Shown here piece after piece: positions 1 through 64,000 of a stretch of 64,000 nt of DNA. The position numbers and the translations under genes were made by a program. Origin of the DNA: Vitrella brassicaformis CCMP3155 (taxonomy: Eukaryota > Protista > Chromerida); assembly GCA_001179505.1 (NCBI GenBank), contig CDMY01000422.1, forward strand, positions 16,075 through 80,074. The letters are read 5' to 3'. The notes beneath the pieces are model-generated. The model was not told the origin of the DNA and searched no databases. It saw only the letters and a list, made by a program, of their open reading frames with translations. Numbering within the stretch: the first letter of the stretch is position 1; the number at the start of each line of letters is the position of its first letter.

Positions 1-269
1 AGCCTTAGGGCAGCGCGTTGTTCCGTGCCAGGCCATGCCCGTTGATATGGACGTGTAAGGGGCTATGAGTGATGATTCCCAGGAGAAGGAAGGACAGGGG
101 GAGGTGGACGAGTGCAATGATTGCAATACACTTCATTGCAATGCATCATATCGAAGCCAAAAAGGAGTCGCCACCTTGTTGGTCGCTAATATAAAAAACC
201 GTAACAAACCCTAGCGAAACCCTGGACGAGGCTCGCCCAGGCTCGCCCTGCAGGCTCGCCCTACGATCG

Positions 270-965
270 CCGAGCGTTCCTTCGTTCGTTCGTCAACCCC
301 GGCCCCCCGAAGGGGTACGCAAGAAAGGGTCTGTGTGAGTCCATAGAAAGTCACAAGTCAGGAGAAGGAAGCACCGGATGCAACGCAACCCACCGCTTAC
401 GCAAGGCCTTCGCAGACAGTAGAAAACTGGCTACCGCTTCATGCACACGCAGTGAGCGAGAGGTGAGCAGAGAAAAGGCAAACACAAGAGGATCACAATA
501 ATTGAGATCCCATCGAAAGTAAACCTTGCCATCACGCGCCGCAAGGCCATACATGCGAACAACACGGAATACTTCCCCTCGTGCAGAGCTATAGAGCGGA
601 CAGTAGAAAAGAATGTGCAGCTCATCCTCAACAGGTGGCACCCACATGTGAGATAAGAAATGAAAAACGGTGCAATACGGGCAAGAGCGTAGCAGTCGTG
701 GAGGGCCACCGATACGCCCATCAGTAACTGCACAAGGATATGTACCGGTCCGAAAAGCGAACAGCACACGACGCTTGGGTCTAGGTAGTGAGAAGTAGCA
801 TGGAAAGGTGGACAAGGGCTGGATGAGGCGATGAAGCCAGTCTTGGCCTGACTCAATAATGAAATCACGCAGAAAAGGAGGTACGTACGCAGGTAGAGAG
901 AGTAGAGCGTTCGTTCCTTCGTTCGTTAACCTCACGGGGACCTTGCCCCCCGGCCCCCCGAAGCG
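270..965 (-). mobile_element. 5'-truncated non-LTR retrotransposon (LINE) 3' end: C-terminal zinc-knuckle region of ORF2 plus 3' UTR and (CGAA)n-like tail
   Basis: ORF 351-935(-) contains AFRTG..., CPYC...VEDELHILFYCPLY...R, the CCHC-type motif typical of the C-terminus of APE-LINE ORF2. It is followed by a GC-rich hairpin and ACGAACGAACGAAGGAACG. The first ~10 codons of the ORF come from a second copy of this tail (905-965). Confidence 0.8.
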
Positions 966-1302
966 TCACAGTAGAGAATGAAGAAGGAAGAAGGAGGAGA
1001 AGGGATGTGACGCAGGGAGAGCGTTGGCGCTCCGCTGCTTGCGGAGGGAGGGAGGAATTCTTCTTGCAAGCCCGATCGCGCTTCTTTTCCTCGGCTCCCA
1101 CCCGATCGGGTTTGCACGAAGAAGTGCGTGTTGCAGACTGAGATTCTGTGTGGTCACTGTTGGCAGGCGCCTCATGGGCCTCCGCCTACGTCTTCGCTCC
1201 CGTTGGACGAGGATTGGGGGACCCGGGTGGACACCACAATTGGTTTCATCGATTTTTGGCCTCACACACCTCACACACCAGGGCAGATGGGAGCCAATGC
1301 AT

Positions 1303-1410
1303 GATGTGTGTGTGTTCTCTGTGTGTGTGTTCTCTGTGTGTGTTGTCTGTGTGTGTGTTGTCTGTGTGTGTGTTGTCTGTGTGTGTGTTGTCTGTGTGTG
1401 TCTGTGCCAT
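1303..1410. repeat. Compound microsatellite (GTGTGTGTTCTCT / GTGTGTGTTGTCT units)
   Basis: Directly visible tandem units; they explain the spurious VC/TH-rich ORFs in the track. Confidence 0.95.
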
Positions 1411-1421
1411 TCGTTCTTGCA

Positions 1422-1753
1422 AAGGCGAGGCCCGAAGGGCCGAGCCTGAGCTGGCTTCTTTGGTCCGTGTGAGTTCTCTGTGTGTGTTCTCTGTGTGTGT
1501 CTCTGTGCATCACATGCAACCTCCCACCCGCCCCCTGCACACACCGGTTGTCTCTCTCTTTCGTACGAAGGCGAGGCCCGAAGGGCCGAGCCTAAGCGTG
1601 GCTTCTCTCGTCTGTGTGAGTTCTCTATGTGAGTTCTCTGTGTATCTGTGCATCACATGCAACCTCCCACCCACTCCTCTCTCTCTCTCTCTCTCTCTCG
1701 CTATTTGTGTGTGTGTGTAGTTGATGCGAAGGCGAGGCCCGAAGGGCCGAGCC
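1422..1753. repeat. Three tandem ~150-bp units, each with an identical 25-bp hairpin core AAGGCGAGGCCCGAAGGGCCGAGCC
   Basis: Exact copies start at 1422, 1568 and 1729. The two inter-core segments share GTGTGAGTTCTCT...CTGTGCATCACATGCAACCTCCCACC. Confidence 0.9.
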
Positions 1754-2406
1754 GAGCCAAGGCATGGTGTGTGTATCTGTGTGCACTAGCGTTGTATGTG
1801 TAGTGGAGAGACGATGTTGTGGAGAGACGACAAAAGAGCGGAGAGAGCTGCAACGATATGAAGAATGCAGTGGAGAGACGCCAGCTCACTATGGAGAGGG
1901 CGGGAGAAGTCGGAGAGACGGCTTCGTAGTGCCCTTTCTCACCGTTGCTTTCTGCCTCCGCCTGCAATAACTGTTTGTTTGGCTACTGAGACGGCATTGG
2001 GTGCTCAAAGCAACCTTTTTTGTACGCTTTGAGGGGCAGACGTGTGGCAGCGTCTTTCTGCGTGCGTTTTTCGTCGTTTCTTTTGCCTTTCTTGCGCCAA
2101 GCGTGCTCTATGGGTTTCGTTCGCTGGTGTGTGGTCTCCTGCGTGCCTTCTGCAGTGTCCCTTTGGTTCCCTCTCTGTTTGTCCTGGTGTGTTCCCCGCT
2201 TCTGGTGCTGTTTTCACCGTTTTTTCGCTCGTCCTGGACGCCCCTGAGGTGGGGGGATCTGCTGTGTGCTGCTGGTGTGCTGAAAAGGGTGCGGATTTTT
2301 TTTCCACGGGTTTTCTGAAAAAGCTAGCATAGCTCGCGGTAAAACGACCCGTCTACTGGTCCCGATGGTCATGATCACCTTCTGCACTCATCGGTTGTCT
2401 CTCTCT

Positions 2407-2440
<34 letters not shown>

Positions 2441-2671
2441 ATTCCACACACCCTCTGCACACATGGGTTGTCTCTCTCTCTCTCTCTCTCTCCACCAGGG
2501 CATGTTGAACCTTTACTAAGACCATTTCACGAGTGATTCAACATGTCCTTTGAGATTCTCCTCTGGAACAGACGCTTGCCTGCACCGCCGCGACGTGGCC
2601 AGCGACCGAGCCCTGCGCGCTCCGCCGCCTGCTAACCGGCCAGACAAACTGGACAAGTGGGAAATCGCTCC

Positions 2672-3060
2672 CTATCTCCTTTTTGTTTGCTCTCGTTCAC
2701 GCGCTTTCATAAAATTTCCCCTGACTCGCTCGCGTTCGCGAAACGAAATGCATGCAAAGCCCCCATGGCCGCATGCGAGCCCCCAGCCGAAGGGAACCGA
2801 AGGAAGTGCTAGTTTGGCGAGCTTTTGGCGTGTGTGACCGCCCCTTTTCTCCTTTGACGATGGCATGTCGCCGTTTTCGATCACCTCGAGTGCAGCGCTG
2901 ATGCTCGTCAGCATCCTTCGATTCCGTTTCGTCAGCAGAAAACTACGAGGGGCGTCTCGAAACATATCGCACGTGTTTCTTGTCAAATCTTTTCTGCATC
3001 TCAGATCAAGAGGACTTTCAGGTGCGTCGGTTGGCGAATGACAGCTCGTCACGCAGCGGG
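2672..3060 (-). pseudogene. Degenerate member of the tandem AP2-like family (helix end plus linker only)
   Basis: LDLRCRKDLTRNTCDMF...LTKRNRRMLTSISAALEVI aligns with ALELKRQHLLTGKCAVC...LTTRDRRQLAAINAALGVI (31.5-31.8 kb). His->Asp and Cys->Phe are each one base change; downstream sequence diverges. Confidence 0.45.
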
Positions 3061-3482
3061 CTCGAGAGGGACTAACTGACCATCCCTGCAATGTCTAGAT
3101 GCATGTAGGTTGACGGAGGGACGCAGGGAGATCTAAATGGGTATGTAGGGCTGCCTGGCTGAGTGCTGCATACAGTACATGAATGCGCGTATGCATGCAC
3201 GTTTGATGAATGAATTCGGAAAAGGAGGGGGATCAGCTCGGCCGCTCAGTTTGTTGTGTGTTCGGTGTGTCGGTGTGTGTGGATGGATGGTTGGATGTGC
3301 CCATGTATATTGATTGTTGTGTAATCGAGAATACATACTGACAAAATAATGACAAACGTTAGAGTACAAATGCAGTCAATCCGTCGAGTTGCCTCACTCA
3401 CTCGGTCTTCTTGTTGCTTGCTTCTCTGCACACAGAAAAAGGCAGCAAAGTACCCAATGACGTCGCCACGATGCACTCGAAT

Positions 3483-6400
3483 TTACGTTGGTATGTTCCG
3501 CGAGTGGTCATCTGCAGGCGACGCTGTGGTTGCGCCCTGGCCTCCCCCGCCCCCCACGGATCCCATCAGTAGTGAGTTGATGAGCGGCAGGTTGGGCAGC
3601 AGAAAGGCATCGTAAGCGAATCCCATGGCCTTAGATGCGAACTGGTTCACAGCACTGAGCCACCCGGCCAGCCGACACAACCACGACATGCAATGCATCC
3701 CGGAGCGGACCCCGGTAACCACCGCTCCTTGACGCTTACCGCTGGTGCCCCGTTTGGTATGCGACCAGAAGCGCCACGGCAAGCCCCAGCACCACATAAA
3801 TGATGAACACGCGACACGACATCAGCTCGTCCCAACCTGAGAAGCCAAAAATGAAACGAGAGGCCATGCACATCGCTGGCTGGTCGTCTTGCTCGCATCG
3901 CATCACAATCCTGGACTGACCGACAAGCAGGAGGAGAAGCCATACCCACCACGGCACATTAGCAAGGGAATTCTTGGAACTGCACAGAGAAAAGGAGAGA
4001 GAAGCGGATCATTCGCATACATGATGTTTCCTTGTACGTGTTCGCACTTGTTACCCGCCAGATGCGCGCATGATTTGTGCGTTTTGACAGGTCTTGACCA
4101 TCGTGCGTTCGATCTGATCGGTCCGACACCCATCAGCCAGAAAAGCGGTTTGCGCAGCTGATGTATTGAGTTACTACCCGTGTTTGTACAGCAGCCTTCA
4201 TCGTGTCGGTAAGGAGAGGAGTCTCAACCCCTGCAGAGCACACAGCAGCATAGTCCACAACCAGCCAACATTCGTTCGCGAGTGCGTACACCGCTGCACT
4301 TCTCCAGTCGGGTCGGAGTATCCCGGGATGACCTTGTCCAGACTCACATCGAAGGTGATAAAGGTGCCCAGGGACTCTGTATGGTCAAATTACATCCGGG
4401 ACGACAACAAAGGTTCATTGGAGAGGTCTGCAATGCATGCAGCCCATTGCCGCGGAGGCACGCCGGCCTTACCCATGGCCTTTTCCTTGGCCTTGAGGAA
4501 GTACTGACTGATCCGCTCCTGAGATATGTCGGGCCACTGACACACAAACAGACAGGTCTGTCCCAGGAAAAGCGACCTCCTGTGTCTGCGTGAGTACGTG
4601 TCTGGGCGTGCCATCTTCATTGATTTCGAACTCGGCTTGGAACTTCTGTATGATGGAGTGATCGAGGGAGTGTTTGACGAAGTGCTCCAGCTTGGTCCGT
4701 GCCTCCTTGACGCACTCCCGTCCCACCAGGGCCTCCAGCCCCTCACCCAGGCCCTCCGATGCAGCTGCGCCGCTGGGTGGTGCGCTTGTGCTGCTTGAAC
4801 CGCCCGACACCTCCACGTGGTCGATGTTAACCACGACACGACGAGTCAATCCTATTCACACACACATTGCACACGGATGGGCAGTTGATGCCGCGCCTGC
4901 ATGCATGTGCCCTCGTACCTTTCCACGACTCGCTCATTTGCTGTACGGCAACTTCTTTCGCCTTGCAAATTGCGTCTGTTGCCATCGTCCAGAAGACTTC
5001 CTTGGCCACGGTCGTCTGGCTCACCAGAATGTCAATCTGTGTCAACTCCTCCGATATCGGACCCTGAAGCGGAAACGGACCACAGACACATGAGCTACGG
5101 CTTATAGACGGTATCGGTGCGGTTTCATTCTGGCCTGTAATGCTTCCTTGAAGGCAGCCAACTGTGCTTGGCGAACCCGATTGATCGAATTCTCCAGCGC
5201 ATCTGACAAGACCGCAGACCAAGGGCTCTCGCGTCATCCTCGAGAGACAGTGCCTCACGGACCTGTGAGTGACTGCAGCGTGTGGGATACGTCAAACGTC
5301 CGTGGCCCATCGCCAGGTACCGCGACGGAGCACGCCAAACCTGCCTCTCGCAGCTGACGCAGAGAATCCTGCTCAGCAGTGCCACTGCAGCACACAACCG
5401 GACAAAACATAACACTCTCGCGCTCTCGTGAAGATACAATCCATCCATGCCGTGGGGTCTTACCATGTGTCGGCGAAGTTGACCCATTCCTCGCTCTGTG
5501 TGACTCAGACAGCAACTCAGCAGTGTATGCGTCTTAGTCAAGTGAGCTTTGGCATGTTGTTGTACCGTACCAGCTTGGCGCGCGAACCGATGGCTGCGAA
5601 ACGCGCGCTGCAGACAACACGACGTTAGCACAGACATGCCAGCACGTCACGGCTGGCGGCGCGACGGTCCCCGGCTCCGTGCTCACTCGAGCTGTTTGGA
5701 GAAGTCCTTGGCGATGGATGTCTTGATGTGCATGAGATGCGCTTCGACGACCTGCTGCAGCTCGTCGCACAAACTGCGTAGGCATACACGCATACATACA
5801 CAAGTATACCCACATGTGCAATTCATTCTAAGCGGCCGGGTGGGTCTTGGTTCCCTACTGCTTACGCGTTGATAAGTTCAGAGCGTTTCTTCAAGTAAAC
5901 GGTCTCCTGTACACAAAGACGCCAGTATACAGACACAGGCATATGAGCGCGAATCTCATTTGAGGAGACCTGGTAGCGCGAGGCAGGCTCCTCGTAGGCG
6001 GCTGAGACAAAGGGGAACGCAGGAACCTACTTTTTGGCGCCAGTCATGCACGCCGTGCATTCAATTCCCTGCATACCCACTACTTGTTGGATGAGGTTAT
6101 TGCCCCAGCCCTGAAGGTCGGGCACGGGTCCATGATGCGCCTACACACGACAAAGCATGGGGATGCCTTCTCGCACACAGCAAGCGATCACAGGTAGGCC
6201 CGCTGCGTCCCGATCACCTGATTCACTTTGGCGGTTATCTTCGGCTGAGTCTCGACCAACAGTGCGCTCTTGATCTCTTCACACCTGAACAATAGATGGA
6301 CATAGAGCGAGTGAGGGAGGGAGGGACACGACATGCCTCATGCACCACTGCGAGCGAGGGACGCTCTCCTTACCTGTATGTGGCGAGCATCTCCTTCTGT

Positions 6401-8017
6401 GATGGAATGTTGAGCTGAGACTCGTGCACAATGGTGTCCTGGTCAGACAGGGCGAAAAATACCAACAAGCACCATCGATTGATTCCTTTCGTGGCCAGTT
6501 CCGTTCATTGTCGTACCCACACGCTTTTGCAGTAGTGCGCGAAGCCGTCTGCGGGCACGCGGCGAGAGTACTGCGCGGGGCGAAGACTTGTCAACCACCT
6601 GAAATACATAGGGCGAGAGAAGCAATGCCAACACACATATACATGCGACAGCGCAGCATAGGATTGGTTTGATGGTTTACTTCCGCCTCAGGTCTTGTAC
6701 ACCCTTCCGGAAATCCTCCAGCGACGCGAAAAACGAAGGCAAACCAACTGAACAACATGGACACACCGGATGCAAACAGAAGCGATGCAAGCAGAATCAA
6801 ACAGAAGAATACAGTGGCCAGTCCAGCAATCCCCACTTGTGTGGAATTCGAAGAAGTCGTCTGCCCCTGTGTCTTCGAAACACTTTGGCTGAATCAACAG
6901 ACATAGACGGCAAAGAGAGGAGGAGGGGTGCAGGTCCGCGCCAGCCAGAACGTGTACCTTTTTGATCTTTGTCCATATCTTCCGTATGTCATCTTCAAGC
7001 ATTGTCTCGAGAGTAGCTGACAGGAAGAGGCATCAAGCAACAGAGCTAAGTCATGGACTGGAGTTCACGTGGCTCATCCCCATTTAGTCCGTCACCCAGT
7101 GGTGTTTGCATTTCGCTGTGGTCTCGAATCACAAACAACATGACAGTCCTTTTGGACCTGACATGTTTGCCAAGGCCCACAGCCAACAAATGACGACACA
7201 TGATACAGCCCTGTCTGCTCGCACACGCCCGGATTTCTTTCTGCTCACTCATCTGATTGTTGGAACAGCTCCAGATTGACCGCCAGCACCTTCTCCAGCA
7301 GCTCGTAGTTTGACGCTGTCGCGCGGCCGATGTCCTACATGGATATCCATGCGCGACAGCACAACCTGAATTCAGGCTACGTGGTTGCGTACGTGCATCC
7401 ACATGTTGATGACCACCAGGTCGGCCACTGCGAGAGAGAAGAGGGCCGCGCGATGCTCGAAAGTCTGAATATGAATCAGCAGTCAGGAACAACAGGCAGA
7501 CTCGGCTCGGCCGTGGGGTTGCATTGGTGAGTCCTTACATGTCTGTCTTCGCCCCTTTCTCTGCTGTCGGTGCCTTCCACATCGACGATGATCGTGGCCG
7601 TGCCTTGTCCCTCGACCAAATCCCGACCCAGCCACAGACCCTTCGTGGTCTGGCTACGCCCCAGCTGGGAATTCATCACCTGGAACCTCGTGCCGAACAA
7701 ATGATTCAACAGGGTGCCTGGTGACAAGAACGCAGCACCACCAGGCAGAGAACGAACAGGAAAAACACTACTCTCATGCTTGGGTGCACAGATCTGCCTC
7801 TTCGCTCCTACTTTTCCCGCTCGACTGGCATCCCAGCACTGTGACAACGGAGTAGTCGAAGCCGCACCTGCTAAGATGCTTCTCCTCCAGCCACTTTTCA
7901 ACCTCACCACTGACAATGGACACAGCATCATTGTGTCTTGCACCTCGATGTTCTGTTGTCGGCTTACACGAATCGCCCTGATTCGTCGATGATCTGGAGA
8001 AGCATGTTGTCCTCCAT
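3483..8017 (-). CDS. SEY1: SEY1/RHD3 atlastin-like ER fusion GTPase, multi-exon
   Basis: Exons read [31 protein letters not shown]|[32 protein letters not shown]-terminal tandem TM segments ([25 protein letters not shown]); stop at 3483. Confidence 0.93.
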
Positions 8018-8329
8018 CTTACGGAAAAGTGCGTAAACACACGCGAACTGGCAAGCCCTGTATCGGCTCGCGAATCGATGAATGCTGCCGGATGAAACCT
8101 TCAGTCGGTCAAAGGATAATTAAGCTTGAATCTGGACCGTGCGTGATAATTCACATTCTGTTCGGAAGCTCAGCGTTGCTGCTGATTACAGGGAGGATGG
8201 GATCCCTGGTATGCACACAGGGGAGGGCGCAGAGCGCAAGAGCTTGTATGGAGCTGTGTGTATCGAGTCCAGAGGGCCCTGTTTCCTGCAGATCGAAGTC
8301 GTCCACATGACCCCGAGAACAATCAGATG

Positions 8330-9710
8330 TTAGGCGGGAACATTCGTCGCCCTACAGTCTATGATCGGTTCTCTATCAGGTCCAAGACGCATCTTCTTGA
8401 CGCACGCACTCTTGCAAAGCTCTTCGCTGAGCAAGGCGGCGGCAGGAGCCATAGGGCGACCCGAGCAATGGCACAATGCGAACGAGTAGCGTCTTGTTCG
8501 TGTCAGGCTCCGATAGGCTCGTATTGTCAATTGCTCTCAACGTAAGTAAAGAGGAACACACACACACACACCGACAGAGATAGACAGTGCCAGCCTTTGA
8601 GGGGTTTTCTCGTGTTTGTCTGCTCTACATAGGACGACAGCCGGGACGCGTTGCAGAAGATCACTGGCTTCGTCTCTCCTGAGTTCTGTTGAGACTGGAC
8701 AAAAACTTCCCGCACTGGAGTGCAACTGATCGTGTCCTGGCAGATTAGCAGGTAGTGCGTGAGAGGTAAGGGCACGGGGAGGAGAAAAGGATGACTGACT
8801 GGATGACTTTCTCTGTGGTTGGGTTGCCTGTGTTGAGTGTAGCTGTTTCCCATCGGGACAAAAGCAGGTGCGAGTGTCGCGTGCATCTCACGCACCTTTT
8901 GGGAGGCACTCGCCTACAGAAATGCCTTCGTTGAGAACATCGAGCGCTCCCGAGGTTCCGAACAAGACGGAGGTGGTGCGTCAGCTGTGGCAGACATACA
9001 GACTGCCGGCTAGGGGGGACGAGATGGTGTGGAGAGACCAAGGAGAGGGAGGGGGAGAAATGAAGGAAACGAGCATAGAGAGTCTGAGACTGTGAGAGCA
9101 GGCGATGAACTTTTTTGGAACTGGTTAATACGTGTGTGTTCGTGCAACGTATACATGAGTAACGAGTTTGACCTAAAGGGCGGGAATGACTAAGGAATGA
9201 CTAATGGTCTCCAATCTAATGAGTGAACCTACTGTCTCTCTCAACGAAAGTGAAACCTGAGAGGCAACAGAAAGCATAGCCCCACTCCCCTTGCGACTCC
9301 TTCCGCTTCCTTGTGCCTCCCTCGCTCCCTACCATTGTGTGTGTGTGTTTTGGATGAAGATGGTGAGTTTTTCCGCAGATAGAAACGGAAAGCGTAGCTT
9401 ATTTTATGTGATGGACCGTGGACGGCTGAAGACATCCTCGTCCTGTTGTTGAATCTGCGAAGGCGAGAGGTCTGCGATGATGGATTTCTAGACACTTATT
9501 CACATTTATTCTGTTGCGCCACTCTACCTTAGGAGAAGTAGCCAGCTGCAACGATTCGCCCCCACTTATCCTTCAGACGCGACTCATCCAAAGGTTTGAA
9601 GCCGCCGTCCCTCGTGAGCTCGTAGACTGTCGTGTCAGGAGCTCACGACCCCAGATAACAAACTCCCCGCCATAGCCATGCAGCCGTCTGTTCATCACAC
9701 GTACCCCACA
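8330..9710 (-). CDS. Unidentified multi-exon gene (hypothetical)
   Basis: Several open segments are bounded by GT..AG with CA/GA-rich introns, but I recognise no family and the reading frames are ambiguous. Confidence 0.2.
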
Positions 9711-9759
9711 TGGTAGAAAGAAGATTTGTCAACCATCAGATGGTCATTGACTAGATCAC

Positions 9760-10090
9760 TGAGTTGTCACACGCCTGCTCTGGGTGTAGTGCGCACAGAG
9801 CCCAGCAACCGCCCCGCATACTTGATCCCCTCCGCAGCTCCTATCGCCCTGAACAGACGATCCCCGACCCACCCGTCTCCTCCCTGGTCCCCTCCAAAAG
9901 CACCTCCAAGGGCTGAATGCGCTCAGGAATGACCTCCACAGCCATGTGCCGTGAGACTCAATCAACCCCCTGGGCACATCATATGTGGCCTCGACCGTGA
10001 GCAAGGCGCGCGAGATGCAGCGGGGGGACAAAAGAAGTGGAAAAAGGCGAAAAAGGATAACCGCATCCGTCTGTGCGAGCGGTGCATTAG
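9760..10090 (-). pseudogene. Fragment of an unknown gene family, paralogous to 23420-23740, frameshifted
   Basis: DNA similarity (e.g. GCCCAGCAACCGCCC...CTTGATCCCCTCCGCA...CCCACCCGTC.CCTCCCT; ACCGCATCCGTCTGTGC). Peptide VEATYDVPRGLIESHG vs LEAAYDVIQGFVEGHG. Confidence 0.55.
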
Positions 10091-10390
10091 GCTGGACAGC
10101 GACTAATGTCGCAACACCAACCTTTTATTGCCCATTTGAGGTGCAGAGAACGCTCTGCCCGCGCAGGGTTGCAGACGGACTGTGGGATGACTGTGTGGAC
10201 GATGACTGACATGATGGATTTTTGACTGGCTCCTTCATGTGTTCCGTGAATGCATGTACCTGTTCGAGCCATTCATTCATGAGTTCGATCACGTCGCACA
10301 AAAGTCCGATTCACGTGAAAAAAAAGTCCGTTTGCGAAGAAAGCGAATTATGGGCTGTCGGCGCTATATACATATATATATTCTCCCAAA

Positions 10391-10662
10391 AGACAGGCCG
10401 TGTGCATGCTTTCTATGCATGTCGCGTGGACAGGATCCATCAGCCCCCCAAAAGGAGCACGGGAGGCACCTCTCGTCAAGTCGTAAAAATGATGGGTGTA
10501 TAGGTTGGTTGGTTGGTTAGTGTGTTTAACGAGACTCGTGTCTGTAACCCCGGAGGGATCCTGTTGTCTCACGCACTAAACTAGTATAGGTAGACAGGCC
10601 GTGCTCTGCATGCTCTGCATGCTCACAGGATCGGCGAGTCTCGTTAAACACAATATAACCAA
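10391..10662. repeat. Cluster of three partial copies of a dispersed ~120-bp repeat (10391-10438 -, 10502-10582 +, 10589-10662 -)
   Basis: Shares TGTGTTTAACGAGACTCGTGTCTGTAACCCCGGAGGGATCCTGTTGTCTCACG and GCATGCA..GCATGCACACGGCCTGTCT with 30788-30905. Confidence 0.85.
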
Positions 10663-12059
10663 CACCCCAGAGAGGCGCCGGGATTGATCTGAAGCCCATG
10701 ATTCAAATCACGGATTCGTGCGGCAACCTGCTCTTTTCTCTCCCGCTCAGAAATTTTGCCACGTCGGGCATTGTTCATGCCCTCCACCAAGCGAGCCAGT
10801 ACCATAGCTGTTCTCCGGCATTATTCGTCACGGACAACAGCAGTGTCGTGGCATACAAAAGATTCGGTACAATTGTATGCCGTGGCCGTCTCAATGTTGA
10901 ACCGGTCTTCACACGTGTGGCCTCCCTCAGATCTTGACCGACGCGACGACGCGTTCCTCGTCCTGGCAGTCGTCCACAGTGGCGGCCTTGTTTCTGAGAG
11001 CATTCCCTCACTGGTGATGGAGCGGCTCAGGGGGTGGCTCTCGTGTCTCCACCGGGCCGTTGTCTTGCTTCTAGGAGCGTGTCCACCCACACCGATGGCT
11101 GGGGCTAAAAAGGCGCTGCAGGTCAGCCCGGCAATCGTACGCAACTGAATGGAGTTTTCACCCCCGACATCTATCAGACGTTGGGACCTTTGTTGCGCTG
11201 CCTACTTTCTGAGGGTGTAGACCCAGGTCTGTCACCTGCTCCCATACACGTCGGGCCTTCGCTTCAGTGCGCCGAATACGTCGGTACGTCCGCCCGGAGA
11301 ATGTCCGTCACCCACAGAGTTAGGCATTTTGTCAGGCTTCTCTGCATCAGCCTGGGAGCTGCTGCAGGAGGTCCAGAAGGGGCTGCACGAGCTCGATGGC
11401 GGTGCAGATAAACGGGTATGTAGGCAATCAAACTGCCGCCATGGTACGGCATTCTGTATATCCCTTCACTCCTGGGCCAGGAGCCGCAACTCTGTGCGGC
11501 GTTATCGTGGAAAGGAAGAACGCTCGCAGCCACACCCAAGTGGTTCGCAATGGTTGCCCGGCCAGATCCATCTGCGGACATATCTGACTGCAGCACATTG
11601 CGTGTCCTTTGCAGGAAATCCCAGGACACCATCGACCAGTTACTGCTTCTCGCTCACGCAGACACCGTTGGCGTGCCCCGTAAGGGTCATGGTGGATTCC
11701 CTCTTTGACATTCATGTACCGGTGCGGGCTCCTCTGCCTTTAGGATTCGGTTCAGCCCTTGAGCGCAAGGACGCTTCTCAATCGAGCCAATGCCCCGTCC
11801 GTGTCCCTACAGCGCACGGAGGCTACGATCAGGAGCCAGACGATGCATCGTGTCCGAAAGTGAGGGCGTAGTGGATGAGCCACGTCGGTGCGTGTCCGTG
11901 ATTGCTGTCTTCCTCACCGTAGAGCCTCACGTCGTTGACATGTCTTCGTCTCTATGGACCTTCAACTCGGTGCCCAAAAAGGACAAAAGATGCATCATTA
12001 GGAGCCCAAGGTCAGGATAGAGATCGTATCACGTGGGCTTCACCATTTCACATCGCTGA

Positions 12060-13088
12060 GTGTGTGCAGACGATGGTGCAGCCTGCCAAGAGGAATGTGG
12101 CAAGACTCGTATGATCCCTGAATCGTTCGCATCCGTGCCTCTGCCATCCGGGGCTCCCAGTCGGGTGTATCATCGCGGCATGCCATCGTTGACCAGCAGC
12201 ATCCCTGTGCCTACCCGTGAGCCGGTGCCAGAGGATGACAGCAGCATCCCATCGTATCCGACTACACCGAGAAGCTGGCGAGGGGAAGCAGGGCACAACT
12301 TGGTGTTGTTCCAGATGCCCTCCAGGCCTGGACAGGAGGAGGGTGACGAGGGGGACGGCGAGGCAAGTGAGCTCATGTCGTTGAGAGACGGGGAGGCCAA
12401 CCCAGCGCCAGCGGGCGGGACGGCGCAATCCAAGGACAGGCCGCACTCCATCGAGGGAGACAGCGACTCCTCGTCATCGCACGGCGGAACGGACAGGTCC
12501 GTGCAGAGCGCTGTGCACACGCCGCCAGACACACAATGCGCTCTAGACTGCTTTGCGACCGGTGCGGACTGCGTTATGTGCAGTCCCATCCCGATGCCCT
12601 CACAGCCCGGCCAGGGCCCGCCCTACGGGTTTGCGCACCTGAGACAACTCTCAACGGGCCCAGCAGCAGTTCAAACATCTGACGGCTATCCCTCCTGCAT
12701 CGACACGTCTGCCATCCGCTGTTGCCGCCTACCGAGAGGCATTAGCCCCGTCTTCGTCGCTGATGCAGGGCAAGTAGATGCGCCGCCGGGGGACAAGGCA
12801 GGCCAGTCCGAAGCGCCTAGCAGTGCCGAGCCTTTGCCTGCTGATGGTGAGTGCGAGCGCTCACTGGTCCTGAGCGTACTGGAAGATAGACAGGAGCGCA
12901 GTTCCAATATCAGTCCCAAGATGCTCCATCAGGTGAGCGCAAGGGAAAGGAGACATGCCGTCCTGCCGTGCATCTCTGCGTTGTCCATGCAGGTGTTGTC
13001 TAGTGACCCGTGTCGTCGTCGCCTACGTAGCTGCCTCGGGGACTTGTGCACGACCTGCATTCCAATGCCTCAACACGTGGACTGGTAA
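12060..13088 (+). CDS. Low-complexity (S/P/G/A/D-rich) exon of a hypothetical gene that probably spans ~11.3-13.9 kb
   Basis: 342-codon open frame with flanking splice-like signals; no recognised domain. Confidence 0.3.
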   Translation: MCADDGAACQEECGKTRMIPESFASVPLPSGAPSRVYHRGMPSLTSSIPVPTREPVPEDDSSIPSYPTTPRSWRGEAGHNLVLFQMPSRPGQEEGDEGDGEASELMSLRDGEANPAPAGGTAQSKDRPHSIEGDSDSSSSHGGTDRSVQSAVHTPPDTQCALDCFATGADCVMCSPIPMPSQPGQGPPYGFAHLRQLSTGPAAVQTSDGYPSCIDTSAIRCCRLPRGISPVFVADAGQVDAPPGDKAGQSEAPSSAEPLPADGECERSLVLSVLEDRQERSSNISPKMLHQVSARERRHAVLPCISALSMQVLSSDPCRRRLRSCLGDLCTTCIPMPQHVDW

Positions 13089-14554
13089 GGCCGCGCGCAA
13101 ACGAGGGTGTGTGGTGGGATTCGCAGGTGGACCACCCTTCTTGTTGGCAGCGCTTTGCTGATCGATACAGCCAGTCACGAATCCCTTGTACAGGTCGGCA
13201 TTTTCATATGAATCCCTGCCTGATCTCCTCGTTCCGTCTACTATCCTTCCCGTCTTTTTCTGCCCTAGCCCTCCGTGGCCGGGTGCATTCCACAGCAGTC
13301 TTCCAGGCAACGGAAGCTCATTTGCGGCATAAGGTGCGCAGTAGGGGATGCATCAGGGGAGTGAATACGGACGACAGGCCAGGCCGGGTCACTGATTTAC
13401 AATACATCACCTGTTTTTATTGCATGAAGGCGCATAGCCCTATGGCGTTCTTCTCTGCCTCCCCTGAGCGCCTGCCGGCCATTCCATGTGGTGGGGCTCT
13501 CCAGCTATACTGTCGTCGGGGGCCGCAGAGATGACGATGGGCTCGAAGTATGGATAGCGAGCACCAGAGGGGCGCGACTGGATGGCCCGGCGCATCTGTT
13601 GGAGAGGCCGACTTACGGCACTCGCGTGGCGCTGTCGACAGTGAAGAACATGCTCCAGACGGCGCCGTCCTTGTTGCAAGTGCGGGAAGTGCATGGAGAA
13701 GAACCCGATGCGGCTGCGAGCAGTGTCCCGCACGAGACCTCCGCTCTTTTGTGGCTGGTGGAGACGATGAGCAGAGGATGCACGTTGCCTGTCACGAAAT
13801 AGATGGAGACACTAGTTCATGGATGGGGACTACTCCAAACGGAATGACGACATTGAAAGAACCCGGGCTGGACGGGGAGTCATGCCGTCCAATTTGATGC
13901 CGTCTCGCAGGACACCTGGCATCTGTGAGTACCAGGGTACATTACTGGTGGCGGATACGGACTCGGACAGTGCCGGTGGTTGCTTTTCTTAGCTAGGCGG
14001 TGGTGTGGGTGGCCCGCTTTGTCCAGTGTGTGTGTGGAAAAATACTGTTGAATGAAAAATGGATTGGAATAGTTTGACGCAAGATGAAGTTTGGGAGAGC
14101 TATATAATGCGAAGGGCAGCGAAGGAGCGCCGACGACAGGTCAGTTCATCTGAGTGATGCATGTGTCTCCGCGCCGGTCTGCGCTTCGTGCATCCCTCAC
14201 TCCAGCAAAGGGGCCGAGAGTAAACAACCTTCACTGTCTGCAGATACGTATCGTGACAGGGGCTGGATATTCGTGAGGCACCACACAAAAAAGCACGTGC
14301 CGTAGGGTATGCACGGACCTAAGACACTGATGGCAGGCTCCTCTAGTACATATATATCTCAGCTTGAAAAGCCAGACAGAATAAAGGCCTACACCCACCC
14401 GTCCACCCCATCTCGGTCATCCATCAGTCAACAAGACCTACATATGTCGATCTACATATTGGTCTACGTAGAGAATCGAAAAAGGTATCAACGGGGAAAA
14501 TTTCCCTCACCATATGAAATACACCATACACAGATAGGGAGTGGGCAACTAATC

Positions 14555-17050
14555 TCATTGACAACACTTCGTGCCCAACAGATGCTCGTACTTGAGCAGA
14601 AGAGCTTCCTTAATTGCTTCCAGCTTCCCATGGGTGCTCCATGGAAAGATCGCTCTGCACTCTTTCTTGTTGCGCTGGTGCTTCATCACACAGCGCTTGT
14701 TGGCCGAATCGAGCGTGCACCCTGTCTTCTTGAGAGGTGGCAGTTCGTGTTTGGCGATCACATCGAGTGCAGCTTCGACGGCCGTCAGCTGCCGCCCATC
14801 CAGGCCCGTGAGCTGGGGCCCTGCCTCCTCGGTGTCATGCATGTCAACCGATGGCGCACACTCGCCGCACTCACCATCCTCCAGGTGCTGCCGTTTGCGC
14901 AGGAGAGCAGCAAGCAGCGCTTCCATGCTGGTGGGGTAGTCGACCGTGCCTGAAGTGAACGGACTCCGTGTGGCTCATCAACTGCACGCACGCATAGAAC
15001 AATACTGCTGATGGGTCAGATCTCAACGAATCTACGTGATATGTTTCTATTCGTACCCATGCCGACGGAGGCCTGTGGGAAACTCCAATCCGAAAGTGAG
15101 GAGACACCTCACGTCGCTCTCGTATGGCGGCCTCGACCTCCTCGATGACACTGTTGATGCACTTGACTTTCAGACTCTGAGTCTCCTGTTTCTTGAATTC
15201 CTCCCACCCTGGCCCCCGTCAATGCATTTGGGACAGCCATGGCCCTGCAGGTGCTGCTTCCTGCACTCCAGGGCGGCCAGCAGTGCCCCCCTCTCTCCGT
15301 CGTACAGTTGATGTTTGCGGAAATAACGCTGACACGTCGAATGCCATGCAAGCCATCCTCCCGTCCGACCGTGGGTAGGGCGATGCTGCCGACGTCGACC
15401 GACTTGTTGTTGGTCTCCTCGATGGCCCTCTCGACGTCCTTGATCTCTCGCTGCTGGTACTCCTCGTACCGTTGTTGCGCTGTCTGCGCTGCCTGGCGGA
15501 GGGCTGCTGCCACCTGGCCACGACGTGTGTGAGTGGCGGGGAGAGGGGCGGGGGAAGGATCCTGGGGAGGGGGGAGGGGGTATACTTGCCGCGGGGAGGG
15601 ATCTTACGCAGGTCGGGCTGGGGGTGGCCATCAGGGACAGGGGAGAGAGGAACAGTGCGGGAAGTGTCTGACTTGACCTAAAACAGCACAAGACACTCGC
15701 GGCGATTCGTATGTGCGGGCTGATTCGTACCTCGCCATCGATGCCTATGTAGACTGGGTACACGGGCTTGTGTCGGTTGTAGTACCTCAGATCCTCGAAC
15801 TCCTCGGGCAACTCCGTCTTGTCAAATGCATCACGGCCAGCGCCATCGCGAGGGACAATGCACCAGCTCATCACCTGCCACAACACAGACACGACAGTGG
15901 ATAGATCCCTCAGACATATCAGGTTGTGCCACAGCTTCGTACCTGCGCGATCGATGGCGGTTCGCCCCCATTGTACTTGCTGTACTGGTTGTCGACCATC
16001 GTGAGGAAGCAGTGGGCGGTCATCCTCATCCCAGGAAGACGATAGCGGTTCGAACAGGAGCAGAAGACGTCGTACAGCTGGAGGGCCTCTGCAGGAACAA
16101 AGAACATCAGCCCATGAGTGGATGCAAGTGCGTGTGTTGCATTGTGCATTGATAGATTGCCAACCTTTCGGACTCTTGAAGCTCCACCTTTTCTTGACGA
16201 CATCGAAGAACTTCTTCCAGTTGTTGCGCTCGTGGTTCCTGGCCCTTCCGTCCGTCCACACTGAGTCCACTGCTGCAAAGGGAACAGAAACAGACAAGAT
16301 GATGAGGGCCGATGTGTCCTTCTGCCTTGTTAAGACTTACCTGCAGCGGTGTGATGCTGTCGTCTCCCTGCAATCCAGCAGCCTGGTCGCACTCGGCTGC
16401 CTCTGCAGTATAGCCTTGCTGCCTGAGGTAGTCGCACACCGCCATGACGCCCCCTGTGTTGGTAGTCTGCCGTAGCACGGACACGTCCTCGCGGAAAGCG
16501 AGGGTCTGCATACAACACATGCCAAGCAGCCACGTCCAAGCCGCCTGTTTCGTTTGTGAGGGGGTTTGCAGTTCACCTGCTTGAGCGTTTCGTAGAGTTT
16601 GTCGAACTCCTTCTTGATGCAGGTGGGGTCGATAGAGTGGAAATCGTGCACCTTCTCAGAAACAACGACTACCTGAATCGACACGCGGACAAGGAAGAGA
16701 TTGTCTGATTAGTGCGGTATCGCCAGGTGTTTCCTTTGTTTACGTGGCGCTTGTGAGCTGCTTTGTGTGGCTTCAAGAGCTCTTCAAAGAAGGAGGGAAA
16801 GTCCATCGGTACCATCTCTCGCAGCTCCGAGTCGCCCTTGAAGAGGCCGTATTTCCATGCCGCAGGATCAGACTTGCCCTTGATAGGACGGCTCTTCCAC
16901 CAATATGGGTAGACCTGCGATGGTGTAGAGCCCGGCTCCCCCTGTGGACTACAGATGTTGCTCACGTCCCATACGACGATCATGAGCTGTCCAGGTGGAA
17001 AACCCAGCGGCCTGGAGGGTGGGTAATGTGTTTGTGCAATGGTTTGACCT
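14555..17050 (-). pseudogene. Multi-exon gene with three tandem AP2-like repeats and a possible N-terminal PWWP-like segment; about three frameshifts
   Basis: Repeat c: TGCTLDSANKRCVMKHQRNKKECRAIFPWSTHGKLEAIKEALLLKYEH fits the AP2 pattern (G..D...W/C.....F....G...A...A...K). Repeats a and b are recoverable only by frame changes near 15360, 15205 and 14965. Intron 14982-15056 is conserved with the 31 kb paralog. Confidence 0.65.
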
Positions 17051-17629
17051 GAAAAACCAAAACGGTCAGCACAATACCATACCGAGACACGGGATTGAAG
17101 AAAATCTATGGGGATGAAGGAAAGGCTTGCTGGGTTCCTTCCTCATGGCAGTTCATGTCCATATGTCGGTTGCGCCTCCTCTGTCGACCTCCGCAGGCGG
17201 CCGCGGCCCTTCTTTTTCCTCCTCTTCATCGCCGTGCAGACCTCTCAGTCGGTGCAGACCCTCTGAAGGAAGGAAAGAGAGGGAAAGGCCGAAATCGCAC
17301 TGACGCAGTGGATGCACAGAATGAACGGGAGGATGGCTGGGCTAGAAGTGCTCGATCAGCTCTGTCTCCAGAATTTCGTGGACGGCAGAATCCCCTCTCC
17401 TCCACGCATTTGCGTCGGAGAATGCATGGGAGAATGTGATGAGAATGCTCTGACGGCGAGAAGGGAGTGGGCCCAGCCATAGGCAGACGACATAGGAGAC
17501 GGCCCCATCGAGAGGCTAAACTACATCCCAGGTTGGCAACGGGTGTATTCCGAGTCGTGAGGCGTAAATTCAAGGAGTCCAGGGAGAATTAGACCCACGA
17601 TCAACAAACCCGGTCAAAACGGATCTCTA

Positions 17630-19380
17630 TTTTGTGGTCGGTCACCCCCCGATGGGTGTAGCTGCTGTGGCCAGCACTGGTGACGGCTTGGGCAGGCAGG
17701 CACTCACCAGTGTGGGATTGACATACGGACGAAGCCGACGAAGGTCCTCCAGAATCTTGGGGTCATTCCACGGACCTGAACACACACACACAACACCGTC
17801 ACGTCACCACACACTAATCCCCGCCTCAAACGCATTCGTGTGCGTGTGCGTGTGCGTGTCGTCTGTCATTTGTCCTCTGTCTCGTGTCGGCAGAAAGTGC
17901 CTGACTGGCTGGCTAGCTGGCTGCGCACCTCTGTTCCAGCTCATCCATTCTTCAGGATTTGAGTACTTGTTTGTCCCACCTGACGGAGAGACCGACGCAC
18001 AAGCATCACATAACAATTGCCTCGTCTCACACAAGCCTGTCCGACCAAGGAAGTCCGGGAGCTGGTCGTCATCGGCAAACTGAGATAGAATGGGCCTGAG
18101 ATGGACATATCACAGACACCCGCCCGCGCACACCGCACAAGCACACCAGTGAATATCTTCTCCAGCCATCCTTTCATGTGGATTGTCACTTGAAGCTCTT
18201 GATGTCACCGCATAGCTGAATCTTCTTGACCGTCTTCTGAGATGCCAGGGCACGCGGGCACTTGTGTGAAGGAACAGAGGGGTATGATCCGTGTGAGTAT
18301 GTGCTAGCTCACTTCATCGAGGAGTGGTTTGACGAACTGCCATATGACGTTGAACACGGTTGGAGTGTTGACGATGATCATATTACCTGCGGCCATCCAT
18401 TCCATCGACAGCTCCTTATCAAGCTCTTTCGTTTCGCTGGCGTGGCTGTCGCCCCCCTCCCCCTCTCACCCAGTGATTCTGGGTAGTAGTCTTGACAGAC
18501 ACCCGTGAGCTTCTTGACGATGGTGCGAGTCTGCGTCCCAAAGTGGCGAAGACCTGCACAAGACATGTATGCACACATGCGGACAGGCCAGAGAGAACAG
18601 ACATGGAATAGTTCGTCGTCCGTAAAGGAGGATGGACGTACGTACCCAGCCCCGAGAGGTCGAGGACGGTGAGTGACTGTGAGATTCTCTTGCCCGACTT
18701 GACACTGCAGGCGGGGAAACGGACCTCCAACACTGAATTCACATTAAGTAGAGGGGTGCTTCACACCCTGTGCAGACTCCTTGTGATCCCGGCTGCTTTC
18801 GCGCGCGCCCTCCTTGTCTCCCGCCCACCCTTGTTGTACATTTTTCGTAGTCTTGCACCCAGTATTCCAGCAGGCGCTCGAAGTTGCAGTTCTCGAGCAG
18901 AGATGCGACATCGATGGAGCCTATCCGTTCGACGTAGATGGGGCGGCCTGAGCACGCAGACGAGAAAACGCAGTCAGCCACCCAGCCAGATGCACGGCTG
19001 GACCCGTCTGCACGTGACAATTGGTGGGTGAGAGGCTGACCGTCTTTTGCCACTCCGTGATAGCCGTGGGGGTAGAACTTCCTTATGACCCTGGTCTCGG
19101 GGAACTCGCCCTCCTGACCACACAACACAGATGACATCCATCCATCATCAGGTTGGTTGGTTACGTTGACGATTCTGTCGACTCCGAATTCCTCCCTCCA
19201 CTTGATGTAGTTTTTGATCATGATGAGTGATTTGTCGAGGTCGAACTTCCTCGCGCGCAGGAAGCGAAGCAGGAATTGGTCGTCGTACCTGGGGTGGGAT
19301 AGGAGCTCTCCGAGAGAACTCTTAAAGGCCATCAGCGTTCTCTCCTGCTCCTCACTCAAATCACCCACGAAACCTGACAT
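17630..19380 (-). CDS. SEC14/CRAL-TRIO lipid-binding protein, multi-exon (3' end approximate)
   Basis: [16 protein letters not shown]...[36 protein letters not shown]; [13 protein letters not shown]; RPIYVERIG; QDYYPESLG; GPWNDP. Confidence 0.92.
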
Positions 19381-19808
19381 CTTGACTCGGTACACAAGAT
19401 GCTCCGTAGGATCTAAAGAAAGGAAGGCGGGAGGACCGGGCGGGAAGCAGATACACGCTGCAATGGCTGACGGAAGTCTTTCTCCACGCTGTTCAGCTGC
19501 GGATCTCCACCCATGAGGTACATCCAAGAAGATCGCATGCGAGCCTAAAGCCAAGCTCGCGGGAAATTTGTTCTTTCTCCGGTTCGTGATGAGTTTCCGC
19601 ATACAACACGCAATACGTCTGTGGCTTCAACAATTGAGCCCTTCTCACGCGCGAGCTAAAAAAGCAGATCTGCAACAAAAGAACGGGTGCACAGCCAGAA
19701 TTTGATGAGACTGGAGACTGGTGAGAATTTGATGAACAAACCAAGACAGATCTACGAGACATGATGTGATGTATTGATGGGTATTAGTTCGTTAGCATAA
19801 CGCGGAGA

Positions 19809-22679
19809 ATGGCTTTCGCATCGACCTCTCACACGAAGGTTGACGCCAACAGTGTACAACGTGCGGTAGGAACGTGCTGCCACAGCTGCCCACATGAGGG
19901 TGTCCATGTGTTCTGTGTGTACGGCAGCTGTCCGAGTGTCACCCTGAGGGTGCGCGTGAACTTGGTGAGCTGTTGGCGATGGCCCGGCAGGCCGAGGAGG
20001 CCACTGTGCGCCGAATCGCGGTCTTGGAGGAAGCGCTGGCACCCACCTGGGATCCAAGAAAAGACGTATGGGCCCACGATACGCCATTGTGAAACGTATG
20101 ACTGCACCACGACCTGACTGACTGTATTTGGGTGGTTCAGTTCGATATGACGGCCGACCGCCCAAAGCAGGACGTGAGCACTCGAGCACAGATGTATGTA
20201 TGAATTCACTGCCGCACGTACGTCCTTTTGTTTGTGTGGTGATGCTGTCAGCCTGGGGTGTGCCGGCTCCGTGTGTTCATCTACAACAGCGCTACTAATC
20301 AGCCACGGGACCCTGATGGGGGACTTGCCAGCTTCACCCACGAGGCACGGAGGGCAGGGAGGAGGCTGTCCGTATGTTGGATGGATGCATGAATGGAGGA
20401 CAGGGGAACGTAAATATCTGTGTGTGCGGGTTGCTGGGGCATTCACCCCCCTGGTGCAGGATTGGAGTCGCAAGGACCCTCCTTCCTGGACACTTCGCAT
20501 ACAGGGGACCGTTGACGACACGCAGGTACGTCAAGGCGTAGTACACGGAGCCCGTCGCAGCGGCAGCGCAGTAGCTTGACAACAGCCAACGTCCAGAGCA
20601 CCTTTGTTGTTTGATTTACTGTCAGAGAGCCCTCGGCGCGAAGCTGACGTCCTTCGTCAGCAAGATAGTGATCATTACGAAAGATGAAACCATCATAGTA
20701 AGTTGCTCACGGGGTGGTTTAGGACAGAGGCAAAGAAGGTGTGTCCCTCTCATGGGTTTGTTGTGCGTACAGTGGGACAGGAGGTCTTACGAGGGCCCTG
20801 ACGTCGATGGCATCGAACTCAAACGTACAGGAAATCAGGTACGAGGCACAAAGGAGGAGAAAGGGAGAGAGGAAGAAAGGACACGGACAGAGAAGGAGGC
20901 ACAGGTGGTGGAAAACAAAGAGCTCCCTCGGCCGCTGTCTCCGCGTATGGTCGCCTCCACAGGAGATGGCGGTGCGCGTCCTGCTGTTCCTCGATTACAA
21001 GACACCGCAATACACCGTAGGCAGCTATCCACATGCAGCCGGGCACCGACGCCTCCATCCAGTGACACGAGCCAGCCATTCACTTCCCCTCCCATCCTCC
21101 CTCCCCCGTTCCCTCCTCGTGTTATCATCCAACACCTGCAGTTGAGTCAAGAGCTGACGCAGCTCACAGGGGGGACACAACAGGCTTCACTGGCTGGTAC
21201 GCAACTGTGCGCCACTTATATGGCCACGTACATTAATGCATACGAGGGGATTGTGTTTCATCCGTGCGGTGGTGTGCCAGGCGTAATCAAGAAGATATGC
21301 GAGTACGCCAGGACGAGGGGGGGGTTCCTGCCGGGCCCACATTTCGCCATCAAGGCAGACGCAGCCATCAAGAAGGTATGCATGGTGGTATAACACAAAC
21401 GGATATGAAGTTATGATTGAGTGAATGAATGGATTGCCCACGTGGTACAGCTGTTTCCGTCGGTAGGGGATTCAGTGTCCCTTTCGAGCCTGCCTGACCT
21501 GTGCCGGCCTCACCTGCGGCCGCCTAAGCCCATCGAAGTCACTCACCAACTCAAGTGAGTCAATCTGTCCTGATAACACAGTCAGGCTGGACTGACCGAC
21601 CAACTCACAGATCAAGGCAGTCAGGTGGCAGGCAGGCTTACCGGGAGTGTATGTGCAGACTGCATTGTGACTGGATCGACACGGAGACGTCATACGAAAT
21701 ATGCATAGAGGTAAACAAGCTACATCTGAGGTTGATACATATGTACTCTTTACGATGCACGAGGCGTCCACGCCGCTGCCCTCCCTCTCCCCCTCTCCCT
21801 ACCCCGCTCATTCCCTCGTTCTCCCTCTCTCCCTTGTCTGAATGGTGCTGTGCTGCATGTGTGAGCAGACCCCTCATTTGCTTCATACTGACCTCTCCAA
21901 GGCCCTGCATGGCCAGCCTAGTATAGCTGAAGCCAGGCGCCAGATCGAGGTAGCTGACGAACAGGTAGGGACGCCCCTTGTTGGCCGTGGAGGCGGGCAG
22001 GCAAGGTTGAACCTCTACCTGCACGGCTGTCCTGCCCTTGGCCCTTCAGGTATCCAAGATCCTGGAGCGGATTCAGCATCACATCAGGAGGCGAAACCAC
22101 ATGCTGGCCTTCGCAAACTCACCTGTGGAGGTAGGCACGGATGTAATTCCACTAAAATCCAAACCCATGTGTTCACATCAGTGCAGGCAGCTCCAGTAAG
22201 TAGACACATAGACAGCTCAGGGACACACACTAATGAACCATCTGCGTGCGTGGATCATTCTGTGGCTGCCTATAAGTCTAAATGTGTGTATCTGGGGCAG
22301 TTTCTGCACGCGGTCCTCAGCTCGGGCTCACAAGCAGTCCCCGCGGTCAGTTGACATACGTACTTACATGCTTGACATCACGCCGTACCTGTGATGTGGG
22401 ATCTTGTCGTTGTGCCATCCCCGCCTACGTTGGATGCAGTCCTGGCCTCTGTCCTCTGCCGACGATTGTTTCGAATCTCGACGCCCCGAGAGGGATGCAG
22501 TATTCTTCGCACAGGTACCTAGCCCAGCGACGAGTCAGTCGTCCATCGCCGAATCACTCATCCATCCACGGGTGTGGCTGGCTGTATCTGCGTGGGCTCG
22601 TATCGTGTCGCAGCCGTGGGTTCCCCCGGCGACTCAGCGATATTTGGAGCGTTCCCGTAGGTTGGGGAATCATGACTGA
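19809..22679 (+). CDS. SWI/SNF BAF60/SMARCD-like subunit (SWIB domain), multi-exon; start approximate
   Basis: ELLAMARQAEEATVRRIAVLEEALAP, RLRVFIYNS, WTLRIQG, LTSFVSKIVI, DGIELKRTGN, VRVLLFLDYKTPQY, ILERIQHHIRRRNHMLAFANSP and PWVPPATQRY match BAF60 blocks in order. Confidence 0.85.
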
Positions 22680-22974
22680 CCATGACGGTTAGAAAAGGAA
22701 GGACAACTGATCTCGCCGACCAAAATCGACTACTCAGTAAGTACATTCTCATTGATGATGATGCGCGACTCTTTCCGGTGACACAGCAACACACATTAGC
22801 CTGCGCGTTCCTCTCCTGAGGCTGGTCTGCTTTGATGCCCGCCTGGCCCTTTCTCCCTTTCTCCCTATTGGTCGGCTGTTGCGAGTGGATGGTGGTGTGT
22901 GGGCTTGAGCTGGCCACTTTTGGTCCGCCACGGCCACGTTCAAGCATGATTATCGTGAAGTGACACCTCTACCG

Positions 22975-23015
22975 CACCCCTCGGGGGCAAGGTCCCCCCG
23001 GGGTTACGAACGAAC
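22975..23015 (+). repeat. Solo copy of the LINE-associated hairpin/(CGAA)n tail motif
   Basis: CCCTCGGGGGCAAGGTCCCCCCGGGGTTACGAACGAACG matches the reverse complement of 915-960 and 278-310. Confidence 0.7.
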
Positions 23016-23419
23016 GACTTCTCAGAGTTGCCTTACCGAAGAAAATCCCGCCAAACGCCGAGAAAAGGGTTTTCACGCGACGTGAATGTTCCCCCTCCCC
23101 CGTCATAAACCAGGTAAGGCGCAACAGCGCAGGGAGAAGCTGTGAGAATATTCTTCTTCCTATGCGGGGTTTCTGCAAACGAGACCCGCCACTTGAGAGA
23201 TGCGCGCGACATCAAAAATAGAAAAGGGAGGATTGCAGGAGAAGGCGATAGGAAAGGACGTACAAAGAGAGCACGAATATGGAGAGGAAGGAGGGAGAGA
23301 GAGGTGAGGACCTGAGAGATCTCCGCCGTTGCGCTATGTCAATCTGTCCGAAACCTACTGATATTGTGTGGGTATTTCTATATATATATCGGTGTCTCCC
23401 TTGTCTACTCCATATTTGA

Positions 23420-23740
23420 CATCCGCCTCTGGTGTAGTGCATAGCCCAGCAACCGCCCTGCATTGCTTGATCCCCTCCGCAACCCCCTGAACAGTCGATC
23501 TCTCGGCCCACCCGTCACCTCCCTCGTCCCATTCAAAGCGCCCTCCAACCGCTCCAGCACAGGGCTAGGAAGCACCTCCCCAGCCATGCCGTGACCCTCC
23601 ACGAACCCCTGAATGACGTCATATGCGGCCTCGAGCTCCATCTCGGCATCGGACAATGCAGTGCTGGGCCGGGCACCCACCTGCTGAGCGGCCGACGACA
23701 GAAGCACCACCGCATCCGTCTGTGCTGCAGACGGTGATGT
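23420..23740 (-). CDS. Fragment of an unknown gene family, paralogous to 9760-10090
   Basis: Open frame TDAVVLLSS...EMELEAAYDVIQGFVEGHGMAGEVLPSPVLERLEGAL; DNA similarity to the 9.8-10.1 kb block. Confidence 0.45.
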
Positions 23741-23892
23741 CGCAGTGGGAGAGGGGGCGGGCGACTCGATCGGGGAGATGGGAGGGAAAGAGGGCCCTTC
23801 CCAAGGCCACCCACCCCGCCAGCCCCCTGTCCATCTCTCCCCCCCCCCTCGCCGAATAACATCTCTTTCTTCTTGCACCACCTTCCCCCCTC

Positions 23893-25332
23893 GTGAATTC
23901 ATGCTTTCTGGATCGAGGAGTAAGCATGAGGTGACTCCATGCTTTCTGGCATGTACTCCGCGTGCAAGGGACCCACTTTGTCTGTCTTCCCCTCCCCCCG
24001 GCACAACGAGTCTTCAGACGCTTTCGAACTGCAATTTGCACCAGCGTGCGACTGCCATGTTGTCTCCTACCTATGAACATTGACACATTGAAGCTTGTCT
24101 TTTGAAGCCCCCTCCCCCGTTCAAGGGGGAGGGGGCGACATTGCATGGTCCACAAGGCATCTGACTTCACACGGTGTGCCTTTACTGCAATCACCCATCA
24201 GAAACAGCGATCGTCGGCTTCTGGACCAGTGCTACCGCTAATGACTGAGTCCGCTTCATCCGCTCTCCCCGGATCCTTGCAAAATACCGTCAAATCGTTG
24301 CATCTCTTGCACGCTCCCTTTCAGGATTTACCCTAAAGGTCAGCCCGTGGCCAATCGCGATCACTGGAAATTTGTGTACATTCGACTTTGGTGCGACATT
24401 TTGCCTGGTGTCCCTTCCCGATCGCCTCCCATTACTCGGGGGCCCCTCCCCCCTCGTAACCGTTCGTCGAGCCGCGTTCGCGGCGAGGCCCATCGAGGAG
24501 TAGCAAGCATGAGGTGAATTCATGCTTTCTGGCATGTACTCGCGCGTGCAAGGCCCCACTTTGTCTGTATTCCTCTCTCCCCAGCATAACGAGTCTTCAG
24601 ACGGCTTTCCAACTCCAATTTGTGCCAGTGTGCGACTGCCTTATTGTCTCCTACCTACACCCCACCAGGACGAAATTGACTTGTTTCGCACTTGTTTCGT
24701 CTCTCTGTAGACTGATGCCTGTGAGGTAGGATGTGATTGTCGGCTGAAGGTGTGCATTGCGTGTTCGCCGGTGTGTTGCCGACGGCCGCCAGGCAGCAGA
24801 CATTGGCTATCGGTTGATCATCCGTGCATCGCATTGATTGAGACGCCATGAGTCGGCTGATCGGCCAGGAAACGCAAGCATGCACCAGGGAGTAGTCGGC
24901 GGGCATCAGGCTGCATACCAGCGGTCATCAGGGAGCACTCGGCAGGCGTCAGCGGCCCGGATTTCTGCTTGTGAGACTCGGTTTTCCTTTTCAGCCTCCA
25001 AAACCCGGTTTTCTGTCCTCAAGACGGGTTTTCTGTACACTGTACAGGGCTGCTGGTTTTCTGCACGAGCAGCTGCTTTTCTGTAGAGAGGCTGGTTTTC
25101 TGTACAGAGACAGACAGTCGGGGATAATACGTTCATAACAGTGCAATGACAGTGCAGCGTCCCTTTCACGGTTTAGTAAAACGAGTCTGTGCGAGTCCAT
25201 AGAAAATCACGAGTCAGGAGAAGGTGGATAAGCAATATTGGTGCGAAATTTGTTCCTTGCCGACCGCCTCCCACACGGGGGCCCCTCCCCGCTCGTAACC
25301 GTTCGTCGAGCCTTCACGGCAGGCCCATCGAT
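23893..25332. repeat. Mosaic of local direct duplications (23912-24075 ~ 24492-24655; 24385-24495 ~ 25232-25332), a GGTTTTCTG array, and a LINE 3' fragment (25186-25225)
   Basis: Shared strings ATCGAGGAGTA..AAGCATGAGGTGA..CATGCTTTCTGGCATGTACTC and GGGGGCCCCTCCCC.CTCGTAACCGTTCGTCGAGCC. TCTGTG.GAGTCCATAGAAA.TCAC.AGTCAGGAGAAGG also occurs at 330-368. Confidence 0.8.
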
Positions 25333-26299
25333 CGATCATGCTCATATACGCAGAGTTGTATTGCCTGTAAAGAAAGATCTCTAGAGAAAGATGGCTTTTG
25401 AGTGGCGAGATGACTTTCTGCACTGCCTTCTTCGATCACTAGCTCGCAACGAGTGGAATTCTCTGGTGAAGCGTTATCCATCGAGAGGGAGATTCGAGTC
25501 CCTCAATGCACTGAATTGAGTCACCCTGCAAAGTACGTACAGAGAGAGACAGAGCAGGCGGATCAATCCATCCATCCATCTATCAACGACTCATTTTTTC
25601 TGAGTGTCTCAGTGCTGTGCCGATGCGTCTCAGTGTTCTCCGGGGCGAAAAACAGGTTTTCCCATGTTAAAGTCGCAAACCCAAGGGAGGAGCCTTCAAC
25701 GAGCAGACCAATGAAAACATTTACGTCTGACCAACTAGTTGTCGGACGCATTGACTGCAGAGAGGCATGTATGTCCCAGAGGTGCTACGTGAGGGCATCG
25801 ACCAAGTGTGTGTTATGCATCAGGGCAGAAGCCTCTTATTTGAAAAACGGAAAGGGGGTGACAAGCGAGGAAGGGGTACCAACGATCGGAAGAGTAGTAT
25901 TGAATATGAGGGTTCGGCCAACTGATATTGGGGGTGTTTGTTCGGTCAGCTTTGCTATTCACTCAATCTAGTCAATCACATCCTTCTCTCCTTCCTTCCT
26001 CGCCGTGTTCACATTCGCCAGCGGGGCCTACCGGCGCCGTGGGTCCTGTTGAGGTGCATGGGGGTGGGAGACGGCGCCCTGACAGAGACATGCATGCCAC
26101 GCCACCACAGGTGGGCCGCTGAGCGGGTACATGGACGGGCATTGCAGCGTCGACTGCCTCCACCGACCATCGGGTGCAAGCGTATATACATGAATTCGTA
26201 CCGCTTGAGATGGCCTGACAGTGTGCGTCCCGATCTGCCGCCAGCCGTGATGGAGTGTCCTCCCGCGAACTTGTCCAGGAGCAGCCCACTGCCACCACT

Positions 26300-29200
26300 C
26301 ATCGAAAGCAGAGTAGTCGTGGGGGCAGGTACAGATACACCAACCGCTGGACAACAAATAACGGCGTGACTGCTGTGTTGCGTGTGTATGGAGACATGAG
26401 CGTACCTGGCGACGCGGGTCGCGAGTGGTGCGGTGATGGCGGGCGACCGTTGAGGGTCCCCCGCAAAGGACCAGGAGACGGAGGGCGGCCTGAGAGCGAG
26501 TGAGGGAGGAAAAAATGCCTGTGTCGTCTTGTACGGTCTGTCATCGAAGCCTCTTGTTTAGCGGACCATGTGTCAGGTATGGTCTCGAGGATGGCGCGGT
26601 TGATGGCCTCTTCTTGCGCATTGCATTGCTGCCGTACTGCTCCTGGCACTCGTCCTCACTGCTCCCCACACGGGCGCTCCCATCACCGCGAGGTCTGAAG
26701 CCGCCGGACCGCTGTGATTGGCCATCTGCACGACACAAAGACATACACACAAACGCACACCCAACACTTGCGGCAACCGAATCGCAACACTGTGGTCGCT
26801 TCGGGTAGCGGTCAGACAGGTGCGGTGTGCGATGAGGTCACGGACCATCTCGGTTGAGGTTTCCGTACAGGGTACCATTGCCAAAGCCGTTGGTCATCTG
26901 CACACAGCCAGCGGTGACACACACCCACACACAGTTTGGTGCAATGGGACACAAGCGCTAGCCAGACTAGTCCTCCAGCCTCGCTCACCACTCTACTCTT
27001 CTCGTATCCGGCGAAGGCCCGTGATGCCGATGCGTTAGACCCCCCCAGACGAAGAGGGCCGGGCGAACCTTTTCGAAGGGATGCGCTGTTCGGACACAGC
27101 AAACAATATATACCAGCCCCTTCCACTGCCACGTTAGCAGGGGGCGTCCTCTGGCCCAACTTTATTGACCTGCTTCCACGCTCTCGCTGGCTTGCTCCGA
27201 GCATCGGTGACGGTTCGCGGACTCTGCACAAATATGAGAACACTGGATGGTGGCGATTGGTCACTTCCATCGTGCCCACCGATTCGGTGGCGTAACCCCT
27301 GAGTCTCGCCTCGAGCTCCCCCTCTCGCGGTACGCTCCGTATGCCCCAGTGAGATGCAAGGATCCCCCTTCCGCCATGCGGTCGCGGTTGTAGGTGTTGT
27401 TGAGGCTTCCTCCCACTCCGCCCGCCACGGACGCACCTGCAGGGTCCCCTCCCAGCCCCAGCCCGACAGTCAAGCCCATCGATGCAGCCTGCCGGGACTC
27501 CGCACCATTGGCCGATGTCGGTGAGCCCTGACGGAGCATCAGTGGGGGCGTCGACGGACGAGCCGAGCGGGTATCCAGTGCCCGTGCCTGCCTTCCGTTG
27601 GTGGTGTGCATCGGCAGGAACCCGTCGGCAGCGCCAAGGTTATGCGGTGCGTTCAATGACAGCGAGGAACCCAGAAAAAAGCTGCCCAAGGCAGCACCAC
27701 TGTGCGAACCATTCTTCAGCTCACGGACAGATGCAGTGTTCCTACGCACATAAAAAGATACATTCATTGCCGCCTGTGGCTGCATTGAATCATCCAGCCA
27801 TCCATGTATCGGGTACCGGAAGGCAGCATCTTGGTCAAACACGTCCCGGTAGAGTCCCCGGCCTGACACACGAATGAGAACGTCCAGCATCCATCAACAT
27901 CAGACAGGGTAGCGCCATAACAAAGGTCGCATCGGTTCGCGCTCAAGGCGCCCTTACGGAGAATGCTCCGAGCGTTCTCGGACGTACTGCGATGCTCGCC
28001 ATGGCCATCCTCATCTGCAGGAATCATGAAGAATGAATGAAAACGTACGCCTGCCTGGTACGAACCGACTCGACTGACTGGCTGACTGACAATGGCTTGC
28101 CACATGAATGAGTGCATGCATCGCCCGGCAAACGGTGCTGCTGACCTTCGCCAGTAGCCCATGGGAAAACCTCCCTCCTCTGCACGGCTTGCGTGAACCT
28201 GCTAGGTGCATGAGAGGCCTCATCCTGCACAGACAGAGACACAGAGAGACGGACGTGCATGGTACGATGGACTACTCAACCACGGCGCACCTTGTTGTTG
28301 GCTTGTGTGAGCCCCGTCCCGTTGCTGTTCTGTGATGTGCGGTAGTCTCTGTTGGATTGTGCTGTATCTGTGGGCGAAGGCTGCCCGTCATCGACGACCG
28401 ACGTAGGAGTGTCGATGTCAGCACGTGCCTCGGCGGGGGGGATGTATTGATGGCGTTTCAACATCTTGAGCTGCAGTCCACGACAGCTGTCACCGGCTGA
28501 ATAGGGCCCGCTGCTGGTCTTGACACCACTCGTGCTGTCGCATACATCTGAACCAACGTAATCTCTACGTCATATCTTCATATTTGCAGTGTTCACCGAC
28601 CTGATGAGTCCTTTCGGCTACACCTTGCGTCTTTAGTAGTGTATAGAGAGGCGGGTGCAGCAGGTGCTATGTCATGCGCACTGGCGCCGGCATTCTTTGT
28701 CAAGGATCCCGACTCAGGCCCCACGGCGGCCCCCGAGACACCGGCATTGAGGTTGCTGGCAGCCGCACCGGACATCTCCTTGCCTGTCCCCTGCCTCTGT
28801 GCCCCGCTGGATTGCTCGGTGCCCATGGCCACCTCCCGACCCGCATTCAGGGCCCCCGCCACTACTCCATTGGGAGCCTGCGTGCACGTCTGACCGCCTT
28901 GAGGAGCCTTCGGCTGAGGCAGCTGCTGGAAGAACGCAGATGATGACACTACACCGTTGCTGCTCGCTGAAGTGTGGGCCTGGCTACTGAAGAACTGCTC
29001 GCCGACGGAACTGGCGCGCAGAGAGGGCACGAAAGCGGTCGTGTGCTGCGATGTATCTGCACCCACAGGAGACAGACAGACAGACAGACACGTGAGTATA
29101 ACGAGAGGGACAGCCTCCCTCCAGGGCTGCCTCGACTGACTGACCGACCTACCCTTCGAGGGCCCTGAATCCAACAATGTGCCACATAACTTATCTCCGG

Positions 29201-30771
29201 CCCTCTGCCCGTCATCCGCTGGAGCTACGGTTTTGCCGGTGGAGCTGCTCGCAGCGAGAGCAGTGGATGATGATGCTGAGGCCGGGACGAAGGTGGCACT
29301 AGCTACCGAGGGCGACGGCGTGCTGGCGCTGGCGACTCTGTTCTTAAGAATGGACTTGAGGGTGGCTTTGGTGCCGTTGACGGTGCTGAAACTGGGCGGG
29401 TCCGTCGAGAGGGGAGCTGCTGACGAGGATAGGTTGGTGGTCTCGAGGCGCTCCTTGTCGTCCGCGCCGCGGTCCGCCCACGCCAGACGACGCGTGCCGT
29501 TTGAAGGCTCGCCGGGACCCGGCGCGCTCGGCGACGACGGCTGCGCTGCAAAACAACAAATAGGTCCCAGGAGTAGGGAGAAAGCGCAAATGACAAATAC
29601 TAGCGTCGGGGAGCCACAGTTACTCGAAGCAAGATTGTCGTTTCGTGAGTTAATGTAGGTATTCCTCAGCAAAAGTTCCTCCGAGTCCAGGTCGGCTACA
29701 GGGCCGTCTGAAGAAGCACATGCAGAGTAAGTGAGAGACGTTCGGTGGAAGGCGCTACCGCCTGCGGCACTTGACACACAGATTCGTACCATTCCAATCG
29801 ACGGATCGTTTTTTGTTGAGGTTGGGTCCGAAGAGCCTCTTTTCGTAGTCCTCGAGCTGCTTCATGAAGCCCCGCTTGATCTGAATGTCGCCTCGACGAG
29901 ACGTCAGGTACTCGATGGTCTTCTCCAGTGACCATTGGTACCTGCATTCACAACACATACAGACCCAGACACGGGGCACCGCACCCATACCGGCAGTGGA
30001 GCCATTACATCTCGCGCGGCCCCTGGCCTCAGGTGTGCACGTCTGTGTGTCTGTCTGTCTGTCTGTCTGTGCCGTCGAGTCACACGCTTGGAGACGTGCA
30101 TGTGTGTTTTATGTAGGTACCTCTTCATCAGGTAGGCGACGACGATGCAACAGGACCGTGACTGCCCCCGGAAGGAGTGGATGAGAACTGACTCGCCCTC
30201 ATCGACGCTTTCTTGAATAAACGCCGCCACCTCGTTGGCAACCTGATCTCGGTTGTCCAGGATCAGCTGGGGAAACATATGGCAAACAAGAAGACCCACA
30301 CAGTAGTGCCAGTCACATGGGCTACCCAGCGGGTATGGCCGCGCATATATATTTTCCCTACCTGGTTGTCATGGTCCATCCAAAAGTAAGTGAGGTACTG
30401 AATGCCGATATTCTCATAGTTGTTAGGCACCTGGCGCCCAGCGCAATTCACGACGTGAGAGACCTGCCATACAAAACCGCCGTCACACATGTTGCCCGTC
30501 CAGAATGAAAAGCCCTTCTCATCCAGACTTCTCAGGAACCTTGTTTGCAAGAAGAAATTCAAAATCGTGCGCTGAAAGCTGAGGAAATTCAGTGAGGCCA
30601 CTGCTATCGTCTACGGCCTTGCACTTGTGGCCTTGTTTTTCATTGCGTACCTCATCGCCGACAAACAGACCATCTTTGACCTGAAAAAGGCGCAAACAGA
30701 CACCCACTGTCAAGTACCTTCATCGACCGACACGCCTAAGGTACCTTGACCGCGCCTAGGATGTCCATCAT
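26300..30771 (-). CDS. Dual-specificity phosphatase-like protein (catalytic Cys->Ser) with a long low-complexity tail; 3' end approximate
   Basis: MMDILGAVK|DGLFVGDE, SHVVNCAGRQVPN, VAAFIQESVDEGESVLIHSFRGQSRSCCIVVAYLMKR, WSLEKTIEYLTSRRGDIQIKRGFMKQLEDYE. Confidence 0.85.
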
Positions 30772-30787
30772 TGTCAACAGTCTCCAC

Positions 30788-30905
30788 TTGGTTGGTTGTT
30801 TATTGTGTTTAACGAGACTCGTGTCTGTAACCCCGGAGGGATCCTGTTGTCTCACGAGTACACTAGCAGCACGTACATGCAAAGCATGCACACGGCCTGT
30901 CTACC
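30788..30905 (+). repeat. Most complete copy of the dispersed ~120-bp GCATGC-rich repeat
   Basis: Contains both halves seen separately at 10.4-10.66 kb, 52.7 kb and 54.4 kb. Confidence 0.85.
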
Positions 30906-31319
30906 CCTCCCTGTACTGGCACCGGCGGACAAAACAGATGGCAACAGAGAGCACTGGCTGCCTTGTAGAACGTTGACAAACACCGATTCCGGCTACATAC
31001 ACAAGAACGGGCGCTGTCGCCCAGCAAGAGCCATGGCAAGTGTACAGAAGCCAGAAGGGGGAAGTGGAAAAATGAGCGCCCTCTGAGCCACCAAAGCAAC
31101 AATCAGCCGCTCCAGCGGCCAAGTGTGGCCTGGCTTTGGGGCAGGCGTGTCCGTAAAACAGCTTGGGGTACCTTGCAAAAAGCCCCCAAGCTCGCATCTG
31201 GAGGGATTGCCAGCTTGGCCCCAATTGGGGTGCACGGACAGGGGCGCGCCGCGCTCACAACGGAGAATTGGACCGACGGAATCTCTTGTGTGGATTTTTG
31301 TCCGGACAATTTTCTCCTA

Positions 31320-31929
31320 GGGAGGTCGAGGCCGGACGCGAGGTGACTCTTCCTCGGAGGATTGGCGTTTACCGTATGTCGAAAACCTCATCGACATGGG
31401 TAGAGTAGAAACATATCACGTACATTCGTTGAGAACGGACTCATCACCAGTATTGATCTATGCGTGCATGCAGGTGATGAGCCACGAAAGGCATGGCGGT
31501 CGGTGTAAGATTACCTTCACTCCAGGGGCCTCGCGCGGGGGCAGCACCAGCATGGAGGCGCTGCTCAAGGCTCTGGAGCTCAAACGGCAGCACCTGTTGA
31601 CGGGCAAGTGCGCCGTCTGTGACACGTCACCCGCACGTGGCGACGAGGAGGGGGACGCTAATCTCACGACGCGGGACAGGCGTCAGCTGGCGGCCATCAA
31701 TGCTGCACTCGGGGTGATCAACACACAGCGCGAGGTGCCGCCTACCTTTGGGACTGGGTGCTTCGTCTACGAGTCCCGCAGGCTGGTCATCATGAGCCAC
31801 AAGCGAGCACCTAAACCAGAGTGCAGAAAGACTTTTCCATGGCACCATGGGAAGCTGCAAGCAATTCAGGACGCTCTTGTGCTCAAGTACGACCATGTGT
31901 TGAAGAGGAGGTGTTGTCAAAAAGATTAG
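31320..31929 (+). CDS. Two tandem AP2-like repeats, open frame when spliced (intron 31400-31473); apparently a 5'-truncated duplicate of the 14.5-15.1 kb locus
   Basis: Spliced: REVEAGREVTLPRRIGVYRMSKTSSTW|VMSHERHGGRCKITFTPGASRGGSTSMEALLKALELKRQHLLTGKCAVC...VPPTFGTGCFVYESRRLVIMSHKRAPKPECRKTFPWHHGKLQAIQDALVLKYDHVLKRRCCQKD*. The intron is phase 0 with GT..AG. Confidence 0.7.
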
Positions 31930-31998
31930 TGGCTCACTTACTATCTGTCTGTGGAGGGAAATTTTCCCGTTGATACCTTTTTCGATTCTCTACGTAGA

Positions 31999-33200
31999 TT
32001 CCGAGTAAGGGGCACCCACTGCGTGGGCACCCCGGGCCGCGAATTGGGCGGGGGTCCAAAGCAGCGTGCGAAGTGGCGGTGAATTATGCGTCACAGAGAC
32101 ATGCACAGCACGAGTGTTGGCGAGAAGCACACCGACGCATGCAACAATAGCGAGAGTGTCAAAAAACATGCAGACAACAATGGCGGGAGCTTGAAAAACA
32201 TGCAGATCTCGAAGACAGACGTGGCAATAACATGCAGGTACTCAAGAGGGCTGCAGTAAGAACACAAGACACGCCCTTGTTGAAGACGTGCTTGGCCAAG
32301 TATATCAATGCATCGATGCATTGATATGTGAACCTATCGATATCCAGCGGTGATATCAATAGACATGTATCAATCTAGCGCGCCTGTTGAAGGGGCTATT
32401 GAAGACTGCCTTCGATGACTGTCAATCGGCTTGTCAATCAAATGGGAGCCGCCAGGGTCAACCCAACGATGACCTGCACCAGCAACGCAACAAGGTAAAT
32501 GAAATCGGCCACAGCCGCGCCACGTCAGATGAAGCAAGCCCCCTGAGTNNNNNNNNNNNNNNNNNNNNNNNNNNNNNNNNNNNNNNNNNNNNNNNNNNNN
32601 NNNNNNNNNNNNNNNNNNNNNNNNNNNNNNNNNNNNNNNNNNNNNNNNNNNNNNNNNNNNNNNNNNNNNNNNNNNNNNNNNNNNNNNNNNNNNNNNNNNN
32701 NNNNNNNNNNNNNNNNNNNNNNNNNNNNNNNNNNNNNNNNNNNNNNNNNNNNNNNNNNNNNNNNNNNNNNNNNNNNNNNNNNNNNNNNNNNNNNNNNNNN
32801 NNNNNNNNNNNNNNNNNNNNNNNNNNNNNNNNNNNNNNNNNNNNNNNNCACACAGACGAGTGTTACGGTTAATGACAGTTTCCACTCTTGCTTTTTTAAG
32901 AAGTTCGCGCCCAGAGATGCCCTTCAAGCATCAGCGGTTTCATGTAGCACCCTAGACGTCCTGACCGCCAAGCTTTTCCAATAACTTGCCGCTTTAGGGC
33001 ATATCCGTTTGACGGTCACTGATCCAAACGTGACAAAAAACATGAAGCTGTTCGACATATTGGCGTGTCTGTAGTAGTGCGAGCAACACATCACCGCTAC
33101 CGATTTCCCTTTTTTCTTCCATACGATCGCGATCGAACGTTTTGTCCGACCGGACGTGTTGTTTCTTAAAGACGCAAATCGGGCACTAGCCCAATTCGCG
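31999..33200 (+). mobile_element. Helitron-like non-autonomous element, copy 1 (Pif1 part expected in the gap)
   Basis: 31999-32548 and 32880-33200 are the reverse complement of 55560-56141 and 54560-54870. It interrupts sequence that is contiguous in the paralog at 14462/14463. Confidence 0.7.
32549..32848. other. Assembly gap (300 N)
   Basis: Run of N. Confidence 1.
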
Positions 33201-33732
33201 GACCAATATGTAGATGGACATATGTAGTAGGTCCTGTTCACTGATGGATGACCGAGATGGGATGGACGGGAGGGTGTAGGGTTTTGTTCCGTCTGGCTTT
33301 CAAACTGAAATATGTCAAAATGATATATGATATGTATAGAATAATCGGCCAAAATTTAATCGACGAAGCCGTTATGGCGACCCCTGCTAGCATCACTGCC
33401 CTCCTCAAGGCGAGGGACAGCGGCCCTTTCAGGGTTGGGCCCACGGTCGTCACACTTTTCTTTTTTGATTCTCTAGTCCCAATGCCGCCAGGCCTAATGA
33501 GTGCTAGCTCCCCATTGCAAACTGTACTGCGCTTGTTCCACGGCGATATATGCTTGCCCTTCACTCGAACTGAGTACAACAGTTGATGACTTTCATGACT
33601 GTCTTTACATGCGCCGTTGTCCCCATCCCCTTCTCCCTTGAACACGCGTTAGACGATAGTTCGCGAACTGGAAAAGCACCGCGCAGATGTACAAACCAAT
33701 GCCATCATCGCATCAATGCCGACCGAAAGAGG

Positions 33733-35886
33733 CTAGATGATCCCACAGGCACCTAAACAACCGAGATACCCATCATGCCGCAAGAAAAGAACATCGAAGG
33801 GCTCCGGGGGCGACCCGAGATCGTCAGCGAGATCGGCAGCTGTTCCCTGAAGCGTCACGCAGATCCATATCGTTTGGCAAACCCAGGCACGCTGGTGCAC
33901 ATCTGCTGTGTGTCCGTTGGCTTGCCACCATGGTCGGCGATCCCTCGGTACTAGCGTCGTGGCCTTCCTGAGCTTCGTGTTGCCGAGTGGCTGAGGCAGC
34001 AGGTGGTGACAATGCTGTCGGTGCTGGTCGGTTCTCCGCGTGCGGCTCGGCCTGGGCGCGTGCGCGATCATGCGGCTGGGCAGCTCGATGCCACGCTTCT
34101 GCGTAGTGGCGGGCGTAAAAATTGACTCCCTCGGTGATCGACTGCATTGTCAATGGCCGATCGTTGATATACTTGCCCGCAAAGAATACCCTGACAGAGT
34201 GAGTGGTAAACGTAAACAAACGAGCGGGGCGTGGTCTCTGTCGACACACCCACCTTCTGACCCTGTGGACACTCCCGATCAAGTATGCGATGTAACCAAG
34301 GTTGTAAGAAACCATGTGTATGAGACTCCGCGCAATGTCCTCCTTCCTGACACAAAACCTCTGCCACGTGTGAACATGTCTCTGGTGTGTCCACATACAT
34401 GCAAATGCACCCGTACTTTGGTGATTACCTCAGGCTTCCTCGCAGCTCAGTTGCCGATACACAGGTGTTCAGGGCGTATATTTTGCCAAAGCTGCTGGCA
34501 AGGGTATCGCCAGGAAGCACTCGACTCCCACCTGGAAAAAGGCAGCGGGACCACTTACAACGCTCTCCGTAACGACTCCCACCAGTTACAACGATGACCA
34601 CTTACTCCGCTCCCCGAAGAGATCTCTGACTTTTAGGTCGAGCACGTCCTCTCCTGCACGTAAAAAGGTATCCCACCACAACAGGCGTCTGTGTGGTCTT
34701 GTTGACCTTTCTCTGACAGTCGAACGACTTCCTCGAAAGACGAGGCGTTGAACAGCAGTCGGGCAAGGCCAAGGACGGTGCCTGCAAGCGCGGTCCAATA
34801 GCGAACACGAGAAGGAGAAGAGGAAAATGAACGCATGCTTTTCAGCGGCCATCACCACCCCGTCCCTACCTCCGCCGATACACGTTCCAGTGACACGCAG
34901 AAACTTATCCGGAGCAGTAGCCTGGCATTGAAATGAACACCTCAGTATCGCCGTCATGGATGGCTGTCCATCTACCTTAAGAATCGACACTCCAGACCCA
35001 ATGTTGACGACAAGGAGGGGATACACGTTCTCCTCCTGGTACATACAGCCAAACACCCTCACTCGGCGTGCATGGAAAGCAGAAAGCTACTGACCAGGTC
35101 GACAGGGACGCGTGTTCTGCTCGTCACATCGAAACGGAACACGATGCTGTCTGTTGCTGAGCAAAAAAAGAAACCAAACAGATCTAATGAGAGAGGGACG
35201 TCCGCGAGGCAGACCTGGTCGGCCGCGGGAACCGAACCCTCGGGAGCTGCTCGCGGACGTCTCGCTCCCCTGCATCCGTCTCGTGCTGTGGCTGTGTTGC
35301 CGGATCAGAAAAGAGAGCCCATTCATCAGCGACTGCATCTCGTCATTCTTGTGAATCTGAACTCCTGCAACTCAAAAAGCCATTCCCACAGGCGATTTCC
35401 GCGCACCATACACAGCTTTGTTTGTCAATACCAAGCTTCTTGCTGAGGAGGTCTTGATACTTGAATGCTCCTCCTCCGGTAACCTCCAGTGCCTGACCGG
35501 GTCTTACACCTACGACATCTGTAGGAAGCAAGACGGTAACGGACGCACACACACTGAAGCGCAGCGGGAACTCATCATCCTCACCCCTCAAAAATGTGAT
35601 GAGATCCCCCATCTGTTTTGTCTGGAAATGAATGAAGCGCAGAGTGCGACCGTCCCCCACTGCAAAACACACAGAAGGAAAGTCGACACGCCCTGTCATT
35701 CACGGCCTGCGTACAGTCCAGCTCGAGATGGTCGTCTGGCGGAGAGAGCCCTTCGCTTTGATTGTGTGTTTCCCCTGTCGAGGAGAAGACGACCTTTGCT
35801 AAACTTCCGCCGACATCAAGACCAATTTTGGGTGCTCCTGCGAGGGCGGGGGTAAGCGGAGGAGCGGATGACTCACTGGAGCGCAT
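33733..35886 (-). CDS. PANK: Type II pantothenate kinase, multi-exon
   Basis: IGLDVGGSLAKVV, LRFIHFQT, VTGGGAFKY, EMQSLMNGL, YPLLVVNIGSGVSILKV, RVTGTCIGGG, DLKVRDLFG, KEDIARSLIHMVSYNLGYIAYL, FLRHDGYLGCLGA. Confidence 0.93.
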
Positions 35887-36107
35887 GATAGAGCGTCGAC
35901 AATTGAGTCCTTTTTGTTCTTGGCGAGGAACGAACGAACGATCGCGTCCAAGAAAAAGGGGAGCAATCCATCTTCATCGTCGTTTTTTCGGCAGAAGTCA
36001 TAGCACGGAGCCACGTAGGCAACAAGAACAGGGAAGAAACTCGTTTCGCCCACCTGCTTCCTTGCATGTTGCAGCCGGTCTGCCAGTCTGTCAGCGTGTT
36101 TCTCAGC

Positions 36108-39100
36108 ATGTCCCTCGCACTGGTCGTGAGGCAGACCGTCGAGATGCTGGCGATGGAAGGTGGGATCCACGGACTCCCAGTTGCGGAGCTGTGCGGCAGG
36201 CTGGACCTTCCAGAGGAGGTGCGCCGCAGGGTGAGTATCTGCTGGAGACCGCCTCGTCCGTGTTGTGATATACTGTAGGCTCAGGCGGCGCTGACCGATG
36301 CGCTCGCGGCGAGGGATGATATCGAAATCGTCGCTGAGGTGATCGGAAAATGACTTGAATCTCCCATCTGCCTCTTGATCGCCTCCTGATGTGCTATGGA
36401 CTCCTGGACGTATCCAGAGGGGCCAAATGAGGGCACGCATTCGCCCAAGCAGCTCGTCCTCACGTCAGTTACTCAACATCGGTCACACCTACCCTCTGTC
36501 CAAGCACGAGGTGCGGCTCTGCATCCTTACTGCTATTGCTAAAAGAAGGTGTGAGAAAGCGATTGCAATCCTGCCACAAAACAATAATGCGGCACTCACC
36601 GATTCTTGCAGGTGCGAGGGATATTGGCAGTTCCAGCTTTCATGGGACCTCGGCATTGATCCGCGAGACGTGTTTCATCACGTCAAGGCCTTGACGCGAG
36701 ACGGCTACCTTGTGCGCTTCGCGCTAGCCATTCCATCTTGGGCCCGCAAGCGGAAGGATGGGACGGTCATGGACCACAATGCAGGCAGCGTAGCCTCATC
36801 ATCACTCATTTGGCTCGAAACTTACTTTGACCCTCTCCATATGCCTCGTCACGTGTGGGACCTGTTGTTTGCGTCCAAGCTCCAACCTTTCACAGAGAAG
36901 ATACTGTCGATCATAAGTGCGCGACCTCAAGGCCTTATGCTCGAGAGCGACCTTGAGCTCCTGTGCCTCAGCTTTCTCAGTGAAGAGGTGTTCGGAGGAA
37001 TTAATCTCAGTGAACATCAGATTTACCAGATTAATTCCTGTTTCTCTTTTCTAGGTGTCGCCGGTGGCCAGCATGAAAAGCGCCAGAAGTCTTTACAAAC
37101 GTCTCAGGTGGCAATAATTGTCGACGAGGTGTTGGGCCCTAGATCCGTGTCTGGCTCTCGCAGGCGACGTCTGTTGCACGACGACAAAGCGAGACGCGTT
37201 AAGACTTGGTGTCCGGCAACAGAGAGGACTGAAACTTGTATTTGCGTCAATGCGAATGCAGGGTAAGGGACGACATGTATAGCGATGTTCACTGATCCGT
37301 AATGACTCATTCGTTTCGACTGGGTGCAGCACCGCTGACCAATCAGTTGAACCGTTAATAGAAATGCCAGAGGTGGCGCAGCACGGCGGTGATCTCAAAG
37401 AAGAGGATGAATCAAAGTCCACGATAAGGGGAATGAAAAAGAATGTCTGCCGCACATCTGACACCTGTGTGTGGGCTGTCTCTGAACACCAGACGAAGTG
37501 AAAGAGCGGCAACTTTTGTTGAACCATCGCCGGCGGATCAGGTGATGTTCCTTCACTCAGACACGCTGCCGCACCAGTTATTCGGTGGCATCAGATTCAT
37601 AACCTTGTTCGCTCGACGGCATGCGGCGGCATCTTCACCCCCGACATTCAGTCTACCTCAGCCATACCGAAGAAAATGGTTGAGAAAGTGCTCGTGGTAA
37701 CAGATGCTCCCCGTTGCTACCATTGTACAGACTGTGCAGTTCACTTTGCAGGAGTTAGAAGAGGCGGGACTGGTCGCGAAGGAGTACCATCGACAGCAGG
37801 GCCAACAAGGAAACGCAGCCGTGTTCCGATTTCATGCAATGGACGCCGCTCCAAGGTTTGCATCCCGAACAAAACGCCCGTTGGATTATCCAATTTTTAC
37901 GACTTCTTCACTCTCATCAGAACAAAACGCGCCCCAGCACTTTCCGGAGATGCTCACGACAGGAAAGAATCTGGCCCTGCGGCAACCATTACACACCAGC
38001 TCCAGCGGCGGCTTAGATGGTGTGTTCAATTCATCGAGCGTGAGTGCCGGAGCATGCCCGCAGCTGAGAGTGGAGATGTTAGAAGAGGAAGGGGCGTTCT
38101 GATTACTGAGCTTCAAGACGTTGTTGGGTCGATGGAAAGCAGTGGGATGCCAGACAGGTAGCTTGAGGGGAGACTCCTTCTGCAATTCAAGCGAACGCGT
38201 GTCTTGTCATGTGTAGAAAAACTGTTGTGAAAATGCTTCCATCGATCCAGAAGATTTTGCCGACGCTCAAGATCTGCCAAGTAAAGATGAACAAATCACA
38301 GGTGCGAAAAACAGCTGGGCACCTTTCCAACGGAGCAATTTGGGGATTACATTGCTGCAATAGGCGGTCCGGTACGTGTTTCTTAGCGATGAGCTCAGCC
38401 AATCGGAAGCGGATGAGAGTGCCAAGCAGACAGTAACTTATTTTTCCCGCACAAGTTACTGTGCTATCATATCACCAGAGTTCTGTGCTCTATCAGTTGG
38501 GTTTTCGCAAACAAGCAGCACAAGATGCAGCACAAAGAAGGAAAGGGAACCTACAGGGGAATCTTGCCACTGTGAGAACGTTGAACTGACGCGGAGAAAC
38601 TTGATGGCGAAAGCATTTTTTCTTCTTGCAGGGCATCGTTGGCGTGTCGCTGGCGTCTTCTGGTCCCAGAAAGAGCACCAGGCGGAAAAGGGTTCGTGTG
38701 AACAAGACTTATTTTGGCCTAAGGAAACACCAACAACAAATGCTAAATACTTAAGTAAGGCCTTTTTATTGCTCTCCGTTTTTCAGAAACAGCCTGACAA
38801 ACTCAGGTTTCAACAAAGAGTTGCTCAATATTATGGCTACGTCTCGCCTGCAATGCTACGGCTCCAGCTGTTCCACCGCGCAGTTCTCGACTTAGCACGG
38901 GAGGCCCTTTTTCTCTCTGGTAGGAAATAGAAAGAAACTCAAGCGAACTTCTCCTTGTCAACATCGCCGATCGGCAGGCTACCAAGAGCCCGCAACAATG
39001 GAGGACACTGCTTTGCGAACAGAAAACGTTTTCCGAAACATGACTCTCGACACGTTCCTTCAAGTGGTATGTGCTTCGCAAGTTGATGAATTGTGTGTGC

Positions 39101-42100
39101 AGCTGCGCACAGTGCGTGGTTGTCTAACTTTCAGCTCGGATACGGATCTCCACTGCAGTGGGTCGAGGAATATCTAGTCAGCAGCCAACCGCCCATGCGA
39201 ATGAAGGAGGTGCCTGTTTTCGAGATACGCAGTTTGTTGGACCCAGGAGGTATGGCACGATGATGTACAGATCCACATACCCTGTCTTTGCTCACGACAT
39301 TCATGCGCAGGTAGTTCGAAGCAGTCCCGAGAGAAGTACCTGTCGCGCATATCAAGACTGTTCAGTGCTCTCTGTAAGCACCGTGATTGCAGGACTTCTT
39401 TCCTTTTTTCCTCGCATTTCTTTGTCACAGGTAACCTACATCTCGTGTCTGCCAATGAAAGCGCCCAACGCGTGTCCTGGATAATTCATCGTCGTGTCTC
39501 CCTTCACCGTTTTTCGAACGATCCGCATGTACACGGGAAAGACGCGAAACATTCGTACCACGTCCATCGCGTCTGATGGTGTGTTCTTCGCAGCAACCTC
39601 AAACGGTCATCGGCTCGTTCGACCTTTGGGAGCGAACCGACTTTGGCCGCTTTTGGAGCACCTTGCAAGTCTGAGGGAACAAAATGGGGTCACAGGGCTT
39701 CAAATGGATATACCATATTGGATTATGCTTGTAGGAAGAATCTTTCCGCTGGATTTCCACGAAACAGCCTGGTGTTCTGCAGAGTGTCGGGTCCGGGTCT
39801 GTCGAAACCAAAACCGCGGAAGACGCAATGGCTGAAAGGCGGAGCGAAGCGCTGGCCAGAAAAAAGGCACGAATTTCTTCATGGTTGCAGCGCAATTATT
39901 TTCTTTTTCTGTGTCAGAGAAAGGTAGACTGTCCAGCCAACGTGAAGTTGCGTTACTTGTTTTCCAAGAAGAACTGGAAATCTCAAAAATGCCTTGATGC
40001 AAGACGACAAGTAAGACGGGGCAGAGAACTAAAATACTTCTGTTGCCTCCCCTCCGTTGCCAGGCAAAGATTGAGGGGGTGGCAAAGAGCCTTTCCGACA
40101 TGCCAGGTGGGAAGTCTAAAGGTGTCAGGTGAGTTCCTCCTCCGCGTTCCGCAGTTATTTCTGGTTTAGCCACAAGGCTCAATCTGCAGTCACAGGTAGA
40201 TCTCATAGAATTGAATCAGATAATGCCGACTGAGCTGCTTCTAGCTGTTTCATGCTTTCTTAGGCAGCGTTCCACCCTCTCGTTCGCCGGCTGAGCTTCA
40301 GGTTCGTCAACCATCCGCACAACAAAGTGGGGCCTGGCACTTTGACGAGTGCAGGAAGTACTCCAACGGATTTCCGAGGACAGCAGCTGGAGCAAAAATT
40401 TGGCAGAGACGTCAACGAAGCGGCAGGAGTAAGAGAACGACCACTGTAATGCAGCTTCTTCTATTGCAACATGTCTTGTGTCTTTGCCTGGGATGCAGCA
40501 ACCGAACAAGTCCGCGATCCTTCAACTACTGCTCAAGACTACAATGCAGAAGAACTCGGACAGCTTCAGCTCGTTAGATGGGATAAGGGAGATGAGATTC
40601 GAAGGACAAAATTCAATTCACTGCGTGGCTGTCCTTTGACTGTCGCAGACTGACCCCGAATGGGCGGATGCCCTGCACCAGTTCAAGAAAGGTAAGGTAA
40701 GAGAGCCGTTCTGCATGTTCTTGTCTCTAAGTTGTCAAAACCCCATCTCTATGCGCAGATGAGGAGAATCGGTTGCTTGCCTACGCCGTGGTGGCGGAGC
40801 GTCTGTGCAGAGCACCGGAACCGTCGAAAGCCATAGGTCTTATCGCTTCAGTATCGCAACGTTCTCGCAGCATCGCTTCCCTAGCGCATCCTACATGGCT
40901 GGTAATGAGCTACAGCCGAGAAAGACCCCTACAGCCTGTTTTCGCCGCACAGAACATGGAACTTTTTAGCGGCCACTCCAGTGAAAGATGTCGTCACGGT
41001 TTTATGATCATCGTGGCACGCACCCCGTTGGCCGGCCGTCTCTGGTCGAACTTCAGGTCATTGGTCCGTTTCGTGATCGACGAGTACAGAAGAGACTTGT
41101 TGTGTTTCCTCGCTGCAGAAAGCTGGGCATAGGCGCCTTTTGCGACTGGATTTGTCCCCCGACGATTAGTGATGTTGCCTATGAGGGATCTCTTGCGAAC
41201 GTGACAAGCATTGTGCCCAGTGGCATCTCGTTTTCGAAGGTTGTAGCGGAAGCGAAAACATCAGAGCCTGAGCTACTCATGCGTCGAGCATTTCTGCGGG
41301 TCTCGTCTCACGAACTATCCGAAGAAACAAGCGCCGTAACATACGCTTCGTGCTTGTTTGTTTCATCAGATTCACTTGTTGACTCCAGTTTATGCATACC
41401 GAAGAAGCTGGGCGTCGACAAGTGTGGAGAGGCTGCTGAACCAGGACATCGAAACCACCCTTGCCGACTGGAAGCACAAAGGCTGGGTCACAATCGCAAA
41501 GACTGCTTCAACACCTCGCGAAATGGCCGTGCAGCACTATTTCTTCGATGCAGCAGCGAGAACATACGTCTTGTCGAAGTAAATTGTCAGAATTGAAAGA
41601 ACGGAGCAGCAGTCTGATTTGGTCACGGTGCCTTGACATCAGATCGGCGCGGCTTCTCTTATTTGGCAAATGCCGAGACATCATCAACGATATGACGTTT
41701 GACAGAGTTGCCAATGGCTTCCAGTCAGTCGTCAGTCGGGTGACCAACAGTGCCCGACAACCTCTGCGTCCGGTGTGGCAGCCATCGGATGATTCGACCG
41801 TCACACTGCGTGATACCTCTACGAATGAAAGGGCGTTCATCTTGGTACTGAACAGCATCCGACTCCACCTTAGGGCAGAAGAGCCGCAGGTATGAAATCA
41901 CCGAGAATATATGGTACGAAGGACTCTTGTATTTCTTGTTTCCTGCTTTCAGCCGAGATCATTCCAACGCGGTGCAACTGACGATTTTCCCTCTGGCACT
42001 GAAGCCGGAGACAACGCGTAAGCGCGCGGCCCTGTAATACGACAATCATCACAGCTACATGTTTGTCCCTATCTGGCCTATTCTTTGACCTCAGAGACGC

Positions 42101-44043
42101 AACTGAACTTTCAAAGTTTAGAAGGCGGGTACGACAGGCACTGGGAAGCAACGATCAGCAAGGTCCTTTCTTGGCACATGTCCTCCAAGCCGAGTCCGCA
42201 GATGAAGACGAAGTTTCAAACAGCAGCCGTGAATCGGCCGGAAACACAGACGAGAGGATCTCGCTCTCAACGGGAACGACGACGACGAAAGGATTGGAGA
42301 GCTTCCTGTCCGAGACGGCAATTATTGACTTGCTTCTTGTTGACAGGCTTCAGCGCAACCTCGAGATCCGAAGAACCAGCTTTCATGGTGGGGCTAAGCA
42401 GCGGACTGATTGCCCAGACCCTTCCTTCTTTCCCGTCGTGCTGAAAGCGGCTGCCATCGGGATGGGTTTGCAGCGGGGTCCATGCATCGAGCTTTCTGAC
42501 GTCTACACGGTGTTGACAAGCGGGCTCTCTGGTGATGATGGCGTCCACATGTTTCTGGATGGAGTCAAGATATCCCAACCAGAACCCATTATTCCGTGCT
42601 ACGATGAGGAGCGCGAGAATCAGTGTTTGCTAGACTCAAAAATGGCGGCGAGTTTGGAAATTGTTTCATCATGGCCCTCTCCAGCTAGCAACAAATTGTC
42701 ACCAGACCCCAAAGCTGTTGGCGCTTTGCCCGAAAGATCTGACATCTTGTGTTTTCTTGAGGCGGCGACATCGTGGATGCTTCAACAGACAACCGCAGGC
42801 CCTCCTTTCAACTACTTGTCAACTTTCACTTATCCTCCGCGTTTCTCTCGTGGCGGCACTCTGGGTCCCGGCGAAGTCCGCTTCGACCCAACAGAGGTGC
42901 ACTCCCTTGGACGTGCTTGTATTCGGCTTCTTCAACAAATTCAAGCAGGCGGTAGTGCTGGCATTGCATGGAGGGATCTAGTCTCGCTCTGGAGCCGCCA
43001 AGCCTGTCCACCTATTAGTACAGATCCCGAGAAAAATATCGAATATGTTGAGTGGAGATGTGCGCGGAAAGATGGCTACGTTGCGCGGCCAGAACGAGTG
43101 TCTGTATGTGACGGAAGACCCTCTATCGAACTCACCATTGACTTCGAGGGAACGGCATCCAGGCCCAGCAGGGATCTGCTTTCTCTTCCTGCAGTACTTG
43201 GCGGCATTATTCCATTCCATACTGCTGACCATCAGAGGCTGCGGATTTGCGTACGTTTTTGTTTTCGAGCCTGCTTACAGTTACTGGAGACGCTTCGTCT
43301 GGTGGCCGTTTTCCCGTGTCAAGATGATTTTCGCGTGGTGGCATCCGATAGCGCTTCATCCTACTGCCTGCCGATTCGCCGGATTTTTAAGTGTTTGCAA
43401 AAACCCGCAGCGGCCACAGGTCATCAGGAACACCCTCTTCCTGCTGCTGGATCCCTCTTCAAAAATACCGGAAGTGCTCACGTGCCTGTCTCTCTTTGGC
43501 GTCGTTGGGGCTCTCCTCTTGGTTCTCAATGCTATTATCACGCCGACGAGCAACAACGGCGATCATCTTCCTTGTATTTGCAACAGCGATCTGGCGCAAT
43601 TCGCTATCTGAGCTCTCTTCTGAAAGGGACTTGCGATCTCATTACGCTCGATGACAACCTGGTGCCTGCATCAAGGTACGCGAACTATGTCTACATTTCA
43701 CTTTCCATGCCTACCTCCTTATTTCTGTCTCTCACCGCTTCCAGTTGGGTGCGGCTCGACGGGCACCTGAATGTCATCCTCGTGTACATGCTTTCGCTAC
43801 GAGTGATGCGTCTCGTTCGAGCTCTTCCAGAAAGCACTATTGATTCCGTGAGTCTATTAATGGAACGGCTGCCTTATCTGCTACTGTTTTCTCTCTCTCC
43901 TGCCTCTTCTGTTCTTTGTTTAGGTCTGTGGCCGCTTTGTGTTGCTGGACGCTTGCGAGACGAGGTTCTTGATCGAATGCTTGGTGATTGAGGGTTCACT
44001 CGAACTAGCAGATGACGGAAGTTTGATCAAGTGCACGTCTTAG
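36108..44043 (+). CDS. Probable TFIIIC B-block-binding subunit (GTF3C1/Tfc3-like), very divergent
   Basis: N-terminal VVRQTVEMLAMEG..GLPVAEL; B-block-like CILTAIAKRR.EGYWQFQLSWDLGIDPRDVFHHVKALTRDGYLVR; C-terminal SWVRLDGHLNVILVYMLSLRVMRLVRALPESTIDS. ~8 kb size fits. Confidence 0.65.
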
Positions 44044-44231
44044 AAGAGAAGTATGTCACCCATGTCTGATTTCGTACATGATTCTGCCATCGTGCTGCGT
44101 ACGATCCGAGACAGTCCCACTCCCACATTAGATACACCTCGATTATCACATTCGAATATCCATCTGATATTCCCGTGACAATCTATCTGTGTGAAACATG
44201 GCCATCACGCAAAGAGCGCCAGACTTGCATC

Positions 44232-46182
44232 TCACGTGTATATGCTCGGGTCTGAAAGAAAGTTAATCCAATTCTGTTTAATGTTCCGGTTCCCTTCCTA
44301 CCGATTGACGATGGAATCGGTCTGATCTCGGTGCCCAACTCTTGCTCGATCCTGAGGCCGTGCCAGCAGGGAATCGCAGTTCCACAGGTCGCCAGAGCAC
44401 ATATTGATCTCCACAGGGATGTACCTGTAGAGATTGAAGCGGTCTTCGAACGTGATGAGGTTGATCGCCAGGCCCAGGTGGCCATATCGCCCACTGCGCC
44501 CGATTCTGTGAAGGTACGTCTCGCTGTTCTTGGGGAAGTCGAAATTGATGACCACGTTGACACTCTGAATATCAATGCCTCGGGTGAACAAATCTGCAGT
44601 GACGGCATTATGTGGACAGTTTCCAACTACATCGCTTGTGTTGTTTTTCCCTTCACACCTGATGACACGAGGCAACGGCATGCACCGTTCCGAAAGTCAT
44701 GGAAGACCCGGTTTCGGTGGTTCTGCATCATCCTTGCGTGAATGAAGAAGCATGAGTAGCCGAGTTCGGTGATCTTCCTGGCCAGCAGCTCCACCCTCGT
44801 GACACTATTGCAGAAGATTATCGCTTGATTGATCTGAAGCTGGAAAGACGGGGAGACAAACGCCGACAGGGACGGCCGACGGGATGCGAAGCTGATGCCG
44901 ATCGTCTCAACTCACCTTGGAGAAGAGGGTATTCAAGCAGTGGACCTTCTGCCTCTCCTCCACGAAGGCGTAGAATTGCGTCACTCCCTGCAACGTCAGC
45001 TCCTCCATTAAGTTGATCTCGTGCGCATCAGGCAGATACTTGTCCTTGAACTGCTTGACTGTGACAGGGAAAGTGGCCGAGTACAGAAGGATCTGTCGTT
45101 CGCTTGGGAGAAAGCGGAAGAGCTCTTCGATCACAGGCTGGAATTCTGGGGACAGCAGCTTGTCTGCTTCGTCCATCACTAAGATGTTGCAGTTGGACAG
45201 ATCGACCACGCCCTTGTTCGCCAGGTCCAGCACCCTCCCTGGGGTGGCAACCACCACGTGAGCTCCCTGGTAGAAGCGCATGATGTCCTCTCTCAGGCTT
45301 GTGCCGCCGGTGGACACCATGCAGTCGACGTTCATGTGCTTGCCAAGCTCCTTCACCACTGCCGACGTCTGTAGCGCCAGCTCACGGGTCGGGACCAGTA
45401 TAAGTCCTGAAGCAGAACAGAACTGGCGATGTATACCGTATGTGTGAGATAAGCGCAGTCAGTTGTTCTAATACCTTGTATTGCTTTTTTCATGGTGGAC
45501 GTCTTCTCCAGAAGAGGGATGACGAAGGCGGCAGTCTTCCCAGTCCCGTTTTTCGCTCGTGCAAGAACGTTCTTGCCGGCGAGAGCAACTGGTATGCTCT
45601 CCTCCTGGATGGGACTTGGCTTCTCGTACCCCTGACATTACCCGCCGTCTCAAGAGATACCATGTGATCTCCCACCTTGTTTCCGCCCACCTTCTCAAAT
45701 ATTCCCATAAGCAGCTCGCGCTTGCTGCACATCAACACATCCAACACGTCAATGTGGTCGCAGGAACATCCGGGGCTGTTTGGCGGTTACAGGAAGTAGT
45801 CTTCGAAGTCGTTGCCTTTGGTGCCAGTAACGTCCTTAGTTTTGACGCGGTTGTCCTTCTGGGGCGGCTTGAGAGTCTCCTTCCAGTTGTCGTCGTTTGC
45901 AACCGCAGCGGCTGGGTTGGAGGCACTGCCAGACATGTTGTAGTTCGACGACGGCATGCCCTGGTATCCCCCCGCGCTGTGCTGCATGCCCATCGATGCA
46001 CCGCCATAGTTGCTACGCCCAGGTTGCACCCCAGGGCCACCGTACGCGTTGTAGCCGCCTGTCAAGAACGGGAAGAAACGTTCCACCCAGCAGGAAGACA
46101 ACCCGAAGGCGGCACGTCTGTGGCATCTTCGCTCTGTCCCTTTCTCACCTTGGTGGGTCGAGCGTGGCCTGCCGTAGTGCAT
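44232..46182 (-). CDS. DDX6: DEAD-box RNA helicase DDX6/Dhh1 (DOZI-like), multi-exon
   Basis: [15 protein letters not shown]|[75 protein letters not shown]|DPSIYT*. Confidence 0.97.
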
Positions 46183-46627
46183 CTTTCACTTCAGAGATCC
46201 TCGACAAACTGAGCAGATCTCGAATGGGGACGTTGCGAGTGTATGGAGAACCTGATGTTCCCGCTTTTCCTATCGACGCGCAACGACGACTGTATGGATC
46301 CGGGTCGACGAAAGGTTACGAGGGGAGAGGGTCCCCAATTTCGCTTAAGCGGCTTTCCGATATGAGGAAATCCAAGGAGGAAACGCCCGGTCTCAATCCC
46401 GCCCTCCCACCTCACCCGATCCCGTGAAGATCTGGCGACAGCGTATGGTGAAGGTGGGATGCAATCACCGTATCGGCGGCATGCAATCTGACAGCGTATT
46501 TGTGAAACGGCTGCTACGTGATTCACCCGGTGAGCTCGAGCTCTCGGGCGGGACTGGCAGAGTTTCTTCTTTGTCCTCACCAATGAGGAAGATGTTCAAA
46601 ATGCACGTACTTGGCCCCCCCCCTCCC

Positions 46628-46927
46628 NNNNNNNNNNNNNNNNNNNNNNNNNNNNNNNNNNNNNNNNNNNNNNNNNNNNNNNNNNNNNNNNNNNNNNNNN
46701 NNNNNNNNNNNNNNNNNNNNNNNNNNNNNNNNNNNNNNNNNNNNNNNNNNNNNNNNNNNNNNNNNNNNNNNNNNNNNNNNNNNNNNNNNNNNNNNNNNNN
46801 NNNNNNNNNNNNNNNNNNNNNNNNNNNNNNNNNNNNNNNNNNNNNNNNNNNNNNNNNNNNNNNNNNNNNNNNNNNNNNNNNNNNNNNNNNNNNNNNNNNN
46901 NNNNNNNNNNNNNNNNNNNNNNNNNNN
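46628..46927. other. Assembly gap (300 N), with a C-run on the left and (CA)n on the right
   Basis: Run of N. Confidence 1.
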
Positions 46928-47004
46928 ACACATACACACACACACACACACACAGGCACCCACACCACACGCATTCACACACACACACACAACTCACGAG
47001 ACAC

Positions 47005-47570
47005 AACATGCGCAATTTGTTTGTTCGCATCGTGGCTGAGGCAGATGTTCTCTCAATGTGGTATCTCTGCACAGTATCTCTGTACAGTCTCGGCATTACC
47101 CCGCCTGACGACAAGTTGAACCCCAACGGCCAGCGCATGGACAGCTATTGTGTGACGTCAGTGACTATTTGGTCGACGTCATTGTCGCCCGCCCCTGCCG
47201 CCCTGACAACTCCCCCATCTCCTTCGAATTCCACCGGACAGTCAATCGGCGTAGCCCACAGCTTCCAGGTGGCAAGGCGGCTCAGCTTGCGGGGAAAGAC
47301 AAGATTGACAAGTATGGACCAATCACCCAAGCAGCCGGCTTCCGCTTCGTGCCTCTCGCTGCGGAGGCATTCGGCAGATGGGGAGACAAGACAATGGATT
47401 TTCTCAAGATGCTCGCCAAGCGAAAGCCTCGCCCCACATCCATTCCCACGGAGGAGGACACATTTTCCGAGAGAGCGTCGTCAACCATTGAAGCCAGCTT
47501 CTGTCCATCGAGCTGATGAAGCACAACGCCTTCCAAGTGGCGAGTCGTGCACAGCGCGCGCCTGGTGAGG
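47005..47570 (+). mobile_element. Decayed 3' fragment of an RLE-type (CRE/R2-like) non-LTR retrotransposon
   Basis: Across frameshifts: LFASWLRQMFSQCGISA; NGQRMD...YLVDVIVARP (PD..D-like); AAQLAGKDKIDKY; FRFVPLAAEAFGRWGDKTMDFLKMLA; QLLSIELMKHNA. These are the hallmark blocks of restriction-like endonuclease domains. Confidence 0.8.
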
Positions 47571-48709
47571 GCCAGTGCGTTTTCGGAGGACTTCGTCAGC
47601 CGCGGGCCATACAAGCCACACACCAGCCCCGCTCCGGGGCTGTGAGATGGCTGGCTGGACTTGGATTTCGTGGATGTGTGTGTTGTGTTACATGTCTCGC
47701 GCTTGTTTGCAGTGTGCGACATGTTTTCGCCTCAACGAACGTTGTCCATTGTTTTGTTTGTTGTTTTTTTTTTGCATGCATTGTTCCGGTTTCCTTGCTT
47801 GATACGACTGATGCTCAGACGAACTTCGTCGCCCGTTCATGTATCTACTTAAAACAATGTACCACACAACTATATGGGCGGGCGCATAAGCGACCAGGCA
47901 AGAATTAGGAGCAAAGAAACACGCCCTGGCAGAACCATGCAGGCAAACTGAGAAAGGAGACGGGTAGAGACGGGCCATGTACGGGCCTGGCATGCAGACC
48001 AGCGGGCATCCGGAAGTCCACACCCCTTGTTGTCTCATCTCTATTTATCGTACATGTACACATTTTGTGTTAGCAAAACCCCGCCTCTATCATCACGCCC
48101 TCTCATTTAGCGACGTTATCCGCCCGAGTATGATCATGCGCAGCACCCGTCAACGACCCAAGGCTAGTACATAGGTTGATCGCGCATGGTTGGTGAAGCG
48201 TGCAACTTGTTGAGACAGAGAGGACACATGTGACTTCAGCTTGAATGTGAACAATGAATGTCAGGCTGGAGGGGAGGAGGGTTGGTTATTTTCCTGACAG
48301 CCTATCTGGGTTGGTTATTTTCCTGACACACAGGTGTCATATTGCGAAAGCCTAAGTGAGGTGGGGTTCGCGACTGAACGGCAGAAGTCTTGTCCTTGTG
48401 CTCTGCCTGTGTGCCGCGTGCAGATAATCCACGCGGAAAATCTCTTCGCTGTCTTCCTCGTGAGACACGTGTGTCTGTCAGCTTATTTGCCTGCAGCCAC
48501 CTTTGGCGAAAGCCACACTCGAATGCGTCTGATGCCCTCTGACCGAGCACTCTCGTAGCTTGCCGCCTGTCGCGAGCATCAAAATGATCCGTAGTGACCT
48601 TGAGTGAACAACGAACAACAATCGCATTTCGTGTCCTCTCCGCGACAAGAGGCTGTTCCCTTAACACACTCATAACCTTCCCCTGCGTCTCTCCCCAGGG
48701 GCGTGCATG

Positions 48710-51706
48710 TCAAAAGCCATGCAAGAACGACGTCAGAACATGGTCATTCTTCGCTACGCGATTCATCATGTCATCTATCCTGTTCTTCTGGTGCGAGATC
48801 TCTTCCTCCAGGGCGGCAATGTCCTGCTCCAACGGACCAAGAGAATCTTCTGTCTCCCTGCAGCAGTAAGACACCCAAGCAACATCCGTGTACCCCCAGT
48901 CGTGCTCTCAGGCAGGAATCCTTTCCGACCTGATTTGCAGCTGCAAGGCGGCTACCGATGCCCGCTTTTCATCCCTCCAGTGGCCTAGCTCGCCGCCCAT
49001 TGTTGCTATATCTTGATGGACTAAGTCGACCGACTTGCCTGAAGTCATCATATATGTGCCAAAAGAGTGACCAGCCCCCAACAGCCTTGTTGTCTGTCCA
49101 TGAACCGAGAGGATTTGCAGCTTGGCAGAGAGCCTGGAGGGTCATACGAAGCCCCTCTACCTGCACAGTCAAAACAGAGCGATGCGTCAAAACAGGAGTG
49201 GGAGAAGCATCGCCTGTGTGCTTGGATATTTCATATTCCCCCGTCTTCCTTACATCGTATGTCGCCCGGGCTGCATCCTTCTTTCGCTTCAACCTCCCCA
49301 GCTTTATGCCTACATGAAGCAGAAAATGCGGAAAAAGAGGGGGTTCTACTGTGTGTCGATCTACGGAGACCAGCATACAGGTATCGAGCATATTGCTTGT
49401 ACCTTTGACAGTCCCTCCCATTTCACCTTCCCCCTGGGCAGTGGTTGCCTCAACCTTCACAGCGCCCTGTCAACCCAGAATCACGGCAAAGAAGGGCGCA
49501 AGTGATGCGTCCGTCCCTCTGTATGTGGACAGCCAGGTAAATGTCGTGCATGGTGTCCCTGACCTCCTGTCTAGTATCCAAGATGTCTTGCACAAGTCGC
49601 CCTGCAGTGCAGCCGCGTCCAGCGAGCAGCACACAACAAACAACAGGCAGTATCACTGACGTTATTGCTCCCTCTGAACCCATTGCTGTTAGTCAAGTGC
49701 GGTCACGCTGCAATATACCGTATTGTGTAGTGTCGTCTTTGTCCACTTTCAGCACCTGTCCCTGCGGCTGTCCTTCGACAAACATGTCATCGGCGGTTTC
49801 CTGACACTATTACACATCAGGCAGGCAGGGAGGCGACGAGGCACATCAATCTCACATTCATGGTGCCGTCCATCGGTGCATCATACCTCTCCCTCAGGAC
49901 CTTCGCCGAGGATGTATGGTGACGAAGACCCCTGCCCCATACGAGCCACATCGACCGACTCGTCCCTTGCATCTCCTGGTCTCTCATGCTGAACCGCGAA
50001 TTCCGCCTGTCGATCAACACGAGGGGGTCTCCAAAGGCGCGACACAAGAAGGACGGCAGAGCACAAGGATGGTATGCAGAAGAAGGTACGCACATACAGT
50101 TGGGTGCGGTTATGTCTCAGTGTTTCACACCGTCGGCCTGCAGTGCGCGGTCGGTCCAGCGCAGGGATATCTTTGTCCTTCGCCCCCGGATCCCAGGGGG
50201 CCACATCAAGGGGCTGCCTCGTGACGTCTTGCTCGTCGCCCTCTTTGCTTTGCACCTTACCTGACCACGAGGTGCACGCAACAAAACAGGAATGTGGCGC
50301 CAAGTCTGCGTGGGGGTTTGCGTACATGTTACCGAAGGCTCTGTGCGTCGTACCTGGCTGTGCGCGCAGCCGCAGCTCATTAGGTGCCACTTCTGCGGGC
50401 CCCACTGGCTCCTGAAGCAAAGAAGCGGACGAGCAACCAGCGCAGCTGTCCGGCTACTCTTTGGGTTACTGACTGACTTGAATGCCAGCGAGAAGGGGCG
50501 TGTTGTCAGGCGACATGGGTGCCTCAAGTGCTGCAAGGGATACAGCCACAAGGAAAGAAGCGCAACCAACTTGTGCAACCCAGGACGTAAGAGCGAGCGA
50601 GCAGTCGCATCCTTTGTGTGCTTTCGTACGTTCATGTTGATGGTTTGACGGGCCTGCATTCCCGTCAATGATGCCTGCGGTCCTACTCTGGCATCCAACC
50701 CATGTTCAACCAGCATTAGACAAGACAGGCATCTCCGGGTGCATTAACAAGGTCGGAAGGGAGGCTCCTCCTTCCAGCCTCTTACCTTTGGGGTTTCAGC
50801 AGCCTTCTGCATATTTGCAGTCCCATATCGCGAGAGCACCTGTGGCCAGCAGAGACCATACGTCACGGTGCTGACTTGCCAAGAGCCACACATGCACGAT
50901 ACTGGATGTGGCCCTCCGTACCCTGCCTCCCTGCCTCCCTTCCGTTATATGTTCCTGGTGTATCTGCACATGTCGATGGCCCCCTTTACCATTTGTACGG
51001 CGAGATCCGAACGCTCCACGGCTGATGTTGCTGCCTGGGCCAACAAGGACAGGCTACTCAACCAGCCCCTGCCCGTATCATACCTTGAGCGCTGCTTACC
51101 TGATGTAGCTGCACGAGGAACCTGTTCGTCTTTTCCGCTTCTAGCCCCGCGACTGACCGATCAAGCGAACAGCAACGCCAAAGCAGGAAACCATACCCAT
51201 ACAAGTCAACCTCTGTTCGTCTGTCTATGTCCAGCGTGATCATGCTGGCTGATTGCCGACGGTCGTGGCCACCTATTTTATTTGGGGAGACTGCCACAGG
51301 CTCATTGATTGCAATAGAGACGCACTCGATTATCTTGGTAAGGAAAGACACCTTCCCTGTCTTGTCCTTGACCAACAAGCAGAAAGTCACTCGCCCACCC
51401 ACCCATGGACTGCCGCTCTTGCCTCCCTGACTGTTCATCGTACCGTGATGTGTTCGGAGTTTTTTTCGTGCTGGTCGAAGAGTCCCTTCGCGAACCCCGT
51501 GGTCCGGATGACCTCCGTCACGATGTCGTGAAGGAAACGGAAGGGAGGCTTCACTAGGTACTTTGGGGTCAGCTTGGGGCGGGAAATCAAACTTCCTGAA
51601 GTCACACACACACAATCCCTCTGGCGCTTCCCTGCATGCATAGAGGTGAAGGAAGTGTGATGTGCCAACCGAGCGTCTGCTGTGTCAACACCGCAAAGTC
51701 ATCCAT
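48710..51706 (-). CDS. IFT54: IFT54/TRAF3IP1 (MIP-T3) intraflagellar transport protein, multi-exon
   Basis: [12 protein letters not shown]|[26 protein letters not shown]; KVSFLTKII; [13 protein letters not shown]; C-terminal coiled coil with [12 protein letters not shown]. Confidence 0.93.
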
Positions 51707-52687
51707 GTTTCTGCACTTCTTTGACGAGGGCAACTCGCAGCGCCGGGGTTAGGGAGAGGTGTCTCTTAAACCCTAACCGGGAATGGTAGGTGAGTGGATG
51801 GAGGAGAAACGCTGACGGTGAGCCGGCGGACCTATTAGAAGGTTGGTCGAGTTTTTGTCCCTCAGGTGTCTCAAAAGTTTCAAGGCGCGGCCCAGAGCAG
51901 GACTTCTGGAGTCGATGCGAGCGGTTTCTCTGGTGAGGAGTCGTGACGCTCTGGCGCTTCTTGTCCGCTTCCCGGTGTTCGATGGGTCTGATTCCCGGTG
52001 GAAGGGTAGATGGGGTCTTGAGTGCTACCCTATGCCGTCCTGGCGTGATCCCCTATGTGGAGGTTGTGCTGCATGGAAGGCACCGCTCAAGCCGTGGTCA
52101 TCCACTGAATCCCGCGGCCGCAATAACTCTCATGAGAATGTGGGGTTGCGCTGGCTCGAGTTGGCCCACAGGACATCCGGTCGCAGCAAGAAAAACATGC
52201 TGGCACGGAGGAAAGCAAGGAGGAGGATGGGGGAGCGGGTCAGTATGCGAGTAAGATGAAACAAACTTGTGCAGTGAGGCGCTGCGATGTCGCTGCGATG
52301 TTTATTCTCGAAGTGCTGGTATCTATATTCATTTTCGCGGAATGCGTCAGCATCAATCCTTCATCTTGTTGTGCACCTACCCACTCGGATTCCCCGTCGG
52401 ACGAGTGAGTGTCTCCATTGGAGTGTCTCTACTTCGGATTCGGTCGGAGACGTGGAATCAAGTGAAATGCGCCCTCTGACAATCTTGAACCATCTGTTTT
52501 GCTGGATCTACTCGCAGACAGCATCCGGGGAGCTATTTCTTTAGGCAGCATTGGGGAGCTATTTCTTGCTCGCAGTGGGGGCACATGTCGAACTGCAAGG
52601 AGAGCATAAAGAGCATAAAGAGCAGTGTGAGGCCGCAGATGCTTTGTTGTGGCCTCACACTGCTCAGAGTGGTTGGTGTCTCTGGAT

Positions 52688-52749
52688 GGATCCCATGTCA
52701 CGCGTTAAACTAACAGCATGCACAGGAGCATGGACACGGCCTGTCTACC
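52688..52749 (+). repeat. 3' half copy of the dispersed ~120-bp repeat
   Basis: GGATCC..TGTCACGC..TAAACTA..GCATGCACAGGAGCATGGACACGGCCTGTCTACC. Confidence 0.75.
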
Positions 52750-52932
52750 GATCCTACCCACCCACCCACCCACCCAACATGCACCTGCCATCCCATGACG
52801 GTCAGAAAAATCACTGTCACCACCGTGCACAGGGATCCCAAGATAACACCACCGGCCTGCACTCGTCTTGAGTCTGAGAGGTTCTCATGCTGTGACTTCA
52901 TACTTGGTAGGAATTTGGAGTCAAAACAATCC

Positions 52933-54330
52933 TCAACCTAAGCAACCAACCAACCAACCTACCCCCCTTAATGACAGCAATGAATAAATACTGTGGTCTC
53001 CACTTGGGCGGCACAACTTCGAAAAAATCAATGCTTGTAGCATTTGGCGCCTCCCGTGTATAGACAGACAGCCTTGCCTTCTGCTCACAACGGACACGCC
53101 CCAACACAAAAGAAGAAAGCCTATCGGCAGGCGCCCCTCTGTCTCCTTGTCCGGGGACTTGTGCGAATCGACAGTGCCAACAATCAAGTGCGGGGCAACC
53201 CCACACAGGGAGAACACAGCTGAAAACATGTATTCGAGCGGCATACAGGATGGCTTGCTGTAAACGCTTGTGCTCTCCAGCAAATTAACCACCAGAGACG
53301 AGCACAATCGCGCGTCCAGTCGTCCGACCATAGTAAGCATGTACAGCCCCGCACGTAGCCTTTCTTTGATCGTCAAGCCCGATTCCTGAGACGAGCAGCC
53401 TTGAAGCACCGACACAGTATTGGTGACCAGCTGGTGTAGGTGATACCTATTCGCCGCCTCACCCGACGCCATAATAGCTGTCGAGCACTCGATAAGACAC
53501 AGCAGTTTGTGCGCCACTTTTGCCGACCCGAAGTGAGGGGACCAGTTTATAAGGCAGCCGACAAGGGCATGATGGCAGTATCCTTTCATCTTCCGCCAGG
53601 CACAAAGCACTTGCAGTGCATCTTTGACGTCAACTGTAGGAGGCAGCCGACAGTAAAGGATGCTCCATGGTATGTCCTGGCGCCCACAGCCCGTATCAAG
53701 GCCCGCCGCATCGAGGAAAGCCCACGATAAAAGGTCAAATAGCTGTACGTCATAGCCCCACCGCAACTCGCCGATTCCATGGAAAAGAAGTGAGACATCA
53801 CGAACAGAATACCTTCGCCGGCGTTGCTGCTGCGTTATGGCCATGTGGTCGGACTCGGCGAGCGCCGCGTGAACGATTCTGTGTACAGAGTGTCGCACGG
53901 CGTGCCGGAGCGATGTCGTCAATAGGCATGATGGTGTGTTGTGGGTGTAGGTGTGGTCGTCCTTGCCAGCCACAGCGCAAGCGTGGAGGATAAGGCTGAG
54001 GTCTTTGAGGCGGGCACACTGCGACACCTTGATGGGCAGGATGCCCGACGCAAGTTGCGAGAGGAAGGTGGCGAGGGCTCCCCTGGGATGCCTCCCTTTC
54101 ACCACTGAATTAAGGGACACCGAAACGTCACTGGGGTGCATGCAAGGGAGGCGTCTGTGGAGGGTGGACAGAAGGACCTTCGAAAGCTCCCCATTCCAGA
54201 TCTTCAGCGCCTCGGTGTCCAGTTGATGTTGAAGCTGCGAAATCCTCGTTATAAGAAACGGGAGGCGGTCATCGGGTACACGAACGAGCCATCTGGCAAG
54301 CTGAAATGCCTTAGAAACCTCAGATAACAT
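52933..54330 (-). CDS. Intronless 465-aa alpha-helical repeat protein (HPR/OPR/RAP-like organellar RNA-binding type)
   Basis: Recurrent helical motifs DVSVSLNSVVK, DLSLILHACA, DVSLLFHGIGEL, DALQVLCAWRKM; long uninterrupted frame. Confidence 0.45.
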   Translation of the reverse strand: MLSEVSKAFQLARWLVRVPDDRLPFLITRISQLQHQLDTEALKIWNGELSKVLLSTLHRRLPCMHPSDVSVSLNSVVKGRHPRGALATFLSQLASGILPIKVSQCARLKDLSLILHACAVAGKDDHTYTHNTPSCLLTTSLRHAVRHSVHRIVHAALAESDHMAITQQQRRRRYSVRDVSLLFHGIGELRWGYDVQLFDLLSWAFLDAAGLDTGCGRQDIPWSILYCRLPPTVDVKDALQVLCAWRKMKGYCHHALVGCLINWSPHFGSAKVAHKLLCLIECSTAIMASGEAANRYHLHQLVTNTVSVLQGCSSQESGLTIKERLRAGLYMLTMVGRLDARLCSSLVVNLLESTSVYSKPSCMPLEYMFSAVFSLCGVAPHLIVGTVDSHKSPDKETEGRLPIGFLLLCWGVSVVSRRQGCLSIHGRRQMLQALIFSKLCRPSGDHSIYSLLSLRGVGWLVGCLG

Positions 54331-54361
54331 CTCGTTCGAACAATCGAGTTCAGCTAGATGA

Positions 54362-54439
54362 GTAGACAGGTCGTGTGCATGCTCTTGTGCGTGCGCATGT
54401 TGCTAGCAGCCCCTCCGGGGTACAGACACGAGTCTCGTT
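54362..54439 (-). repeat. Internally deleted copy of the dispersed ~120-bp repeat
   Basis: Reverse complement reads AACGAGACTCGTGTCTGTACCCCGGAGGGG...GCATGCACACGACCTGTCTAC. Confidence 0.8.
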
Positions 54440-54559
54440 GTTTTCTGACTGTGTGAGAGAGCAGGAAGAAGGCAAGCGGAAGATCAGTGTGGAATGGTTC
54501 ACAGTGCGATCTTGCCTCGAGGATTTCCACCAGGAAGCGGGCATTGTCTCCGGATATTG

Positions 54560-56141
54560 TCCGCCAATTGGTCTAGTGCCCATTTGCGTCTTCAACGCGT
54601 TCGGCAGACAAAACGTTCAGAGAAAAGGAAAAACGGTAGCGGTGTTGTGTTGCTTGCAGTACTACAGACACGTCAATATGTCGAGAAGCTTCGTGTTTTT
54701 TGTGACGTTTGGATCAGTTACATTAAACTGATGTACCCTAAAGCGGCAAGTTATTGAAAAATGGCCGTCAGGCTGCTTCCTGAAACCGCTGCTGCTTGAA
54801 AAAGATCGCGCTTGCTTCGCGGAGAAAGTCAACGAACAAGGGTATCTCTGAGCGCGAACTTCTTAAAAGATGCACACGAAACGCGCCAGTTTGTGGTGGA
54901 TGGGATGTTTCTCCTTTGTCCAGTCATGCAGCTGGTTGAGCTTGGTCTCTCTTGGGTGCCTTTTCGGAGGTCTCTCAGTGCCGCATCGACTTTGCCGAGC
55001 TTCTGGCGGTTAACGAAAGAGATCTCGCCGACTATCATGTAGTGGATATGCTTGCAAGACTCCTCTGTGCAAATACGGTCACCATCGACTGTCTGCTGCT
55101 TCCCCGCTTGGCGCCGCAGCCTCTTCTCGCCACTCTCGAAGTCATCGAAGAGGTGCAGGAGCGAATCGACTGTCGAGCCTTCGGTGTTATCTGCAGCCAC
55201 ACCGGTAAGTGCCGCCAGACACAGCCAATGTCTGCATTGCAGTTCAGCAAAAGAAGCCTTCACGGCCTTCATGACGGTCTTGCCGGTGCCGCCCTCGCCG
55301 GTCAGGCACATGCGCAATGGCGCGATGTATTTATTGTCCCTCAGGTCTTCGTAGTGGTTGAGCAAGTGGCTGCAGATGATTTGGAACGCCCGCATCTGCT
55401 CTTCGTTCAATTTGTAACGGCTCGCCCAGTGAACAGAGAACGTCCTGTCGTCGACCGTCTCAGGCGGCTTGAATGCGGACGCCGGCTGCGCCAGCAGTCG
55501 AGTGAGGCTGGCAGCATCCATCGAGTGACCACCGTGCGTAAAGAGATTCGACTCGAAGAGAAGCTACTCAGGAGGCTTGCTTCATCTGACGTGGCGCGGC
55601 TGTGGTCGATTTCATTTACCTTGTTGCGTTGCTGGTGCAGGTCATCGTTGGGCTGATCCTGGCGGTTCCCGTTTGATTGAGAAGCCGATTGATAGTCATC
55701 GAAGGCAGTCTTCAATAGCCCCTTCAACAGGCGCGCTAGATTGATACATGTCTATTGATATCATCGCTGGATATCGATAGGTTGGCATTCAATTGCATCC
55801 AGCGATGCATTGATATACTTGGCGAAGCACATCTTCACCACGGGCGCAGCAGGAGCGGCAACATGGGGGGTGTCTTGTGTTCTTGGTGCAGCCCTCTGAG
55901 TACCTGCATGCTATCGCCACGTCTGTCTTCGAGATGTGCACGTTTTTCAAGCTCCCGCCAGTGTTGTCTGCATGTTTTGAAACTCTCGCCATTGTTGCAT
56001 GCGTCGGTGCGCTTCTCGCCAACACTCGTGCTGTGCACGTCTCTGTGATGCATAATTGATCCACCACTTCGCGCGCTGCTTTCGACCCCCGCCCAATTCG
56101 CGGCCCGGGGTGCCCACGCAGTGGGTGCCCCTTACTCGGAA
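54560..56141 (-). mobile_element. Helitron-like non-autonomous element, copy 2, carrying a Pif1 helicase fragment
   Basis: Inverted homology to 31999-33200; contains the Pif1 ORF below. No HUH/Rep domain is visible. Confidence 0.7.
54829..55521 (-). pseudogene. Pif1-family SF1B helicase N-terminal fragment (Helitron type), truncated
   Basis: LNEEQMRAF, LTGEGGTGKT (Walker A), AALTGVAADNTEGSTVDS, MIVGEISFV (Walker B D->G), KVDAALRDLR; the GDxxQLPPV and later motifs are missing. Confidence 0.88.
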
Positions 56142-56272
56142 TTGGACAGCATGCGACCGTCTTCGGTTCACGGGGGCGGTCGCTCTTACACGAAATACGG
56201 CCGGCCGTGACAAGCGATGCTGTCCAGTCCGTCCTAGCTATGCCGCACAAGGTGCCTGATCCCTGGAACTGT

Positions 56273-57703
56273 ATGTCAGTGACGCTCCTTTGCTTCATTC
56301 TAGTTGGCGCTGAATTGTCTGGCTGCTGGAGGCTGCCCTCGATTGCGAGTGGTCCAAGACGGCCGCCATTAACGCGCCGCTTTTCGTCATCAGCCTTTCA
56401 ATCAGTTGTTGCGGATGTGGGTTCATCGGCGGCGAGTGGGAGGTCGGTTCCGGGGGAGATGGTGCGGCGTGGAGGCGGCGGGGGAGGCTACCAGTACTAT
56501 GAAGGTAGGGGGGAAAAGACTCTTTCTTGTCTGATTCGTTCTGTCACGCGTCTGTGTGTGTGAAGGCGCCCGTCTTCCGCCCCCTCCCGACCTTCCATCG
56601 CTGCTTCTAAGCGAGCGGATCGTTTACCTTGGCCTGCCACTCGTCTCACAGGTGCGTAGTACACACCCGTCGTGCCCCGGCCGCACATGTGTGCGTGCAG
56701 GTGACAGAGCTGATAATAGCTCAGTTACTGTACCTCGAGTATGAATCGGCAGACAAACCCATCCTCATGTAACACACACGTACACCCATGAACACATAAC
56801 ACTACCTGGCTCGCCCAGACCATTCTACGACAACCGGACAGTCGATTTGGTTGTGTCTACCGTATGCGTCTGTGTCTCTCTGTGTCTGTCTGTGTGCTCT
56901 GAAGGTACATTAATTCGTCTGGCAATGAAGATGGTCGGGGGCGTCCCGTTGCTTTCGAGACCGAAGCTCTTGCGCTGGCTGACGTGATGAAGTAGGTCGG
57001 CACGGCATCTGGCAGGTTGATTGCGTGGAGGTGTGAGCGGGCCTGTGCGTTGTTGCAGTTATGTGAAGCCACCCGTGCACACGATATGTGTGGGACAAGC
57101 ATTCGGCACAGCTGCAATGCTGCTTGCGAATGGGGAAAAGGGCTACAGGTACGTTCCAGCCCTCTGATGGATGGATGGATGCGTAGCTTTTACTGGTGCG
57201 ATCTCTGCACGTTTTCCACCCGACCGAGTGCATGGCGTGGTCGTCCTGCATTGGGTATCAGGTATTCTCTCCCCAACTCCACCATTCTTCTGAAACAGCC
57301 AGTTGGCGGGACTCGCGGGCAAGCATCAGGTCCCTCACGACTAGTGTCGTCCAAACGGACCATTTCATTGCCCCACCTGGCTGCAGATATCGCTGCTGGG
57401 GCCAAGGAGGTGCTGTTCATGAGGAATCAGATGGTACAGATCATCTCTCAGGTTCGTGACTGCAGGTGCAAACTTTTGCGAAATCATACAGTGTGCAACG
57501 AATTGGCTTCAGAAGCGTCATATCTTGCTCTTTTGATTTTTTAGGCGTCGGGGAAGGGGTTCGACACGGTGATGCATGACCTGCAGAGGAGCAAGTACCT
57601 GACGGCCGAGGAGGCAAAAGCGTACGGCTTGATTGACCGTGTGCTGGACAGCAAGAAGGACCTCACCGTGCCGCCTCCCATGCCTATAGTGCAAGCGACG
57701 TAG
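56273..57703 (+). CDS. clpR: Plastid-targeted ClpR (non-catalytic ClpP paralog), multi-exon
   Basis: Signal-peptide-like [13 protein letters not shown]; [18 protein letters not shown]; YINSSG; [11 protein letters not shown] (catalytic Ser->Gly); LLKQP (His->Lys); [17 protein letters not shown]. Confidence 0.9.
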
Positions 57704-58128
57704 GACAAGCGATGAGCTGAGCACCTCTCTGGACAGACAGTTGGGGACAGTCGTGTGAAGGGGCGTGAATGGGTGGGGAACGTCCACGAGTGTCGCAAGA
57801 TGACGATACCATACGTCCATGTCACACCTCCACCGAATCATCCTTCTCATTCATCTGGTCTGGGCGGCCGTCTCAGTCATGCAACCCAACCATCAGCAAG
57901 TCGGCTTCATATACGCACTGGGGCAGAAACAGACAGTAGGGAGAGTACTCTCATCTCGCCTCATTCTGACTTGCATCCTTCGAGGAAGGGGTTCGTCTAA
58001 AGGTCGAGCTCCGTAGGCTTTCGGCATGCTGCATGACATGACACACAAACGATAGAAGAAGGAAAAGTTCGGGAGTTGAAATTATGGTTGCTCGAATACC
58101 CTTCACACACACCCGCTATCACGCGATC

Positions 58129-60551
58129 TCATGGGCCCCAGAATGTAAGAAAAGAAGCTGCCAAGAGACGCACCACGCACGAGGGCCGCCGAGGAACACT
58201 GGTGACCGCCACTGCGTGTACCACTGCCGGCCGGTGGTCAGGGGCGATGGCTGTCGGCCCCAAGGAAACGTCTGTTTCGTGCAGGCGCTGTCTGATGAGC
58301 CGTGTCCTAATGCCGAGGGGATCCGACAGGGGCGACAGGGGCGTGTACAGCAGCGGGTCAATGATGACAAGCAGCGGCCGTTGACGGGACGAAACATCCT
58401 GTGAGGTCGGAGACTCCAAGCCTTGCAGTGAGACGGATGCTGATGCTGCTGACGCAGGTGATGGGTCTGCCTGCTGCTGGGAGTCGTGATGCTGTTGTTG
58501 AACATGTGGCTTGGTGGGCGATCCTGGAGCCGTCGTTGGTATGGCTGTTTCCCTACGGTAGCGGCGATGATCGTGCTGGAGCTTCTTGAGGAATCTTTTT
58601 TTGGCCTGTTCCGTCAGAGCGCGCAGTGCCACCGCCCACCCATCGCGCTCTTGACGGCACAGGAACTTGAGATCAACCATTGTCTGACGGGAGGCCACTG
58701 GGGCGCCGCACAACAACACCTGCGCCACCCACCACAAAGGCACCGATGGCCACCAATATATTGGCAAGTGGTTGTGGTTGGTGTCAGGTACATTTGTGTA
58801 GCGTACCAGTCGCAGAGTCCAGCCCCAGTCCCACGGGTCGAGGAGCTCACTGTCGATCAGGGCGACGGACTCAACAGCAAGGAGAAGCAGCCGACCCTGA
58901 AGCAAGGCACGAAACGGGGTAGGTTGGAGGAGGAGGAAGGAGGGCCGCACAGGTGTACAGCGGAACACGCGACACTAGCTGGATCTCACCGACCTCCGAC
59001 AGCATGTCATCCTCGTGGCGGTAGAAGAAGATCTGACCGCTATGAACTGAAACCCACCGCCTGTTCCAGCTGCAGCAATAAAAGTGCGAACAGGGCATCG
59101 ACTTTCTCGTGGGTCTGTCCAGTGCGTGCACTCCGCGCACCCCTCACCCAGATTGCCAGGCCCGTACGTCTCCGGCGAGCTCGCCTCCCCTCGACATCAT
59201 CTGCAAGGCCGCTAACGCCGAGGGGTCAAGGCATTTGGCAGCATCTTGTGCAGTCTCCTCGTCATAGCCATCAGCCACGATGCCAGCAGGATGGAGGCCC
59301 CTCTTCCATGCGTAGCCCCGCAGCGGAGGAGAGGTCACTTGGGCCCCTCGATGGTGGCGGAAGCACGGCGACTTTGTCCCTGCATCCTCAGTCGCAACGC
59401 TGCTGGCCGCGATGCTAGTCTTGACAGTCTGACATACATCGCCGCATTGTTGCAGCACGGACTGGGCCGAGGAGCTGACCGCTGACACCACTGAGGCGTC
59501 CATCAGGTGTCGCGCATTGGCAGCAGTGTCCCGAAGGGGCTGCTGCAGGTAATGATGGTGACCCGGACCATTGAAATGACACCTTGACGGAGCGCTCGCT
59601 TCGCTGTCGTCGCTCTCCCGGTGTTCGAGGGATGGCTCGGCATGAGCCGACCGTGGCTCATGTCTATCAGCCTGCGCAGCTGTGATGCAGATAGACGGTG
59701 GACCGGGCCACCCAGGTTCCCCAGTGGAGTAGCGGCAGGAAGAGTTGCTGGCCAGCGAAGAAGGCGACGACTCGCGACCACCCGCACCATGGTGGCGGTG
59801 GTGGTGCTCGTGACGACGACGTATCCTCTTGTCGTTCCCTCTGCATGAGGGCTCGTAATCACTAGCGCTGACGGCCCCCTCATCTTCATCACTTGTCTCG
59901 TCGGCCCGCGGCTCCCCTGAGAGCCGTCTGCCACTGGACTCGCCGCTGTGCCGCCTCTTGTTTCCCGCAGCCCCGGGGCCCGTTGTGGGCCCTCCGTCCT
60001 CTCTCTTCCACCACATGAGGTTGGTCCATAGGTTGGAGATCCTCGTAGGGATCCCATCCAGCTGTAGACCTGCATCATCCGCATCGGTGTCACGACGCAA
60101 GAAGGCCGACGTCAGCGAAAATGACGGCATCGCAGGCAGAGACAGCCGACTGAGGCCGTCGTGCAGGCTCGAAACGATGTTTCTGCCGCTCCCGCCGTCG
60201 CCAGGAGGATCCACAGCTTCCGAACTGGACCACGCAGCTGTGTCACGTCTGAGCGACGGTTTGCAACGCGCAACGCAGTTCCTGTGGTGGGTGGCATCAG
60301 CGTCAAGCAGCAGCAGACGAGTGTCAGATGCTGATCGCCTCAGAGGCCTTGACGCTGGCCCTGCCCTTCCCTGTGCCGGGCATGCCGCAGGAAGGGAGCT
60401 GGCAGACATCGCCCTCGATCGCTCCTCCCGTCCTGTTGGAGGGGATAGCATCAGACTCGGCACTTGACCTGGTGCCGGACACTCGCTCGACACATCCTGG
60501 TCGAAGCACACAATAGCAGACACACTTCATGGTGGCGATCGCTTGAAGCAT
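58129..60551 (-). CDS. PH-domain protein (split PH with a hydrophobic insert), multi-exon
   Basis: GYAWKRG; WNRRWVSVHSGQIFFYRHEDD; KFLCRQERDGWAVALR; long S/D/H-rich N-terminus. Confidence 0.6.
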
Positions 60552-60556
60552 CTATG

Positions 60557-63500
60557 TCATCCTCCTACCCTCCCACGTACCTGATGTAGCTTTTCGGTGC
60601 CTTGCTCATTCTCGCGCCGTGCTGTCAGTGCTCTTCGCAAGTCGCCAGTGTGGTGCCTGGTTGTGAGAGTGGGAGAGAGCGCATCGTGGACCCTTCTGGG
60701 AGCATTGCCTTTGGGAACCATCCCCATCGAGATGCGGTGAGCCATGTCTTCAGAGGCAGCGATGTCGCTGAAGTGGGCCATGCACTCCTTGATTATCTCA
60801 TTCCTCACCCTCCTGCACAAGGACCACACAACACCACCACCAGACCAACAGGCAATCCTTGCTGCCTGTGTTGTGGGTCTGTCAGTATGCCATGTATGCA
60901 CATCTGTGTGTGATGCGTCAGTGCAGGTCTTGCCTGCCGAGATCCAGCCGCAGCTTGAGGATGCGTCGGACCACCCCCACGTCGAAGTGCGGGCCATATT
61001 TCCGGCGAAAGTCGGGCAGGCACAGCAACAACAGCTGGGCGTTCCCGCAGAGAAGCTGTTTCAAGTCATGAAACGGCACAAGGTGACCCTCCAAAGATCT
61101 GACAGAGAGATGCACACACATAGGCAATATCCGGCTTCCATCCAGATCTACGGCCTCACCCCGGCGATAGGAACGCCCCGAAGAAGCTGTATAGATGTTT
61201 TTCGTCGAGTATGAGCCGATCGGTCAGCTTGTCTTGCAGCCGCGGACTCATCGCCCTGCAGTCATCCATCCCACACAGCCAGCCACATGAAAGGAATCAG
61301 ATGCCTGCCTGCACCTGTCTCTTGCCCTGCCTACCTTGAAGGGTTCTTCCCGTACAGCAGTTTGTGTGTATAAGCGGCCACAATGAGGCGCAGGATCTCC
61401 TCTGCCACCTTGGTGAGGCTGCTCTTGCGCAGGTCGGCCCCGACAGCGGTAAAGATCGGCGTGAGGTGGACCTGCTGCAGACTCGGAAGGTTGACATCGA
61501 GCACGCTTCTTCTCCTGCCAACGTCGACAAGGACAGGCCCCACGATCCTCTGCACAAGCACGCCCCCCAGCCGTTCACCCAAACTCGCGAAACGGGATAT
61601 CTCCTCGTCCAGGCGGAAGCACGGAGGTCGGCCGACAACCCTCCTGGACCTGTGCCGGCTGCCCATGCTTCGAGACAGTGGCAGACACTCCCAACAGTCC
61701 TCCAGCCTGAGTGAAACCACCAACCAACTGCAGCCCCCTGCCTCGTCCGAGAGTCAGTGTCTGTGCTCCGTGCTATTCTGTCATAATGATGCGCCATAGT
61801 GATGCGGCTAGCCTATGTCGCATCCATTTTGTTGTACCTCGGGCGTCGCCAGTCGAAGGGCTGGCTGCTTGCATCCTGGTCAGGTTGGGGGAGAGGAGGC
61901 CCGAGGGGCCGTTGCAAATGCTCCAGACATCGCCGTCCTCCACCATTAGCCCACGTCGCCTTGCGTAGCTCGCCACACGCCTTGATATGTTGGTGGACGA
62001 GACTAGATAAGATGTCGATCGTCTCATGACAGCTCTGAACGAAGAGCGCAACGTTGTTAATCTGGGCGCAGAGGGCCTCGCTGGACACAATGTCCATTCG
62101 GAAAAGGCTGGACAGAACAGTGCTGCCGCTGCTTTGGTCGAAGCAGCGTGGTCCGACGCAAGGTGGGTCCGCCTGCAGGAAGGCCGTCTCCATGAGCGTC
62201 ACGTAGCCGGTAAGAAGGACCCTCGTGACTTCCACCACCTTCTGTGTCAATGCAGGCACGAGTAGCTGCCGGGCAATGTCCAGTTGCTCCAGGATGACTC
62301 GAAAAATGTCCACAGGAGCCGATGTGTGCGCCCATCCTGCTCTCTCGTCTCGCAGCAAGGAAGGCAGCCTCTCCTCGCCCAGACGTGGCCCCACAGCTGC
62401 GTCTCCCCTCCGTTCCTCTGGCTTGCTGCGTGCTGGCACGATCTCGGGCTCGCTTCTGAAGGTCCTGATCCGGCCGAGACTCCCTTCCTGGAGGTGTCGC
62501 GCATGCCCACCTCCCCTGTCGAGCCTTTCGTCTGGCACTTCCATCCATCGTTCATCCAGGAGGGAAGGGACGGCTGACGACCGACTCCACTCGTTGCCAG
62601 GGCCGAAGGACAGCGAGGAGGAGTAAAGGCTAGAAGTGTCGGGATGACGACCGAGCCATAGCTCGTTCCTCATGATGTTAAGCAGGAGGTCTTGGGCGTT
62701 GAGTCCCACCCGTATCCCGTATGCATGTGCCAGAGCTTCCACTATGTCGTCCATCACCTCGTCCGCCACGCCGCCCCGCTCCAACGCGACTTGAAGACCA
62801 CTCACTCGACGGAGAAAGTGCAGGATGATATGAGGGCTCGGGCGTCGGGCCGCCAACGTAGCTGTAATACGCCGAGAGGGAGCCTCGAGGTCGAGATGAC
62901 CGCTGCTTCTCAGGCTGCTGTGTGGTCGTGATTCATCGGCGTAAGTGGCGGTAATGTGTGTCCACAGAGACCCGATGACGGTGTAGATGCGATGGCAGTA
63001 CTCATCAATAACGAAACCCGTGATAGATTGCAGGTACGCTTCAGGCAGCCGCTCCACCCGTCTTCGCATCTCGGTTGGGCCACCGCCGGTAGACTCCACA
63101 GCAGCGCCATCGGACACTTGACGAGCTGGGCGTGCAGCTTCGTCATCAAGACCGCCAGTGGACGTCGAGACCGCTGCACCCTCCACCCCACTCAGGCAGC
63201 GTCCAATCGACCTCTCAAGCACCCCCACGCCAGACGAGGCGAATTCATCCAGTAAGTCAAACGCCTGCACACACACACGCCGCACCCATTCGGCACGAAG
63301 GACGATAACTAATGATCTTCACAGAGGCAATGCAGGTCACCTCGTCGAGCGTCAGTGTGGCCGCAAGTTTGTTGGTAAGCGCCGCGTTGTCCGCACCGGA
63401 CACGTCATCCTCGTCGAGGGCCTGTGAGCAAGACACAGCAACGACAAAGAAGGAAGTCGCGTTTCCACCGACTGACTTACGCGTGCTAGCAGACAGCGGA

Positions 63501-63588
63501 GTTGGCCTTCAACAGCCCGCTTCGCTTGGCTCGCGTGTCCATCAAGCAACGTTGCCAGGACATCTTCTTCTCTCTGCTCATGCTTCAT
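60557..63588 (-). CDS. Probable exocyst subunit Sec6/EXOC3-like helical protein, multi-exon
   Basis: Helical-rod composition; ALCAQINN; C-terminal PDFRRKYGPHFDVGVVRRILKLRLDL...NEIIKEC resembles the Sec6 terminal motif. Confidence 0.45.
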
Positions 63589-63699
63589 TGTTCATCGTTG
63601 GAAACATGTTCTTCTACTTTCTCGTGGCCAGATCAAGAAGCGAAGCACATGGGCTCATGTTTCATTGCACCGACTGACCACGGGAGTTAGAGCACACTG

Positions 63700-64000
63700 T
63701 GTGAAATCTGCAGAGTGATCATTTTCCCCTATAGAAGAAGGGCACACTGAGTGATCCTGATAATTATCGTGGTATTCACTTACTGTCTGTATTCATGAAG
63801 CTGTATGGTAATGTGCTTCAGCCATTGCTGCTGCAGCAAGCCAAGGTATGCCCTGAACAGGCAGGATTTCGTACGGATCACTCCACTATCGGGCATTGTT
63901 TTGTGTTAGCCACACTCATCGAACGTGCCAAGCGAGCGGGCTCTCCATTCTATGTGTGCTTTGTGGATTTTCGTAAAGCCTTCGACTCGATCAATCGCCG
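63700..64000 (+). mobile_element. APE-type LINE reverse transcriptase fragment with an in-frame stop, running off the window end
   Basis: FPL*KKGTLSDPDNYRGIHLLSVFMKLY...EQAGFRTDHSTIGH...FYVCFVDFRKAFDSINR (RT subdomains 0-3); TAG at 63732-63734 where Tyr/Phe is expected. Confidence 0.92.

What the first reader, a model, noticed from the sequence alone, without database searches (positions are those of the whole stretch)
14555..31929. Tandem AP2-like repeats with a conserved C...H-x5-C-(x2)-C signature: candidate zinc-binding AP2 family
Seen: all five repeats end the AP2 helix with H-x5-C (QHLQGHGCPKC, QHLEDGECGEC, QHLLTGKCAVC, EHLLGTKCC, DHVLKRRCC). The four not hit by a deletion have Cys four residues before the conserved strand-3 Phe (TCQRYF, RCKITF, ECRAIF, ECRKTF). 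Repeats are joined by a VE.A(I/L)/I.AAL linker helix. Established: canonical plant and ApiAP2 domains do not bind zinc, and AP2 domains are often carried by mobile elements. Inference: a CHCC zinc site staples the helix to the sheet, defining a lineage-specific DNA-binding array that duplicates with TE help.
Basis: partly seen in the sequence, partly recalled or inferred. Interest (0 to 1): 0.8.

Follow-up and report, generated by a model that had tools for sequence, protein, structure and literature searches.

The report
Cys/His-bearing AP2-fold repeats, decaying family
The repeats are real, very divergent AP2-type DNA-binding folds carrying a conserved Cys/His set that looks like a zinc clip, but they belong to a small orphan gene family found only in the alga Vitrella brassicaformis, and most copies, including the larger one in this window, are broken.

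Summary
The genome is Vitrella brassicaformis CCMP3155.

**Fold.** AlphaFold models give each unit three strands and a helix. The best solved-structure matches are AP2 domains: three T. gondii mitoribosome chains (Z 7.5-8.2, one a sequence-confirmed AP2 domain), PfSIP2 (Z 7.0) and AtERF1 (Z 4.8). Unrelated folds start at Z 4.6. Pfam AP2 does not match, so this is AP2 by fold, not by the sequence model.

**Zinc.** Cys/His columns change far less than other columns across ten copies (11 changes against 28.9 expected, permutation p 0.0008). Ligand geometry could not be tested because no model coordinates were available.

**Family.**
- A profile search of 1.84 billion protein representatives found six proteins; the four with source labels are Vitrella.
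- The genome holds about ten loci.
- The units form the C-terminus of a roughly 930-aa orphan protein.
- No copy has all three units intact, and dN/dS is near 1.
- Locus A in the window has three frame-breaking deletions. Locus B is a 5'-truncated two-unit copy.
- I found no transposon hallmarks.

Another first-reader note in this genome (s1-218700) raised the same idea.

Verdict: a new variant of a known fold, of moderate interest.

The parts
15215..15385 (-). Locus A unit 1: strand 2, strand 3, helix, then HLQGHGCPKC. Strand 1 was lost to a 25-nt deletion at about 15377/15376.
   Evidence: Translation. Alignment to L004 and L005 shows the 25-nt gap.
15057..15206 (-). Locus A linker 1 (helix VIEEVEAAI) and strand 1 of unit 2, ending at the Trp before the intron. 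It lies in a different frame from unit 1 because one G is missing from a G-run at about 15218/15217.
   Evidence: Translation. DNA alignment A8.
14982..15056 (-). Locus A intron inside unit 2, 75 nt, GT...AG.
   Evidence: Aligned to seven paralog introns. Homologous to the intron spliced out in P0001.
14849..14974 (-). Locus A unit 2 remainder: end of strand 3, helix, QHLEDGECGEC. An approximately 23-nt deletion at 14964/14963 removed strand 2 to strand 3, including the Cys, and shifts the frame.
14558..14740 (-). Locus A unit 3, a complete unit: TGC, MKH, ECRAIF, helix, EHLLGTKCC. The stop codon is at 14555-14557. Together with the unit 2 remainder it is annotated as the 123-aa fragment P0005.
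14274..14441 (-). Conserved roughly 170-bp 3' flank shared by family loci at 78-90% identity. The coding sequence is only about 70% identical.
15386..17015 (-). Degraded upstream exons of locus A. They are homologous to residues of about 343-700 of the full-length paralog P0002 and contain stops in frame.
31316..31399 (+). Locus B: truncated linker 1 (EVEAGREV) and strand 1 of unit 2 (GVYR...STW). Homology to the family starts here, so unit 1 and the N-terminal region are absent.
   Evidence: Translation. blastn extents.
31400..31473 (+). Locus B intron, 74 nt, GT...AG, ending in TGCATGCAG.
   Evidence: The splice junction W8|V9 in P0001 matches.
31474..31623 (+). Locus B unit 2: MSH, RCKITF, helix, QHLLTGKCAVC.
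31624..31743 (+). Locus B linker 2 with the helix QLAAINAALGVI.
   Evidence: The AlphaFold model has a helix at P0001 residues 74-91.
31744..31929 (+). Locus B unit 3 (TGC, MSH, ECRKTF, helix, DHVLKRRCC) and the stop codon.
2840..2940 (-). Third family scrap, holding only the linker-2 helix region (...SISAALEVIENG...).

Best explanation
[quoted passage not shown] Three such units, joined by short helical linkers, form the C-terminus of a roughly 930-aa orphan protein family found only in Vitrella brassicaformis.

Each unit has family-specific Cys/His positions:
- a His at the end of strand 2;
- a Cys four residues before the strand-3 Phe;
- a His in the last turn of the helix;
- C-x2-C (units 1 and 2) or CC (unit 3) just after the helix.

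The most likely role of these residues (inferred, not shown) is one structural zinc per unit. The zinc would tie the helix end and the following knuckle to the strand 2-3 hairpin. The sheet and its basic hairpin (RNKK) would then read DNA as in AP2.

The family is decaying:
- No copy keeps all three units intact.
- Locus A in this window is a pseudogene with three frame-breaking deletions.
- Locus B is a 5'-truncated two-unit copy with an open frame.

Copies arose by DNA-level segmental duplication, not by a recognisable transposon.
For: **Fold**
- The AlphaFold domain model has pLDDT 80.8, with strands at 9-12, 17-22 and 30-35 and a helix at 40-57.
- An exhaustive comparison with 48,161 PDB chains ranks AP2 proteins first: T. 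gondii mitoribosome chains at Z 8.2, 7.8 and 7.5, PfSIP2 at Z 7.0 and AtERF1 at Z 4.8. Unrelated folds follow from Z 4.6.
- 9hqv_Yn is 'AP2 domain transcription factor AP2IX-6', and its AP2 domain at residues 359-409 is the matched range.
- Foldseek gives TM 0.67-0.73 to the same chains.
- The ESM Atlas shape search returns HNH_3+AP2, AP2 and phage-integrase arm domains at TM 0.61-0.69.
- Language-model neighbours are AP2 clusters.
- hhalign against Vitrella's own AP2 domains aligns in register over 45 columns, P 0.006.

**Cys/His set**
- The strand-3 Cys, the Phe and the helix His are among the six best-conserved columns across the three unit types, which are otherwise 16-30% identical.
- Cys/His columns show 11 changes against 28.9 expected (p 0.0008). 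There are 32 invariant columns against 16 expected under a uniform rate.
- In the C499 copy, unit 2 lost the His and both Cys together.

**Family and decay:** (census; dN/dS about 1; deletions in locus A).
Against: - Pfam AP2 gives no hit even at E 1-10. An unfiltered search with a Vitrella AP2 profile scores only 1-2 bits, and the hhalign probability is 6%. Homology therefore rests on fold.
- A small strand-strand-strand-helix fold can recur by convergence, and Z 7-8 is the range the tool calls common for best hits.
- Zinc geometry was not measured because no coordinates were available. The CC tail has low model confidence, about 56-69.
- dN/dS near 1 and widespread frameshifts mean present-day copies may have no function, and the conservation may be a relic.
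Confidence: 0.55

Rival explanations
1. The units have an AP2-type fold but no metal. The conserved Cys/His serve other roles, such as packing, DNA or RNA contacts, or redox-sensitive or disulfide bonds.
For: - No geometry or metal data exist.
- Unit 3 has adjacent CC rather than C-x2-C, which is an unusual pair of ligands for one ion.
- Five or six conserved Cys/His per unit exceed the four that one site needs.
Against: - A His followed five residues later by C-x2-C, plus a distal Cys, all conserved across three anciently diverged unit types, is the usual signature of a structural zinc site (general knowledge).
- One copy lost three of these residues together.
Confidence: 0.2
2. This is a novel small zinc-finger class whose strand-strand-strand-helix shape resembles AP2 by convergence, not descent.
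For: - There is no significant sequence match to AP2 by Pfam or by an unfiltered profile search.
- The unit profile hits none of the more than 150 canonical AP2 domains in the same genome at E 0.1 or better.
Against: - The top structural matches are all AP2 or integrase-arm domains and stand above the unrelated folds.
- The profile-profile alignment is in the AP2 register: Gly of strand 1, Phe of strand 3, and the Gly and Ala of the helix.
- The host genome is exceptionally rich in AP2 domains that could have been the source.
Confidence: 0.12
3. The gene is cargo or a coding part of a mobile element or endogenous virus, which would explain the dispersed, broken copies.
For: - About ten dispersed loci exist, most of them fragments.
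- The conserved 170-bp 3' flank also occurs at two loci without the coding part.
- A Helitron-like element was noted 8 kb before the window (unchecked).
- AP2 domains often ride on homing endonucleases and integrases.
Against: - No terminal inverted repeats were found, and I saw no convincing Helitron-type hairpin or end.
- No transposase, integrase, HNH or viral domain is present in the 926-aa protein or its neighbours.
- No relatives turned up in viral or metagenome contigs.
- The copies are old (69-77% identity) and clustered on C435 and C422, as local duplication would produce.
Confidence: 0.1

Closest known systems
ApiAP2 / AP2-ERF DNA-binding domain (Pfam PF00847), e.g. PfSIP2 (6sy0), PF14_0633 (3igm), AtERF1 GCC-box binding domain (2gcc) and the T. 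gondii AP2 proteins built into the mitoribosome
   Same: - Both are roughly 60-residue domains with a three-stranded sheet and a C-terminal helix, often in tandem arrays joined by linkers.
- Gly in strand 1, an aromatic residue in strand 2, Phe in strand 3 and small residues in the helix fall in the same register.
- The family occurs in a chromerid with a very large AP2 complement (PMC4501334).
   Different: - The family fails the Pfam model.
- It carries conserved Cys/His at the strand 2 end, the strand 3 start and the helix end, plus a C-x2-C or CC knuckle after the helix. Vitrella's canonical AP2 domains have Lys/Arg or variable residues at those places and no Cys.
- The strand 2-3 hairpin is longer in units 2 and 3.
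- The family is species-restricted and mostly pseudogenised.
Arm-type DNA-binding domains of tyrosine recombinases (lambda Int, HPI integrase; Pfam Arm-DNA-bind families)
   Same: Same fold class. Matches reach Z 4.0 and TM 0.61-0.66 in the Atlas.
   Different: Those domains sit at the N-terminus of a recombinase. No recombinase domain is present here, and the matches are weaker than to AP2.
Metal-chelating sheet-based DNA-binding domains (WRKY-GCM1 zinc fingers)
   Same: Both would be DNA-binding beta-sheets stabilised by a Cys/His zinc site. This comparison is from general knowledge and from PMC1702500, seen as an abstract only.
   Different: WRKY-GCM1 domains have a four-stranded fold without the packing helix, and their ligands are placed differently. 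They did not appear among the structural matches.

Membership tests
AP2 / ApiAP2 domain (Pfam PF00847) | Sequence match to the Pfam AP2 model at or above its curated cut-off | tested here: not met
   No AP2 hit at E up to 10 for the window ORFs, nor at E up to 1 for the spliced proteins P0002-P0006. The same model finds at least 150 domains elsewhere in this genome, none of them at the family loci.
AP2 / ApiAP2 domain (Pfam PF00847) | Fold of about 60 residues: three-stranded antiparallel sheet followed by one helix packed on it | tested here: met
   AlphaFold models. The best PDB matches are AP2 domains at Z 7.0-8.2, with rmsd 2.5-3.3 over 57-60 residues. Atlas shape hits are AP2 and integrase arm domains.
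AP2 / ApiAP2 domain (Pfam PF00847) | Conserved core positions in register (Gly in strand 1, Phe in strand 3, Gly/Ala in the helix) | tested here: inconclusive
   hhalign against 11 Vitrella AP2 domains aligns 45 columns in the expected register, but with P 0.006 and probability 6%. An unfiltered hmmsearch scores 1-2 bits.
AP2 / ApiAP2 domain (Pfam PF00847) | Sequence-specific binding of double-stranded DNA through the sheet | not testable with these tools
   Needs PBM, DAP-seq or EMSA.
Structural zinc-binding domain | At least four Cys/His conserved across members | tested here: met
   The strand-3 Cys and the helix His are near-invariant across all three unit types. Cys/His columns show 11 changes against 28.9 expected, p 0.0008.
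Structural zinc-binding domain | The ligands converge in space in tetrahedral geometry, about 2.1-2.3 A from the metal | not testable with these tools
   The prediction tool returns no coordinates (one search shows that no model files are provided). Only a topological argument is possible: the helix end and the strand-3 start lie at the same end of the AP2 fold.
Structural zinc-binding domain | Zinc present in the purified protein | not testable with these tools
   Needs ICP-MS or a PAR assay.
Transposable-element-borne gene | Terminal repeats or defined ends, a linked transposase or integrase, and many near-identical copies | tested here: not met
   There are no inverted terminal repeats and no catalytic domain. 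About ten loci are mostly 69-77% identical, with two recent pairs at 95-97%.

The most novel reading that the evidence does not exclude
[quoted passage not shown] A zinc ion would replace part of the hydrophobic core and lock the helix to the strand 2-3 hairpin. The mix of invariant core and ligand columns with fast-changing sheet residues would then reflect a recently active, diversifying array of DNA readers, for example one aimed at repeats or foreign DNA, rather than simple decay.
Probability: 0.15. Interest if true: 0.65.

Novelty: new variant of a known kind. Interest (0 to 1): 0.4.

Why it matters
AP2 domains are the main sequence-specific transcription factors of apicomplexan parasites and their algal relatives, and canonical AP2 domains are not known to use metal. 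A natural AP2-fold variant with a zinc clip would show a new way for this fold to be stabilised. It would also give a compact, testable scaffold.

The family also shows how far AP2-derived domains can drift below the detection limit of the HMMs used to count ApiAP2 genes (PMC4501334 used an E-value cut-off of 1e-3). Published counts in chromerids therefore probably miss such lineages.

Two things limit the importance. The family is confined to one species, and it appears largely pseudogenised.

Tried and rejected
- **Sequence family scans.** Pfam on the window ORFs and on the spliced family proteins gave no AP2 and no other domain. The exception is DUF2358 at the N-terminus of P0006, which looks like a gene model fused to a neighbouring gene.
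- **PDB sequence search.** The unit profile returned only noise.
- **N-terminal region of P0002 (about 700 aa).** The word-based homology search found only Vitrella. The Atlas gave no usable hit, and its own model is poor at pLDDT 0.42. This region's function stays unknown.
- **Mobile-element hallmarks.** No inverted repeats, no Rfam family in 14000-17200, no tRNA in the window, and no convincing terminal hairpin in the conserved 3' flank.
- **Relatives in other collections.** None were found in viral or JGI metagenome contigs using P0003.
- **Conserved intron as a structured RNA.** The unit-2 intron is 81% identical on average, against 58-66% for the flanking exon pieces. A sliding-window profile shows it is no better conserved than the best exon stretches, and Rfam finds nothing, so I dropped this as a finding.
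- **Selection tests.** Sheet against helix partitions gave dN/dS of 0.45-1.6 with no clear pattern.
- **Gene calls around P0001.** The look-up of encoding contigs had no record.
- **Joined exons.** The spliced product was taken only as the database protein P0001, and strand 1 of unit 2 (window 31316-31399) was handled separately by reference.
- **Literature.** Searches for a zinc-binding AP2 variant found none. Balaji et al. 2005 was not held.
Full report
**Source.** The window is contig C422:16075-80074 of a 72.7-Mb, 1064-contig assembly. The only database match of the locus B ORF is a 159-aa 'unnamed protein product [Vitrella brassicaformis CCMP3155]' (P0001). The assembly size and contig count equal those published for Vitrella (PMC4501334).

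Locus A lies on the minus strand:
- unit 1 at 15215-15385;
- linker 1 plus strand 1 of unit 2 at 15057-15206;
- a 75-nt intron at 14982-15056;
- the rest of unit 2 at 14849-14974;
- unit 3 at 14558-14740.

Locus B lies on the plus strand:
- strand 1 of unit 2 at 31316-31399;
- a 74-nt intron at 31400-31473;
- unit 2 at 31474-31623;
- linker 2 at 31624-31743;
- unit 3 at 31744-31926.

The splice in locus B agrees with P0001, where W8 joins V9. The 16 kb between the loci holds unrelated genes, including a CRAL/TRIO-N and a dual-specificity phosphatase fragment. A third scrap with only the linker lies at about 2840-2940 on the minus strand.

**Fold.** Pfam finds nothing in the ORFs or in the spliced proteins. 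I ran two AlphaFold2 jobs.
- P0001 with a 16-row paralog alignment gave pLDDT 75.7. Unit 3 has strands at 104-107, 112-119 and 122-130 and a helix at 135-152, and the linker forms a helix at 74-91.
- Unit 3 alone with a unit-level alignment gave pLDDT 80.8 and pTM 0.66.

Foldseek against the PDB gave no hit at E 0.001 or better. Its top rows were T. gondii mitoribosome chains at TM 0.67-0.73, then the AP2 domain of PF14_0633 and PfSIP2.

The exhaustive VIA-align search of 48,161 chains gave these leading matches:

| Chain | Z | Note |
|---|---|---|
| 9i05_XH | 8.2 | T. gondii mitoribosome |
| 9g6k_LG | 7.8 | T. gondii mitoribosome |
| 9hqv_Yn | 7.5 | T. gondii mitoribosome |
| 6sy0_A (PfSIP2 AP2) | 7.0 | rmsd 2.5 over 57 residues |
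| 9fi8_HR | 5.3 | T. gondii mitoribosome |
| 2gcc_A (AtERF1) | 4.8 | rmsd 2.1 over 48 residues |
| hibernation factors, dsRBDs | 4.6 and below | unrelated folds |
| integrase arm domains | 4.0 | same fold class |

A profile of 11 canonical Vitrella AP2 domains identifies 9hqv_Yn and 9fi8_HR as 'AP2 domain transcription factor AP2IX-6'. Its AP2 domain at residues 359-409 is the structurally matched range. The T. gondii mitoribosome is known to contain four ApiAP2-domain proteins (PMC11742926). I did not establish which proteins chains XH and LG are.

Three further lines agree.
- The ESM Atlas shape search returned HNH_3+AP2, AP2 and phage-integrase clusters at TM 0.61-0.69.
- Language-model neighbours of P0003 were AP2 clusters at score 0.82-0.84, which the tool rates as a lead only.
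- hhalign of the unit alignment against Vitrella AP2 domains aligned 45 columns in the expected register with P 0.006 but probability 6%. An unfiltered hmmsearch scored 1-2 bits.

I conclude that the AP2/integrase fold is well supported, that membership of the Pfam family by sequence is not met, and that common descent is likely but not proven.

**Cys/His set.** The three unit types are 16-30% identical to each other. Across them the invariant or near-invariant columns are the strand-3 Cys, the strand-3 Phe, three helix Ala/Leu positions and the helix His, followed by the tail Cys residues. Canonical Vitrella AP2 domains have no Cys at any position and mostly Lys where this family has the strand-3 Cys.

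I merged the in-frame pieces of ten genomic copies, inside a script only, and counted Fitch changes on a FastTree tree over 150 columns.
- The mean is 2.22 changes per column.
- 32 columns never change, against 16 expected under a uniform rate.
- The 13 columns whose majority residue is Cys or His carry 11 changes against 28.9 expected (permutation p 0.0008).

All three ligand losses in unit 2 occur in one copy, C499, which reads QLLEGGGSVEG. That fits release of the remaining ligands once the site is broken, but the chance of this pattern is only about 0.06 by a simple count of my own.

On topology, the strand-3 Cys aligns four residues before the Phe that faces the helix. The His sits in the last helix turn, so both lie at the same end of the fold. 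This is inference.

I could not measure distances because models are returned without coordinates. The tail is modelled with low confidence. Zinc binding is therefore plausible, and I put it near 0.6, but it is not shown. Which four of the five or six candidate residues would be ligands is open.

**Family and gene.** A profile of the family searched against 1.84 billion protein representatives found six proteins, all at E 1e-34 or better. Three carry a Vitrella source label (P0001, P0002 and P0006). The other three match this assembly's own loci: P0003 at C435:74k, P0004 at C499 and P0005 at window 14555-14926. These are gene models.

P0002 (926 aa, C435:12460-16250) is the fullest copy. It has a roughly 700-aa N-terminal region with no Pfam domain and no relatives outside Vitrella, followed by the three units.

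Six-frame searches of the genome with P0001, P0002 and the unit profile find the same roughly ten loci and 24 unit hits. They find none of the more than 150 canonical AP2 domains.

Status of the copies:

| Copy | Locus or contig | State |
|---|---|---|
| P0002 | L005 | Unit 2 helix has a 4-aa deletion; unit 3 frameshifted |
| P0003 | L004 | N-terminally truncated; unit 3 broken by a 2-nt deletion that removes the strand-1 Cys codon |
| P0004 | C499 | Lacks unit 1; unit 2 has lost its ligands |
| - | C204 | Near-duplicate fragment of C499 |
| P0006 | C380 | In-frame stops |
| - | C1013 and C303 | Multiply frameshifted near-duplicates |
| - | C435:59k | Unit 3 only, with a frameshifted tail |

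Locus A has three frame-breaking deletions:
- 25 nt in unit 1, at about window 15377;
- one G in a G-run, at about 15218;
- about 23 nt in unit 2, at about 14964.

Its upstream exons also carry stops. Locus B begins inside linker 1 and lacks everything upstream. Its only in-frame ATG falls inside strand 1 of unit 2.

Pairwise dN/dS among copies is mostly 0.5-1.9 and centres near 1. Splitting the units into sheet and helix gives no clear contrast. So the average signal is neutral. The excess of invariant columns shows past, or residual, constraint on the core and the Cys/His positions.

**Mode of duplication.** Homology between copies covers introns, upstream exons and a 170-bp 3' flank, spanning window 14274-17015, at 69-77% identity. 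Copies cluster on C435 (four) and C422 (three). No inverted terminal repeats, no Rfam family, no tRNA and no catalytic TE domain were found. I therefore do not support 'TE help'. It is not excluded, because the 3' flank also occurs alone at two other loci and an unchecked note reports a Helitron-like element 8 kb upstream of the window.

**Limits.**
- No sequence in this window was treated as human.
- Another first-reader note in this genome (s1-218700) proposes the same zinc-stabilised AP2 idea for a different piece. It is unchecked and adds no independent evidence.

**Verdict.** The thing is a new variant of the AP2/integrase fold with a probable but unproven zinc clip, in a species-restricted and largely decayed gene family. 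Interest is moderate, 0.4.

Noticed in passing
window 14274-14441 (- strand); also window 33201-33313, C435:59961-60128, C204:65173-65289, C435:29207-29291: A roughly 170-bp segment just downstream of the family's stop codon is 78-90% identical among copies, while the coding sequence is about 70% identical. It also occurs at two loci without the coding part. It has no Rfam match and no clear terminal hairpin.
   Followed up: partly
window 31400-31473 and 14982-15056; paralog introns in L004, L005, L007, L009, L010: The short intron inside unit 2 averages 81% identity among paralogs and is 100% identical between the two C435 copies. The flanking exon pieces average 58-66%. A sliding-window profile shows it is no better conserved than the best exon stretches, so gene conversion or neutral drift beside fast-changing exons may explain it.
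   Followed up: partly
window 10505-10584 and 30788-30866; also C435 and C499: An 80-bp dispersed repeat, 83-94% identical between copies and not a tRNA, occurs near several family loci.
   Followed up: no
whole window; e.g. 2749, 3192, 4434, 4898, 28113, 31465: The palindrome TGCATGCA occurs 9 times against 2.4 expected from shuffles (0 of 100 shuffles reach 9). One copy forms the 3' end of the locus B intron.
   Followed up: no
window about 32460-32850: A run of N (an assembly gap) lies between locus B and its displaced copy of the 3' conserved flank.
   Followed up: no
window 18742-19602 (-) and 29907-30299 (-): Unrelated genes lie between the two family loci: a CRAL/TRIO-N (Sec14-like) exon and a dual-specificity phosphatase catalytic fragment.
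   Followed up: partly
G000 contigs C290, C269, C488, C708, C781, C367 and others: Canonical AP2 domains occur in dense tandem clusters, with at least 150 hits above the Pfam cut-off and many within a few kb of each other. This matches the published paralog cluster of about 50 apiAP2 genes in Vitrella.
   Followed up: no
P0006 (C380:28.5-31.8 kb): The annotated 592-aa protein joins a DUF2358/SnoaL-like N-terminus to the family's degraded C-terminal units. This is probably a gene model merged with a neighbouring gene.
   Followed up: no
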